Positions 1 to 64,000 of a stretch of DNA of 64,000 nucleotides are shown here, one piece after another; within the stretch, counting starts at the first letter, position 1, and each line of letters starts with the position of its first letter. A program made the translations under genes and the position numbers. The notes under the pieces are model-generated. The model was not told the DNA's origin, ran no database searches, and was given only the letters and a program-made list of their open reading frames with translations. Origin of the DNA: Narcine bancroftii (taxonomy: Eukaryota); contig NC_091474.1 in NCBI RefSeq assembly GCF_036971445.1, positions 170,686,001-170,750,000 of the forward strand, read 5' to 3'.

Positions 1-1245
1 ACTACCTTTCAAGAGTGCCAAAGAATTGAGGCCTACCTGTCCAGTTGAAACCACGGAGTTGGTGGGAATCCCCAAGGCTCAGGGGACTCCTGCCCGGTTA
101 AGTATGACACCAGTGCCGATCCTACCTCTGGAAGATGATGCCGGCTTGACAATAAAGTAAGCCGGCACTGAACCATGCACTCGTGAAGTCGGGTGCACAG
201 GCGGTCCGGCCAAGAGAGGGGCCCTTGAGCCCTCGATGTTGTTGGGTGGGCTGGGGATGCGCAGTGTTGCGTCGGAGGACGAACCTGCTCAGTCGCTGGT
301 CCTACTGGGCATGCGTGGTGCTTCAAGAGTTCGGGATTTATTAGAACGGGTGTGGGCTGTGGGGGGGCCCTGAGTGGCAGCACCCCGACGAGGTCGGGCT
401 GCCATCGTCGGGTGTTCAGACCCACGGCCGCACCAGAAGAGGACCAGCAGTGCCTGAAGACGAAGAAGACTTCACTGGGCACCACACAAGAACAAATGGA
501 GGTGGAGACCAGGGAAGGAAGGCCTCAAAGGGAAGTGATGGAATCCGGAATGGAATCTATGTGTGCTGCTTTGGAAGGGATTGCCGACCAAATGGACAAT
601 ATGTTTAAACAGATGTCTCGAGGATTCCTGGATGTAAAAACTAAAATGAGCACTATGTGTGAAGACATGACAAATATGAAGCAAGATATGTCTGTAGCTA
701 AAAGTGATGTTAATAGATGTATAAAATCAGTTGATACAGTATAATATAATTTTTAAAATATTGAAGCAGCTTGTTTTGAATATAAAAATCAAGTTGAATA
801 ATAGGGAAAAAATGGAAAAAGTGGAAGATTCTTTTGTGGATTGGAGAATTCAGAAGAAAGAATTATTGAAGAAAATTGATTCATTGGAAAATCAAAGTCG
901 GAGGAATAATGTGAAAATAGTGGGTCTTCCAGAAGATATTGAAGGTTTTAACCCGATAAAATTTTTTAAGAAATGGATTCCTGAGATGTTGGGCAAAGAG
1001 ATTTTTCCGGAAGGCTTAGAGTTGGATCGAGCACATAGAGCATTAAGGAAGAAGCCGTTTCCGGGACAATCACCACGGGTGGTTTTAATTCATTGTTTGA
1101 AATATCAAGATAGAGAAATTATATTACGTTTGGCGGTGCAGAAGGCCCTACAAAGTCAATCTCCAATGATGACTCAAAATAATAAGAGTATTTTTTATGC
1201 AGATTTGAGTCAAGAAATTATTAGGTGAAGTCGGGAATTTAATAC
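1..1245 (+). mobile_element. L1-clade LINE 5' part: GC-rich leader and frameshifted ORF1 (coiled coil + RRM), 3'-truncated
   Basis: ORFs 352-744 and 731-1228 contain LENQSRRNNVKIVGLPE...ELDRAHRAL...PRVVLIHCLKYQDRE, typical of L1 ORF1p. The sequence switches abruptly to CR1 at ~1250. Confidence 0.85.
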
Positions 1246-2955
1246 AGCTCTCTACAGTTTCTTACCTTTCCTTTAATCCTCACAGAGACATACCAACTCT
1301 GCACTCTTAGAACTTCTCCTTTGAATATCCTTCATTTATCAGCTACATTCTTCCCTAAAAATAAATTATACCAATCCACACCCTCCAAATCAAAATTTGA
1401 CCCTCAAAATTTGCTTTCTTCCAATCAGGAATCTCAACCTTTGGCCCACCTCTATACCATTACTAGAATAAAACTAATAGTATTGTGATCACGAGAACCA
1501 AAGTGTTCCCCAATACAAACTTGTCACATGACCTATCTCATTCCCTAATAAGTGATCCAATACTGCCCTCTCTCTAGTTGGTGGGTCTACATATTGATTA
1601 AGAAAACTTTCCAGAACACACTTAACAAACTCTACCCCATGCAGTCCTCTTACTGTATGGGTGTCCCAGTTAATGTTCGGAAAGTTGAAATCACCCACAA
1701 CTTTTACTTTGTGTTTATTACATATATATATGCAATCTTTTCACAAATTTTCTCCTCTAATTCCCTCAGCCCATTTGGTGGTCTATAATACACTCCCATT
1801 AATGTATTCACACCTCTGCCATCCTCAGTTCTACCCAAATAACCTCACTGGACAATCCGACCAAACTATCCTGCCACAGCACTGCTGTAATATTCTCTCT
1901 AATAAGCAATGCAACTTCTCCACCTTCTATTTCCCATCCCGCGTTCTATCATGCTTATAACAACAGAATCCTGGAACATTTAACTGCCAACGTGGCCTTC
2001 CTGCAACCAAGTTTCACTGATGGCCACAATGTCATATTTCCATGTGACCATCCATGCCTTAAGCTCATCCTCCTTGCATTAAAATATATGCACTTGAGAG
2101 ACTGTCCTCCACATACACTCCTTTTGTTACCAACTACCTTTACCTTCCTCCTTCATTTATATTTTTGTTGTTTCCTCCAATCTAGGTGTTCTTCCTCCCT
2201 ATTCTCATTCTGATTTCCACCCCCCTGCCAAACTAGTTTAGCCCTCCCCAACAGCTATAGCAAACCTGCCTGCCAGGATATTGGTCCCTCTCCAGATCAA
2301 GTGCAGCCCATCCATTTTGTACAGGTTTGCCTTGCCACAGAAGATGTCCCAAAGATCCAGAAATTGAAACCCCCACCCCCTACTCCAGCTCCTGAGCCAC
2401 ACATTCCTCCTCCACAACTTCCTATTTCTGCCCTCACTAGTGTGTGGTGTAGGCAGCAATCCTGAGATTGCCACCCTTGAGATCCTACTTTTCAACTTCT
2501 TCCCTAACTCTATGTAATCCCTTTTCAGGACCTCATCCCCACTTCTAACTATGTCATTCGTCCCCACGTGGACCACAACTTCTGGCTGCTCCCCCTCCCC
2601 CTCCAGAATGCTGGCACCTAGAAGGCAACATACCACAAAGGATCCCCAATTTCATCCAGCAAATCTCCTATCTGCTCCCATAACCAGCAAGTCCCCAACT
2701 ATGATAACCCTACTCTTTCCTCCCCTTGCCTTCTGAGCCAAGGGTTCAGCCCTTGTGCCAGAGACCCAACCTCCATGACTTGTCTCCTGTAGACCATCCC
2801 CCCCCCCCCCCCAACAGTATCCAAAGCAGTATACTTGTTGAGGAAAACAGCCACAGGGATACTCTGTACTACCTCTCTCCCCCTTTCCTCTTAGTCACCC
2901 ATTTCCCTGACTACCTCTGCCTCCCTTATGATCCACAGTTCATCCAGGTGCAACT

Positions 2956-4563
2956 GGAAGAGAGCTAAGATAATGTAGCTAATAGAGGGAGGGAGGGGGA
3001 TATTACCATTATTTTCCATATTTTGTATATTTTTCTTTTCTTTTTTATATATCTGTATTTTTGTTTCTTTGTAATATTTTATCATGGCTTGGTTCAGCAT
3101 CATGCTGAAGAAGATTGAAAAGAGGGTTGGTGCGAGAACACAGCCTTGCTTCACGCCATTGTTAATGGAGAAGGGTTCAGAGAGCTCATTGCTGTATCTG
3201 ACCCGACCTTGTTGGTTTTCGTGCAGTTGGATAATCATGTTGAGGAACTTTGGGGGACATCCGATGTGCTCTAGTATTTGCCAAAGCCCTTTCCTGCTCA
3301 CGGTGTCGAAGGCTTTGGTGAGGTCAACAAAGGTGATGTAGAGTCCTTTGTTTTGTTCTCTGCACTTTTCTTGGAGCTGTCTGAGGGCAAAGACCATGTC
3401 AGTAGTTCCTCTGTTTGCGCGAAAGCCGCACTGTGATTCTGGGAGAATATTCTCGGCGACACTAGGTATTATTCTATTTAGTAGAATCCTAGCGAAGATC
3501 TTGCCTGCACAAGAGAAACTTGTCCGTGAACTACTCTTTGCAGACGATGCCGCTTTAGTTGCCCATTCAGAGCCAGCTCTTCAGCGCTTGACGTCCTGCT
3601 TTGCGGAAACTGCCAAAATTTTTGGCCTGGAAGTCAGCCTGAAGAAAACTGAGGTCCTCCATCAGCCAGCTCCCCACCATGACTACCAGCCCCCCCACAT
3701 CTCCATCGGGCACACAAAACTCAAAACGGTCAACCAGTTTATCTATCTCGGCTGCACCATTTCATCAGATGCAAGGATCGACAATGAGATAGACAACAGA
3801 CTCGCCAAGGCAAATAGCGCCTTTGGAAGACTACACAAAAGAGTCTGGAAAAACAACCAACTGAAAAACCTCACAAAGATAAGCGTATACAGAGCCGTTG
3901 ACATACCCACACTCCTGTTCGGCTCCGAATCATGGGTCCTCTACCGGCATCACCTACGGCTCCTAGAACGCTTCCAGCAGTGTTGTCTCCGCTCCAACCT
4001 CAACATCCATTGGAGCGCTTTCATCCCTAACGTCGAAGTACTCGAGATGGCAGAGGTCGACAGCATCGAGTCCACGCTGCTGAAGATCCAGCTGCGCTGG
4101 GTGGGTCACGTCTCCAGAATGGAGGACCATCGCCTTCCCAAGATCGTGTTATATGGCGAGCTCTCCACTGGCCAGCGTGACAGAGGTGCACCAAAGAAAA
4201 GGTACAAGGACTGCCTAAAGAAATCTCTTGGTGCCTGCCACATTGACCACTGCCAGTGGGCTCATATCGCCTCAAACCGTGCATCTTGGCGCCTCACAGT
4301 TTGGCGGGCAGCAACCTCCTTTGAAGAAGACCGCAGAGCCCACCTCACTGACAAAAGGCAAAGGAGGAAAAACCCAACACCCAACCCCAACCAACCAATT
4401 TTCCCCTGCAGCCGCTGCAACCGTGTCTGCCTGTCCCGCATCGGACTTGTCTGCCACAAACGAGCCTGCAGCTGACGTGGACTTTTACCCCCTCCATAAA
4501 TCTTCGTCCGCGAAGCCAAGCCAAAGAAATATTTTATAAAATTCTTAAATAATTTTTTTTTAA
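2956..4563 (+). mobile_element. Short 5'-truncated retroposed 3' end (L1-like 3'UTR) with 14-bp TSD; hosts the RTE
   Basis: ATCCAGGTGCAACT is duplicated at 2942-2955 and 4564-4577. A G-tract followed by a T-rich tail resembles the L1 3'UTR at 60750-61000. Confidence 0.65.
3083..4527 (+). mobile_element. Young RTE-clade LINE, 5'-truncated with 5' inversion (3083-~3508 minus, ~3509-4527 plus)
   Basis: RT motifs QCGFR..DMVFALRQLQEK..DLTKAFD..GVKQGCVLAP on the minus strand; LLFADD, YLG and C-terminal CxxC on the plus strand. Tail GCCAAGCCAAAGA; TSD AATATTTTAT at 3073-3082 and 4528-4537. Confidence 0.93.
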
Positions 4564-5462
4564 ATCCAGGTGCAACTCCAGTTCCCTAACTCGGTCTTCC
4601 ATGAGTTGCAACTGGATGCACCTTTTGCAGGTGCAGTCATTGGAAATACCTGTGGTGTCCCTGACCTCCCACATCCTGTAGTCAGAACACTCAATTTCCT
4701 CCATCACTTGCTCTTCAATTTAAATTAAAGTAATTTCGATATACTTAGAGCTCCTTGCTGGCCATCCCTTTAGCAAGCCCTCATTTTTATTGGTTCCTGC
4801 AAATTTTCTTAATTTCCCAATTAATCCCTCCCACAATAATCAATACCAGACTCACTTGGCTGAAGTGAAATGAATCAAAAAAGGTTTTAGGAACAAAAAC
4901 AGGAACAGCTAGAAAAATGTATAAAAATTTAGATGAAATATTCATCTTAATATCATTAATTCACCCAACAGGACATTGAAAGAGAAGACCACTGAGATAA
5001 AGACTTCTTAACATGATTCAGTAAAATAATGTGTTTGAATTTCTCCAAATCTTACAAGGATATTTGAGTTTTGATTTATTGTACAATGTTGAATGAGTTC
5101 AGAATCACAAAATCATAAAAATGCAGGAGGACCATTCTGCCTAGAAATTAACCTTAATACTTTGGAGAAATCTATTTAGCAAACTCTTTCTCTCTTTTGG
5201 TTGCCATCTAAGTGAAATTTTTTCAGGTTAAAATGGCAGCAGATCATTTAGATTTACCCCTTTAAAGTCATAATGACCTTGTAACTGAATTCCATCATTG
5301 AAATTTCTGTGCCTTACATCCTGACACAATTCTCCAGAAGTGGCTTAACTGTTGTCTTATAGTAATCATAAGGAGGGCTATAACAGGATGTGTGATGATG
5401 TTGAAAGGAAGGAAAATTGAAAACCAATCACTTCCAACACTCTGACTCATGGTATTTCTATT

Positions 5463-5685
5463 TTAAAATTTAAAAATTTAGAGATACAGCATGGTTAACG
5501 GCCTTTCTGGCCCACACAGCCCAAATACACGAATGGTCCTATGAACCCTGTATGTCTTTGGAATATGGGAGGAAACCAAAGCACACAGAGAAAACCCCGA
5601 ACTCCTTACAGACAGCGCCGGATATGAACCTGGTTGCTGGTACAGTAATAACATTGTACCAACTAGAATGCTAATCATACTGCCC
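5463..5685 (-). mobile_element. tRNA-derived SINE (V-SINE/HE1-like)
   Basis: Core GGGAGGAAACC..AGCAC..AGAGAAAACC..AACTCCTTACAGACAGCGCCGG, shared with copies at ~18190, 21345, 38495 and 39174. Confidence 0.7.
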
Positions 5686-5999
5686 TAGATTTGCCAATGT
5701 GACATTTTATCACATGACTTTTATCAAATGTTTGCAAATAATATGCTTTCCTTATTTATGATACAAATTCATCAAACACTGAAAATATATTTGACTGGCT
5801 TTTAGGTGTAGTGAACAATAATTTACAAAACAGAGAAGTAGAGAGCACTTGGAAGAAAGACAATGATAATGAGTTTACCTATATTGTCAATGTTCAATAT
5901 ACATATGCACTGAAATTCTTAATTACTGTAGCACAAATGCTACTCAGTAAATAATGAAAATACCCTAAACTACAATTGTCTTCAAGCTATCTTTTACTC

Positions 6000-6420
6000 A
6001 AAGGTAGGAGGAGAAGGGATTATGATCAGGGTGATAGGGCTTCTTCATGATATTGGCTGTCTTCTTGAGGCAGCATCTCACTTGGATAAACTTAATAGAT
6101 GGATCTGTATCTAAGGATAAGTCGAGATGTCCCTGACTTACTGTGATAAGTTCATTTGTGAGCTCTAGTGACCTCCCAGGGTCTGTGCTGGCTGGAACTT
6201 GTACTCTGAGCAGCCTGTCATTTTGGTGAGAAGCGGAGGGGTCTGTCAAAACAGAGCCTTTGTCTTTCAGTTTTTGGGTTAGACAGAGGGTGAACAAGTT
6301 TGTGCTATAAAAAAAACATAGAAACAATGGCAAAGTCATCAAACACTATTGTGTGTCCTGGCCTTTAGGAATTTTATGATGAAAATTGATGAAGTCCAGG
6401 AGGAAGCCATAGACAAGAAC
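6000..6420 (-). mobile_element. Degraded Rex1/Babar-like LINE fragment
   Basis: RCCLKKTANIMKKPYHPDH resembles the Rex1 C-terminus; similar to 22250-22340. Confidence 0.5.
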
Positions 6421-6449
6421 ATTGAAATAGTTAACATTGATTTTTGTAT

Positions 6450-7225
6450 AAAAACACACACACAAATGGTGGTCAAACAGTGCCTTTATGTAGCATCATC
6501 AACGTTTCGGGCTTGAGCACTTCCTCAAGGTGTGGGGGAACATGGGAGATGTCTGAACAAAAGGGGGAAGGGGAGGGGGGAGTGGTGAGGGTGGGAAATG
6601 ATAGGTGGGGGGGGGCAAGAACACAGCAGGAAGGGAGGAGGAGTCTAGGCTAGGTGGAGAGAGAAAGGAAGTAGGAACTAGAATAACTAGTTGGGGGGGA
6701 GGGGGGAAGGTAAGCTTATTAGTGGAATGTTCATGCCCTGGGATTGGAAGGTACCCAAACAAAAAATGAGGTGTTGTTCCTCCAATCTGCGGGTGGTCAG
6801 GGTGGGGTAGAGTGAAAGGCCATGGACAGAAATGTGAGCTTGAGGGTGTGACTCAGAATTGAAATGGTTGGCTATGGGGAAGCTGCTTTTATTGCGGATG
6901 GAGAGAAAGTGCTGGGCGAAGTGATCTTCTAATCTGCGATTGGTCTCTCCGATGTAGAGAAGGCCACAGATGTTGCACCGGATGCAGAATATGTGTTCTT
7001 TGGAGGTACAGGTGAAGTATTTCTTCACTTGAAAGGTCTGTTTGGGACCTCGGACTGTGGTGAGGGAGGAGGTGTGGGTGCAGGTATTACACCTCCTACG
7101 ACTACAGTGGAAGGTGCCGGGGGCGATGGGTGGGGAGGGAAGAGTGCACAAGGCAGTCTGGAGGGAGCGGTCCCTACAGAAGGCTGAGAGGGGAGGAGAA
7201 GGAAAGATGTGTCCTGCAATAAGTT
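6450..7225 (-). mobile_element. Penelope-like element: GIY-YIG endonuclease 3' part + pseudo-LTR with hammerhead-like motif
   Basis: GTFHCSRRRCNTC...FTCTS..IFCIRCNICGLLYIGETNRRLEDHFAQH (6687-7268); TTGAGGAAGTGCTCAAGCCCGAAACGTT at 6501-6528 on the minus strand. Confidence 0.85.
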
Positions 7226-7502
7226 CTGGAAAATTTTTGTATTGTATAGACAATGCACAAAACAGCAAAGCAAGATGACTGGCATAGATGACTGATTAAT
7301 TACAGCTTGTGTGTTAGCAAGAGAAGATGGATAGGATCAGAAATATTAATTATAGCATCTGGAGAAGCTTAGCTTAATTCTAAGATGGTAGGCAACTGCA
7401 GATTATTATACAATAGAAAAGTAATGACTGCATTGTAGTAAGTAGCATTTGGAGGTGGAATATGCTTTCTTGTGTGTTTATCATTCTTTAATTAAGGAAA
7501 GG

Positions 7503-8486
7503 TAAACTGGTTGACCGTTTTGAGTTTTGTGTGCCCGATGGAGATGTGGGGGGGCTGGTAATCATGGTAGGGAGCTGGCTGATGGAGGACCTCAGTTTTC
7601 TTCAGGCTGACTTCCAGGCCAAACATTTTGGCAGTTTCCGCAAAGCAGGACGTCAAGCGCTGAAGAGCTGGCTCTGAATGGGTCAACCAGTTTACCTATC
7701 TCGGCTGCACCATTTCATCAGATGCAAGGATCGACAATGAGATAGACAACAGACTCGCCAAGGCAAATAGCGCCTTTGGAAGACTACACAAAAGAGTCTG
7801 GAAAAACAACCAACTGAAAAACCTCACAAAGATAAGCGTATACAGAGCCGTTGTCATACCCACACTCCTGTTCGGCTCCGAATCATGGGTCCTCTACCGG
7901 CACCACCTACGGCTCCTAGAACGCTTCCACCAGCGTTGTCTCCGCTCCATCCTCAACATCCATTGGAGCGCTTACATCCCTAACGTCGAAGTACTCGAGA
8001 TTGCAGAGGTCGACAGCATCGAGTCCACGCTGCTGAAGATCCAGCTGCGCTGGATGGGTCACGTCTCCAGAATGGAGGACCATCGCCTTCCCAAGATCGT
8101 GTTATATGGCGAGCTCTCCACTGGCCACCGTGACAGAGGTGCACCAAAGAAAAGGTACAAGGACTGCCTAAAGAAATCTCTTGGTGCCTGCCACATTGAC
8201 CACCGCCAGTGGGCTGATAACGCCTCAAACCGTGCATCTTGGCGCCTCACAGTTTGGCGGGCAGCAACCTCCTTTGAAGAAGACCGCAGTGCCCACCTCA
8301 CTGACAAAAGGCAAAGGAGGAAAAACCCAACATCCAACCCCAACCAACCAATTTTCCCCTGCAACTGCTGCAATCGTGTCTGCCTGTCCCGCATCGGACT
8401 TGTCAGCCACAAACGAGCCTGCAGCTGACGTGGACTTTTTACCCCCTCCATAAATCTTCGTCCGCGAAGCCAAGCCAAAGAAAGAA
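7503..8486 (+). mobile_element. Young RTE LINE, 5'-truncated with short 5' inversion (7503-~7682 minus)
   Basis: Nearly identical to 3560-4527; TSD AATTAAGGAAAGG at 7490-7502 and 8487-8499; tail GCCAAGCCAAAGAAAGAA. Confidence 0.93.
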
Positions 8487-9150
8487 AATTAAGGAAAGGC
8501 TACTGGTCATTCCCACCAAAAGCTGTGAGGAGAGAGTGTCAAGGCTGACCAGGACAGTTTGGTATTCAAGGAAAGAATCAGAAAACAATTATTAAAACTT
8601 CTTAATGCATATTTTATGGAGACTAGCTTTTTATGCTCCATGCAGTGACCACTTCAAGAGACTAGCAATAAAGCTATTTGCCATATTTTCTGTCATTGTT
8701 TGGTTTCCCAAAGTGAATTATCATTGATATTAAGCAAAAGCATATGAGCAATTGCTGTGAAATTGTATGCCAAGTTCTTAGGGTCCTCCTTGTTTAACAA
8801 AAACAATGTCAGATCAGATGAATCTAGTACAGGTCAGAACATTCCAAGGAAATATTCAAAAACAAACCACAGACAAAACAATACTCAGTACTGTAAAAGC
8901 TGTGCAGCAGTGGGCCACTGACCTGTTTATTTTCAATAAGGTCATAGCTGATCATATGACTAACCTCAAATATGCATTGCCTTCAGTAATCATTTATCCC
9001 TCTATGTCTTCTGCTTCCTCGCTCTTTAAGGAAAAGACCTCCAAAGTCTCAGGTCCACTAGGACATTTATTTCCTGCTTCACCTCTGTTATAAATGGGAG
9101 ACAGGGAGTTTGTAAACGGTCACCACTTCTTCCACAAGTTCCCTTTAGGA

Positions 9151-9248
9151 CAGTGATTCTCAACCTTTTTCTTTCCACTCACATACGGCCTTAAGTAATT
9201 CTTTATTAACCACAGAGCACTAGGGCATCCTGTGGTTGGTAAAGGATG
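9151..9248. mobile_element. Left half of a hAT (Charlie-like) MITE, truncated at the start of the GC-rich array
   Basis: CAGTGATTCTCAACC terminus; homologous to 21633-21711 and 30276-30636. Confidence 0.7.
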
Positions 9249-10098
9249 AGGAAAGACAGCGTGGAACGCAATCTGACCAAAAAGTGTGAAGGCCAAGCGT
9301 ATTTTTAGGGTGAACGACTCGCGGATCTGAAAGGAATACACTAAGGTGGAGCCGAGGCACACTGAAGGCAATGCAGACCGCGTAGAGTGGCGTCCCCGCA
9401 GATCGGCCAGGAACACCAGAGCGTGGTGCGCAAGCACAATTGAAAAGTTAGCGACAGCAGGGAATGTTGACTGCATTGTCCAGTGAAGGGTCCAGCGGAA
9501 CTGATCGTCCCCAGGGGAAGTGCGCAAAGGGACCTGAAAGAGAAGACACTGCACGGAGCTCCAGGAACGTGCCCGAAGCGATGAAACCGAAACGAGCCTG
9601 GCAAGCCGAAGCAGGCACGGACCCGAAAGCAACACGCCAAGGGGGTGCGCGGGCGGCCCTGACAGGGTGGATGCAGCACGATAGTCCAGCGGACTTGAAA
9701 GGGAGGACGACGTGGAACGCGAATAACCCGCGGACCTGCAAGGAATCCGCTCGCGCGCTGCGTCGCGTGAAGATCCCGCTGATTGGAGGGATTACGCCCG
9801 GCTGGTGTTGTCAGCGGACCTGAGAGCGTGACGGATGATCGGCCAGTGGACCACAAGCGGACCTGAAAGAAACAGGCCAGGGCGATGCGCGTGCGCACTG
9901 AAGGCAATCCGGACCGCGTCGGGGGTGGGGTCGCGGCTCTGGCGAGCTGAAAGGGTCAAGCGTTGAAGGCGTCGCGCACCACGTTAAGGTGAGTCTTCTG
10001 CGGATCTGATTGGGGGTCGCCAGGTCGAAGGGAGCTGAAAGGGAAATGACAGCCCAGGGCCCCAGCCGACCTGAAAGGGTGAAAGCGAAACGGAGGAC
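9249..10098 (+). repeat. CpG-rich degenerate repeat/spacer array, core GCGGACCTGAAAGG, period ~36-43 bp (left part)
   Basis: Core variants start at 9321, 9357, 9398, 9434, 9495, 9528, 9617, 9653, 9689, 9730, 9814, 9857, 9893, 9941, 10000, 10029 and 10065, all on the + strand. Confidence 0.75.
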
Positions 10099-13000
10099 TG
10101 TCACATTTGTGGCCCGAAATGTGAAGTTAATAAAACATTAAACACTAGTTTATTAGGTAAACTTCTGAGTGTCTTTTATTCTCCTGTTTCCTTTGTTCTC
10201 CTGCTTGTGTTCTATCTCTCTCTCTCATACCACGTGACTTCCGGTATATCTCATACATATTCAATATCATGACATCCCTCCTTTAATCAGAAATAAACTT
10301 TACCTTCACTTACCAATATCCCTCGGAAACATACAAACATCGTAACTATTGGTAATACTATAACTCAACTACATAAAGTTTAATTCCTACAGCACTCATA
10401 CATGCACTTTATGATATAAGATTAAAATACTGTCCCAAAGTTCTTATTAAAACTATGGCACAAAGTCTTCGTATTGTTTGGGCACTTTCCGGTTTCGTTT
10501 CGGCCTGCCTGCGATATTGTCGTCGCTTCTCGGTTGTTCACTCTCAGCTTCGGAAATACTGCTTGCCACGGCTTCGAGTGTTTCTGGCGCTCTAGTCACT
10601 TCATCAGGAGTGCTGGTAACTGCCTCTGGAACATCATCAGGTCTCTCAGTTTCAGCATCTCGTATTGGCCTTTCAACCTCTTCGCTCGATGTATCTCTGG
10701 ACTGGTACCTTTTTACATCTGAGACATTTCTCTTATACAGGACTCCAGTCGGAGACTTGACTGTCACCATACTGCCACTTCTGGATACGACAGTATAGGG
10801 TTGATGGTAATAAGGTGTGTCTTGCTTACCACCAGTTTCATGCCTCACTAGAACATTATCTCCTGGCATGATGTCTGAGTACTTGGCTCCACGTTTCGAA
10901 TCTGTGTACAGCTTTGCTGCACCTTTCTTTTCAGCATCGTGGACCCTCATCTCCTGGTCGTCTCGGATTTCCTTTATTTCTGGCATTTTTGTGCGGATTT
11001 TTCTCCCAAAAAATGCTTCTGCAGGACTTTTTCCAGTGGTTGCATGAGGCGTTGCTCGATAGACAGCCACATAAGATAGCAATGTTTCACGCCAATTTTG
11101 TCCTTCTGCGTGTGCAATCCTCAATTGTTTTTCAATGGACTGATTTTGTCTCTCTACTTCTCCGTTGGCTTGAGGACATTTCGGAGTTACTTTATGATGG
11201 TGGATACCTGTGGTCCTCATGTATTCCACAAATGTCTCTGAAATGAATTGTGGACCATTGTCAGAGTATAATGTAACAGGTAATCCATATCTTGCGAATA
11301 TCTCTGCTAACGCTTGTATTGTTTTTTCAGTGATTGTGGACTTCAACACCACGTACTCATAGTATCTGCTGTAGTAATCTATCACTACCATAATTGATTC
11401 ACCCGTCGGTAAAGGTCCAAGAAAATCAACAGCTACGTCGATCCATGGTCCTGTCGGAAGTTGCGTACTCCGGATCGGTTCTGGCGGATTACTCCTACTT
11501 GTGATTTGACATCCATGACAAGTTTTAACAAATTTCTCTGCGTCTTTATCACAACTTGGCCACCATACCTTGGTTCTGAGGTTTTGCTCGGTACCAACAA
11601 TGCCTAGGTGTCCTTCATGCGCTAAGGATACGATGTTCGGTCTCAATCTTTGTGGTATCACCAATCTGCAACCTCTCAATACACACTGTCCGAGGCAACA
11701 AAGTTCGTCTCTAATGGGAATGTAAGCCTTGTGAGTACACTTGTCCCATTGTCCACTCTGTATGCATTATCTTACTTCCATGAGTTCTGGATCATGTTCG
11801 GATTCTCTCTCGACTTCCTTCGTAGTCACAGCTTTCAGTGTCGCCTGAATAGCTACGAAGCGTACAAAGCTCTCTGTTTCTGTTCCCAATTCTGACTTGG
11901 ATTGTGGACCTCCATCCTTCACCAATCTGGACAGCGGATCTGCAATGTTTGCTTTCCCTGCAATGTTGATTACTTTATATTTGTAGGGTTGTAGTCTGAG
12001 TACCCATCTCTCTATTCTGGCACATGGTTTGGATCTAGGTGCATAGATCACCTTTAATGGCTTATGATCTGTGATGAGTTCAAATTCAATGCCGTATAAA
12101 TATGCATGGAACCTCTCACAGGCCCATACAAGTCCGACTGCTTCTTTTTCTGTCTGAGAGTATCTTCTTTCCACATCTGATAACGATCTGCTGGCATAGG
12201 CAATGATTCTTGGTCCTCCATCATGCATCTGGACCAACACGGCTCCTAAACCAACCAGGCTGGCATCCGCTATGACTTTGGTTGATGCCGCCGGATCGTA
12301 ATATCCAAGAGTTTTTGCATCTGTCAGGCTTTGCTTCAGCGCTGTGAATGCTTTCTTCTGCTCAGATCCAAAATGAAATGGTACACTTTTCCTGGTTAGT
12401 TTCCTTAGTGGTTCTGCCACTGTAGCGAAATTAGGAATGAACTTTGCACAAAAATTGACCAATCCTAGGAAACTCCTCATCTCTGTTGCGTTCTGAGGTG
12501 CACGTGCCTCTGCAATAGCTTTCACCTTGGCCTCTGCAGGGTTTAGTCCTTTCCTTGTAAGTCTGTGTCCCATGAAGTCCATTTCTGACACACCGAACTG
12601 GCACTTGTTTCCATTCACGGTAAGACCTGCTTCCTGTAGTCTAGATAGTACACGCCTCAACCGTTTGTCATGCTCTTCCTTCGTTGGTGCATGGACTATG
12701 ATGTCATCAGAAATGTTGGCAACTCCAGGAATGCCTTGAATCACTCGATGGATTTCATACTGGTAGATCTCTGAAGCTGCATTAATTCCAAATGATAGTC
12801 TCTTGTAACGATACAATCCACAGTGAGTCACAAATGTTGTCACATCTCGGGAACCCGGATCCAGCTCTAATTGATGATAGCCCCATTTCAGATCAATTTT
12901 TGAGAATACCTTGCTGGTAGTTAGTTCTTGAAGTATTTCTTCCACTGTTGGTATAGGGTGTCATTCTCTAATTATAGCTTCATTGGCCATTCTCATGTCA

Positions 13001-14853
13001 ACACATAGTCTTATGTCACCCTTTGGTTTGGGCACAATCACTACTGGGCTGACCCATTGTGTCGAATGTTCCACCGGTTCAATAATGTCTTGTTCGATCA
13101 ATTCTTTAATTTTGGCTTCGACTTTCCCACGAAGTCCAAACGGAGTTCGGCGCATTGGTTGTGCCTTGGGTTTGACCGTTTCATCTACTGCTAGCTTCAA
13201 TTGTCGACCTTTCAGCTTTCCTACTCCTTGGAAGACTGCGGGGAATTCTTGCTTCATATCCTCGTATGACTGAATTGAATTGGCACAAGGTCCAATATGA
13301 AGTATTGCCAGGTCTTGCGCTGTGCTTCTACTCAGCAATGGTTCTCCCCTCTCTTCTATGACCATAAACTCTGCTTTGGTGTACTTATCTCCAGCTTCAA
13401 CAGTTGCAGTAAAACATCCAATGGTCTGCAATGGCTTGGTTGCTGTGTTTGGATACAGTTTCTTGGAACACTTCTTTGAGGTTCAGATGATCTTTTTCCT
13501 TTCCAACTTCTCCCATAAATGTCGATCAATCACATTACTGTCACTGCCTGAGTCTACAATGACCTGAACTGTCACTCCACCAATGATCACTAGGACCTTC
13601 TCATGACGTACTTCATTCAACATAAATTGGTAACAACTCTGTTCCTCCTGGGTATCATCATCGTCACCGTCTATCTGGCGAATGGTATCTTTCTTTCCAG
13701 GATACTTTCCTTTCCCCCAGGCTTTGCCTTTGGAAGTTGTACTCTTCCTCTTCTGGTCTGCATTGGACTTGCTTTTGCACTTCTTTGCAAAGTGGTCCTT
13801 ACCTCCACACTTTCTGCAAACTTTGCCTTTGGCCGGGCAATATGGGTCTTTTCCAAAGTGACCTCGGTTTCCACATCGATAACACTCCACATCCTGTGTC
13901 GACGTATATCTTGGCTGGTTATGGCGATGTGAGAGCCTCTTAATTTGCTGGCTTGAGTTGTCTTTCAGGGTCATGGTATGAAATTGCCCTTCAACAGCCT
14001 CTAATGCAGCAGCAATGGTTAAAGCATCGGTGAGTTCCAACTCACTCCCTCTTTCCAGTAGACGTCTTCTGAGTTTATCTGATCTGCAGTGCTGTACGAC
14101 TTGATCCAATAATTGGTTGTCCAAATCAGCTGGCATGTAATTGCATCCAACAGCTAGCTGACGTAGTCTCGTCACGTACTGAGCAATTGTCTGGCCATCT
14201 TCTTGTCTCGTTCTCCGAAACAAATGGCGTTGAAATGTAGCATTCGGTGTCACTACATAGTGTGCATTTAATGCATCTACCCCTTTCTGGTACTCATCCT
14301 TTCTTCCAGTATTCAAAAGTGTCTTAAATGTTTCCCGAACTGCAGGTCCAGCAGTGAAAAGAAGTAACGCCCTTCTCTGCGCTTTTTGTTCAACTGTACC
14401 GGTATCTAGAAATAGGCCACGACTGTTGGCGTAGGATTCAAATTCTTCCAGCCATGCCTTCCACTTCACACTTACAGTGCTTGCAACACCAGTCGGGTCA
14501 AAATGAGCAATTCCACTATGTGTTAGAAAGTCACTGTCTGCACCCGCCATGAGGAAATATTCCAGCCCCAAAAGTACTGAGACAAAGAGAAAATTCTTAT
14601 CACCTTGAAGTTGTCTGTAATCCTCTAATCTTGTTTAGTCTTTAATTTTCTTCAAGCTTCTTTCATGCTCGTTGCCAATGTCACATTTGTGGCCCGAAAT
14701 GTGAAGTTAATAAAACATTAAACACTAGTTTATTAGGTAAACTTCTGAGTGTCTTTTATTCTCCTGTTTCCTTTGTTCTCCTGCTTGTGTTCTTATCTCT
14801 CTCTCATACCACGTGACTTCCGGTATATCTCATACATATTCATTATCATGACA
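10099..14853 (-). mobile_element. Full-length young Ty3/Gypsy LTR retrotransposon
   Basis: LTRs 10099-10274 and 14679-14853 (TGTCA...TGACA, only 2-3 differences); 5-bp TSD AGGAC at 10094-10098 and 14854-14858. PBS TGGCAACGAGCATG lies next to the 5' LTR (near-complement of the tRNA-Ser(GCU) 3' end); PPT AAAGGAGGGA at 10275-10284. Confidence 0.97.
10453..14550 (-). pseudogene. Gypsy gag-pol (two CCHC knuckles, DSG protease, RT with ISDD, RNase H, integrase): single frame, three premature stops
   Basis: ORFs 13483-14571, 12961-13431, 11767-12945 and 10453-11679 are all in one frame, with stops at 13483, 12961 and 11767. Motifs: CYRCGNRGH..C, IVDSGSD, NISDDII, DASLVGLGAVL, HEGHLG..CHGC, SDNGPQF, ANGEVER. 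Confidence 0.95.
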
Positions 14854-14858
14854 AGGAC

Positions 14859-15105
14859 GAAGGCGAGAAAGGAATTCAGCAGGGTGGGGCGCGAGCGGAC
14901 TGGAGAGGGTGAAGGCCCCGCCGACTTGAAAGGAAGGTGCCGGGCAGGTGGGCAAGGTGATCTTAATGAAAGGCTGAGTGCCCCGGCGGCGCATGTGGGT
15001 TGATTGGCCAGTGGACAACATGGAGTGGCCCACGGAACTGAAAGGAAGGGGACATCCTGGAATGCAAGAGTATCTGAAAGGTGAAAGCAACACTGGCGAG
15101 CAGAG
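14859..15105 (+). repeat. Right part of the CpG-rich repeat/spacer array
   Basis: Cores at 14859, 14895, 14920, 14960, 15032 and 15068. GATTGGCCAGTGGACAACATG (15002) matches GATCGGCCAGTGGACCACAAG (9837). Confidence 0.7.
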
Positions 15106-15315
15106 GAAAGTTTAGGGGAGATGCTAGAGAGTTTTTTTTAAAACTCAAAGTGATGCATGCCTGGAATACAGGGTGGTGCTGGAAGCTGGTACGAAAGGGT
15201 CATTCAAAAGTCTCTTAGATAAGCATATGGATGCAAGAAAGATAGAGGTTATGGGTGTGAGTAGGTTTACATAGTCGACACAACACTATGGACTGAAGGG
15301 CTTGTACTGGATTGT
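15106..15315 (+). mobile_element. CR1 3' end fragment
   Basis: AAGTTTAGGGGAGAT..TGCCTGGAAT..CTCTTAGATAAGCATATGGAT..GGACTGAAGGGCTTGTACTG, typical of CR1 3' ends. Confidence 0.7.
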
Positions 15316-15324
15316 TCCACTTTC

Positions 15325-15560
15325 TTGGAGACAGAGTTCATTTCCTGAAGGACACAAGTGAATTTGATGGGGTTTTACAACAATCCTATAGTTGTTATGG
15401 TGATTACTAATAATACTGGTCGTTGTTGGAAATTACAGCTCATTAAATGAATGCAATACTTGCCACTTCAACTCCATGGAAAACGTATGCACTGTCCATT
15501 CACGCACTTGGAATCAATTGGGAATTCTGAGGCCAACACATTACAATAAGCAGGACGATT
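15325..15560 (-). mobile_element. Ancient Deu-domain SINE (SacSINE1/AmnSINE-like) remnant
   Basis: TTTCCTGAAGGACACAAGTGAA..GATGGGGTTTTACAACAATC resembles the Deu domain (recalled, not aligned). Confidence 0.45.
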
Positions 15561-15902
15561 GTTTTCTAAAATTAAGGCTGCCGAGCTTCTTGAAGGCCAA
15601 GAGAGATCAGTGGATTGAAGAGATTTCTTCATTGTTTCTTAATTTTTCTTCATGTCTCATCTCCTTCATTCAGGTGGCCATTAGATGAAGGTATTAAAAA
15701 TGCGGCTCCCATTCTGCTAATCCAGGCAGTTGCCATTTTAATTCACTTCAAAAACTTTACCAAGACTGTGCAGAAAATATTTACAATTTTATTAGCCCTG
15801 AGACCAAAAGCAAATAATTCTCCTTTGATTAAACTGTTGGTTTAATTGAATTGAGGTTTAAAATGTTATTTCCATCATTTGCTGTTGAAATAATATCAAG
15901 GT

Positions 15903-16118
15903 TGGGGTGGCCAAACCTGATTAATGTAAGAGCCACATATGACAAATTTCAGATGGTTGAGAGCTGCAAATATCACGTGATTGCAAGCCATACCCGCTAA
16001 AACTACTATTGTGAGCACCATCTGAGGATTCCTGCCTCAGCCAACATATTTCCGTGAGCCACACATTATGTGTTAAAGAGCCATATGTGGCTCGCGAGCT
16101 GCAGTTTGGCTACCCCAG
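15903..16118. mobile_element. hAT MITE (same family as 27676-27864, opposite orientation)
   Basis: GGGGTGGCCAAAC...GTTTGGCTACCCC termini; GAGCC/GGCTC subterminal motifs. Confidence 0.75.
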
Positions 16119-16129
16119 TCTATGACATT

Positions 16130-16812
16130 GACAATGAGGTTTAAATCGGGTTTAGTGGGTTCACAGAGAAGTGAGACCAAGCACAGGCTAACAAGGCTAA
16201 CAAACAAAGGATGATTTTTATTGTATACATGGGGAAATCGTAACAGGGAAGACACAAACGAACACTTGATACTAAAACAATATAGGCATTCACATTGGAT
16301 ACAGCAATCTCCAATACGAGTGACTGCCTACTCTGTCTCTCTTTATTACACATGTGCAGTAACTAGCAAACTCTTACAAGGCAGGGACTTCAACACACAC
16401 TCCTGATTCCTTGTACGAATAGGGGGGTGCAGTTAAATGCTATGTATTCCCATGCAAAACTGCAGTCCCGCTTTAAGTGCATGCCTTACCAACGATTCCT
16501 TCAGCGATGTCCACAGTTTGTGACCTGGCATAGAGCAGCATTTGTAATCAGTACCAAGGAGCAAAGAGAATGATCTGCAGCACATGGTAGGCTTTTAAAG
16601 TGAAGTGAGCTGGGGAGTCTGGCCTAGGTAATCACTACGTGATTTAAAGGGGCCATTGGGCAGGTGTGCACTAATGGGTGAGCAGAGCCCAGGGCAGGTG
16701 ATGTGACCTCTGACTAGGTTCCAGATGGAGAGGTCATATGACCCTCCACAATCCACTTTCCCACTAAGTTCCAGATGGAGAGGCCACATAACCCTCCACA
16801 ATCCACACTACA
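16130..16812 (-). mobile_element. Probable solo LTR with an internal ~40-bp direct repeat
   Basis: Starts TGTAGTG on the minus strand; AATAAA (minus) at ~16217; GTTCCAGATGGAGAGG..ACCCTCCACAATCCAC occurs twice (16718, 16768). No clear TSD. Confidence 0.45.
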
Positions 16813-17589
16813 ATGCTAAAGCAACATTTTCCTGAGGATGGATCTCGGTCAAAAGTGCTGTCCAGAATACTCCGTTCTGCAAAGGGGAGGCATACTGCTA
16901 ACTGTCTCACAGTTAATATCCACTGAACAGTGGATCATCTTGCTCATTTCAATCCAAGTACTTTTCAAATTATGTAATTAATATTAATTGCTGCCATGAA
17001 ATCCTCTTGCAATTCAAGCACCAACAGTAAATTCCTCTGTGATATCCAAATTCAGGGCACAAGTTTGGAATGTTATTCATAGACAGCACCTGGAGTTTGG
17101 TGAATTTGCTGTGCCCCATTTGTTTGGTAAATAGGCACATGTTCTAGATCTTAGAAGAATACAGTTCATCAGGGATCAATGTTCACACTGCAGGCATAAA
17201 TGAGGTAACTTGGTGGTTAGAGCTTCAATCAAATTTATTTGAAGGATGGTGATGCTGTAGCTCAAGTCTCAGATTGAAAAGCTGAACATTGCTGGGCTTT
17301 GACAGTATTCTCCTTGATCAATATTTTGCTCAGTGCAAAAAATATATTCTTTTGAACGAGAAGAGCAAACTGAACAATGAGACTATGGATAAACAGAGAC
17401 ATAAATGAACAATGAAGGGGAAGGAAAGAAGGGTATCTTAACTGCATTGAGAGTAGAGTACATTGTTCTCAAGTCATAGAACATGGAAACAGGCCGTTGG
17501 GCTACCACATCCATACAATTACATTATCCAGTACCTGCCTGAATCAAATGAAGTACTCATCCAGGAACTTCTTAAATGGTGTCTCTATA

Positions 17590-18180
17590 AAATTCTGGAG
17601 TTACCGCTGACCAGAAGCTCAACTGTATAAGCCAAATAATACCTGTGGCTATAAGACCAGGTTAAATATTATGAACCTTTGGTTAGTAACTCATCTTCTG
17701 ATACCCCAAAGTCTCTTCATTATCTACAAGGCATGAGTTCAAGCATGTGAAGAAATACATTCCACTTACCTGGATCAGCATCGCTCCAACAAGAGACAAG
17801 TTGTTGAACATCATTCAGGGTGCTTGATTGGAACTGTATTCTACCTTAAACATATATTCCCTTCACTATTTGTGTAAAGTGACTGCCATGTGTACCAACT
17901 ACAAAATACAGTTGCTTGCATAGGCTGCCCTGACAAAACTTCCAAAAACTGTAACCCCTAGCAATAAAGAACTCGGAGCAAGTGCACGAGAACATCAAAT
18001 GCAGTTCTCCTTCAAGAGACACAATATCCTGATTTGGAAATATAATGCTGGCACTTCATCATTAATGGGTCTAAATCCGAGAACTCCCTTACCAAGTGCA
18101 TTGAGAAAGTACCTTCCCCTGAAAGATAGCAGTGGTTCAAGAATGTGGCTTATTACTACCTTCAATAAAAGATAGTCAAT
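17590..18180 (+). mobile_element. Old CR1/L2-group LINE 3' portion
   Basis: Degenerate RT C-terminal sequence (CTGGAGTTACC..GACCAGAAGCTCAACTG..ATCTACAAGGC..TCCGAGAACTCCCT). Confidence 0.55.
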
Positions 18181-18189
18181 AAGACAGTT

Positions 18190-18410
18190 GGATGACATGG
18201 CACGTTTAGCGCAACGGGATTACAACACTGACGACCTGGGTCCAAATCCATCGCTGTTTGTAAGGAATTAGTATGTTCTCCCCATGTCAGTGTGGGTTTT
18301 TCCTGGATGCTTCAGTTTCCTCTCATCTTCCAAAAAGGGCAGGTTGTAGGTTAAATTGGGTGGCACGGTTTTAAATGGCTGGAATCGCCTTCCACCATAC
18401 AGTAAAAAAA
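18190..18410 (+). mobile_element. V-SINE/HE1-like SINE
   Basis: tRNA-like head (B-box-like GGGTCCAAATCC) followed by the core TGTAAGGA..GTATGTTCTCCCC..GGGTTTT.CC..AGTTTCCTC. Confidence 0.7.
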
Positions 18411-18654
18411 AATCAGTATAGAATTCAGAATCAACTTCTTTATGCATATAATTAGTAGGGTATGGAATTTGATATGATAATGATAATGAGTTTATACACG
18501 TATAGACGCAAGTACTATGTATATATGTACCAAAAATTCTTATTTGCTGCCACCAAATATATACCTTGTTTAATAAAAACAACTTGAATACAAAATAGAA
18601 TAGTGTGGTGCCAACCTAATGACCTACTCTAACAACTTCCTCAAATTTCCTGAT

Positions 18655-18835
18655 GATAAACACACAAATTCTGGAGAAATTCAACAGATCAAACAGTGCT
18701 TTTATGTAGCAAAGGTAAAGATACATCACCAATGTTTCGGGCTTGAGCCCTGCATGGCCTGCTGAGTTTCTCCAGCTGTCTGTCTTTTTACTTAACCACT
18801 TTATCAACAGAATCCTGTGTTTTACCTCTTCAAAT
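18655..18835. mobile_element. Penelope-derived short non-autonomous (pLTR) fragment
   Basis: CTGGAGAAATTCAACAG..GTTTCGGGCTTGAGCCCT followed by inverted CTGCTGAGTTTCTCCAGC; related to 6470-6530, 25060-25160 and 38085-38230. Confidence 0.6.
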
Positions 18836-19627
18836 TTCCGTGCATTATCCTCCATTTTTTTCTGTTTAATTTACCTTTCTAATACTCTCATAGAAAGTCA
18901 TGCCTTCACTACTGTTGCCAGCAGCAAATTCCATGCACTCACCACTCTCAGTGTGAAAAATGTACCTCGTACTTCTTACACTCCCCCCCCCCCCTCCCTG
19001 TTCTTACTCCCAAGCAGCTTAAAGCTATGTCCCTCATGTTAGCCATTTCAGCCCTAGGAAAATGCCTCTGGCTATCCACAGTCAATGCCTCTCATCATCT
19101 ACCAGGTCACCCCTCATTCTCCATTGCTCCAAGGAGAAAAGACTAAGTTCACTCAACCTATCTTTGTAAGGCATGCTCTCCAGGCAGCATCCTTGTAAAT
19201 CACCTCTGTACTCTCTCTATAGTATCCACATCGCTTCCTGTAATATGGTGACCAGAATCGAACACATTATTCCAAGTGGGATGAAACTAAGGTCTTATAT
19301 AGATGCAACATTTCCTCACAGCTCTTGAACTCGATTCCATAGTTAATGAAGGCTAATATGTCTTCTTAGTAACATTATCAACCTGTTCAGCAGCTTTGAA
19401 TGTCCTGTGTGGTCATGGATCCTAAAATATCCCAGTCCTTGGACAATACTCAGTCCTCTCATTAATATTGTATTCTGCCTTCAAAATTTCACCAACCAAA
19501 ATGAACCACTTCACCCTTTTCTGAGTTAAAATTCATCTCCCACTGCTTAGCCCAGTTCTGCATCTTATTAATGTCCATTTGTAATCTTTGGCTGCCCTCC
19601 AGACTATCTGGAGGGCATCTACAACCA

Positions 19628-19977
19628 TAGACAGGGTGAAGTCGGATTACTTGTTCCCAGTGATGGGGGAGACGAGGACTAGAGGGCATAGTTTAAGAAT
19701 ACAGGGTAGGCCCTTTAGGACGGAGATGAGAAAACATTTTTTTACCCAGAGAAGTGTGAATCTGGGGAATGCTCTGCCACAGAGGGTGGTAGAGGCAGAT
19801 TCGCTGATTATGTTCAAAAGAGAGTTAGATAAGACTCTAGTGGGCAAAGGAGTTAAGGGTTATGGGGATAAGGCTGGAAAGGGGTACTGATGGTAGTGAT
19901 CAGCCATGATCTGTAAAATGGCGGTGCTGGCTCGACGGGCCGAAGGGCCTACTCCAGCTCCTATTGTCTATTGTCTA
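19628..19977 (+). mobile_element. Young CR1 3' end with (CTATTGT)n tail, antisense inside an older CR1
   Basis: TRTRGHSLRIQGRPFRTEMRKHFFTQR; tail CTATTGTCTATTGTCTA; near-identical to 36859-37210 (reverse). Confidence 0.9.
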
Positions 19978-21344
19978 CTCTTTGCTTTCTGTGGGCAAGC
20001 CAATTCTGTATCCACAAAGCAAGGCCTCTTCTTTCCATGCTTCCTTATTTTCTGAATGAGTCTTGCATGGGGAACCTAATGAAATGCCTGACTGAAATGC
20101 ATTAGCACTACATCGCCACTCTACCTTAATTAATGTTCTTAGTTACATCTTCAAATAATTCAATCAGATTCGTGAGACATGACCTTCCCCTGATAAAGCA
20201 ATGCTGACACTCCCTTATCAGATTATGTCTCTTTAAATGCTTGTATGTTTTTTCTCTTAGGATCTTCCTCATCAACTTACCAACCATTGAAGTAAAACTC
20301 ACTGGTCTATATTTTCCTGGGTTATCCCTACTACCTTTCTTGAATGTGGAAACAACATATCCTCCGTCCACTGCTAACTCTCCATTTCCTTGTGACTATG
20401 CAAAGATTATTGCCAGTGGCCCAGCAATCTCCTTCCTTCCTTCCCACAGTATCCTTGAATAAATTTCATCAGGTCTTGGCCACTTATCTAACTTCATGCT
20501 TTTCAAAAATTCCAGCGCATTCTATTTCTTAAGGTCAACACGCTTAAGCGTTTCAGTCCACTTTAAATCATCCTCACAATTGCCAAGATCCTTTACTCTG
20601 GTGAATAGTGAAACAAATTATTTATAAAGGACCTCCACTACCTTCTGTGACTCCATGCACTTGTTTTCACTAACACCCCTGTAGATTGCCATGGGATTTT
20701 CCTTAATTTTACTCACCAAAGCCTTCTCATACCCCATTCCAGCTTTCTTCAGCACTTTCCTGACAATCTTCTAAAACCTCTCGTAAACTTTTCTTCTTAA
20801 CTAGGTTTTCTACATCCCTTGTACATCCTTGTTCTTTCATCTTACCATCCTTTCCCTGCCTCAATAGAATATACTTGTGCCCAGCACCATGCATATGTTC
20901 CCTGAACATATGCCACATTTCTGCCATACATTTCCTGAGTACATATCCCAATTTATGCTCCCAAGCTCCTGCCTAATAACATAATATTTTCTCCTACACC
21001 AATTAAATGTTTTCCCAAATTGTCTCTTCCTGTACTTTTCCAGCACAGGGGTAAAGGAGAGGGAGTTGTGATCACTTTCTCCGAAATGTTCACCCACTGA
21101 GAGATCTGACACCAAACCTGGTTCATTTCCCAATCCCAGGTCGTGTCGCCTTTTCTCTAATTGGCCAATCTTTAATGTTTTTTCCTTCTCTGTTTTGCAG
21201 TTAGTTATTTTCATTTCTTGATCTGTTCACGTGTACAGTTTATCGCGCTATCAATAAGTGGTAATTCTGCCTCACTCACAGGGTTGTATGTGATGTCATG
21301 TATGCTCTTTGACAATAAATCTGAAATGTAATATTTAAATTAAA

Positions 21345-21600
21345 TTTTAAACTTTTTAAATTTAGACATACAGAATGATAATAGGCCATTTCAGCTCACA
21401 ACTCCATATCACCCAATTATATCCAATTAACCTACAACCCCCAGTATGTTTCAAACAGTGGGAGGAAACTGAATCCCTCAGAAGAAAACCAAGCAGACTC
21501 AGGGAGAACGTACCAACTCCTTACAGATGGAGAGGGAACCCTGGTCCCAATCACTGGCAATGTAAAGGCAATGCACTAACCACTATGCCAATCACGGTGT
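21345..21600 (-). mobile_element. V-SINE/HE1-like SINE
   Basis: Same core as 5463-5685. Confidence 0.7.
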
Positions 21601-22059
21601 CCCAAATTATGTCAGGAAACCTTCCTGAACATAGGATGCCATAGGTGCTCTGTGGTTATTCAGGGATTAAGGTGGTATATGAGTATAAAGAAAAAAAAGT
21701 TGAGAACCACTAATCTAAACCCTTCACTCTAAGATGGTGCCAATCAATATTAGGAAAGTTAAAATCATCCTTCACAAGAACTTTATAATTTTTGCACCTT
21801 TTTCAAATTTCTCCCCCCCCCCCCCCCCCCACCTTGAGGTCTCTGTTACTATTGGGGGAGGGTTATAATATACACTCAGTAGGGTTATTGCCTCCTTGCT
21901 GTTCCTGACTTCCACTCACTGACTCAATAGACAGCCCCTCCACTACTTCTGCTGATGTGATAGTATCCCTGATCAGTAGTGCCATTCCCCCACTTCTTTT
22001 ACCTCCCATCTTATCCTTATTGAAACATTTAATAGTATACATTAAATTGCCCCAGTACA

Positions 22060-22900
22060 GAAAGATAATAAATATAAAATATAGATAATAAATATTCATT
22101 GTTATAGTGCAGAAAAGTAAGTGGCATTTCAATGCAAATAGGTCTTTTTGTGGGGCTGGAGTAGTTTATGATTAGGGTAGTAAGGGTAGGTTTAAGAATT
22201 GGAAAAAATGTTCTTGAACCTAAAGGCGCTGGTCTTCGGCTTCTGTACCTTCTGCCTGAAGGTGGCAGCAAGAAGAGGTTGTGATGGGAGATCTGTTATG
22301 ATGTTGGCTGCCATCTTGAGGCAACACCTCACATCAATATCTTCAATAGATGGAAGATGAACCCTGTGATGGGCTTGCCTCTGTTTACTACATTCTGTAG
22401 CCTTCAGAGTTCCTGGGCACTTGAATTCCCAAATCGGTCTGTGGTGCAACCAGTGAGTATACTTTCCACATTGCACCAATCATGAGTATATGGGAACAAA
22501 GTAGGGGACTAAGAACACAGCCTTGAGGTGTACCTGTGTTGATTCTTAATGAAGGTGAAGTGATGTTGCTGGCTGGAGTCTGCTGATGAGGAAGTCAAGA
22601 ATCCATTTGCAGAGTGAGGAACAGAATTTCAGATCCATTTGTTTGATCCTAGGTTATGCTAGTATGATGGTGTTGAATGCCTAGTCAATAAACAACAGCC
22701 TGATATAGGTGTTCTTGTGGTCCACATGATCGAACACAGAGTGTAGGTCAGCAAGATAGTCTCTGTTGTGACAATAGGTGAATTGAAGTGGGTAACAAAG
22801 GTTGATTTACTCCATAACCAACCTCTCAAACATTTAATAATGAAAGACATTAAGTGCCACTGGCCAATAGTAATTGAGGCAGGTTTTCTTGCTCTTCTCG
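22060..22900 (-). mobile_element. Rex1/Babar-like LINE 3' part
   Basis: LPPSGRRYRS motif, LPSIEDI..RCCLKMAANII, and a GVPQGCVL-like RT remnant near 22510-22540. Confidence 0.7.
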
Positions 22901-24182
22901 GCTGTAGTTCTGAGGAATCCTACTGATGCTTTTTGGAGAGAGAAATGAATGGAGGGTCATGCTGATAAATATTTGCAAGGAAAGACAGGAGGAAGTTCCA
23001 GTGGTGTACAAATTATCGACTTGACCGATGGTGAAAAATAGCCTTTTACTGTGCAATTTATCTGTACCATTTTTGTTTTGAGTTAAGCTTGGTTCTCGGG
23101 ATGTGGGGAATATTTGGAATTTTAGAGTTAGCCGTGATCCTTTCATACCCTCAGTGGAATGCTTTCTCAATGTAAAAGCTGCAGTCTCAGAGCAGTGTGG
23201 AATTTGGAGCATCACTTTCCTTTCAGTCAGCTGCAATTGCCCGCATGTTGGAGAAGAAGGTGTGAATGGTATTGTTGCTGATGTGCTAAGTGCAAAAATG
23301 CAGCAAGCATTATCATTCGTCCAGCTGTGGTTCAAATTTTGTATGGAGGGCAACAAAAGGCACAGCAATGAAAATTGATTATTGCTCTGGTGATGTCTCA
23401 TTCTGTCAAAAAGAAGTATCATAAAAGTTTGAACTCTACTTCCACTTCATATTAAATAAATTTAATTTATCATGTACATTTAAATTAATTCTACCAAAAT
23501 TATGCTTTTTATTTAATCAATTCAATGAAATAATTGAAATCCATCAAGCAAATAAAAAAAGTGATTTAAGTCGTTTTCATGGCGTCATGTAACTAATATC
23601 CACAAGAGGTCACTAATTGTATATGAGCAGCAACATAGGTGTATAATAATTCAACACAATCCATTTTTTTGAAGAATTTTTCCTTCCTTTCCCAAAATAA
23701 CAGGTATTTAAATTTGCTTCCAATTACATCACTATCTTCGAACATCATCTTTCTTCATATTGGATGTGTGATTTTGAGGTCTATTTAATTGAGGTAATAT
23801 ACAACATATTTACTGCACTCTATTCTATTTTGTATTGTGATCTTGTGATTCAGTCTCACTTTTATCATTGAGTTCTACCTTGCCATACCACTGTGAAAAT
23901 CTTCATTAATGGTTAGGTAAACATGTGGTGGATAAACATATAACAGAGAGATTTCCTGCAGATTATTTGAACTACAGCAGTCAGAAATTTATAAATAAGC
24001 AATGAAACAATGGGAGCTCTCTCGATTTTAGTGGAAAAACAACAAGTAATTCAAAATAAAAATCATATAAAGGACACACATGTAAGTGAACGCATGCGCA
24101 TGCACCATTTAGTGATCAAAAGTAAAACAATATTGCTTGGAAATTGGATCAGATATACTGTACTAAATCATTGTATTTAGAC

Positions 24183-25035
24183 CAGGGGTCTCAAGCTTGC
24201 GGCCCGCGGGCCAACTGCGGCCCTCGGGACGATAGTTTGTGGCCCCGCCTTAATATGAAAGTTTAATGTTAGTGAGGCCCGCGAGTTTGATATGATTGGC
24301 ACTTTTCAGTGTTGTGTGCGGAGCTGAACGAACCTACCAATCACAGTGGGGTATATTGCTCTCGGGGGCGGGACATTGGCTGGGCTTATTGCGAATATAA
24401 GCATATTTGTGTGCATTTTCTATTTGTCATTATATGCACGCGGCACATGCGCAATTTCCGCAGCCGCTCCCGCTTCACGCGCTTCGGCGCGTGAACTTCA
24501 ATAAGTCCAAGGTACAGGTCCAGACTTACTGACGAGCATCTTCAAGCCCTACTGAGGGTCTCAACTGCCTCCTCCCTTAAGCCAAATGTGGCTCGGCTAT
24601 GCGAGAGGAAGCGCTGCCAGATCTCTAGCAGTAAGAAGTAGGCAGAAGAAGTTGTTCATAACAGTTTATGTTCAATGTTCAATGTTCCATGTTCCATTCA
24701 TGTTCAGAAAGTTAAAGGTTAAAGAACTGTTAATACAGACATTTGAATCTGAATAATAATAATTACAATAATTACATTTCTCCAGTCAGCAACTATATGT
24801 GGTTTCTTCAGTCTTCTATATTATTTTCATTTTATTTATTACTGATTGATTTTTTTTTCTTATGAATTGTTAATTTATTTTCATCTTATTTTGTGTTTAA
24901 AAAAAAATAATAACGACATTTGATAACATTGGAATGTTTTTGTAAGAGCTTTTCTTGTGGAAAACCTGATGCGGCCCAGCCTCACCCAGACTCTACCTCC
25001 AGCAGCCCCCGGGTAAATTGAGTTTGAGACCCCTG
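24183..25035 (+). mobile_element. Internally deleted hAT (Charlie/SPIN-like) DNA transposon retaining the transposase C-terminus
   Basis: TIRs CAGGGGTCTCAA / TTGAGACCCCTG; perfect 8-bp TSD ATTTAGAC (24175-24182, 25036-25043); GCGGCCC subterminal repeats; RSRLTDEHLQALLRVSTASSLKPNVARLCERKRCQISSSKK* at ~24514-24641. Confidence 0.92.
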
Positions 25036-25054
25036 ATTTAGACACTGCATGCTG

Positions 25055-25465
25055 TTGAGACAAAAATGCTGGAGAAACTCAGCAAGTCACACAGCATACT
25101 TTAAGTAGCAAAGATAAAGATACATAACCATTGTTTCAGGCCTGAGCTCTTCATCAAGGTATGAGGAAAATGCAGACAGGCATCTGAATAAAATGGTGGG
25201 GGAGGGACAGAGGCAGAGCACAAATCCACAGGCAAGAAGTCATAGGTGGATATGGGTGGAAGGGGACAAGAGAAAAGAGATGAGAAGTGATAGGGGAAGT
25301 GGATAGCTCTGAATGGAAAGAGAAGGGGGAGAGCTGGAGGGAAGGGGACAGAAGGATGGAGAAGAGATGGAGATGGAAGACTGATCTAACAGAAATCGGA
25401 GAAGTCAATTTTAATGCCATCCAGTTGGAGAGTGCCTCGTTGGAATATTAGGTGTCATTCCTCCA
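25055..25465 (-). mobile_element. Penelope-like 3' fragment
   Basis: Homologous to 6470-6790; CTTGATGAAGAGCTCAGGCCTGAAAC on the minus strand. Confidence 0.75.
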
Positions 25466-25489
25466 AATAATGGCTAGTGATGACGAAAG

Positions 25490-25760
25490 CTTGAGGGCAA
25501 TAATTTATGGTGAGAAGGAAAAGGTTTAAAGGGGATTTGAGGGTAAATTTTTCACACAAATAGTAGTTGCTCTCTAGAAGTGGTGGAGGAACAACACTGA
25601 CAATATTTAAGAGATATCTTGACAGATATTTGTATGAGCGCCACATAGCAGGAAGTTCTGGAATAAGGCAGGAAACTGGATTACTATGGTTAGTCACAAT
25701 GATCAGACACAGTGGGAGGGACAAAGGGGTTGTTCTGCTCCCCACAACTCTATGAAAGTT
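25490..25760 (+). mobile_element. CR1 3' end fragment
   Basis: AGGTTTAAAGGGGATTTGAGGGTAAATTTTTCACACA..TTTAAGAGATATCTTGACAG. Confidence 0.65.
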
Positions 25761-27675
25761 GTGAGGACTCCACACTAGCCTGTAAGAGACTGGTGCAGAC
25801 AAACTGACGTTCATCTTGAAGAAACTACTGGCATTTTGGTCCTGATACTTTGGTGATTCTTTTTGTACCAGCCAATATAATGGGGGAATGCACTAATCAG
25901 CTGTGGAAGCAGGGTATAAGCCTTGTGCCACAGGATCCATACTTCAGCGAAGGGTTGACTGTTGCCTGGCACTGTGGACTCTCTTGGGATGGAGTCAGGA
26001 GTGCACCCTAGAAACATTGCATTCACCCTGCGGAAATTCTTCTGATCCACAACTCATGAATATCCTGTCAATAAAAATGTCTGTGTCTTTCATGGGAGTC
26101 CTTGCAATACTAGGAAGCTGGCAAATCCCAGAGCTACATTCTCCTCATTGAAATTAAAATAGATTAAATAATTTCTTCATCAACTCTCTGATGCTGAAGA
26201 GAGCAAGAAATTGGGAGGAATAGTCACGGTGCTGGGAGTTATCCTATGACAAGGAAAATTTGGGGTCAGCTTGACTTTGATGTCATGAAGAGAACAGCCC
26301 AAGCGTGAAATCATGCCACATATTTCAGTGATGACTGCCTTGGAAATATGGTGTCTGCCAATATATTGGAGAGGTCCAGTTAGAATGTTGTGTCTTTGAA
26401 ATCTATGGGAAAGGTTTCTTTACACAGGGACATATCTTTGCCTGCTGTCTTAATGCCCCTTGTTCCAATGCCATTACAACAGCCATATAAATCCAGGGAT
26501 AGATGGTGTCAATGAGACACTATTGAGGTAGCAATTGCACGAGCATATCAGACGCTAAATACAGGAGAACATCTTCACTGTTTACTGTAGTAAACATTGG
26601 AAGTTGTTTGAGTAGCCTACAGTGGAGGGACAGTGGATAATCACCTTAAAAAGCAAAAATCAGAAGGATTTGTCCTTAGTTCTACTGAGATTGTTTCTGC
26701 GTGTTGAATTTTCAATCTTTGCTTCAATTTACGAGAGTATCATCAGAAAAGGACATTGTGTGTACTGTTGCATTGTTAATGCAGATCTAAAATGGAGGAA
26801 GGATTAGGCATGCCAGCATGGATCACAACAGGAAGTCTACTATTGTTACCTGGAATTGATTGATAGCATGGTGTGTAATCAAAACTGAATTGCATGGTTT
26901 TAGGCCAACTTCTAGACATAAAATTGGAAACTAAAACTTTGCTGTGCTTTTTCTTTGTCCTTTGTTATCCTTGCATGAATTTCCTACTCAATTTTCATCT
27001 GTTTTGCAATCAAATCCAGCAAAGGGCAGATTGGATGCCTGAAACAAACACTTTCCTGAACTCTTTGAGTATAACTAATCAAACAGTGGGAATTCCTGAC
27101 AAAAACTTTGAAAATACATTTTCCTTTGATTTTCAATAATGTAGCCTTATTTGATGATAATGAGCTAAATTTGAAAGTAATTGATTTTCACGTATAACTA
27201 AGTAAATGACACCCTTTGAATGCCTCCTCGCTTACGCTTTACAGAGAATGAGTAAAATCTGCAACAATTATGTCTGGTTAATCCTTAGTTTAACAATTTT
27301 GACAGGCACATGTGCGTGACGATGCCACAGAGGTGTTATACATGTCCAGGATGCGTGCCTGCTATTGAAGTTAGATGCATTACATTTGCAATTCAGAGGT
27401 CTGACATCTGTTGCAACCTCCTTTGTGCCTATAACTGGAATACATGCTGCTTCATTCTTTTATAATCTGTTCTCTGAAAGGCAAGATAGTTAGCGCTACA
27501 CAGGAGACTGCAGATGCGGGAATCTGAAACCAAACACAATCTGCTAGAGGAATTCAGCGAATCAAGCCACCAACTGTGTGAAGGTAAGAAAGTTTTGTTT
27601 TCATTCCATCACTCCCCTCCAACCCACAACTGCCTGCTCTACACCACACTCTGATCTTTCTGAAACACTTTAATA

Positions 27676-27864
27676 CAGGGGTGACCAAACCACAGCTCTT
27701 TGACATGCAATGTGCGGCTCGCGGAAATATATTGGCTGAGATCAGAATCGTACGAGCTGGTGGTTCTAGTGGGCACAGCTTGCGATCACATGATTGTTGT
27801 GGCTCTCAAACATCTGGAGTTTATCGTACATGGCTTACACAATAAGCAGATTTGGCCATCCCTG
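27676..27864. mobile_element. hAT MITE
   Basis: CAGGGGTGACCAAAC...TTTGGCCATCCCTG; degenerate 8-bp TSD CTTTAATA/CTCTAATG. Confidence 0.8.
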
Positions 27865-27944
27865 CTCTAATGCATGCTGTACTTCCTGCAACTCGTCTGG
27901 TACACAATCACTGCCCGGAGACCAAACCGCTCCTGCACTGAGGC

Positions 27945-28102
27945 AGCATATTTCATATTTATTGTCAGAGTACAAACATGACATTACATACAACCCTGAG
28001 ATTCTTTTTCCTGCGGGTGAGGGAGAATAACCACCTTTTGGTAGTGCAAAAAAACCCTCAATGTTCACATGTAAACAAATAAAGAAATGCAAACAAACTG
28101 AC
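27945..28102 (-). mobile_element. Rex1-type LINE 3' tail
   Basis: Reverse complement matches 21250-21326 (GGGTTGTATGTGATGTCATG..TGACAATAAAT.TGAAAT). Confidence 0.55.
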
Positions 28103-29259
28103 CTCGATTCTGGCGTTAACCTCTTTTGGCATGCATATTGCATTGGGATTCTGCCTGGTTCCAATTCCTTGACCCCAAAAGTGTCAGGAAGTGTTATTAA
28201 ATAAAGAATGAATTAATGATCAACAGAAAATATATTTTACTCATATATTTAACTATTCCAATTAAAATGAATACAATTGCTCCGTTGCTCTTCAATGTAG
28301 TTTTGTATTCTCTCTGTTGCCTTTTAACTAAACTTCCTCTTGTATTAGACTGGTCTATGCTCAGTCCAGCCCACTGCCTGTGCTCAGCAAACCGACCTGC
28401 TGGTCAGTCCTTTGTTATCCTTGCATGAATTTCCTACTCAATTTTCATGGGACAAGCTGTACAGCAGACATCTTTTCTGCAGTCCTTCTGCAATGCAGAT
28501 TATGACCAGACCTCAGGGAGTGAAACCTGAGGCCCTACACCAACTCTCATCCTAACAACTTTTAACAAGACTGACAATATTGCTGACTCCCAAAACCCAT
28601 GACAAGGCGCTCATTTGTTGTAAGTGACCAAATCCTGATTAATTTATCTTCCTGGATTTAAAGACTGTCTGCATCACTTAAAATAAAGGAACATTGAGGC
28701 CCAGTAGGATTGCTGGCAAAAATGAATGGGAATGGTATAAGAAATATTGGACCCCTTGACATTTTGAGGTTGCTCTGTACTTTTTAATGAATGTAATAGA
28801 GAGCGATGACCGTTTTCTTATAGAGACTAGGGGATCCTCCAGACATTCACAGGAAGAGCAGTAGAAGAGGGGTCAGATGAGAGGTTACTGTGAGAAAAGC
28901 AGCCCAAAATCCAGGGTCCAATAATTTCACACACAAGCTCAAGGTGAATAATAAAACTACAAATGTCACACCCTTACCTCACGACTTCCACACACCTTCA
29001 TCTATTCAACCATGGAATAAGACTTATTGAAACACATACTACAAATTCATTAATTAATTTCCCTGTTTCAGGACAAGGCAGCATTGTCAATGAACTGCTA
29101 AAGAACAGAGACAATGCATTGTTTGAGCACGGTGGAGGAGGAAATGTAGGGAAATTCATGGCCCAAAGTGCTGCTGAAAGCACTGAATTTGATTATGTTC
29201 TCACCTAATTCCCCTTGTTTCCCATTTCCCCCGCATCCTATTCTTTCTTTTGAATCAGA

Positions 29260-29536
29260 CAGGGGTATATCTACGAAAAATAGTGCCTATGGCAAGCTCT
29301 GAAATTGTGCCCCTCTATCATGGTTCAATCGCCTCTAGGGCCCAGCAGCACCCCCGAATCCATGGCTGCCATTTTGCAGGCCTGAGTGGTGGCCCCGCGC
29401 CAAGCCGTGATGCCACAGCTGATTCTTCTTCTTCTCCAGCTCCACCTGGGGAGAATCTGACTTCGATAGAAACTGCTGAGTGGTGCCCCCTTCAAGTGGC
29501 ACCCAGAGCATGTATCATACCTTAGATACGCCAATG
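29260..29536. mobile_element. hAT (Tip100-like) MITE
   Basis: TIRs CAGGGGTATATCTA / TAGATACGCCAATG; 8-bp TSD GAATCAGA/GATTCAGA (29252-29259, 29537-29544). Confidence 0.75.
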
Positions 29537-30275
29537 GATTCAGAGGCTGCAGGTAATGTAAGCATGTATGCTTCATCCCCTCTCCCCAAAAAAAATGCCT
29601 TTTACTTCCTGTGGACACTGCATGACCTGCTGAGTTTCTCCAGCACTTTTGTGTTTTGTAAAGTCCAAGAATCTTGAAAACATGGTCAAATTCAGAAACA
29701 AGTATAGAAGTGCTGCATGCCCATCCAGTAACTTCTTCCAATATTTATGCATCTCCACCTGGTTTCTAAACAAAATAATTTGAAATAAGTTGGCACTGAT
29801 AGTCCTACCTTCATAAACAATTAATTATTTTGATACAAGCCTTACCAACAGTGGCCTTTTAGCAAAGGACAACAGGAAGATCCAAAAAAAGTACGTATAC
29901 ATCCATGCCAAGGAAATCCAAACACACAGGTTCAGTCAGCAGCAAAGTATTTGCTAAATCAGGCCCATCAGTTTGTGTAAGATTCTATTTAAGACAGCAC
30001 CCAAAATGATTGAAAGTTGAGGCTTCCTTCATCATGAACTTGTATTTGTTCATTTTAGCCACATTTTACACCTAATGCAATGTCAACCAGTTTCTTCTCT
30101 TGAACCTTGTATGATCTCAGTACATGCCTTCAAGATTACATATTATGCAACTTAAGTGGTGACTATCAATTAAGTTGTAGAAAGAAGAACCTGGTCCATG
30201 CCCTAATTTATTCTACGTTTTGAAAAAGCAAAACAATTTTCATGCTATTTGTTTTGACATTATATATTCTACTAG

Positions 30276-30636
30276 ACTCCTTGAACCATTTTCTTTCCAC
30301 TCAGAAACTACTTTAAGTATATCCTATGCCATAGGTGCTCTGTGATTAGTAAGGGATTGCTTAAGGCGTTATGTGGGTGGAAAGAAAAAGTTTGAAAACC
30401 ACTGTTTAAATCGTACCTAATTGACTCGTTATGTGCATGATTTCATAACTCCAAAGGAAATGGGCTAATGACAATTTTTCTCAAGCAAAAGATTTCAGTA
30501 GCAATTGGGCCTAGAGCTGTGATTCTCAACCTTCACTTCCCACTCACATACCTCTTTAAGCAATCCCTTTCTAATCACAGAGCACCGATGGCATAGGGAT
30601 ACTTAAAGTGGTATGTGAGAAAGGTTGAGAACCACT
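30276..30636. mobile_element. Composite of two inverted hAT MITE units around a ~110-bp spacer
   Basis: Unit 1 (~30276-30404) ends GAAAACCACTG; unit 2 (30517-30636) runs CTGTGATTCTCAACC...GGTTGAGAACCACT. Internal ATGCCATAGGTGCTCTGTGATTAG vs its complement CTAATCACAGAGCACCGATGGCAT. Confidence 0.75.
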
Positions 30637-32348
30637 TCCCTAAACTATTAAAAAGGTGTACCTATAAAAATATCAGTTATGTAGTTGATGTGCTAATAAT
30701 TTGTTTTGATTTTAGATCTGACTTCAGAAATTCAGAACATGTGGAAATAGGAAGAACCATAAACTTTCCAGGCAGCAATAAAGCAATAATGCTCATCATG
30801 GACTTTGAAGAAAAGCCATTTATAAAGTTCAAATCTGTGGCATCACTTTTATCTTTTCCTGCTTTCATTGTCAGATATCATCTCTAAAAGTGCTCTGGCA
30901 TTCAACAATAGGGATATCATCGTACAAAGTGAGCAGCCATTCACAATGAAGCATAGACAGTAATCCAGGAAGTGAAAAGCAATATTTCTGACTGACTTGA
31001 AATGTTTTTTACTGAGTGTGAAATAGTTTTACAAACACATGATATGAAGATAGAAGCTGATATATCATAAACAAACTTTAAAAATAAAATAAAAATTCAT
31101 TTTTATTTTAAAATCCATTGAATTTTGAAATATTTATCTGAGGGAATGATAAGCCAAACATATAAAATTATTTAATGAGGGCCAGAGTGGTAATTAAGTA
31201 ATAGTTATGGCTCAATATGCCATTAAAATTCCTTTAAATTTATGCAAAGAACCCAAACTATCTGCATTTTAAAGTGAGAATAGTTGATAAATAATTGACA
31301 TTTTGGTGAGTTTACAGATTTATAAAGATTATGTTAGAAAGGTTATCAGGAATATAGTGTTAATCGATTATGATGGAGAAAAAAGGAAGGTGCAAAAACA
31401 ATTAAATATACATGCACGTTCTCCAATGGTTTCTTTCAGATTTCCTCTATTATGACAATGAGCGCTAATGTTATCTCTTATTGCAAACCCTGTGTTTTAT
31501 CCCTTGTGGTGTTGATTATGTCTGTCCTGACTTTCACAGATTCTTAGGGGCGTCCGCTACAAGAGCTGTTTAAAGAATTCCATGATAAGGTGCTAAGTGA
31601 TTAGTGATGAGGTACACCTCCTTTGGTAAGCAATGTGTAGTAAATTACTTGCAAGGAGAAACAATAAAAATAGCATTTTTAAAAAGAGATTTAAATGAAG
31701 CATTGCTTTATATGACCAATAATCATGATTATTCAATGACAAAACTTTGAACGTGCCTTAGTGAGGACTATAATTGAATGAAGGGGAAGATGTGTTTGAG
31801 AAAGCGTGCCTTTCAGATGAGGTACAGGGACAATTCTGGCACAATGACCACCATTTTGAACAATAAGACACAGTTTCATGCACAGACCAAATAACAACAG
31901 ATAAATACCAGACATACATATATAAGGCAATTAATTTATAAAGTATTATTACTAGCACCCATTAAGTGGCAAAGACACATAATACACAGACAATATCCAT
32001 TAGTAATAGTTACTAACAATGCTCTCTTCTAACTACACAGAAGCTCTAGTCACTGGCAAAGCATCTCATTTTCACCAGCTGATCATCCCTTTTCGATGGA
32101 CTCTGAACTCGGGTACAAATGTGGGATCTGTTGGACTCCTTTTGGGTAGGAATGTACCCAATCTCAAAGTGTCTTGGGGAAAGTTATAGGGAAAGCCATA
32201 GCTGAGAGAGTTAAGGAGCCCAAAGGCATTTGGCAGACTATCTGACTGGGAGTTCAACACTGCCTATGGAGTTAATTTATCTCTTAATTTTTGTGGAGTT
32301 TCTTAAGATAAGAAAATACATGATTAGATAATTGAGTTTGTGACATTA

Positions 32349-33362
32349 GGCCCTTTCAAATTGCCATGTAAACTGGGGTTAACTGGGCAATTTGCTCAGT
32401 TGGTGATCCAGGACCGTGGCTACTTGAATGGGTCCAACCGAGTCAAAACCCAAAGGTGTCCCAGACCTACCTCGGAGGTAGTCAGTGAACCCAGTAAAAC
32501 TTACCTGAACCTCCTCCTCTGGTGATTTGAAAGGGGAAATGGCGGACCCAGTTACCCTCGTGACATCTGCGCTTGTGTGTGTGCATCAGAGGGAAACTAC
32601 TGGCTGGCTCAATGTAGGATGCTGTTGTGGTGCTGCCTTGACGTCCCACTCTCGTGGTGGTGGGGGGGGGGGCGGAGGGGTGCAGCTGCCGTAAATGGGG
32701 AGAGGTGCTGGTGCAATCGGAGTGGGTGCTGTGATGTGCCATTGCTGCGAATGGGGTGGGGGTGGGGTTGCTGCCACAATATCCTGCTCCAGTTCACTGC
32801 GACAGGTCAATGCGGGACTGAGGGCGCAAAGGCCATCTCCTTACCCATAATCCCCCATGCTGCTGGAATAGCTCTGGTGCTGGCCCCCTTAACCAAAGAG
32901 ACCTCATATGCCAGTGGGCAGCATCCCCCCCTCCCCCCCCCGTTCGCAGTAACCACCCCCCTGTTCATGGCAGCATCACATCTTGACACACCCCCCGGTT
33001 GCAGAAGCTCCGCCCATTCACAGCAGTGGCACATTGCTGGGAGGGGCAACTGATGACCAAGAGCGGGTGGGGGGGGGAGGGGGAGGAGGCAGAACTGAGG
33101 GCCAGGAACGGAGGCGAGTAACCAGGAGTAGGGGGAATTTAGGAGAACTTTAAACAGAAAGTGATTCCCTGTGGGGCTGGCTATGACTGTGTGGTGTGTC
33201 ATTCACCCCATCATCGCAGGGGCGGATCCCCCTTAAATTGCCGGGTTGGCGATTTAACAGGTAGGCTAGGCTGCTATTTGAAAGGCGCATCCTGCCCATA
33301 TGACCCAGTAATCTCACCCGGGTCCCACGAGGGCTACAAACACGTTTCAATTTGAAATGAGA
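32349..33362. mobile_element. Non-autonomous PIF/Harbinger-like DNA transposon
   Basis: TTA-flanked left TIR GGCCCTTTCAAATTG; degenerate right TIR CAATTTGAAATGAGA; internal repeats of TTTGAAAGG; GC-rich interior with repeated blocks. Confidence 0.55.
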
Positions 33363-33869
33363 TTTTTCTGTATTAGTCTATAACATTTCAGCATTGTACT
33401 TTCATTTATAATGTAGATTTACTTACTGGTTCTTTTTGTAGACTTTAGCATGTTTAAACCCTTTTCCTTTGTGACATATTTTTCACCTAGTCAATCTAAT
33501 TCCAGTCTTACTCATCAGTCTTTCCTTCATGAAATTTAAAAAGAAATATTCATGAAAATGCAGTAACTGAATGATAACCCAGAGAAAAAGTTACTTCTTG
33601 CAACATGTTAGAACACGACAGAAACAGTGATGTATACAGAATGGTCATGAAATGGTATAAATGATGGATAATATTAATTGAACAAAGCAAAGTGGTTATC
33701 CAGAATAAAAACCATTATTATTGAGAGTCATTAACAAATATTCCATTACATGAAAGTGGAAAATATGATTGGAAAATTTAAACATTTTGATGACCTTAAA
33801 TGAGTTCCAAACTCAATTTGCCAGTCTTTGGTTAAATATGTGAATTTCTCAAAATAAAGCAGAATAAAA

Positions 33870-34984
33870 AAAAATTGCTAATTTGTTTATTGTAAATGTT
33901 GATAGATAAAGTTTAGTCTAATTTTTATATTTAGTTAACTGTGTCACTAGAATTTATGTCCAAAGACAATAAGCGTACACGTGAAACACGTAGACCATAT
34001 TTTTCTAATCCAATATTTAGACATCTTGATTGTATACTGTGTGTGTTAGTAATATACATAGAAAAGTAAAAGAGAAGCTACGCTGAATAAATGCCAAAAT
34101 GTTCTAAAAATCCTGTATTTATGGAAATTACTATTTAAAAAAAAAGTGTTTTCTATAAAATGGAATAGCAGGTCATCTTGTGCTAATTGGACCATAAAGG
34201 TGTCTTTTAATAGGACAACAGGGAAACTTCAATACACCATGAGATAATTAGATGTGTTGTTTGGAAAAAATTACAAGTGTAATGATGTGTATTTGTCTAT
34301 CCATGTCTATTCATTTTATCATTCCTATTTTTAGTAAGTATATTGCATATAACTTCAATTAGTACATTTTATCAATATTAAAACAGTGATAAAAATACAA
34401 ATTACAGTTACACCTTTTCACAAGATTATTTTAGAAGATGTTGACATTATGTACTGCACATTGGAGTAAATGGAAGTTAGTATTACCCCAAGGTTGCCTC
34501 TATCTTTTACGTTACTACAAATACTCTCACAGGATTTTAACCAAAGACATCAGTGGCAATTTAATGCCAAGAAAGTAAAACTCTTGTTAACTTTTCATTT
34601 CCTGAACAAGTCAGCGAACACAGCTGACACCATCACAATATGCCTCAGAGAGTTTAAGCCATATTTAAAATTGGATCAAACATTCATACTGAATCACTTC
34701 AGAACAGCAGGTTACCATGTGCATAATTATTTAAATATTCACCTTGGAGTTTACTAATGTCATTCTAACTTAAATGTATGATTTATGATATGATCAGATA
34801 GTAATTTGTAAATAGTAAGAAGCATGCACATAGTAACCACCCATTCTATTTTGGTAAGTCTTGGGAAATCAGAAATGGACTCGAAAACAAATGCTTCTGT
34901 GAAATGACAGACCATTGTTCTTTTCAAGAGTGCGGCCACAGCAGAGAGTATGAGCTGATACTTCTAAAAGTGTGCATCACTCTC
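33870..34984 (-). other. rcan2: RCAN2 3'UTR (AU-rich, no recognisable TE)
   Basis: Lies between the stop codon and the polyA signal; several ATTTA pentamers on the minus strand. Confidence 0.6.
33886..33891 (-). terminator. Probable RCAN2 polyadenylation signal
   Basis: AATAAA on the minus strand followed ~17-40 nt downstream by U-rich TTTTTTTTTATTCTGCTTTATTTTG. Confidence 0.6.
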
Positions 34985-35203
<219 letters not shown>

Positions 35204-35654
35204 TCAAATCAAGTTAGGCGTCATTGATGGTAAGGGAAACAGTTATGTTAAAATATAATCATTTGTTTGGATTAACTATTACATTCAAGATCATTTTTTT
35301 TCCTTAATAGAATGTTTTGTTTTTGGCGACATTTGGTGAACCTTTTCGTAGCTTCAGTCAAGATGTTCTGTGAATTATGATTTAATCCCTGCTTATAGGA
35401 ATTATCATGATCGTGCTTCTGTTCATTTCACGATGATGGAGCTTATTACCATATACAAGTACAATGTACAGATGCACGTAAAGTCTCTAAATTAAAATAT
35501 ACCAAGGCAGAAAAAGAGATAATAAATATAAAAGGATAGATAAATGAATATTCATAGTTGTAGTTAGTGCAAGAAAAAAATTACATTTCAATAGTGCAAA
35601 CAGACCTTTTTGTTTGCATAACCTACATCTGTATGCAAACTTAGGTGCAGGAAT

Positions 35655-38065
35655 ATAGAACCATAAAACACTACAGCATAAAAACTAGCCATTTGGCCCA
35701 TCTAGTCCATGTGGAACAATTATTCCATCTGGATCCTTTAACCTGCACACTGACCATACCCTGACATCCATGTACGTATCCAGATTTCTCTAAAATGTCA
35801 TAATCAAAACTGTATCCACCACTTCTGCTGGCAACTCATTCCACACTCTCACAACCCTCTGAGTGGGTTTCCCTAATGTTCACCTTAAACATTTCACACT
35901 TAAATGATGACCTCTAGTCTTGTCTCATCCTACCTCATTTCCTCTACCACTCATAATTTCGTATACATCCATCAAATTCTCTGACATTCAAGAGAATGAA
36001 GTCCCAACCTACTCAACCTTTCCCTATAACTCAGCTCTTCTTGAAAAATTTCTTGACACTTTTTTCAATCTTATTGATATCTTTTCTGTAGTTAGGTGGC
36101 CAAAATTTTGCACAATACTTTAAATTTAGCCTCACCAATATATTGTACAACCTCAACATAACATCCTAACTCCTCTACTTACTACCTTGATTTATGAAGG
36201 CCATTGTGCAAAAAGATCTCTTTATTACCCGATCTCCCTGTGATACCAATCTCAGGGGATTATGTATTTGTATTCTCAGATCGATCTGTTCTACTGCACT
36301 CCACAGTGCCCTACCATTTACTGTGCAAGTCCTAACCTGTTTTTCCTTCCTAGTGCAACACCTCACACTTATGTAAATTCCATCTGTCATTTTACGGGCT
36401 GTTCTACCTGGTCCAGATCCTGCTGCAAGCTTTGAAACCCTTCCTCATTGTACATTAAACCTCCCCAATCTTGGTGTAATCTGCAAATTTGCTGATTAAA
36501 TTTACCACATTATCATCCAGCTCATTGACTACAATGGGCTCAGCATTGATCCCTGAGGCACACTACTAGTCACAGGTCTTCAGTCAAAGAGACAATCATC
36601 TACTGCCACTCTTCAGTTTCTCCTGCAAAGCCAATATCTAATTCAATTTATTACTTTATCCTAAATACTGACTGACTGAACCTTGCTAACTAACGTCCCA
36701 TGTTGGACCTAGTGAAAGGGTTTTCTAAAATCCATAAGGTAACATCCGTGGCCTTCATCAACTTTCTTGGTATCCTCCTCGAAAAGCTCCATAAGATTGG
36801 TTAAACATGACCTGCTACACACAAAGCCATGATGACTATCCCTAATCAGTTCCTGTTAATAGACAATAGACAATAGGAGCAGGAGTAGGCCATTTGGCCC
36901 GTCGGGCCAGCACCGCCATTTTAGATCATGGCTGATCATTACCATCAGTACCCCTTTCCAGCCTTATCCCCATAACCCTTAACTCCGTTACCCACAAGAG
37001 TCTTATCTAACTCTCTTTTGAACATAGTCAGTGAATCCGCCTCTACCACCCTCTGTGGCAGAGCATTCCACAGATTCACACTTCTCTGGGTAAAAAAATG
37101 CTTTCTCATCTCCGTCCTAAAGGGCCTACCCTGTATTCTTAAACTATGCCCTCTAGTCCTCGTCTCCCCCATCATTGGGAACAAGTAATCAGACTTCACC
37201 TTGTCTATCCCCCTGATGATTTTGTATACCTCAATCATGTCCCCCCTCATCCTTCTAAACTCCAATGGATACAAGTCCAGTTTTTCTAGCCTTGCTGCAT
37301 ATGACAACCCTGCCATCCCTGGAACTAACCTTGTAAATCTGCGCTGCACACCCTCTATAGCTAGTATGTCCTTCCTCAAGTTTGGAGACCAGAACTGGAT
37401 GCAATACTCCAGGTGGGGTCTCACCAGGGCCCTGTATAACTGCAGAAGGGCATCTCTGTTCCTATACTCCAATCCCCTCTTTATGAAAGCCAACATTCCA
37501 TTTGCCTTCTTCACAGCTTTCTGAACCTGCATGCTAGCCTTCAGTGACCGGTGAACAAGTACACCCAGATCCATTTGCACTTCCCCACTCCCTAGCTTGT
37601 CTCCAAATACTTATATATCTGGTCTCATAGAATAACTTCCAATAACACCCAGGTTATTCTTGGATCTTTTAAAAAAAATAATACAACAACATTAGCTATC
37701 CTTCAATCCTCTGATACCTCATCCATGGCTAAGGACATTTTAAATATTTGTGTCCGGGTCCCTGCATTTTGTGCAATAACCCCCCCCTCAAGATCCAAGG
37801 AAATACCTCTTCAGGACCTGGTGATTTATCCACCCTTATTTGTCTCAAGACCTCTGTAATCTATATAGGATCTATGCCCTCACTGCTAATTTGAGTGTCA
37901 GTTTCCTGAGTAAATGCAGGTGGAAAATCCCATTTATGATCTCCCCCATCTCTTATAGATGACCATCAATCTTCAAGAGGCCAGATTTTGAACTTTGCTA
38001 TCCTTTTGCTCTTAATATATCTGTAGAAGCCCTTGGATTTTCCTTTACCCTGTCTGCCAGTAGGA
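35655..38065 (-). mobile_element. Degraded CR1 LINE with nested young CR1
   Basis: 3' end ATAGAACCATAAAACACTACAGC; RT remnants (GTGTGCCTCAGGGATCA..., TTTGCAGATTACACCAAG on the minus strand). Confidence 0.8.
36859..37602 (-). mobile_element. Young CR1 3' fragment with intact frame
   Basis: ORF 36945-37580 DLGVLVHRSLK..LYRALVRPHLEYC..LEFRRMRGD; (CTATTGT)n tail. Confidence 0.92.
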
Positions 38066-38494
38066 ATATATCTTTATAAAAACACAATAAATGCTGGAGG
38101 AACTCAACAGGTTACGCAGCATCCTTAGGAGGTAAAGATATGTAATGAATGTTTCAGGCCTGAGCTCTTCAAGTTCCTCCAGCATTTTTGTGTCTTTACA
38201 ACACAGCTTCTGCAGACTTTTGTGTTTCACTCTCAACAATGGCCCATAAGGTTGATGTTGATGACATGGATTCAATGATGGTCATGCCACCGAATGCCTA
38301 ATCGTGTGATTGTCTCATTGGAAATAGTCATTATGTAGCTCTAGTGCATGGACAGACAGTTTTCATATCAGAATGTTGATAGATGTGAATGTTAAAGCAG
38401 TTCATGATGTTTGAGCTCTAGGCATTGCTCTGAGGAACTTCTATAGTGTCAGATGTTTGATATCTATCAAATACCTGCCAGAAGAGTAATCTTT

Positions 38495-38707
38495 AGTGAT
38501 ACAGCATGGTAGAAGGCCCTTCCAGCCCATGAAACCCATGCACTCCAATTACCTACCAACCCAGTACATTTTGGAGGGTGGGAGAAACTGAAGCACTCAG
38601 AGAAAACCCATGCAGATCATGGGAGACTGTACAAACTCCTTACAGAGAGCACTGGGTTTGAATATAGGTCACTGGTGCTATAAAACATTACGATAACCAT
38701 ACCACCC
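38495..38707 (-). mobile_element. V-SINE/HE1-like SINE
   Basis: Shared SINE core. Confidence 0.7.
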
Positions 38708-39173
38708 ATTCTTTTCTATTGATTTCAGTTTTTATAAAGATGTGTCATGTTACATTCAGTCAAAAGTTGCCTTACTCTATCTCACCTCTTGCATTCAGCT
38801 GCTTTGCCCAGTTTGTTCCAAATATTGATGTCTGAAGCTGGGTAGTTCTAGCAGAATTCAAATTGAGCATCACAGATTTTTTGACAAGCAAATAGCTAAG
38901 AGCAGTTTTGCCCTTGATGGACTCAATGGTAATGGCCCTGTGGCACAATTCAGTTGCAAATCTAGTTCCAGCATGCTACAGAGATCCAGGCTAGGCTCCA
39001 GAGGCACTGCACCAGAGACATGTAATATTTTGTCTGAAGCTTTGATTGTAGTTGCAGAGTATCCCTGGTACAGCTTACTCTGTCATTGGCCTTTGAATTT
39101 TATCCTCTGAAAAAACACAGGAAACTAATGGAATTGCAGACAAAAAAGATAAAATATTAGCAATTGCCAATAG

Positions 39174-39432
39174 AGGGCATGGTTACCATAGCGGTTATTG
39201 CAATGCTATTACAGCACCATTGACCCAGGTTCAAATCCAGCGCTGTCTGTCAGGAATTAGTACTTTTTCCCCAAGTCTATGCGGGTTTCCTCTGGATCTT
39301 CCAGTTTCCTCCCACCCTTCAAAAATGCACAGCGTTTGTGGGTTAATTGTTGATTTAGGTGGCATGAGCTCGTGAGGAGGAAGGTTCTGTTACTATGCTG
39401 TATCTCTAAATTTAAAGATTTAAACATTTAAA
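39174..39432 (+). mobile_element. V-SINE/HE1-like SINE
   Basis: tRNA-like head with GGTTCAAATCC B-box, shared core, TAAATTTAAA tail. Confidence 0.75.
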
Positions 39433-42400
39433 ATGTAGAAGTTTCCAACCACCTGAACGAAATGCACACAAAATTAGCTCAAGTCTTAGCAAGCCTGGAT
39501 ATTGATAAAATATGAGGGATTTGGGGCGGGGGGAGAGAACACTTATTGTAATGGACACAAATTACATGCAGATCAAAGTAGCACACTTTAATTAAATATT
39601 GAATACAGCTTCCAGCTGTTTTAGGTGCTGGTACCTTGGTCTGTGAAACAATTCTGAAAATATGCATTCTCAGCAAGAAAATGTATGACTGATTTTCAAA
39701 TTGATCAGCTTTACTTTATAGCTGCAGTTCAAGAAATACTGATTGCAAAATATGCCATGTCTCAGATATTCTGAACACCATTATCCTATTTACCTGGAAG
39801 CTGAAATGAGAGCAGACTGCAGGTTAAGTATATGATTCAGTTAGTTGCTGAAGCTGAGTAATTTTATTTCCATGTCTATAGTTGCCTACATATTTCAACT
39901 GACAATAAATGAAATTATTTACATTCATTAATGTTGAATATGACTGCAATTGTGGATTTATGTCTCTCAAGGGTGGCTCATCATTCCTACCCCTTAAGAA
40001 GTTTTTTCTTGGGAATCCATTTGAGCCTAAAACTGAAGTATGAAAGGGGATTCTAATGGATTTGACTAAGGAGTAACAAGCAACAAATACTTGCTGCTTT
40101 GAGTTTTTCATTGTTTCCTCTTTAAGCTAATAAAAAATATTTCTTGCTGCCTCTTCTGTTTCCTTCTACTCCCATGTCCACAATGCCACCACCTCTCCTG
40201 ACTCCCACCAATCATGTAGAATTCCACATGTTCTGCTTTTCAGTCCCACGCAACATTGCGCATAGGCTAAGCTGAGACTGGCATTGGAATTATAATTACA
40301 CTGAGGCATAGCAGCTGCCTTGTGAAAGGAAGCTCTGACTGAAGACCAGGTTTGAAGGGGAACAGAAGTCCTGAGAAAAACCTTATCATTTTGGGGGAGG
40401 AAGGCTGACCATTTTGAGAATGACCTCCAAATCTTTGAGGGTGAAATTATTCCTTTGTGCTCTATGTCTGGGTGGAAAGTCGAAGACAGAGGGAATACAT
40501 TCTGAATTCAACCCATCTATAAGTGTGATAGCTGCAAAACTGCTGACCGGCATTTTCTGAGTATATAGCATGTCCACATGCAGCAGATTAAACTGCTTCG
40601 TATGCTGATTATGTAGCTAATTTAGCAAAGTCATGTTTGTCAGGGCCTGAGATATTTAAACACTGTTCATTTTATTAAAGTCAAAAGCAGCCACATTAAA
40701 AGCACCATTAGAAGCTCATTGTTATATAGTCAGGATAATGTGAACTATTTTGTAACCACGTAAGAATACACCCTTCTCACTGTAGTTTCTGTAATGCACC
40801 ACTATGGGGCATATGTATATGTCTTTGAGTGTGCGTGAACAGTTTCCTGAGATGGTGGAAGACATCAGCAAGTAAACTCTCTTCTGTTATTTGAATCTTG
40901 CATCTCTAAGTTATTTAATAAGCCTCCCAAGTAACACAGAGACATTACATGGTGGCAGTGGTATAGAGAGTAAATTCACTAGAGATCAGGGGGAGGAAGG
41001 GTTAGAGGGAATTAGATGTGGGAAGGGAAAGTATATGTGTAGTATTTTATGGTGTAGTATATGGTGTAGTATTTTATGTTGTCTTCATCTTTTTTCTTTT
41101 TCTCCCTTTCGTCGAATCTTCTTTCTTTTACTTACCCCCAGGGGCTTGTGGCCTTTGTCTCTGTTTTATTTTCTCAGGGTTTGTCACGGGCCCGGCGGGC
41201 TTGAGCAGATGGCTTGATGAAAAAGGTTGGCCGAGAACAGACATGGGGCAATGGAGGCATGGAGGGAGCACAGATCTGGAGGTCCTCAGGTCAATGACCA
41301 GGAGCATAAAATATATTAGTTTTAATGTTAATGGATTGAACAAGTCAATAATTAGGAAATGAGTCTTGGCACACATTAAAAAATGGGACTGGATCTGGCC
41401 TTTCTCCAAGAAACACATTTAATGGAGTGGGAACACCAAAAGGCAAAAAGGGGATGAGCATGTCAAGTAATATCCTCCTTGTTCACACACAAGGGGGGGG
41501 GGGGTGGCAATTTTGATAGGGAAGTGTGTTCCAGTGAGAGTACAGAATGTGACCAAAGACAAAATGGGAAGATTTGTAATGGTGCACTGTCAGATATATT
41601 CAGAATCCTGGACTATAGTAAATGTATATGCCCCCAACTTTGATAATGAAAAGTTCATACAAAGCACTTTCCTAAGATTGGCAGAAGGAAATGAGATCAT
41701 CCTAATTGGGGGAGATTCTAATTTTTGTCTGGATCCCATCTTAGATAAGTTAACATAGCGATGAGGGCTACAATTGGCTCTATGAAGGAGCTGAATTTGA
41801 TAGACGTGTGGAGGTGGAAATATCCAAGGGAGAGGGATCATTCCATCTACTCAAAACAGCTGACTCCTATTCTAGAATTGACTTTTTCCTGGCTTCAGCC
41901 CATATAGAGGGTAAGGTCATGGAAGCTGAGTACACAGCAAGACTTCTCTCAGATCACTCACCCCTGACACTAACAATAGAAATGTTAGATAAGCTGCATA
42001 CTGCATACAGATGGCATCTTAATGTGTCGCTGTTAAAGAAGCCGGAGTTTGTAGTTTTATAAGAACACAGATCGACTTATTTTTAGAGGACAACTGTACC
42101 TCTATGCCAGATAAATTCCTCCTACGGGATACCCTCAAAGCATATTTGAGAGGCCAGATAATTGCATACACCAAGACAATGAAGGAAGAATATGAGGGAG
42201 GTGGATGAAATGGAACAAGAAATTACTCACTTAGAAAAGGATTATTAAAAATCAGACACAAAGGACCACTACAGGGCTCTAGCAAACAAGAAAATGAAAT
42301 ATAATATGCTTCAAATGTATAGCATGGAAAAGGCCATAATATGGTCAAAATAAAAATACTATGAATTAGGGGAGAGAGCCCATAAAATCCTCTCTTGGCA

Positions 42401-43342
42401 GCTGAAGGCAGAACAGGCCTCAAGGACAATCAATGCAAAACAAACTGGGAATGGCAGGACCACATAAACCAAAGGAGATTAATGAGATCTTCAGGGAATT
42501 CTATGAGTGTCTATACAAATCAGAGCTAATGGGGGGGGGGGGGGGTCTGATAAAGTCAACAGGTTCCTGTTCAAATTAGAGTTTCCAAATTTGGACCTAA
42601 AAGAACAGGAAAGCCTAGATCCTCACTTCATGGAGGAAGAGATAGGGAAAGCATTAAATTCACTGCAGACTAACAAGTCTCTAGGGGAGGATGGGTTTCC
42701 ATCTATAGGGAATTAAAATATTTACAGGTACCCCTCTATATGGGGGCGGTGAACCAAGCAATGGAGACACATACCTTCCCAGAATCTTTTTCGTCAGCAA
42801 TCATTTCAATGATACTTAAAAAAGACAAAGATCCTCTATTGCTGCCCTCCATAGACCTATCACACTGTTAAATACAGATTATAAGATACTTGCCAAAGCC
42901 TTGGCGTATAGATTGATGAAATATTTGCCAAAATTAATAAACAAAGACAGGCAGCGGACAATATTGGCAGTCTGCTGAGTATAATGCTTCTGGCACAAAC
43001 CAGAAATGGGAGAGGTCTGGCTGTGGCCCTGGATGCAGAGAAGGCATTTGACAGGCTAGAGTGGATTCTCTATCCAAAGTGCTGGAAAAATTAGGGTTAG
43101 GGGCAACTTTTACAAATTGGATAAGGTCAGTGCATCATGTGGCCAAGGCTAAAGTTGTGACCAACAGACAAATTTCTCCAGCATTCCCACTGATACGATC
43201 AAGTGGACAAGGATACCTGCTGTCTCCGGCCCTGTTCATATATGCCATGGTGCCATTAGCCGAAGCCATTCATCAGGATCCAGACATTAAAGGTTTTAGA
43301 GCAGGCCAGGAAGAACATAAAATCAACTTATTCGCAGATGAC

Positions 43343-43462
43343 GTATATGACTTTGGGTGTGCGTGAACGGTTTCCTGAGATGGTGGAAGACATCAGTCAG
43401 TAAATTCTCTCCTGTTATTTGAATCTTGCATCTCTAAGTTATTTAATAAGCCTCCCAAGTAA
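43343..43462 (+). repeat. 120-bp piece of the host Gypsy LTR inserted in L1 ORF2 just after FADD
   Basis: Matches 40816-40934 with ~7 differences; L1 reads ...FADDV | insert | IYLTDP. Confidence 0.9.
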
Positions 43463-45250
43463 TATATCTGACAGACCCAGCGAACTCATTGTCCAGACTG
43501 TGAAGGACTATGGGGAAATCTCTGGCTACAAGGTTAATTGGAATAAGAGTGAAGTAATGCCACTCACTAAGAGGGACTACAGTTAATGTCAGCAAAATAG
43601 CTATCTAAAGTGACCACAAAACGGGATCAAATATCTAGGAGTTACAATAGATAACAACTTGTATAATTTATATGTTGAATTATACCCACTTGCTTGAAAG
43701 AATCAAGGAGGACTTAAATAGGTGGATGTCCCTGCCAATAACCTTCATGGGTAGGGTCAATTGTATTAAAATTAATGTGTTGCCGAGGCTTCAGTACCTC
43801 TTCCAGACATTGCCTGTGGCATTGCCACGGGGATTCTTCCAAAATATGCTCTCACAAGATACATTGCCTCATTCTTTGAGGGAGGAGAGGTACCATCCTG
43901 GGCACAAATTGGCCTGCACATGGTGGGTGAGAAGGTGGTAGAGGACTTTATTTATAAATGGAATGCTAAATTGTTATCTGGAAAAGTAGACAGCCCTATA
44001 TTAAAACAAATCATCACTATTTTGAATAAAATAACCAATATTTAGGTATCAAGTGGGGCTGTCCCCAAAAACACCCCTGACTCAGAATAGATTAATACCA
44101 TTAATGGTAGGTAACAAGATTCTGGACACCTGGCATTGGAACGGCATCAGGTGTATACAGGACTGTTACAAGCGGGGCAACTTTTGCTATTTAAACAACT
44201 CAGACATAAGTATGGTTTATCAAACAAGATGTTCCACTGCTACCTTCAGATAAGATATTTTTTACAGGACAAATTAGGTCTAACCATGGCCCCGCCAAAA
44301 TGCAGCGACATAAGAGACCATGATTCAAAGGGGGAACACACGGAAGTTCATCTCCTGCTCCAACTGGAAGGATCCAAACCTGGCCTTCACAAATCAAGAA
44401 AGAGGTGGGAGTCAGACTTAGGAATAGTGATTGATGAGCGGTGCTGCTCCGACCTAAGTTGGACCAGCATGACTACAACCATCAACGCGTGGTACAAACT
44501 AGTGCAATACAATTTTATGCACCAGTTGTATCTGATGGTTAAAAAATTGAACAGATCTAAATCAGAATTGCCAGATCTATGTTTCAGATATGGCGTTGAG
44601 ACGGGAATCTTTGTACACACAACCTGGACATGTTCCAAGGTGAGGCCCTTTCGGGTGGTGCTAGGTCAAGTCCTAGGAAACGTTATAAGCAAAGAATTCC
44701 TGCAGGACCCTGAGTTGCTCCTGTTGGGAAATATAATGGACATAAGACTTACAATTAAACTGTTCAAATTCCAAATTCAATTTGTGATAATCGTATTTGC
44801 AGTTGCCAGGAAGTGCATAGCGGTTACCTGAAAATCTGACTCTCACTTGGGAATTGTGTGCTGGAATCCAGAAATGCAAAGCTGTGTTCCCCTGGAGAAA
44901 ATCACTTACAACTTAAGGGAAAAATACGATACTTTAAAAAAAAATTGGTAACCGTATTTAAAATTCATGGGAGCATAACTATAGGTAGATCATTTTGTCT
45001 CACTGCCCCACCTTACCTGCCTACTCCTCAGCTGTTTGGTGGTTGGGGGGGGGAGTGCACAGGGGCCCAACTCATCCAGACCAGGTAAAGTCAAGAAAAA
45101 ACAGCTTGGGCTCTGACCACCATGCCCTGACAAACTTACAAAATCCAGACAGATGTTTCATCCCTTTGTCATGAATGTCTTTAGTGTCCTATGTAATTCT
45201 GATTACTTAAAACGTCTAGTGTTGAATATGCGGGTTGGGGAGGAAAGGAG

Positions 45251-45481
45251 TGTAATGATATGGTTGTATATACAGGCTGGCCCGCCCTCCTGATGACATC
45301 CTCTCCTAGACTCCTCCCTGATCTCCTCCCATGTGACCCAGGCCATAAAGGTCAAGTCCCCTCTCCCTTTCCTCATTTTCCCTAGCCTTGACCCAGGCCA
45401 GCAGTCTCTTGTGTAATAAAGCCTATCGTTCCCCTCAGTCTTTGTCTCTGTAATTATTGGGGTCACTGGTAGCGCCCAACA
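45251..45481 (+). mobile_element. Solo LTR of a third family
   Basis: TGTAA...CAACA, AATAAA at 45415, TSD AGGAG at 45246-45250 and 45482-45486. Confidence 0.85.
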
Positions 45482-45693
45482 AGGAGATAAAAAGAGCTTG
45501 AACTCTGCAGAAACTGTACAAAATGGACAATTGTAAATTGTTATCAATGCTGACCAAGTTTACATTGATACTGATAATGTTGATAACTGTTTGAGTTCAA
45601 GACTGAAAAATCATAAAAAGAATAAAGCCATACAATTAATTGTAAGTCACTGAAATATGAAGGGGAAGAAGAGAAAAAAACATTTCTGAAAAA

Positions 45694-48600
45694 AATGGCT
45701 GGAGCAACAGCAGTTCACCCAGTGATGGACGGGGAGGCTGAAGACATTGTTGAATCGTTTAAAAGGTTTCAGCAAAAGTGCAATTTAGCATTTAGAAGCT
45801 ATTTTAAAAATGCAACAGTAGAGGAGATAATCAGTTATCTACTTCTCTAGACAAGGGGGCAAGGCCTTGACTTATTTAATAGCTGGGAGCTTACAGAGCT
45901 GGAGAAAAATGATCCTGAGCAGATATTTGCAAAATTTGCTTCTCACCTTGAACCCAGGTCTAATCCTGGAATTAAATGCTATGAATTTCAAGGCTTAATG
46001 CAAGAGACTGATGAAACTGTTGATAACTTCCTCACTAGACTAAAAATTGTTGCAGCAAAATGTAGATTTAAGGATGTAGAGGAAAGATACTTGATCAATT
46101 AATTTGGGGGAGTGCCCATCCTGAAGGGCAAGTCTCTTTTAGGGAAGGATAGCTAGAAGCTGGCCAAAGCTATAGACCCAGCCAGAGCCTTCGAAGCTAC
46201 GAGGACACAAATGAAATCCCTATCTATGCAGACCCACCCACAGTGAAGAGAAGGAAGGGTTGATGCAAAAAAGAACACATTCAAAAAGGTGCAAACCCCA
46301 AGACCTGCAGGAAGTGCAGTAGACAACACCCTTTCGATGACCTGCAAAGAATTCCTGCAAATGCCCTGCATACAGTTCTGAATGTAGAGCCTGTGGTAAA
46401 GCAAACCACTGAGCAAAGATTTTCAAGTCTGGTATGAAGAAAACAGTAATACCAGTGAAGAAAAATGACAAGAGGATCATCCACCACACAAAAGGAAACA
46501 ACAATGAGGAATCTGACACCCAGATACTGGACATAGAATCCATACACCTCCATGAGATATCGGGTGAGATGAAAGAAGGAAGTAAGATGCATGCAAGGAT
46601 CTAAATACAGAGGACAATCCTGAACAAGCCTACGATATTTAACCTAAAGGTGAAGCTGGATATTGGATCACAAAGCAACATCCTTCTACTCAGACTCTAC
46701 CGCCAGATGTTCCCACAAACATAATTAAAGGGAATCCAAAAGACGGTGCATTGGAAACAGCAAATATTACATTAATGGCCTATGGTGGACTTATGATCAA
46801 GCAGCTATGGAGAGCTAAGATCAATGGCTGCCATAAGGGAAAGAACATCCTCTGTACCTTCTACGTGGTAGACGCAGACAGACCAGCAATTCTAGGTCTG
46901 GATAGTTGCCAGGAGTTGCCATTGATCTGTCAATTATGAGATCCAGATGAAGAAGATATCCAAAAAGATCAACAGAGACACTCCATAGGAGAACCAACCT
47001 CCAGTCATAAACAAAGCTGAGTTCATGAGCATGTACCTGGAATGCTTTGATGATTCAGTTGGATGGTTTGGAGACTTTGAATATCACATTACCATAGATT
47101 CAGACTGAAAACCAGTCATCCCTGCTCCAAGGAAAGGTCTACTAGAGCTTAAGAAGAAGCTGGAGCTGAACTAAAGGACATGGAAAGGATGCAGGTCAGA
47201 GCCAAAGGGACTGAGTGACTGACGAGGTAAATTCCATAGGCTCAAAAAAAAAACAAAATGGCCAGATGAGAATGTGTCTAAATCATAAAGACAAATCAGA
47301 CAATAAAAATGGGTCACTGCCTAACACCAACACTAGAAGACATCACAGTGGAACTAACAGGATCCAAAATCTTTAGCCAGCGAGACACTAAGAATGGATA
47401 CTGGAATGTGAAACTAGATGAGAAATCAACACTACTAAAAATGTTCAATACTCCATTTGGTCATTACAAGTTCCTGCGGCTACCTTTTGGCTTAAAGGTG
47501 AGCCAAGACGTGTTCCAACAGAAAATCGATGAGACCTACAGAGGGTGTAAAAGTGCTGTTGGCATTGTGGACGACATCCAGGTTTTTTTGACAGAGATGG
47601 AAAAGCTCATGATCTTCATCTACACGAAGCCATGGAGAGAACAAGAGGAGCTGGAATTAAACTTAATGCAGACAAATGCATTATAAAAGAGAAGTAATGC
47701 CAATTCTTCAGAATAGTGTACACTCCTGATGGGGTAAAGCCAAGCCCAGAGAAGGTTAAAGCCATTGGCGAGATGGTGCACCCAAAGGACTAAAAGGAAC
47801 TCAGAAGTTTCCTTGGGTTGGTCCAGTACACGAGTTCCTTCATACCACATATGTCAGATGACACAGCAAACATCAGAGGGTTGCTGAAGGAAATCGTAGA
47901 ATTTCACTGGTCACCATCACATCAGAGAAGTTTTGACCAGCTCAAAGAAATAAAATGCAGAGAAGTTGAGTTGAGATACTATGATAGAGAAAAAGCCCTC
48001 ACTCTGCAAGTAGATGCATCTAATAGAGGGCTTGGTGCAGCATTAGTATAAGAAGGAAAATCAATAACGCTTTCCTCAAAAGCACTAACAACCGTGGAGA
48101 CCAGATATGTGAATATTGAGAGAGAACTGCTGGTGGTTGTATATAGATGCGAGATGTTTCACAAGTTTCTGCGTGGAAGAAAGTTTATAGTGGAAAGTGA
48201 TCATCGCCCACTGGAACACATCCAGAGAAAGAACCTAAACAAGGCACCAGCTAGACTGCAGAGATTACTTCTACAACTGCAATGCTGCAACTTTGACTTA
48301 AAATACATACCAGGCAAAGAGATGGTGCTTGCTGATACCTTGTCACGACTTTCCCCGAATGAAAAATATGACATTTAAGACAAGAGGATCAAGATATATC
48401 ATGTCGTGAGTATGACCAGTAATAAATTAAGCCAGATCAGAGAAGAAACCAGTAAAGACGATATGTTGCAAATGCTTTCTCAACAAGTCATACAAGGATG
48501 GCCAGAGAGGATAAAGCAGAAACAGCCTTCAATATGTAAATATTAGTCTATCAGAGATGACATATCGTTGGAGAATGGTGTTCTGCTGGCTGAATCAATA

Positions 48601-49672
48601 TTGACTATACCTGAAACAATGCAGAAAGAGATTCTCCAGAAAATATATGAAGGTCACATGGGAATGGAGAAATGCAAACTCAGAGTGAAGTCAGCCGTGT
48701 ACTGGACTGGTATATACAAAGACATCAAAAATATGGTGGCTACATGTCAAATATGCCAAAAGTACAGAAACACACAACAAAAAGAGGAAATAATTTCCAC
48801 AGAAGTACCTGCCAGGCCATGGCACATGGTGAGAGCAGACTTGTTCACCGAGAATCAAGAGAGGTATTTAATAGTAGGCTGTTACCATTCGTCAAAAGGG
48901 TGAAAGACCTGAAAGGGTCAACTATTACCTCAGAAATGAGAGCACTCTTTTCTGAACAAGGAATACCCCAGCAAGTATTATGTGACAATGGAACACAGTT
49001 CATCTCACAAGAATTCAGAAAGCTGGCTGCAGAGTATGGGTTTGTTATCACTATATCATCCCCATGCTACCCCAAAGATCATGGGTTCATTGAAAGACAA
49101 GTGCAAACTGTGAAACGCACACTAGTTATGTGTCGTGAAACAAAAGAAGTCCCATATCTCGCTCTTCTATCATTATGAGCAACATCCTTAAGGGCTGACA
49201 TGAAGTTTCCAACAGGAGATACAAAACAACTCTGCCAAGCAAAATATATCCTCCGGAAGACCAGGAGGAAACCAGAAGAAGACTGGCTGACACATAAGAA
49301 GGACGCCAGCATCATAACAAATTTCCAGAACTCTTCAGAGGGCAGCATGTGCACATTCAGGAGCTGATGTTGAAAACATGGATCCCAGCAAAGGTCATCA
49401 GAGAAGCTGAGACACCAAGATCAGACATTGTCAAGTCAGACTTTGACAATCAGCTGAGAGGGAACAGAATTCACATCCGGCCGACACAAGATGTGATGAA
49501 GCAGAAACCTTTAATACCAGCAAAGTCTGCAACACCAATATCAAGTGAAGAGACCACAACCACTAATACCAAAACACAGCAGTTGTCAGGTGAAGCACAA
49601 CAAGCTACATCACCTACATGTGCACCAGCAAGACAGAGCCCAATGGTCGCAACCAAATCCACAAGGTGGTGA
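45694..49672 (+). pseudogene. Degraded Gypsy gag-pol
   Basis: MAGATAVHPV.. gag start; KLDIGS protease; FNTPFGHYKFLRLPFGL..IVDDI RT; QVDASNRGLGA RNase H; EGHMGMEKC, CDNGTQF integrase. Many stops and frameshifts. Confidence 0.9.
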
Positions 49673-51269
49673 AGCTACATACTGCTGCCAGTGCGATATC
49701 GATAAGAACTATTTAAAAATAGTTGTGTAAATAAACTAGTGTACAAGTTTAGTTACTTAAGTTGCACTATAAAGAAAGTGATAAAGAACACTAAATTTTT
49801 CTTTATCTTGAGAAGGACAGATGTTATATAGTCAGGATAATATGAACTATTTTGTAACTGCTTAAGAATACACTCTTCTCATTGTAGTGCACCACTGTGT
49901 GCCATATGTATATGGGTGTGTGTGAACAGTTTCCTGAGATGGTGAAAGACATCAGTAAGTAAAGTCTCTTCTGTTATTTGAATCTTGCACCTCTAAGTTA
50001 TTTAAGAAGCCTCCCAAGTAACACAGAGACATAGCACTCATGAAGATCAAATCATTTCCTTTTATCAAAAATGGAGTTAGGAGGAGCAGGAATTTCTGCT
50101 GCATATTCTTGTGACACAACTGGAGGGGCAGTGACAACTTCATGTCCACACACACCAAATCCCTTCCCCTTTTCACCATCATTCCCCCCCCACCCCAGGA
50201 TGGAGCTGTGACCTGATCAGTGCCAAAACAGGTTCAGTTCAATCATCATTTTAGTGCACGAACCAGCCTCAAAGTTTTGACGTAAAAGACAGCAATATGT
50301 CTGAGGAAATTTAAAGCAAGTTTGTTAAGAAGCATTTTACCAAATACAATGTCAAAATTCAAAGGACTTCATCCTTGCAATAAAATGTTAGTGCTAAATT
50401 TGGGTTGGTGATCAGTTGCCTATCCCCACTGGAAGTGGAGGTTCTCAAGCCATTGTTGGGCCTGAGCCTCGTTTTGGGTGCCAGGGGATGCAAGTGCCGA
50501 GTGGATGCAATTGATAGGCTTCAAGTTGGCACAATATTTTATGGGGATGTAAACATAAATATTAGCAAATACTGAAAAATTAGTTGACAAAAAAGTCAAA
50601 TACTGCTCTGGTCAATTTTAATATGAAATAAAGAAGCCTCCTATAAGATCCATTATTTTGGATAATCATCACATGCTTCAAATTTTATTTTTAAAAAAGT
50701 CATTATCTAGTGATGTTTTTAATCACTTTATCGTGAGCTCTTTTTGTTTGGGTAGTTAGTGTTTAACATTGGCCCAAAGCCTCTGCTAAAGTCGACTCCC
50801 TGTTTGCAAGGAGTTAGTCATAGCAGGTCACTGCTTCTCCCACTGGAGTTGCAAAAGTATTTCACTCTGCTCAGTCTCAATATTGAAACTGTTTGTGTTT
50901 GGGGGAACTATGCTTGTCAGGGCAAGTTTGTGTTTGAAAAGTTCACTGGGCTATGAGAAAATGAAAAAAAAAACCATTGTAGATGCTGGAAATCTGAAAG
51001 AAAAACAGGAAATGCTGCAAGCCCTTGAAAAGCCAGGCAATATCTGTGGAAGGAGAGAGAGGATTAATGTTTCAGGTTGAAGGCCTATTGTCAGCATTTT
51101 TTGCTTTTGTTCCATGCCATTACTTTTGCTCTCCAACCTTGGTCTTCTGCACATTCTAAAGTCTAAGCTATTAAGAATGACAGATGCAGACTTCAAAAAG
51201 TACATCCTTTGAATTATCAGTTTATTTGCTAATGAAATGCACCTTGAAAGAGTGTGTGTGGCATCAAAG

Positions 51270-52020
51270 GTCAGATAGCCCAATTGTCCTGTGCACCACA
51301 TGAACCGATGAAACAACTGCAGGAATATACCATATGGCCTCAAGCTGACTGTCTTTCAGTAAGAACATGGCTGGTAGGATGTTGGCCTCAATTCCATTGT
51401 TTTCTTTCTGTTCCCCCACACCCTGGACTCCCATGTCATCTAAATATCTATCTCCTAGCTTTCCATATTTTAGCCTCCACAGCTCCCAAGTTTATGACCA
51501 TTTTAGGAAAGAAATTCTCCTCATTTCTTAAATAGGTAATCTTATTCTGAAATGACACCCCAGTTCTATAATGACAAAATATCCTCTTAGAAAAATATTC
51601 TCTTAGAATTTACAATGGACTCAGTGGGCTAAAAACCTGTATGTCTTTCTGTCTTTGTATTGTGAAGCCCCTCAAAATTCTTTTTTTTTTAATACAAGAA
51701 CACCTCTCATTCTCAATCTCTCTAAATCTGTGTTCCTTGTAACACAGCTCCTCCTACCCAGGGATTAGCCAAGTGAAATCTTTTTTGAATGCGCGCACCA
51801 AAGCAAATTGCCACTCCCTAATAAGAAGAATGAAACAATATGCCATGCATTAGGTGTGGTCTCATCAAAACCTTGTGCAGATGAAGCAAGACTTTTCTAC
51901 TATTATATTCTGTCCGCATGCAATACATGCCAACATTCCACTTGTCTTCCTGGTTACTTGCATGTTATCTTGTTGTATTTCATGTATGAGGTCATCTTTC
52001 CAACCCTGTTCAAGTAAACT
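51270..52020 (-). mobile_element. Highly degraded CR1 3' part
   Basis: Recognisable CR1 3'UTR and RT C-terminal fragments. Confidence 0.55.
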
Positions 52021-53191
52021 CACCAGCAAGACTTCCAATTAATACTCTTTATGTAGATGCCTCTTACATCCATATATGCTATTTGCCTCAATATTCATTG
52101 TTATTCCTGTTTCAATTCAGGAAATGTAATTTACATTCCAAACATTATTTCTGCTTTACTGAAATAACACTTTCCATTATCCTGATACAAACAAATGACA
52201 TGCCATGCCAATAATAGTACAAGGCACCACCACTTCTTTCAGGCCAGAAAATAAAAAAATATTTACTTTGTGCCTCATTCTATTGCACATACAGTATTTC
52301 ATTTATTTTAAAGTTAAAGCAATCAAAGAAGTTCACGTTCCTGCTTCTGGCAAAGGGGTCAAAGCTCTTGACTATTCTGCAGATCTTTTCTTTTGTCTTC
52401 AGGGCAAAATTACTTCCTCAGTTATAGAATCATGTCAAATTTGTCTTTCAGTACCAGAAATGACATAAACAACTGAAACCTTCTAAACTAAATTAGCAGA
52501 ACATTCTAAAATCAAACTTAACTGTGGGGAAAATGACAACAGGCAAATACAGGAACTCGCAGGAAAACACCTTGTACCTGTTAGTCTTCAGGCTCCCTTG
52601 CAATGAGAGCAATGAGTCTGTACCTGACTCATGCATTGTATTCAGGAAAATGAACACTTGCATTCATCTACTACAACGTTGTAGGATTATCACGTAGAAT
52701 ATCTTTCATTTGATAAAATACTTGTTCACTGTTTTAAAATCAGGTTAATTTTTTTTATAAACAGGCTTGCAAGGTGTGAGGCTATATGAATGATAGCCCT
52801 TTAGGAACAATATGCCAGGGTGTTTCATCCTTAGAACCATACCATAGAAATATAGTTATTTTGGATATAACTATAGAAGCAGCAACATTAAGCAAGTATT
52901 TTATCAAAGGAAAGATATTCCATGTAGTAATCCTGCAATGTTGTAGTAGAGTTGTGCTGAGTTGGAAGATTTCTTGTCGTTATGCAGTTGCCTTAAACTG
53001 CTCTCGAGATACACGCATTCCAATGTAAAATCAGCCTACGTAACTGTTTTTTAGGCGCCCTTCCTTTTGCCTCATGTTGAATTTGAATGGATTCTCTTTT
53101 GCTTCTGATTGTAAGGGGCATTGAGCAATTTCTGCTGATTCATCTAACAAGTATGTAGAACAGTTGTGCTCTAGTAATTAGGGGAACATGT

Positions 53192-53965
53192 TAGAACCAT
53201 AGAACACTACAGCACAGAAAACAGGCCATTTAGCCCTTCTGCTCTGTGCTGACTATTATTCAGCTCGTCCCAATAACCTGCTCCCATTCCATAACACTCC
53301 AGACCTCTCCTATCCATGTATCTATCCAATTTATTCTTAAAACTCAAGATCAAATCCGCAGCCATCACACCAGATGGCAGCAGCTCATTCCACACTCCCA
53401 CCACACTCTGAGTGAAGAAGTTCCCTCAATGTTTTCCCCAAGCCTTTTCCCTTTCACCCTAAAGCCATGGCCTCTCATATTAATCTCGCTTAATCTCAGT
53501 GGAAAGAGCCTCTTCACATTTACTCTGTCTATTCTCTTCATAATTTTGTAAACCTCAATCAAATCTCCCCTTATTCTTCTTCATTCCAAGGAATAAAGAC
53601 CGAACCTGTTTAATCTTTCCCTGTAACTCAACTCCTGAAGACCTGGCAACATCCTATTAAATCTTCTCTGCACTCTTTCAATCTTATTGATATCCTTCCT
53701 GTAGTTAGGTAACTAGAAGTGCACACAATATTCCAAATTTGGCTTCACCAATGTCTTATACAATTTCAACATAATATCCCAACTCCTATACTCAATGCTT
53801 TGATTCATAAAGGCCAAGATGCCAAAAGCTTTCTTTACAACCCTGTCCATCTGTGACACCACTTTTAGGGAACAATGTACCTGTATCCCCAGGTCTCTGC
53901 TCCTGCACACACCTCAGTGTCCTACCATTTACAGTGTATGTCCTTCCTTGATTGTTGTTGTTGTA
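53192..53965 (-). mobile_element. CR1 3' fragment
   Basis: DLGIQVHCSLKV..LYKTLVKPNLEYC; MRGHGFRVKG; TAGAACCATAGAAC tail. Confidence 0.85.
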
Positions 53966-54199
53966 ATGGAGCTTCATTTTAATTGAAATAGAGCTTCATT
54001 TTAATTGAAATAGATGAGCCCATTAAGCCATACAGAAGTTTTCTTCCTAAAAAAAATTCCTGCTATTTAGATCTTCATTTTAAACTTTTGTTACTAACTG
54101 CCTCCAGTTCTGACATCCACATGGCCAGTTCCTACATGATGTTTCTACTTCCTTGAATGATGGAGCTCTGTGGCACCATCCAAGATGCTCATATTCATG

Positions 54200-54357
54200 A
54201 AACTATTTATTTATTTGTATATATGAATTCTTGTCCTGCACATGTGTAGTTTGCCTGTACGTGTGTTATGTTTGGCTGTGTGTTTGGCACCGAGGACCAG
54301 AGAATGCTGTTTTGTCAGGTTATACATGTGCAATTAGATGACAATAAATGACTTGAT
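54200..54357 (+). mobile_element. Rex1-type LINE 3' tail
   Basis: Ends GATGACAATAAATGACTTGA. Confidence 0.5.
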
Positions 54358-54619
54358 GAGAAAATTTCCAACTGAGAAAACTATTTTGAAAATTACAGCC
54401 AATGCGATTACATTTCCAGGAGGTGCAGCACCATTTATTAGGAAATGGAAGTTGCATTAATTTCCAAATACAGAAAATCAAATACCTTCTGGAAAACACT
54501 TCCTGCTGTCCACATGAATTGAAATGTGTGTGGAAAGATTCAGATCAAATGGAACAAAATGGAAGGGAAGGGGTACTAATGCCATGTCGGACTCCATTAA
54601 CCTTAAACTCAGCATGTGG

Positions 54620-57600
54620 GCATTAGAAATAGGAGCAAGGGTCAGCTCCTTGACCCCTTGAGCTTGTTGTGCTATTAATTTGGATTAAAGCTGATCTGAT
54701 TGGAACTTCACCTCCACATTGTTGTCTTTCCATGTAATGTTTCACTTCCTACTTCTCAAGAATTTATCTACTCTGCCTTAAAAATATGCAAGGATTCTAT
54801 TTCCACTGTCTCAACATCTAAGAGAAAGAATTAATTTCAACCCTGTCTTAAATAGGCGATCCCTTATTTTTAAACCATGACATTTAGCTTTAGATTCTTC
54901 CACAAGGGGAAATGTTTTCTCTGCATCACACTATGGTTTTGTATATTTCAATCAGATTCCTACTCACTCTTCTAAATTGCAGCAGAAGCATGCCTAATCT
55001 ATCCAACTGTTCACCTACTCATCCCAAGTATTAATCAAGTGAACAGGTTTTGAACTGCTTCCAACTTATTAATACCCCATTAAATTAGATGAAATCTGTA
55101 TGTAGTGTCAAAGGTATATTCTCATCAATACTTAATGTGTAAGTTCCCTAGTTTTATATCAATTTCCCAACAATAAATAATAACATTCTGGTAGTTTTCA
55201 TAATTACTTCCAGATATTGAATACAAATCTCTGGCAGATCATGAACCAGGCCACCCAGAACCCTCTGCATCTCAGAGCACTGCAACCTTTCACGACAGAG
55301 ATAAAATGCCTGTGAATAAAAACACAATTTCCTGTATTATACAGCAATTGTCAAATTTTTCCCACTAACTTCATCTTTTTATATTCCTTTGCAGCATTCC
55401 TATGAAATCTTTATGTTACTTTCCTTCCTATGTGGTGTCATCAGCAAATATAAACACATTTTTGCAAGCATAACCTTAGTGTCTTCATCTGAGTCATTAA
55501 AATAAATTGTAAAAGGCTGACAGCCCAGCATCTATCCCTGTGACTCAACACTCAATACCTGCTGCCAACCGTTAAACACTCATTTATTCCTCTCCTCAAA
55601 GTCCAATTAGGTGCCAGCCTTACAACCATGCCAGTAGATTACCATATTCTCCACAAGCATCTGGAAACCTTAGAAGAACCCACTGGTATACCATTATACA
55701 TAGAACATTTAACTTCAAAAAAGTCCAATAAATTGGTCAAAAATTATTTCTCCTTCATGGTATTTTGATTATGATGACTTTTTTTCTATACACTTTAATA
55801 ATACAATTTAACATTTTCTCCATATCCAACCTGTTTTTCCTGCATTCTATCTCTCCTTTCTTTGAAAAGCAGATTTACAGTCTACCTGTATTTGTTTTTG
55901 TTTCCCCTTGTTCAATGGAACCGTCTCTGAATCTAAATTTTGGAAATTAAAACCAATGCACCAAGTATTTCTCTGGCTGCTTTCTTTAAGACCATTTGGA
56001 TGAAGTTCACCTGAACCAGACAGTTTTCAGGACACACTTTCACCAAATTGCTCAGCACCACTTCCCCAGTGATTGCAATGTTCCTGAATTCCTTTGTCCC
56101 TTCTATTTCCTGATTTAAAGATACTTCAGGGACTTATCTTTTGGGAAGAATGATAGAAAATTTGTGTTTTATTCATTAGCCATCTCATTTTTCATTAATA
56201 ATTGCTCAGGCTCACTTTCTTAATGGACTGATGCTCCCTTTGTTAATTCATTTTTAAATATCTTTCAAAATTCTACCAAATGTATTTTAATATTTCCCGT
56301 AAGTTTTATCTTGTAAACCAGTTAGATGTTTCTTTTATACTCCAACCAATCCTCTAATCTGTCACCAATCTCTGCACAATCATATATTTTATTTTTTTTA
56401 AAGTCATTATCATATATTTTCTCACTAAAGCAGATAGTATTTTTAAGTTTTAGTTAACCCTTGGAAATTTTCTTTCTCATTGATATTTCTCCTTTTCATT
56501 ATTAAATGATTGCCATCTCAACTGACTGATCCTTTATCTTAATTTTCCAGTTCATTCTGTTTCCACACCTTGATATTTGTTTGAAATACCAATCTTGGAT
56601 CCAAGCTTCTTTCCCAAAAATTGAATGTCAAATTTAATCATGCCATGAACACTGTTATCTATTGGTGCCTTCACAATGAGGTCATAAACCAAAATACCTC
56701 ATTGCACATTCCCACGTTGAGAAAAGTTTTCTCTCTCGTTGACTCTCGAATATGCTTTTTCAAGAAACTATCTTGAAAGTACTCGATGAATGCTTCAATT
56801 TGAATATCTTTGCCCATCAGATTTATCCACTCAATATGTAGAATAAAATCTATCATGATAATCATTGTATCTTTTTGACAAGCTACCATTACTGTTAGGG
56901 AGCCTGCACATTACTCCCACAAGTGACTGATTGCCTTCACTATTTCTCATCTCCTCCCAAATTGCTTCTACATCTAGGTTTCCTTGCTACGACTATCTTT
57001 AATTATCATGGCCATCTTTTCCTAGTTTCCTATCCATCCAAAATGTCATTTCCCCTTCAACATTTAGATCCCAAACCATGCCAGGCTCCAGCTATGCCTT
57101 GGTAATGAAAATTAGATCATAATTATTTCTACTTGTGCTTTCAGTTCATTTGTTTTATTTCTATTACTGTGTGCACTCAGATACAGATGTTTAGTTTTAT
57201 TATTTTATTACTTTTGTAATCTCCAGCCTTTACCAATTTATTTTTAGAAATGAACTCTCCAGCCATTCTTGAAATAGTCCAACATTGCCCATGTCAAACC
57301 TGTTCATTTGTTCTTATGATAACAGCACAGTAGAAGGTTCTCTGGCTCACAAAATCTGTGCTGCCCAATTACACTCAATTAAGCTGCCAGCCACATGTCT
57401 CCACTCTACCACATCTTCGCAATTTTGATCATCTGCAGCACCAATTAGTTAAAAACCCTCTGTATTTCTTTAGCTCTGAAGTCTTCAAGGACCTGGTCCC
57501 AACATTGCTCAGGTGCAGAGTGCCCACAGTCCTGCTCCCACTTTCCCCAGATAAGTGCCATTACAAGCAAAAGCTTGTAGTTTTTGAGTTGTGCATTCAT

Positions 57601-57800
57601 GATTCTAATTCATTTGTACAGTGACATTTTGTAAGTGTCTCAGGGATTTCTACCTGTTTAATTTTTACTTTGGTGCCTAGCACCTCAAAATGAATCTCTA
57701 TCTTTGTACCACCCATGTTATTGGTGCTGACCAAGTGTCATAACCATAGGATTCTTCTTCCCATCCTAAACCCAGAGCAGGCCACGGTCCGGACAAATCC
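54620..57800 (-). mobile_element. Long, very old CR1 remnant
   Basis: Scattered CR1 motifs (3'UTR at 54620, GTCATCAGCAAA = FADD at ~55437, FQDSFL..TRE at 56700-56780). Confidence 0.6.
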
Positions 57801-57879
57801 ATCTTCTGAACTCTTGCTCTGTGATGCAGTAACTAGCAATTTTATGTGGTTATAGGGACCAGAGGCTGAGAATTAGTCA

Positions 57880-58625
57880 TGCAATCATAGTTATTCAGCA
57901 TGGAAACAGGCCCTTCACCCAATTCATCCATGCCAACAGAGCTTATCCCATTTATCTGCATTAGTTCCATGCCCCTCTAATCCTTTTCTATCAATACAGC
58001 TGCCTAAATGTCTTTTAAGCTTCACAATTTCCACTATAACCTCATTCCACACCCTCTGTGAAAAAATGTGCCACGTATGTCCCCTCCAAATCTTTTCCCT
58101 CTCACCTTAATCCTCTATCCTCTATTTCTAGACTCATCTACCTTGTGAAAAAGCCTGTTCATTTACCTCATCTATGCCTTTCATTATTTTATAAACCCCC
58201 TAAAGGCCTCTTAAACTCCAGGGGAAACATTCCCAACTTATCTGGTCTCTCCTTATAACACACATTGACCCATATCAGCTAAATTCTTGTGAATATTCAC
58301 TGTACTCTCTCCAACTTTACAACATCCTTCCAATCGCAAGGAGGCCACACTGCTCTAAGTGCAACATCACCAATGTGTTGTGCAGCTGTTGCATGACTTC
58401 CCAATTCCTGTACTCTAGGACCAGACCATTGAAGGCAAGCCTGCCAAATACTTTCTTCACCAGTCTGTCTACCTGTGTGGCCACTTTCTGGTCTACCACA
58501 CTCCCCAGGGCCAAACCATTTACCGTGTATGACATGCCCAGGTTTCCTGGGCATGTCATACACAGTAAATTCCACCTGGCCATTCCTTAGCCTAATTCTA
58601 CAGTTGATCTGGATTCTTGCTTCTG
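57880..58625 (-). mobile_element. CR1 3' fragment containing a fold-back palindrome
   Basis: QVDRLVKKVFG..LEYRNWEV..; inverted repeat at 58518-58570. Confidence 0.75.
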
Positions 58626-58829
58626 TTGTCTTGGGAATGGGAATGTAACATACACTGAACAGGATCTGATGCCTTGTTGCCCATGTCTGATATGACATTG
58701 GTTACAGTGTGAATGGAACTTCATTCACTTCACCATCCTAGAGAATATCAGCCGAGAGAAATTGAGTAACAGCTTTTTGGACACCTTGTTCTCATTGAAC
58801 AAGATGGATTAATATAATCAATAGCACAA

Positions 58830-59312
58830 TGGAATATCACACATTGGTAATGTCCACATATAAATCCTGCAGGATCTTTGTGCATTACAGTCGACATTCC
58901 CAATTAGAGGACAGATACCAAGCTGGAAAGGGTGCCAAAAAGATTCACAAGAATGATGTTGAGTCTGGCAGGCTTGAGGAGAAGCTGGAACTTTCCTCCC
59001 TGGAACATTGGAAGCTGGAAGTATGGGGTTGAGGTTGGGGGGTGGGGGGTGTGCTGCTTATAGAGATATATAAAATTATCCAGAGCCTAGATAAGGTATA
59101 TAGTCACAAAATTTCTCTTAGTAAATTAAAAAGGCATAGATTTAAGGTGAGAGGATAAATAATTAAAAAGGACTTGAGGGACGGCTTCTTCACACAGAGG
59201 ATGGTTGATATATGCAATTAATGCTGGAAAATGGGATTGACTTGGTTGGCACTGACAGCTTGGCCTGAAGGGTTGGTTTCCAGGCTGCAGAAATCTAAAT
59301 CTTTATGACTCT
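58830..59312 (+). mobile_element. Degraded CR1 3' end
   Basis: AAGATTCACAAGAATG..GGCATAGATTTAAGGTGAGAGG..TTCTTCACACAGAGG. Confidence 0.7.
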
Positions 59313-59702
59313 AGCAAGGAACTGATCTCCTGGCTGTCCCTCAGGAAGGGAAAATGGCAATGCTTGCCATTCCTTTACGCTGCCTTGGGATTTTCCTGGT
59401 TTGTTTTACTCAGTTATTTACTGAGTAAAATCCTGATGCCTGTAACTGCAGTTTAAATCCACAGTTGCTTTTCAACACCAAGGGAAAGGAACCAATAGTA
59501 AATATGGAATCAAATAGTCTGATCTTATAAAATTCAATAGGGGGGTCAAATTCTTTGAGTTTCTCATGCTATCTTATTTTTATAAAAATGTTCAGTGCCA
59601 ATAAACTGCTTCTCTTTAACTTCTCCTAAATACCCAAATCTTGTTGTTTTCAAGCAAATGTTTTCAAGCAAATGTTTTCAATCAAATTTCAAAATGCTTA
59701 AA

Positions 59703-60021
59703 TACCGTATTTACTAGTATAATCGTCAATTACTTTTGTATCACTTTTTTGGGCCAGAAAAGGGGATGGTCAATGTTTACATGGGTCAAACATCTGACCT
59801 CGTGAATTTCTGATTCATTCAAGGCATCGGGAGGTCAGATGGGCAGGTGGCCAGGGTGAGAATCTGTGGTTGGGAGTTTGGATGGGCAGATGGCTGGGGC
59901 CAAAAATAGGAGGGTTGACTTTTACATGGGTTATGCAAAACCACCTGATTTTGGGGCCATAAAGGGGAGGGAGGGGTCAACAATTACACAGTATCGACTA
60001 TTACAAGTATACATGATAAGT
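59703..60021. mobile_element. Tc1/mariner(pogo)-type MITE
   Basis: TA-CCGTATTTACTAGTATAATCG left end; degenerate right end CGACTATTACAAGTATACATG-ATA. Confidence 0.5.
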
Positions 60022-60369
60022 AAGGAAGCTCAGCTCTCCCTATATCATTCATATTCATTATATTTAAGCATTTTAAGAAGCTATTACTGAAATATATGTT
60101 TATTTCTAGAATGTATTTTTTATTGATGAGTGAGAGCCCAAAGCCATGTTTGCATAAATCTTGGGTGAGGTGGTAGTCAGACATAGATACCACTAACTGA
60201 CAAAAATCTCTGGTCAGATCTGTGTCAGAGAAGTTTAATGGCTACTATCAATGCCAGGTATAGATTGGACCATTATAATTTTCTCCAACTGTATCTCATC
60301 CCACAGAAATTACACTAATATAAACCTTAATGATCAGGGCTGTGTTTTAGGTGTGATGTACAGGTTGGT

Positions 60370-61000
60370 TCCTTTTTTACATTCTACCTGGCTTTGCATG
60401 AAGGTGAGGCTCTTCTGGTATGACCTCTATGATACCCTAATTAAGATCACAGGAGTCACCTTCCCAGTAGACCCAGAGCTTTGTTTTCTGGGGAACTTTA
60501 CCATGGTTGTTAGATTACTAACTAATTCTCAAATGAAATTCACAGGAATTGCCTTATGTGTGGCCAGGAAGTACATAGCGGTAACATGGAATTCTAACTG
60601 CCGTCTATTCATGGATAGGTGGTCTTCGGAGATGAATAGCTGCATCTCAATTGAAAAGGTCATATACAATCTCAGGAAGGAATATAATACCTTCCTAAAA
60701 ATCTGGCAGCCTTATTTAAAGCATATAGATAGCTCACTGGCACCAACATAGGGCTACGATTGCTACTGACTAGCCAGTGGACCTCTGTAAAAATTTAACA
60801 TTCTGATATTATCGTGTCTTCATGAGTTTTATTATTTGCACTGACAATGGGGAGATTTTTCTTTTTCTTCATTCTTTCTCTGTTTAATAGGACAGATAGA
60901 GGGGAAGGGGTGAAGGGAAGGGTTTTCTTGATGTTTTACATTTTGTATGATTGTTGATTGTTAAATATATTAAAATGATAAATAAAATATTACAAAAAAA
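60370..61000 (+). mobile_element. 5'-truncated L1 3' end with poly(A)
   Basis: HSTWLCMKVRLFW..ARKYIAVTW..EKVIYNLRKEYNTFLKIWQPY*, G-rich UTR, AATAAA and A-tail; related to 44600-44960. Confidence 0.85.
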
Positions 61001-61242
61001 TGAAACAATTACTGATTTCTGTTGTACTTAATAATTTCATAAACAGAATTTGTCAGTTTGAATCTTGAATTAAGATCTTTGTAGATTTATTAGCGCTCCA
61101 GTACTTGTCTATGTACTTCTCTAAGATACTGGAAAATGTAATTTGAAGCAACAACGAGCAATCTGATTTAATAAAAATAGACCTCTTTATTAAATAAAAT
61201 AAATTCTGATAGTGAGGTACAGCATTCATCTTTTTTTTCCCC

Positions 61243-61265
61243 AGAGAGAGAGAGAGAGAGAGAGA
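61243..61265 (+). repeat. (AG)n microsatellite
   Basis: AGAGAGAGAGAGAGAGAGAGAGA. Confidence 0.9.
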
Positions 61266-61294
61266 CCTACAAAAACTTCCACAATTAAGTAAAA

Positions 61295-61880
61295 CTGGCG
61301 CAGACTGGGAGGTAGTTTCCCTGAGCACCTTTGCTCTGTCCGCACCAGTGACAGAGACCTCCCAGTAGCCACTATTTCAGGTCAGTGTCATACTCCCATA
61401 CTCACATGTCTGTCCATGGCTTTATGTACTATCCCGCCCTGACCTCCCATAAATTGGACGAACAACACCTGATTTTTCCACATGGGCCCTCTTCAGCCAG
61501 ATGGCATTAACTGACTTTTCTGGTTTCTGCTAACCTGCTCTCATTTTATCCCCCTTCCCTTCCCTCTTCCAGTTCTCCTCCCTCTTTTCCCTCTCTATTC
61601 ACCTAGCTATCCCTCCCCTTACTTGCTGCTGTCCCCTCCCTCCCTTCTCCAGCTATTACCTCCTGCCTTTGTAACCACGCCTCCCCACCTACTCTTTTAT
61701 TTGGACGTTTGCTGACATTTTTTCCATACCTTGAGAAAAGAGGTCAAGGCAAAAATGTCGGTGATGTATTTTTACCTTTGCTATATAACGGACATTGTTT
61801 GACCTGCAGAGTTTCTCCAGCATTCTGTTTTTACTTCAACCATGGTGACTACAGATTTTCCTGTTTTAACTTCCACAATG
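61295..61880 (+). mobile_element. Penelope-like 3' fragment
   Basis: CCCAGTAGCCACT.TTTC..CATGTCTGTCCATGGC..GAACAACACCTGATTTT, homologous to 6740-6900 (reverse); pLTR tail. Confidence 0.75.
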
Positions 61881-63067
61881 AACTTGATTGTAACAATGGA
61901 GACAGCAGCAAATCTTAAAATGCTACCAATCGATAGCACAATTACAATTAGTGACAATATTATTCAAAATTGACCTTTTGTATAAAATGAAGGATTTGTA
62001 AATGTACGGTACTGAATGATCTTTAGCTTACTTGGAATTCAACACACCATGTAAACTGGTCTAGTTGCCACACATCAGCCATTACTTCATTCACCAAGGC
62101 AACACTAAAGATTGCGCAGCACACAGAAGTGTATCAACTGAGAAAATGTTATCACCGCTGTTTATGCATGTATGACTTCATGAGACTTGAAAGAAAAACA
62201 ACATTTCAGGGTAAATAAAGGATGATCAACTTCTGCACTGATTTACACAATGGCAACATTCTGAAAAATGTGTCTAATCATCATCATTTGCATGAGCTAC
62301 AACAATGGTTCCCAATGGCAGCTGAGTGTTACACATTTTCAAACAGTTTGGTGATGAGAATAACTGTGGCCAGCTGAGATTGCGTCAGATATTCAAAGGC
62401 TACATCATTTTGGTTGATGTTCCCAAGAGCTTGGGAATTGTGTTCAATGCTGGAGATTTTCCAATGCATAAATATCACAACCTCTGACACATTCCACCTT
62501 CCAAACATGGAAACTCAAACAGGCATAATTTTGATAATGTTCACCTAACAGCATTTATTTTTAGTGTCTTCAAGTACTAGTTATTTACATGCAGATCAGA
62601 ACCAAGAGAGGGTTAGGCTGCATCATAATTGGGACAGAAAGGGGGAAAAATGAAATGGAATTAATCAGGAAGGAGATACACTTGAGTTACGAGGGAAGGT
62701 AGTAAGCTTTACTTCCATTATTCATTATTGACTTAATCTTTACTTTTCTCGATTTATGCGAGTATCTCTATCAAAGCAAAATATGTTGCCCATTCCCAGT
62801 TGACTTTGAAAACATGGCAGTGCGGTTTCTTTTCGAACCATTGCTTCCATCCTGGTGAAGGTACAATAAAACTACTGGTATCCAGCATCTAGGGAGATTG
62901 GTAGATGCTGGATATGTGTATTTGCTTGAGACTTACTCTTACAATGTATGACTACTACACATTCATTAAGAATAACTGTTTAAAAGACAAAAATGCTATA
63001 CTTTAATTACACTGAACAAACTTCACTTGCATGAATATTTAAACCTTTAATCATTTTACTTTTTTTT

Positions 63068-64000
63068 CTCGTTTGTCTCTTTCTCGCACCAGGACGTAGT
63101 CTAGGAGGTGCCAGTGTTTGGATCAGGGATGCATCCAGGTAGTCTTCAGGCTGTCCCTCTGCTGAAAAAGGGTGTTTGTAATGACAAGCCGCTGTTCTGC
63201 GCAGAGCTCCAACAGGAGGCGCCCGTTGTCGATGCACTTGCCGACGCCATGCTTGCCCAGGATTCCTGGCCAGGTTTCTGAGTCTTTGCTGACGCAAGCG
63301 TTGAAGTCGCCAAGGATGACAACCTTGTCGGCTGTAGGGGTGCGTTGAATGAGGTTGCGCAGATCAGTGTAGAACTTGTCCTTTCCTGCTGGTTCCGCTT
63401 GGAGGGTTGGAGTATAGACACTGATGAGGGTGATGCGACGCTTGTTTTGAAGGGGAGTCGCATGGACATGATCCGGTCTGAGTGGCCTGTCGGGAGGTTT
63501 TCAAGTTTGGAGGCAATGGAGTTCTTGACCATGAAGCCTACACCAGATAGGCGTCGTTCATCCATAGGCTTGCCAGACCAGTAGAGTGTGTAGCCCACAC
63601 TGCGTTCTTGGAGGCTGCCTACATCTGCAAGGCGGACTTCACTGAGAGCGGCTATGTCGATGTCAAGTCTGAGGAGTTCATGTGCGATGAAGGCAGACTG
63701 ACATTCAGGTCGGTGGCTGTCAGCCTTGTCTAGCATGGTTCTGATGTTCCAGCATGCTAGCTTGAGTTTGTGAGCATCTTTTGAGGGGGAGGACGTGGAG
63801 GGGGAGGATGTGGACATGTCCTCGGGCCTGCGCAAAGGAGCTTTTAGGTGGAGTGCAGTGTGCGCAGTACTGGCCCCACCCTTTACACCCATGGTTCGTG
63901 TGCCGTGGCCAAGCAAGCTGGGACGTGGCAGCGAGGTCCTTGGGTCGTAGGTTTTATATCGGAGTGGCCTTCTCCTATGCAGGTTTCTAAACCGGGCTGG
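63068..64000 (-). mobile_element. Young RTE LINE 5' region (APE endonuclease), ends abruptly at ~63068 and continues beyond the window
   Basis: KLACWNIRTM..DIAALSEVRL..YTLYWSG..GVGFMVK, with one frameshift; GDFNA and HWHLLDYVLVR downstream. Confidence 0.9.

Follow-up and report, generated by a model that had tools for sequence, protein, structure and literature searches.

A diverged, CpG-rich compound minisatellite split by a Gypsy element in Narcine bancroftii, possibly the relic of a coding repeat

The approximately 1.1 kb CpG-rich block that a Gypsy retrotransposon divides in the 64-kb stretch of Narcine bancroftii DNA analysed here (hereafter the window) is a single old compound minisatellite, composed of about 30 copies of a 36-bp unit that fall into at least two subtypes. 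As they diverged, its units suffered far less methyl-CpG decay than the old repeats surrounding them. The reading that we favour, with somewhat less than even confidence, is that the block is what remains, broken by many frameshifts, of a repeat of 12 codons, derived from a donor that did not suppress CpG and lodged between a MITE and a CR1 element (Table 1).

Table 1. Positions of the array, its flanking elements and the inserted retrotransposon in the window.
Feature	Position	Strand	Basis
Array, left part	9256..10098	+	76 CpG in 843 nt, o/e 1.03; 36-bp parse
Array, right part	14859..15102	+	match to profile of left units; CpG o/e 0.66
Higher-order copy 1	9310..9706	+	colinear with copy 2
Higher-order copy 2, interrupted by the Gypsy	9846..14937	+	colinear with copy 1
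MITE fragment, presumably hAT-like, palindromic, without its right end (left flank)	9147..9247	+	similarity to window copies
CR1 LINE 3' end, 5'-truncated, decayed (right flank)	15103..15310	+	nhmmer and translation
8-bp direct repeat flanking the block, weak candidate for a TSD or microhomology	9248-9255, 15103-15110	+	P ~0.04 (shuffles)
Gypsy LTR retrotransposon, young	10099..14853	-	LTR identity, TSD, Pfam matches
AGGAC, TSD of the Gypsy (5 bp)	10094-10098 (left), 14854-14858 (right)	+	exact repeat

The block, its flanks and the Gypsy insertion

Measured after excision of the Gypsy, the contiguous CpG-rich block described in the initial annotation is confirmed: it comprises 1111 nt with a GC content of 60% and 89 CpG dinucleotides, at an observed/expected ratio (o/e) of 0.96 against 0.27 in the remaining window, and is the strongest of the nine CpG-island-like stretches found there. 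An uninterrupted tandem parse starts at 9306, and the segment 9249-9269 is similar to 9700-9720. Neither blastn nor a profile of the unit recovered another copy of the array elsewhere in the window.

Both edges are abrupt, and each adjoins a broken transposable element. The MITE fragment on the left is 75-84% identical to copies at 21630-21719, 30326-30405 and 30519-30585, and its assignment to the hAT-like class is our assumption from its termini; its right arm is absent from the block and from 14854-17500. The CR1 remnant on the right was matched by a profile of five other CR1 copies of the window (nhmmer E 1e-6), and in translation it resembles the C-termini of CR1 ORF2. Reading of both block ends revealed no inverted termini, and the combination of TIRs with an 8-bp TSD that would mark a hAT or other DNA transposon is hence lacking. 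The earlier statement that the block has no TSD needs to be qualified by the 8-bp direct repeat, which is the sole exact match of at least six bases shared by the windows at the two junctions, and whose right copy constitutes the opening bases of the CR1 remnant.

The description of the Gypsy as young is borne out by its 176-bp LTRs (10099-10274 and 14679-14853), which differ at 3 of 176 positions (98% identity), by its TSD and by Pfam matches to gag, zinc-knuckle, protease, RT, RNase H and integrase domains. Its gag-pol region consists of four abutting ORFs in one frame, with three stops between them and no frameshift. The arrival of this element is later than the growth and erosion of the array.

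A tandem array of 36-bp units

The initial annotation had reported a core recurring more than 20 times, always on the plus strand. No exact copy of this core is present in the array. Allowing up to three mismatches there are 16 matches, all on the plus strand and none on the minus strand (shuffles: mean 0.2, maximum 2); the count exceeds 20 only at up to five mismatches, with 23 on the plus and 3 on the minus strand, a threshold at which shuffles already reach 7.8. Every one of the 36-bp spacings listed between cores was found, with the cores at 9357 and 9893 each one base short. The periodicity is significant against shuffled sequence at k=1 and k=4 (lag 36: z 4.8 and 5.7; family-wise shuffle maxima 4.2 and 4.6), and at k=5 (z 4.8) it lies below the shuffle maximum of 6.7.

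The whole block parses into about 30 head-to-tail 36-mers (1009 matched, 36 inserted and 99 deleted columns), with a score of 282 against 17-22 in 10 shuffles. When the right part was held out, a profile of nine left units scored 51.5 on it, against at most 25.5 in 30 shuffles. The sequences between the cores share 35.6% identity (253 pairs, 23 units), against 28.2 +/- 0.6% when shuffled and above all 300 shuffles, and 35 of these pairs reach at least 50%, the shuffle mean being 6. The earlier view that the spacers are largely unique is thereby refuted; they seem unique because of the unit subtypes. The block has a head-to-tail unit within the 10-60 bp range throughout and homologous sequence between its cores, as a minisatellite does. 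Of the converse idea, that the spacers are uniformly diverged copies of one unit, the common unit stands and the uniformity does not: the core, with 70% pairwise identity over 12 units, is better kept than the rest of the unit even after simulated ascertainment (P 0.007-0.023), and far more CpGs survive than methylated decay in place would permit. At least two subtypes of the unit (A and B) occur.

A further level of order is seen in the two higher-order copies of 0.3-0.4 kb, which are 73.8% identical over 321 columns, with a score that none of 1000 permutations of unit order equalled; 14991-15054 is also similar to 9826-9879. The array grew by nested duplication, from 36 bp through A+B pairs to the 0.3-0.4 kb block, and had been eroded by substitutions and short indels before the Gypsy hit. 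Even the closest internal copies are only 72-83% alike, and TRF, run on the window, does not report the array, which is why it had looked unlike a minisatellite.

The GC-rich compound minisatellites of vertebrates are, as is generally known, built in a similar manner, with units of 10-60 bp arranged head to tail, a G-rich strand, a better-kept core, interspersed variant subtypes and nested higher-order duplication. Compared with these, the present array is far more diverged (mean between units 53%), shows no recent homogenisation, as is reflected in its invisibility to TRF, is not depleted of CpG, and displays a triplet bias between its duplicates.

CpG retention and a possible coding past

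In aligned unit pairs, 25% of the CpG sites are kept and 22% have TG/CA partners, against 4% and 56% in 13 control repeat pairs, in agreement with the earlier remark that CpG retention in the block contrasts with the CpG-depleted old repeats nearby. Simulated decay in place, with CpG transitions elevated 6- to 15-fold, yields an o/e of 0.17-0.47 at the divergence of the array; the value observed is 0.91. We infer that the units acquired most of their divergence elsewhere than at this methylated site, while residing in a donor not subject to CpG loss; a mobile element lineage that was active, a DNA virus and a parasite would be candidates for it. As a separate observation, the transition/transversion ratio is low (0.73 versus 1.27); we leave it out of the argument because saturation can explain it.

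A protein-coding past, which was absent from the options first considered, has the only positive mechanistic signal in the array, one that is significant in the higher-order pair and not in wider sets. The unit length of 36 is a multiple of 3, and mismatches between the higher-order copies are unevenly distributed over the triplet positions (10/76, 23/75 and 30/75, i.e., 13, 31 and 40%; column permutation P 0.002-0.008 in three aligner settings). This bias, found after several tests, holds outside CpG sites (P 0.008-0.019) and for A, C and G, and for T at position 3 only. The two frames with that wobble position have pN/pS values of 0.58-0.62, against 0.9-2.5 in the other four (permutation P 0.05-0.17). 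One of these, on the minus strand, with units ending like PFRSA, varies least at the second codon position, more at the first and most at the third, which is the classical order. By pN/pS, the plus-strand frame that overlaps it (ADLKG) is an equally good fit; an in-frame TGA of this plus frame, common to three B-type units, reads as His on the minus frame.

In the wider sets the codon-position bias is not significant, with P 0.20 and 0.17 over 23 and 14 units, 0.18 (0.09 when stratified) over 12 units, 0.27 over six disjoint pairs and 0.08 over three gap-free pairs; parsimony on a tree of 16 units gave 0.06 (directional) and 0.23 (undirected). Indels between the higher-order copies are dense, at 18 per 84 substitutions against 72 per 601 in controls, and the 6 of these 18 whose length is divisible by 3 do not exceed chance expectation. 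Stop codons are not depleted in either candidate frame, and for each of them the core contains a fourfold site that never varies, which resembles conservation at the DNA level. The judgement that there is no consistent ORF stands, the open frames of 120-223 aa drifting through the frames of the unit; the frames are interrupted and of low complexity.

The homology searches offered no relative. A plus-frame unit profile had two matches among 1.84 billion protein representatives, both unrelated proteins with 11-residue repeats, and the two array ORFs had none among 5.8 billion proteins. For the array, nothing of use came from Pfam, PHROGs, NCBIfam, PDB or Atlas, and weak matches to DUF2505 (E 0.024), phrog_31776 (E 0.01), CaATP_NAI (E 0.076) and PDB 2he2 (E 0.12) were treated as chance. 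Phage, plasmid and GTDB collections yielded 0/0 matches by blastn and 0/0 by tblastn, two strict exact patterns, sought in GTDB, yielded 0 and 0, and blastn of the array within the window returned self matches only. No tRNA was detected in the window, nor any bacterial promoter or terminator. A literature search, mostly of papers outside subscription and of main texts, met no description of this repeat.

Among the options in the initial annotation, the one that best suits the data is a fragment of an unknown mobile element or, more widely, of a foreign one. Under our preferred reading of a relic from such a donor, the array may, as a weaker proposition, have coded there for a 12-residue repeat. 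A fragment of ~1.1 kb would have been captured, before the Gypsy arrived, at the break in the MITE, which adjoins the truncated 5' end of the CR1, and would afterwards have gathered many frameshifts, leaving no product today.

Alternative origins

The rival that survives best, though we deem it unlikely, is a non-coding retroelement module, either promoter or leader: a CpG-island array of monomers, akin to the rodent L1 5' UTR or to the repeat region of a fish retrovirus leader (the leader repeat of SSSV is 37 bp), stranded without its ORFs. Its core would be a putative protein-binding site. The better-kept core suits such a module. The GC content, the number of CpGs and the tandem duplication match mammalian L1 5' UTRs, for which the accessible part of the source gives 52-62% GC, 31-94 CpG and tandem motifs (PMC5381506), and the fish retrovirus ZFERV has a 517-bp region of nine direct repeats according to the accessible part of its description (PMC3382231). 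Within the window, an L1 5' region at 1-540 is alike in GC and G skew. Motifs taken from general knowledge also occur, viz., an NRF1 consensus at 9886-9897 (P 0.0025), three CCAAT boxes on the minus strand (P 0.011), three GAAANNGAAA (P <0.0005) and a consensus splice donor at 9986 (P 0.03).

However, these are among five nominal matches from a post hoc trial of 18 motifs, two of the three GAAANNGAAA duplicate one another, and the motif is lost in most homologous spacers; the earlier option of an array of protein-binding sites would draw on the same post hoc motifs. The block is flanked by the MITE fragment and the CR1 3' end, with no ORF1, gag, LTR or recognised primer site next to it, the unit profile has no match at 1-540, the CR1 tail is broken with an eroded terminus, and the triplet bias is left unexplained. 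In the accessible part of PMC5381506, moreover, fish L1 5' UTRs are short and GC-poorer, and the mammalian monomers measure 70-650 bp; in the array no YY1-type start is recognised. The likeness to the ZFERV leader, a direct-repeat block of ~0.5 kb in a fish retroelement, is one of description, and the array, while it has the splice-donor consensus, is without LTR, primer site and gag (PMC3382231, accessible part).

A variant within this rival is a VNTR-type composite carried with the CR1 tail. In SVA elements, the VNTR consists of ~36-bp units rich in GC and CpG and precedes a 3' part that stems from a retroelement, an arrangement that the block shares; the block differs in that a single copy is seen, poly(A) is lacking, the CR1 tail is decayed and the direct repeat excludes the tail. 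A more far-reaching proposal, which we regard as unlikely, is that cartilaginous fishes harbour an undescribed mobile or viral element and that the array is the part of it seen here. It would then be either a gene, endogenised, whose product was a repeat protein of 12-residue units rich in Cys, His and Pro (the sequences searched held no relative), or a VNTR module like that of SVA, travelling with the CR1 3' tail. In either version, a family of dispersed genomic copies is expected. Were the donor to be found, a CpG-unsuppressed and possibly coding repeat would point to an unrecorded virus, a transfer from a parasite or a retroelement module in sharks and rays.

It is rather improbable that the block is a native minisatellite, arisen in place as a long-unmethylated CpG island that may serve as promoter or enhancer of the gene after RCAN. 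Its rank as the window's strongest island and its promoter-type motifs agree with this, and lasting lack of methylation would explain the CpG retention (simulation k 1-3). The block also lies ~20 kb past the last RCAN exon, on the minus strand at 34988-35146 (Calcipressin, E 2.8e-10), which we take to be that of RCAN2. The neighbour of rcan2 is named as enpp5 in the accessible part of PMC3896409. The abrupt edges against broken TE pieces and the Gypsy in the middle tell against a native origin, as does the motif check, which found no ENPP-like exon in the window.

It is very improbable that the block arose from RNA of the neighbouring CR1, MITE or Penelope-type repeats, whether by repeated template jumping or by synthesis that was partly untemplated. 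The block is fused directly to the CR1 5' truncation with 8 bp in common, short CR1 words are core-like in a window scan (best z 7.3, inflated by core repetition), and two of six CR1 copies reach z 2.4-2.8. This derivation from the CR1 3' end, attractive by eye, failed proper nulls: unit, core and spacer profiles against a CR1 profile gave P 0.06-0.72 and nine copies 0.10-0.93, and a protein profile of 38 CR1 C-termini matched nowhere in the array. Derivation from Penelope-type hammerhead repeats is likewise unsupported (one of five at P 0.04, with no nhmmer match in the array), blastn gave self matches only, and scrambling would not give nested duplication on a regular 36-bp period. The local templates tested (CR1, MITE and Penelope-type) thus lend this earlier option no support. 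An assembly or polishing artefact, which the high indel density might suggest, is scarcely credible given the clean Gypsy inside (a 5-bp TSD and 4.2 kb without frameshift), an array in register on both sides of it, and differences of 26-47%, many of them transversions, that far exceed read error.

Least credible of all is an RNA array of CRISPR or ribozyme type, processed at short hairpin cores, which the one-strand bias and the better-kept core would suit, but which finds no support in fold, covariation or Rfam: fold z is -1.0 on the plus and +0.25 on the minus strand for 9249-10098, a consensus structure is absent, the 2-bp stem shows no compensatory change, its pairing does not exceed that of shuffled sequence, and the array has neither an Rfam match nor a CTGANGA hammerhead core. 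The 20 of 74 long ORFs scanned contain only retroelement domains and one weak DUF; no cas gene was found in these or in eight further segments (retroelement domains and Calcipressin only). The initial decision not to call a CRISPR is upheld, spacer homology and the tandem parse ruling that reading out. CRISPR arrays commonly have a period of ~36 bp and a motif on one strand only, as here; the present array differs from them in its 30% divergent repeats, homologous spacers, eukaryotic TE-rich setting and absence of a cas-like ORF among those scanned. It is an example of a false repeat-spacer appearance, produced by a minisatellite too diverged for TRF.

Nested tandem architecture of the CpG-rich block

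Both the CpG-rich block and the Gypsy element that splits it, with a 5-bp TSD and near-identical LTRs, were borne out by our analysis. With the Gypsy cut out in silico by script, the block comprises 1111 nt with 60% GC and 89 CpG (CpG o/e 0.96 vs 0.27 elsewhere in the window), and its 14-bp core indeed recurs on the plus strand only, in 16 copies at ≤3 mismatches and none on the minus strand (shuffles, 0.2). The 36-bp period proposed in the initial annotation stood in part: with the family-wise shuffle maximum as the bar, lag 36 clears it at k=1 and k=4 and stays below it at k=5. TRF did not report the array.

The spacers between cores, previously described as largely unique, are related to each other, with an ungapped identity of 35.6% (253 pairs, 23 units) vs 28.2% in shuffles and 27.6% at random positions; 35 of these pairs reach ≥50% identity vs about 6 expected, and the spacers sort into subtypes. 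Spacers and cores show 61% and 63% identity, respectively, in the five closest A-type units, a comparison biased by the choice of units for spacer likeness, and 43% and 70% across 12 in-register units. Wrap-around alignment, using a profile trained on 12 of the block's own units, parsed 9306-15110 as 32 rows, the end rows being partial (score 282 vs 17-22 shuffled), and a profile from nine left-side units recovered the right half (51.5 vs ≤25.5). Moreover, two higher-order copies are colinear at 73.8% over 321 columns, a colinearity score reached by 0 of 1000 unit-order permutations. The architecture is one of nested tandem duplication, and the block, a real and mostly ordinary feature, is very probably a hierarchical minisatellite that has decayed, and not a repeat-spacer array. 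No description of the 36-bp repeat appeared in the literature searched. The core is kept above the uniform-decay prediction, even with cores used for unit picking (difference 0.30, P 0.007-0.023), for which subtype history, DNA-level selection or codon-level selection could each be the cause.

CpG retention and the edges of the block

In the aligned units, 25% of CpG are kept and 22% have TG/CA partners; the values for old repeats of the window (13 pairs) are 4% and 56%. Simulated in-place decay with 6- to 15-fold CpG transitions yields an o/e of 0.17-0.47 at ~50% unit identity, whereas the observed unit o/e of 0.91 fits a CpG transition factor of 1-3. Hence, the divergence of the units was mostly methylation-free, whether this took place in a donor or within a long-lived CpG island. 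In the higher-order pair, 45% of CpG are kept, and the 16% of TG/CA partners, vs 5% of GpC transition partners, makes some methylated history visible. As the nearby young RTE copies and the Gypsy have a CpG o/e of 0.58-0.74, recent import would require no special protection. We favour the import of an already diverged array, because its edges are abrupt breaks in TEs and no two internal copies are more than about 83% identical. The left edge interrupts a palindromic MITE, the right arm of which is absent; the right edge abuts a decayed, 5'-truncated CR1 3' end. The block is flanked by an 8-bp direct repeat (P about 0.04), and neither inverted termini nor poly(A) were seen by eye at either end.

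A possible coding past and its rivals

We tentatively read the array as the relic of a coding repeat, a reading just short of an even chance. In the higher-order pair, the least saturated comparison available for a codon test, mismatches by triplet position are 13%, 31%, and 40% (column permutation P 0.002-0.008), a bias also present when CpG sites are excluded and when only long gap-free blocks are compared (P 0.008-0.024). The pN/pS is ~0.6 in the two frames with a common third position (permutation P 0.05-0.17), of which the minus-strand frame has the usual codon-position order and is free of the TGA that the plus-strand reading has in three units. An initial codon-position test (23 and 14 units) lacked significance (P 0.20, 0.17), as did the same-direction bias in wider unit sets; the numerous indels are not in frame, stop codons are not depleted, and protein and profile searches recovered no relatives.

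That the array is instead a retroelement promoter or leader module appears unlikely, though worth weighing: five of 18 motifs tried post hoc gave nominal hits, and excerpts of two papers offer precedents in L1 5' UTRs (PMC5381506) and ZFERV (PMC3382231). More doubtful still is a native CpG island serving the gene beyond RCAN (calcipressin), whose last coding exon lies ~20 kb away (Pfam E 2.8e-10), with no other RCAN exons in the window by motif check; part of PMC3896409 gives enpp5 as the neighbour of rcan2. We give little credence to synthesis by template jumping, and slightly less to an assembly artefact, as a frameshift-free Gypsy with its TSD lies inside an array whose register carries on across it. 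An RNA array is the least credible, with no Rfam match within the array, folding of the left part no better than shuffles on either strand, no consensus structure, and the 2-bp hairpin unsupported.

Comparison with local copies gave no support for local CR1, MITE or hammerhead-type repeats as the source, and a window-scan z of 7.3 for CR1 derivation failed under proper nulls. Phages, plasmids, and GTDB searches with strict exact patterns yielded no match to the array.

Genomic setting

The window is rich in TEs (RTE, L1, CR1, Penelope-type, and MITE pieces), and a CR1 ORF2 fragment, with best named matches in Callorhinchus and Chiloscyllium (66-69%), points to a cartilaginous fish source.

Features of the window (some TE family names are our own assignments; array motifs follow textbook patterns)
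Feature	Position	Strand	Remarks
L1-like 5' region and ORF1 remnant	1-1228		presumed from translation; first 540 nt 59% GC, CpG o/e 0.58
RTE-type 3' fragments, young	3558-4529, 7497-8483		97% identical; inverted 5' piece on each
~100-bp dispersed repeats	6455-6530, 18657-18758, 25057-25159, 38081-38176, 61736-61834		minimal-hammerhead-like motif in 3
GIY-YIG ORF remnant	6690-7295
CpG-rich block	9249-15105	
Higher-order copies	9310-9706, 9846-14937		second interrupted by Gypsy
GAAANNGAAA, interferon-element-like	9583, 10037, 10081		predicted, post hoc
NRF1 consensus	9886-9897		predicted, post hoc
Splice donor consensus	9986-9994		predicted, post hoc
Gypsy	10099-14853
CR1 3' ends	19627-19977, 36860-37208		95% identical; 221-aa open frame kept in second
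Non-autonomous element, young, CpG-rich	24180-25035		CpG o/e 0.86-0.97; ends presumably hAT-like
42-bp direct repeat	26957-26998, 28407-28448		identical, 1.45 kb apart
RCAN last coding exon	34988-35146	minus	which we take to be RCAN2
CR1 ORF2 fragment	37105-37610

The core match at 24318 (3 mismatches), inside the non-autonomous element, is not significant, and the L1-like 5' region has no match to the array unit. The ~100-bp repeats and the GIY-YIG remnant are consistent with Penelope-type elements. Four sources give as background that batoid genomes are dominated by CR1-type LINEs, and that regions rich in tandem repeats have a higher GC content (PMC5210030, PMC3747384, 10.64898/2026.10.27.761883, 10.1101/2025.06.08.657570). 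The two RTE-type fragments and the Gypsy are all young insertions clustered in 11 kb, and the window contains nine or more CR1 3' remnants from several subfamilies.
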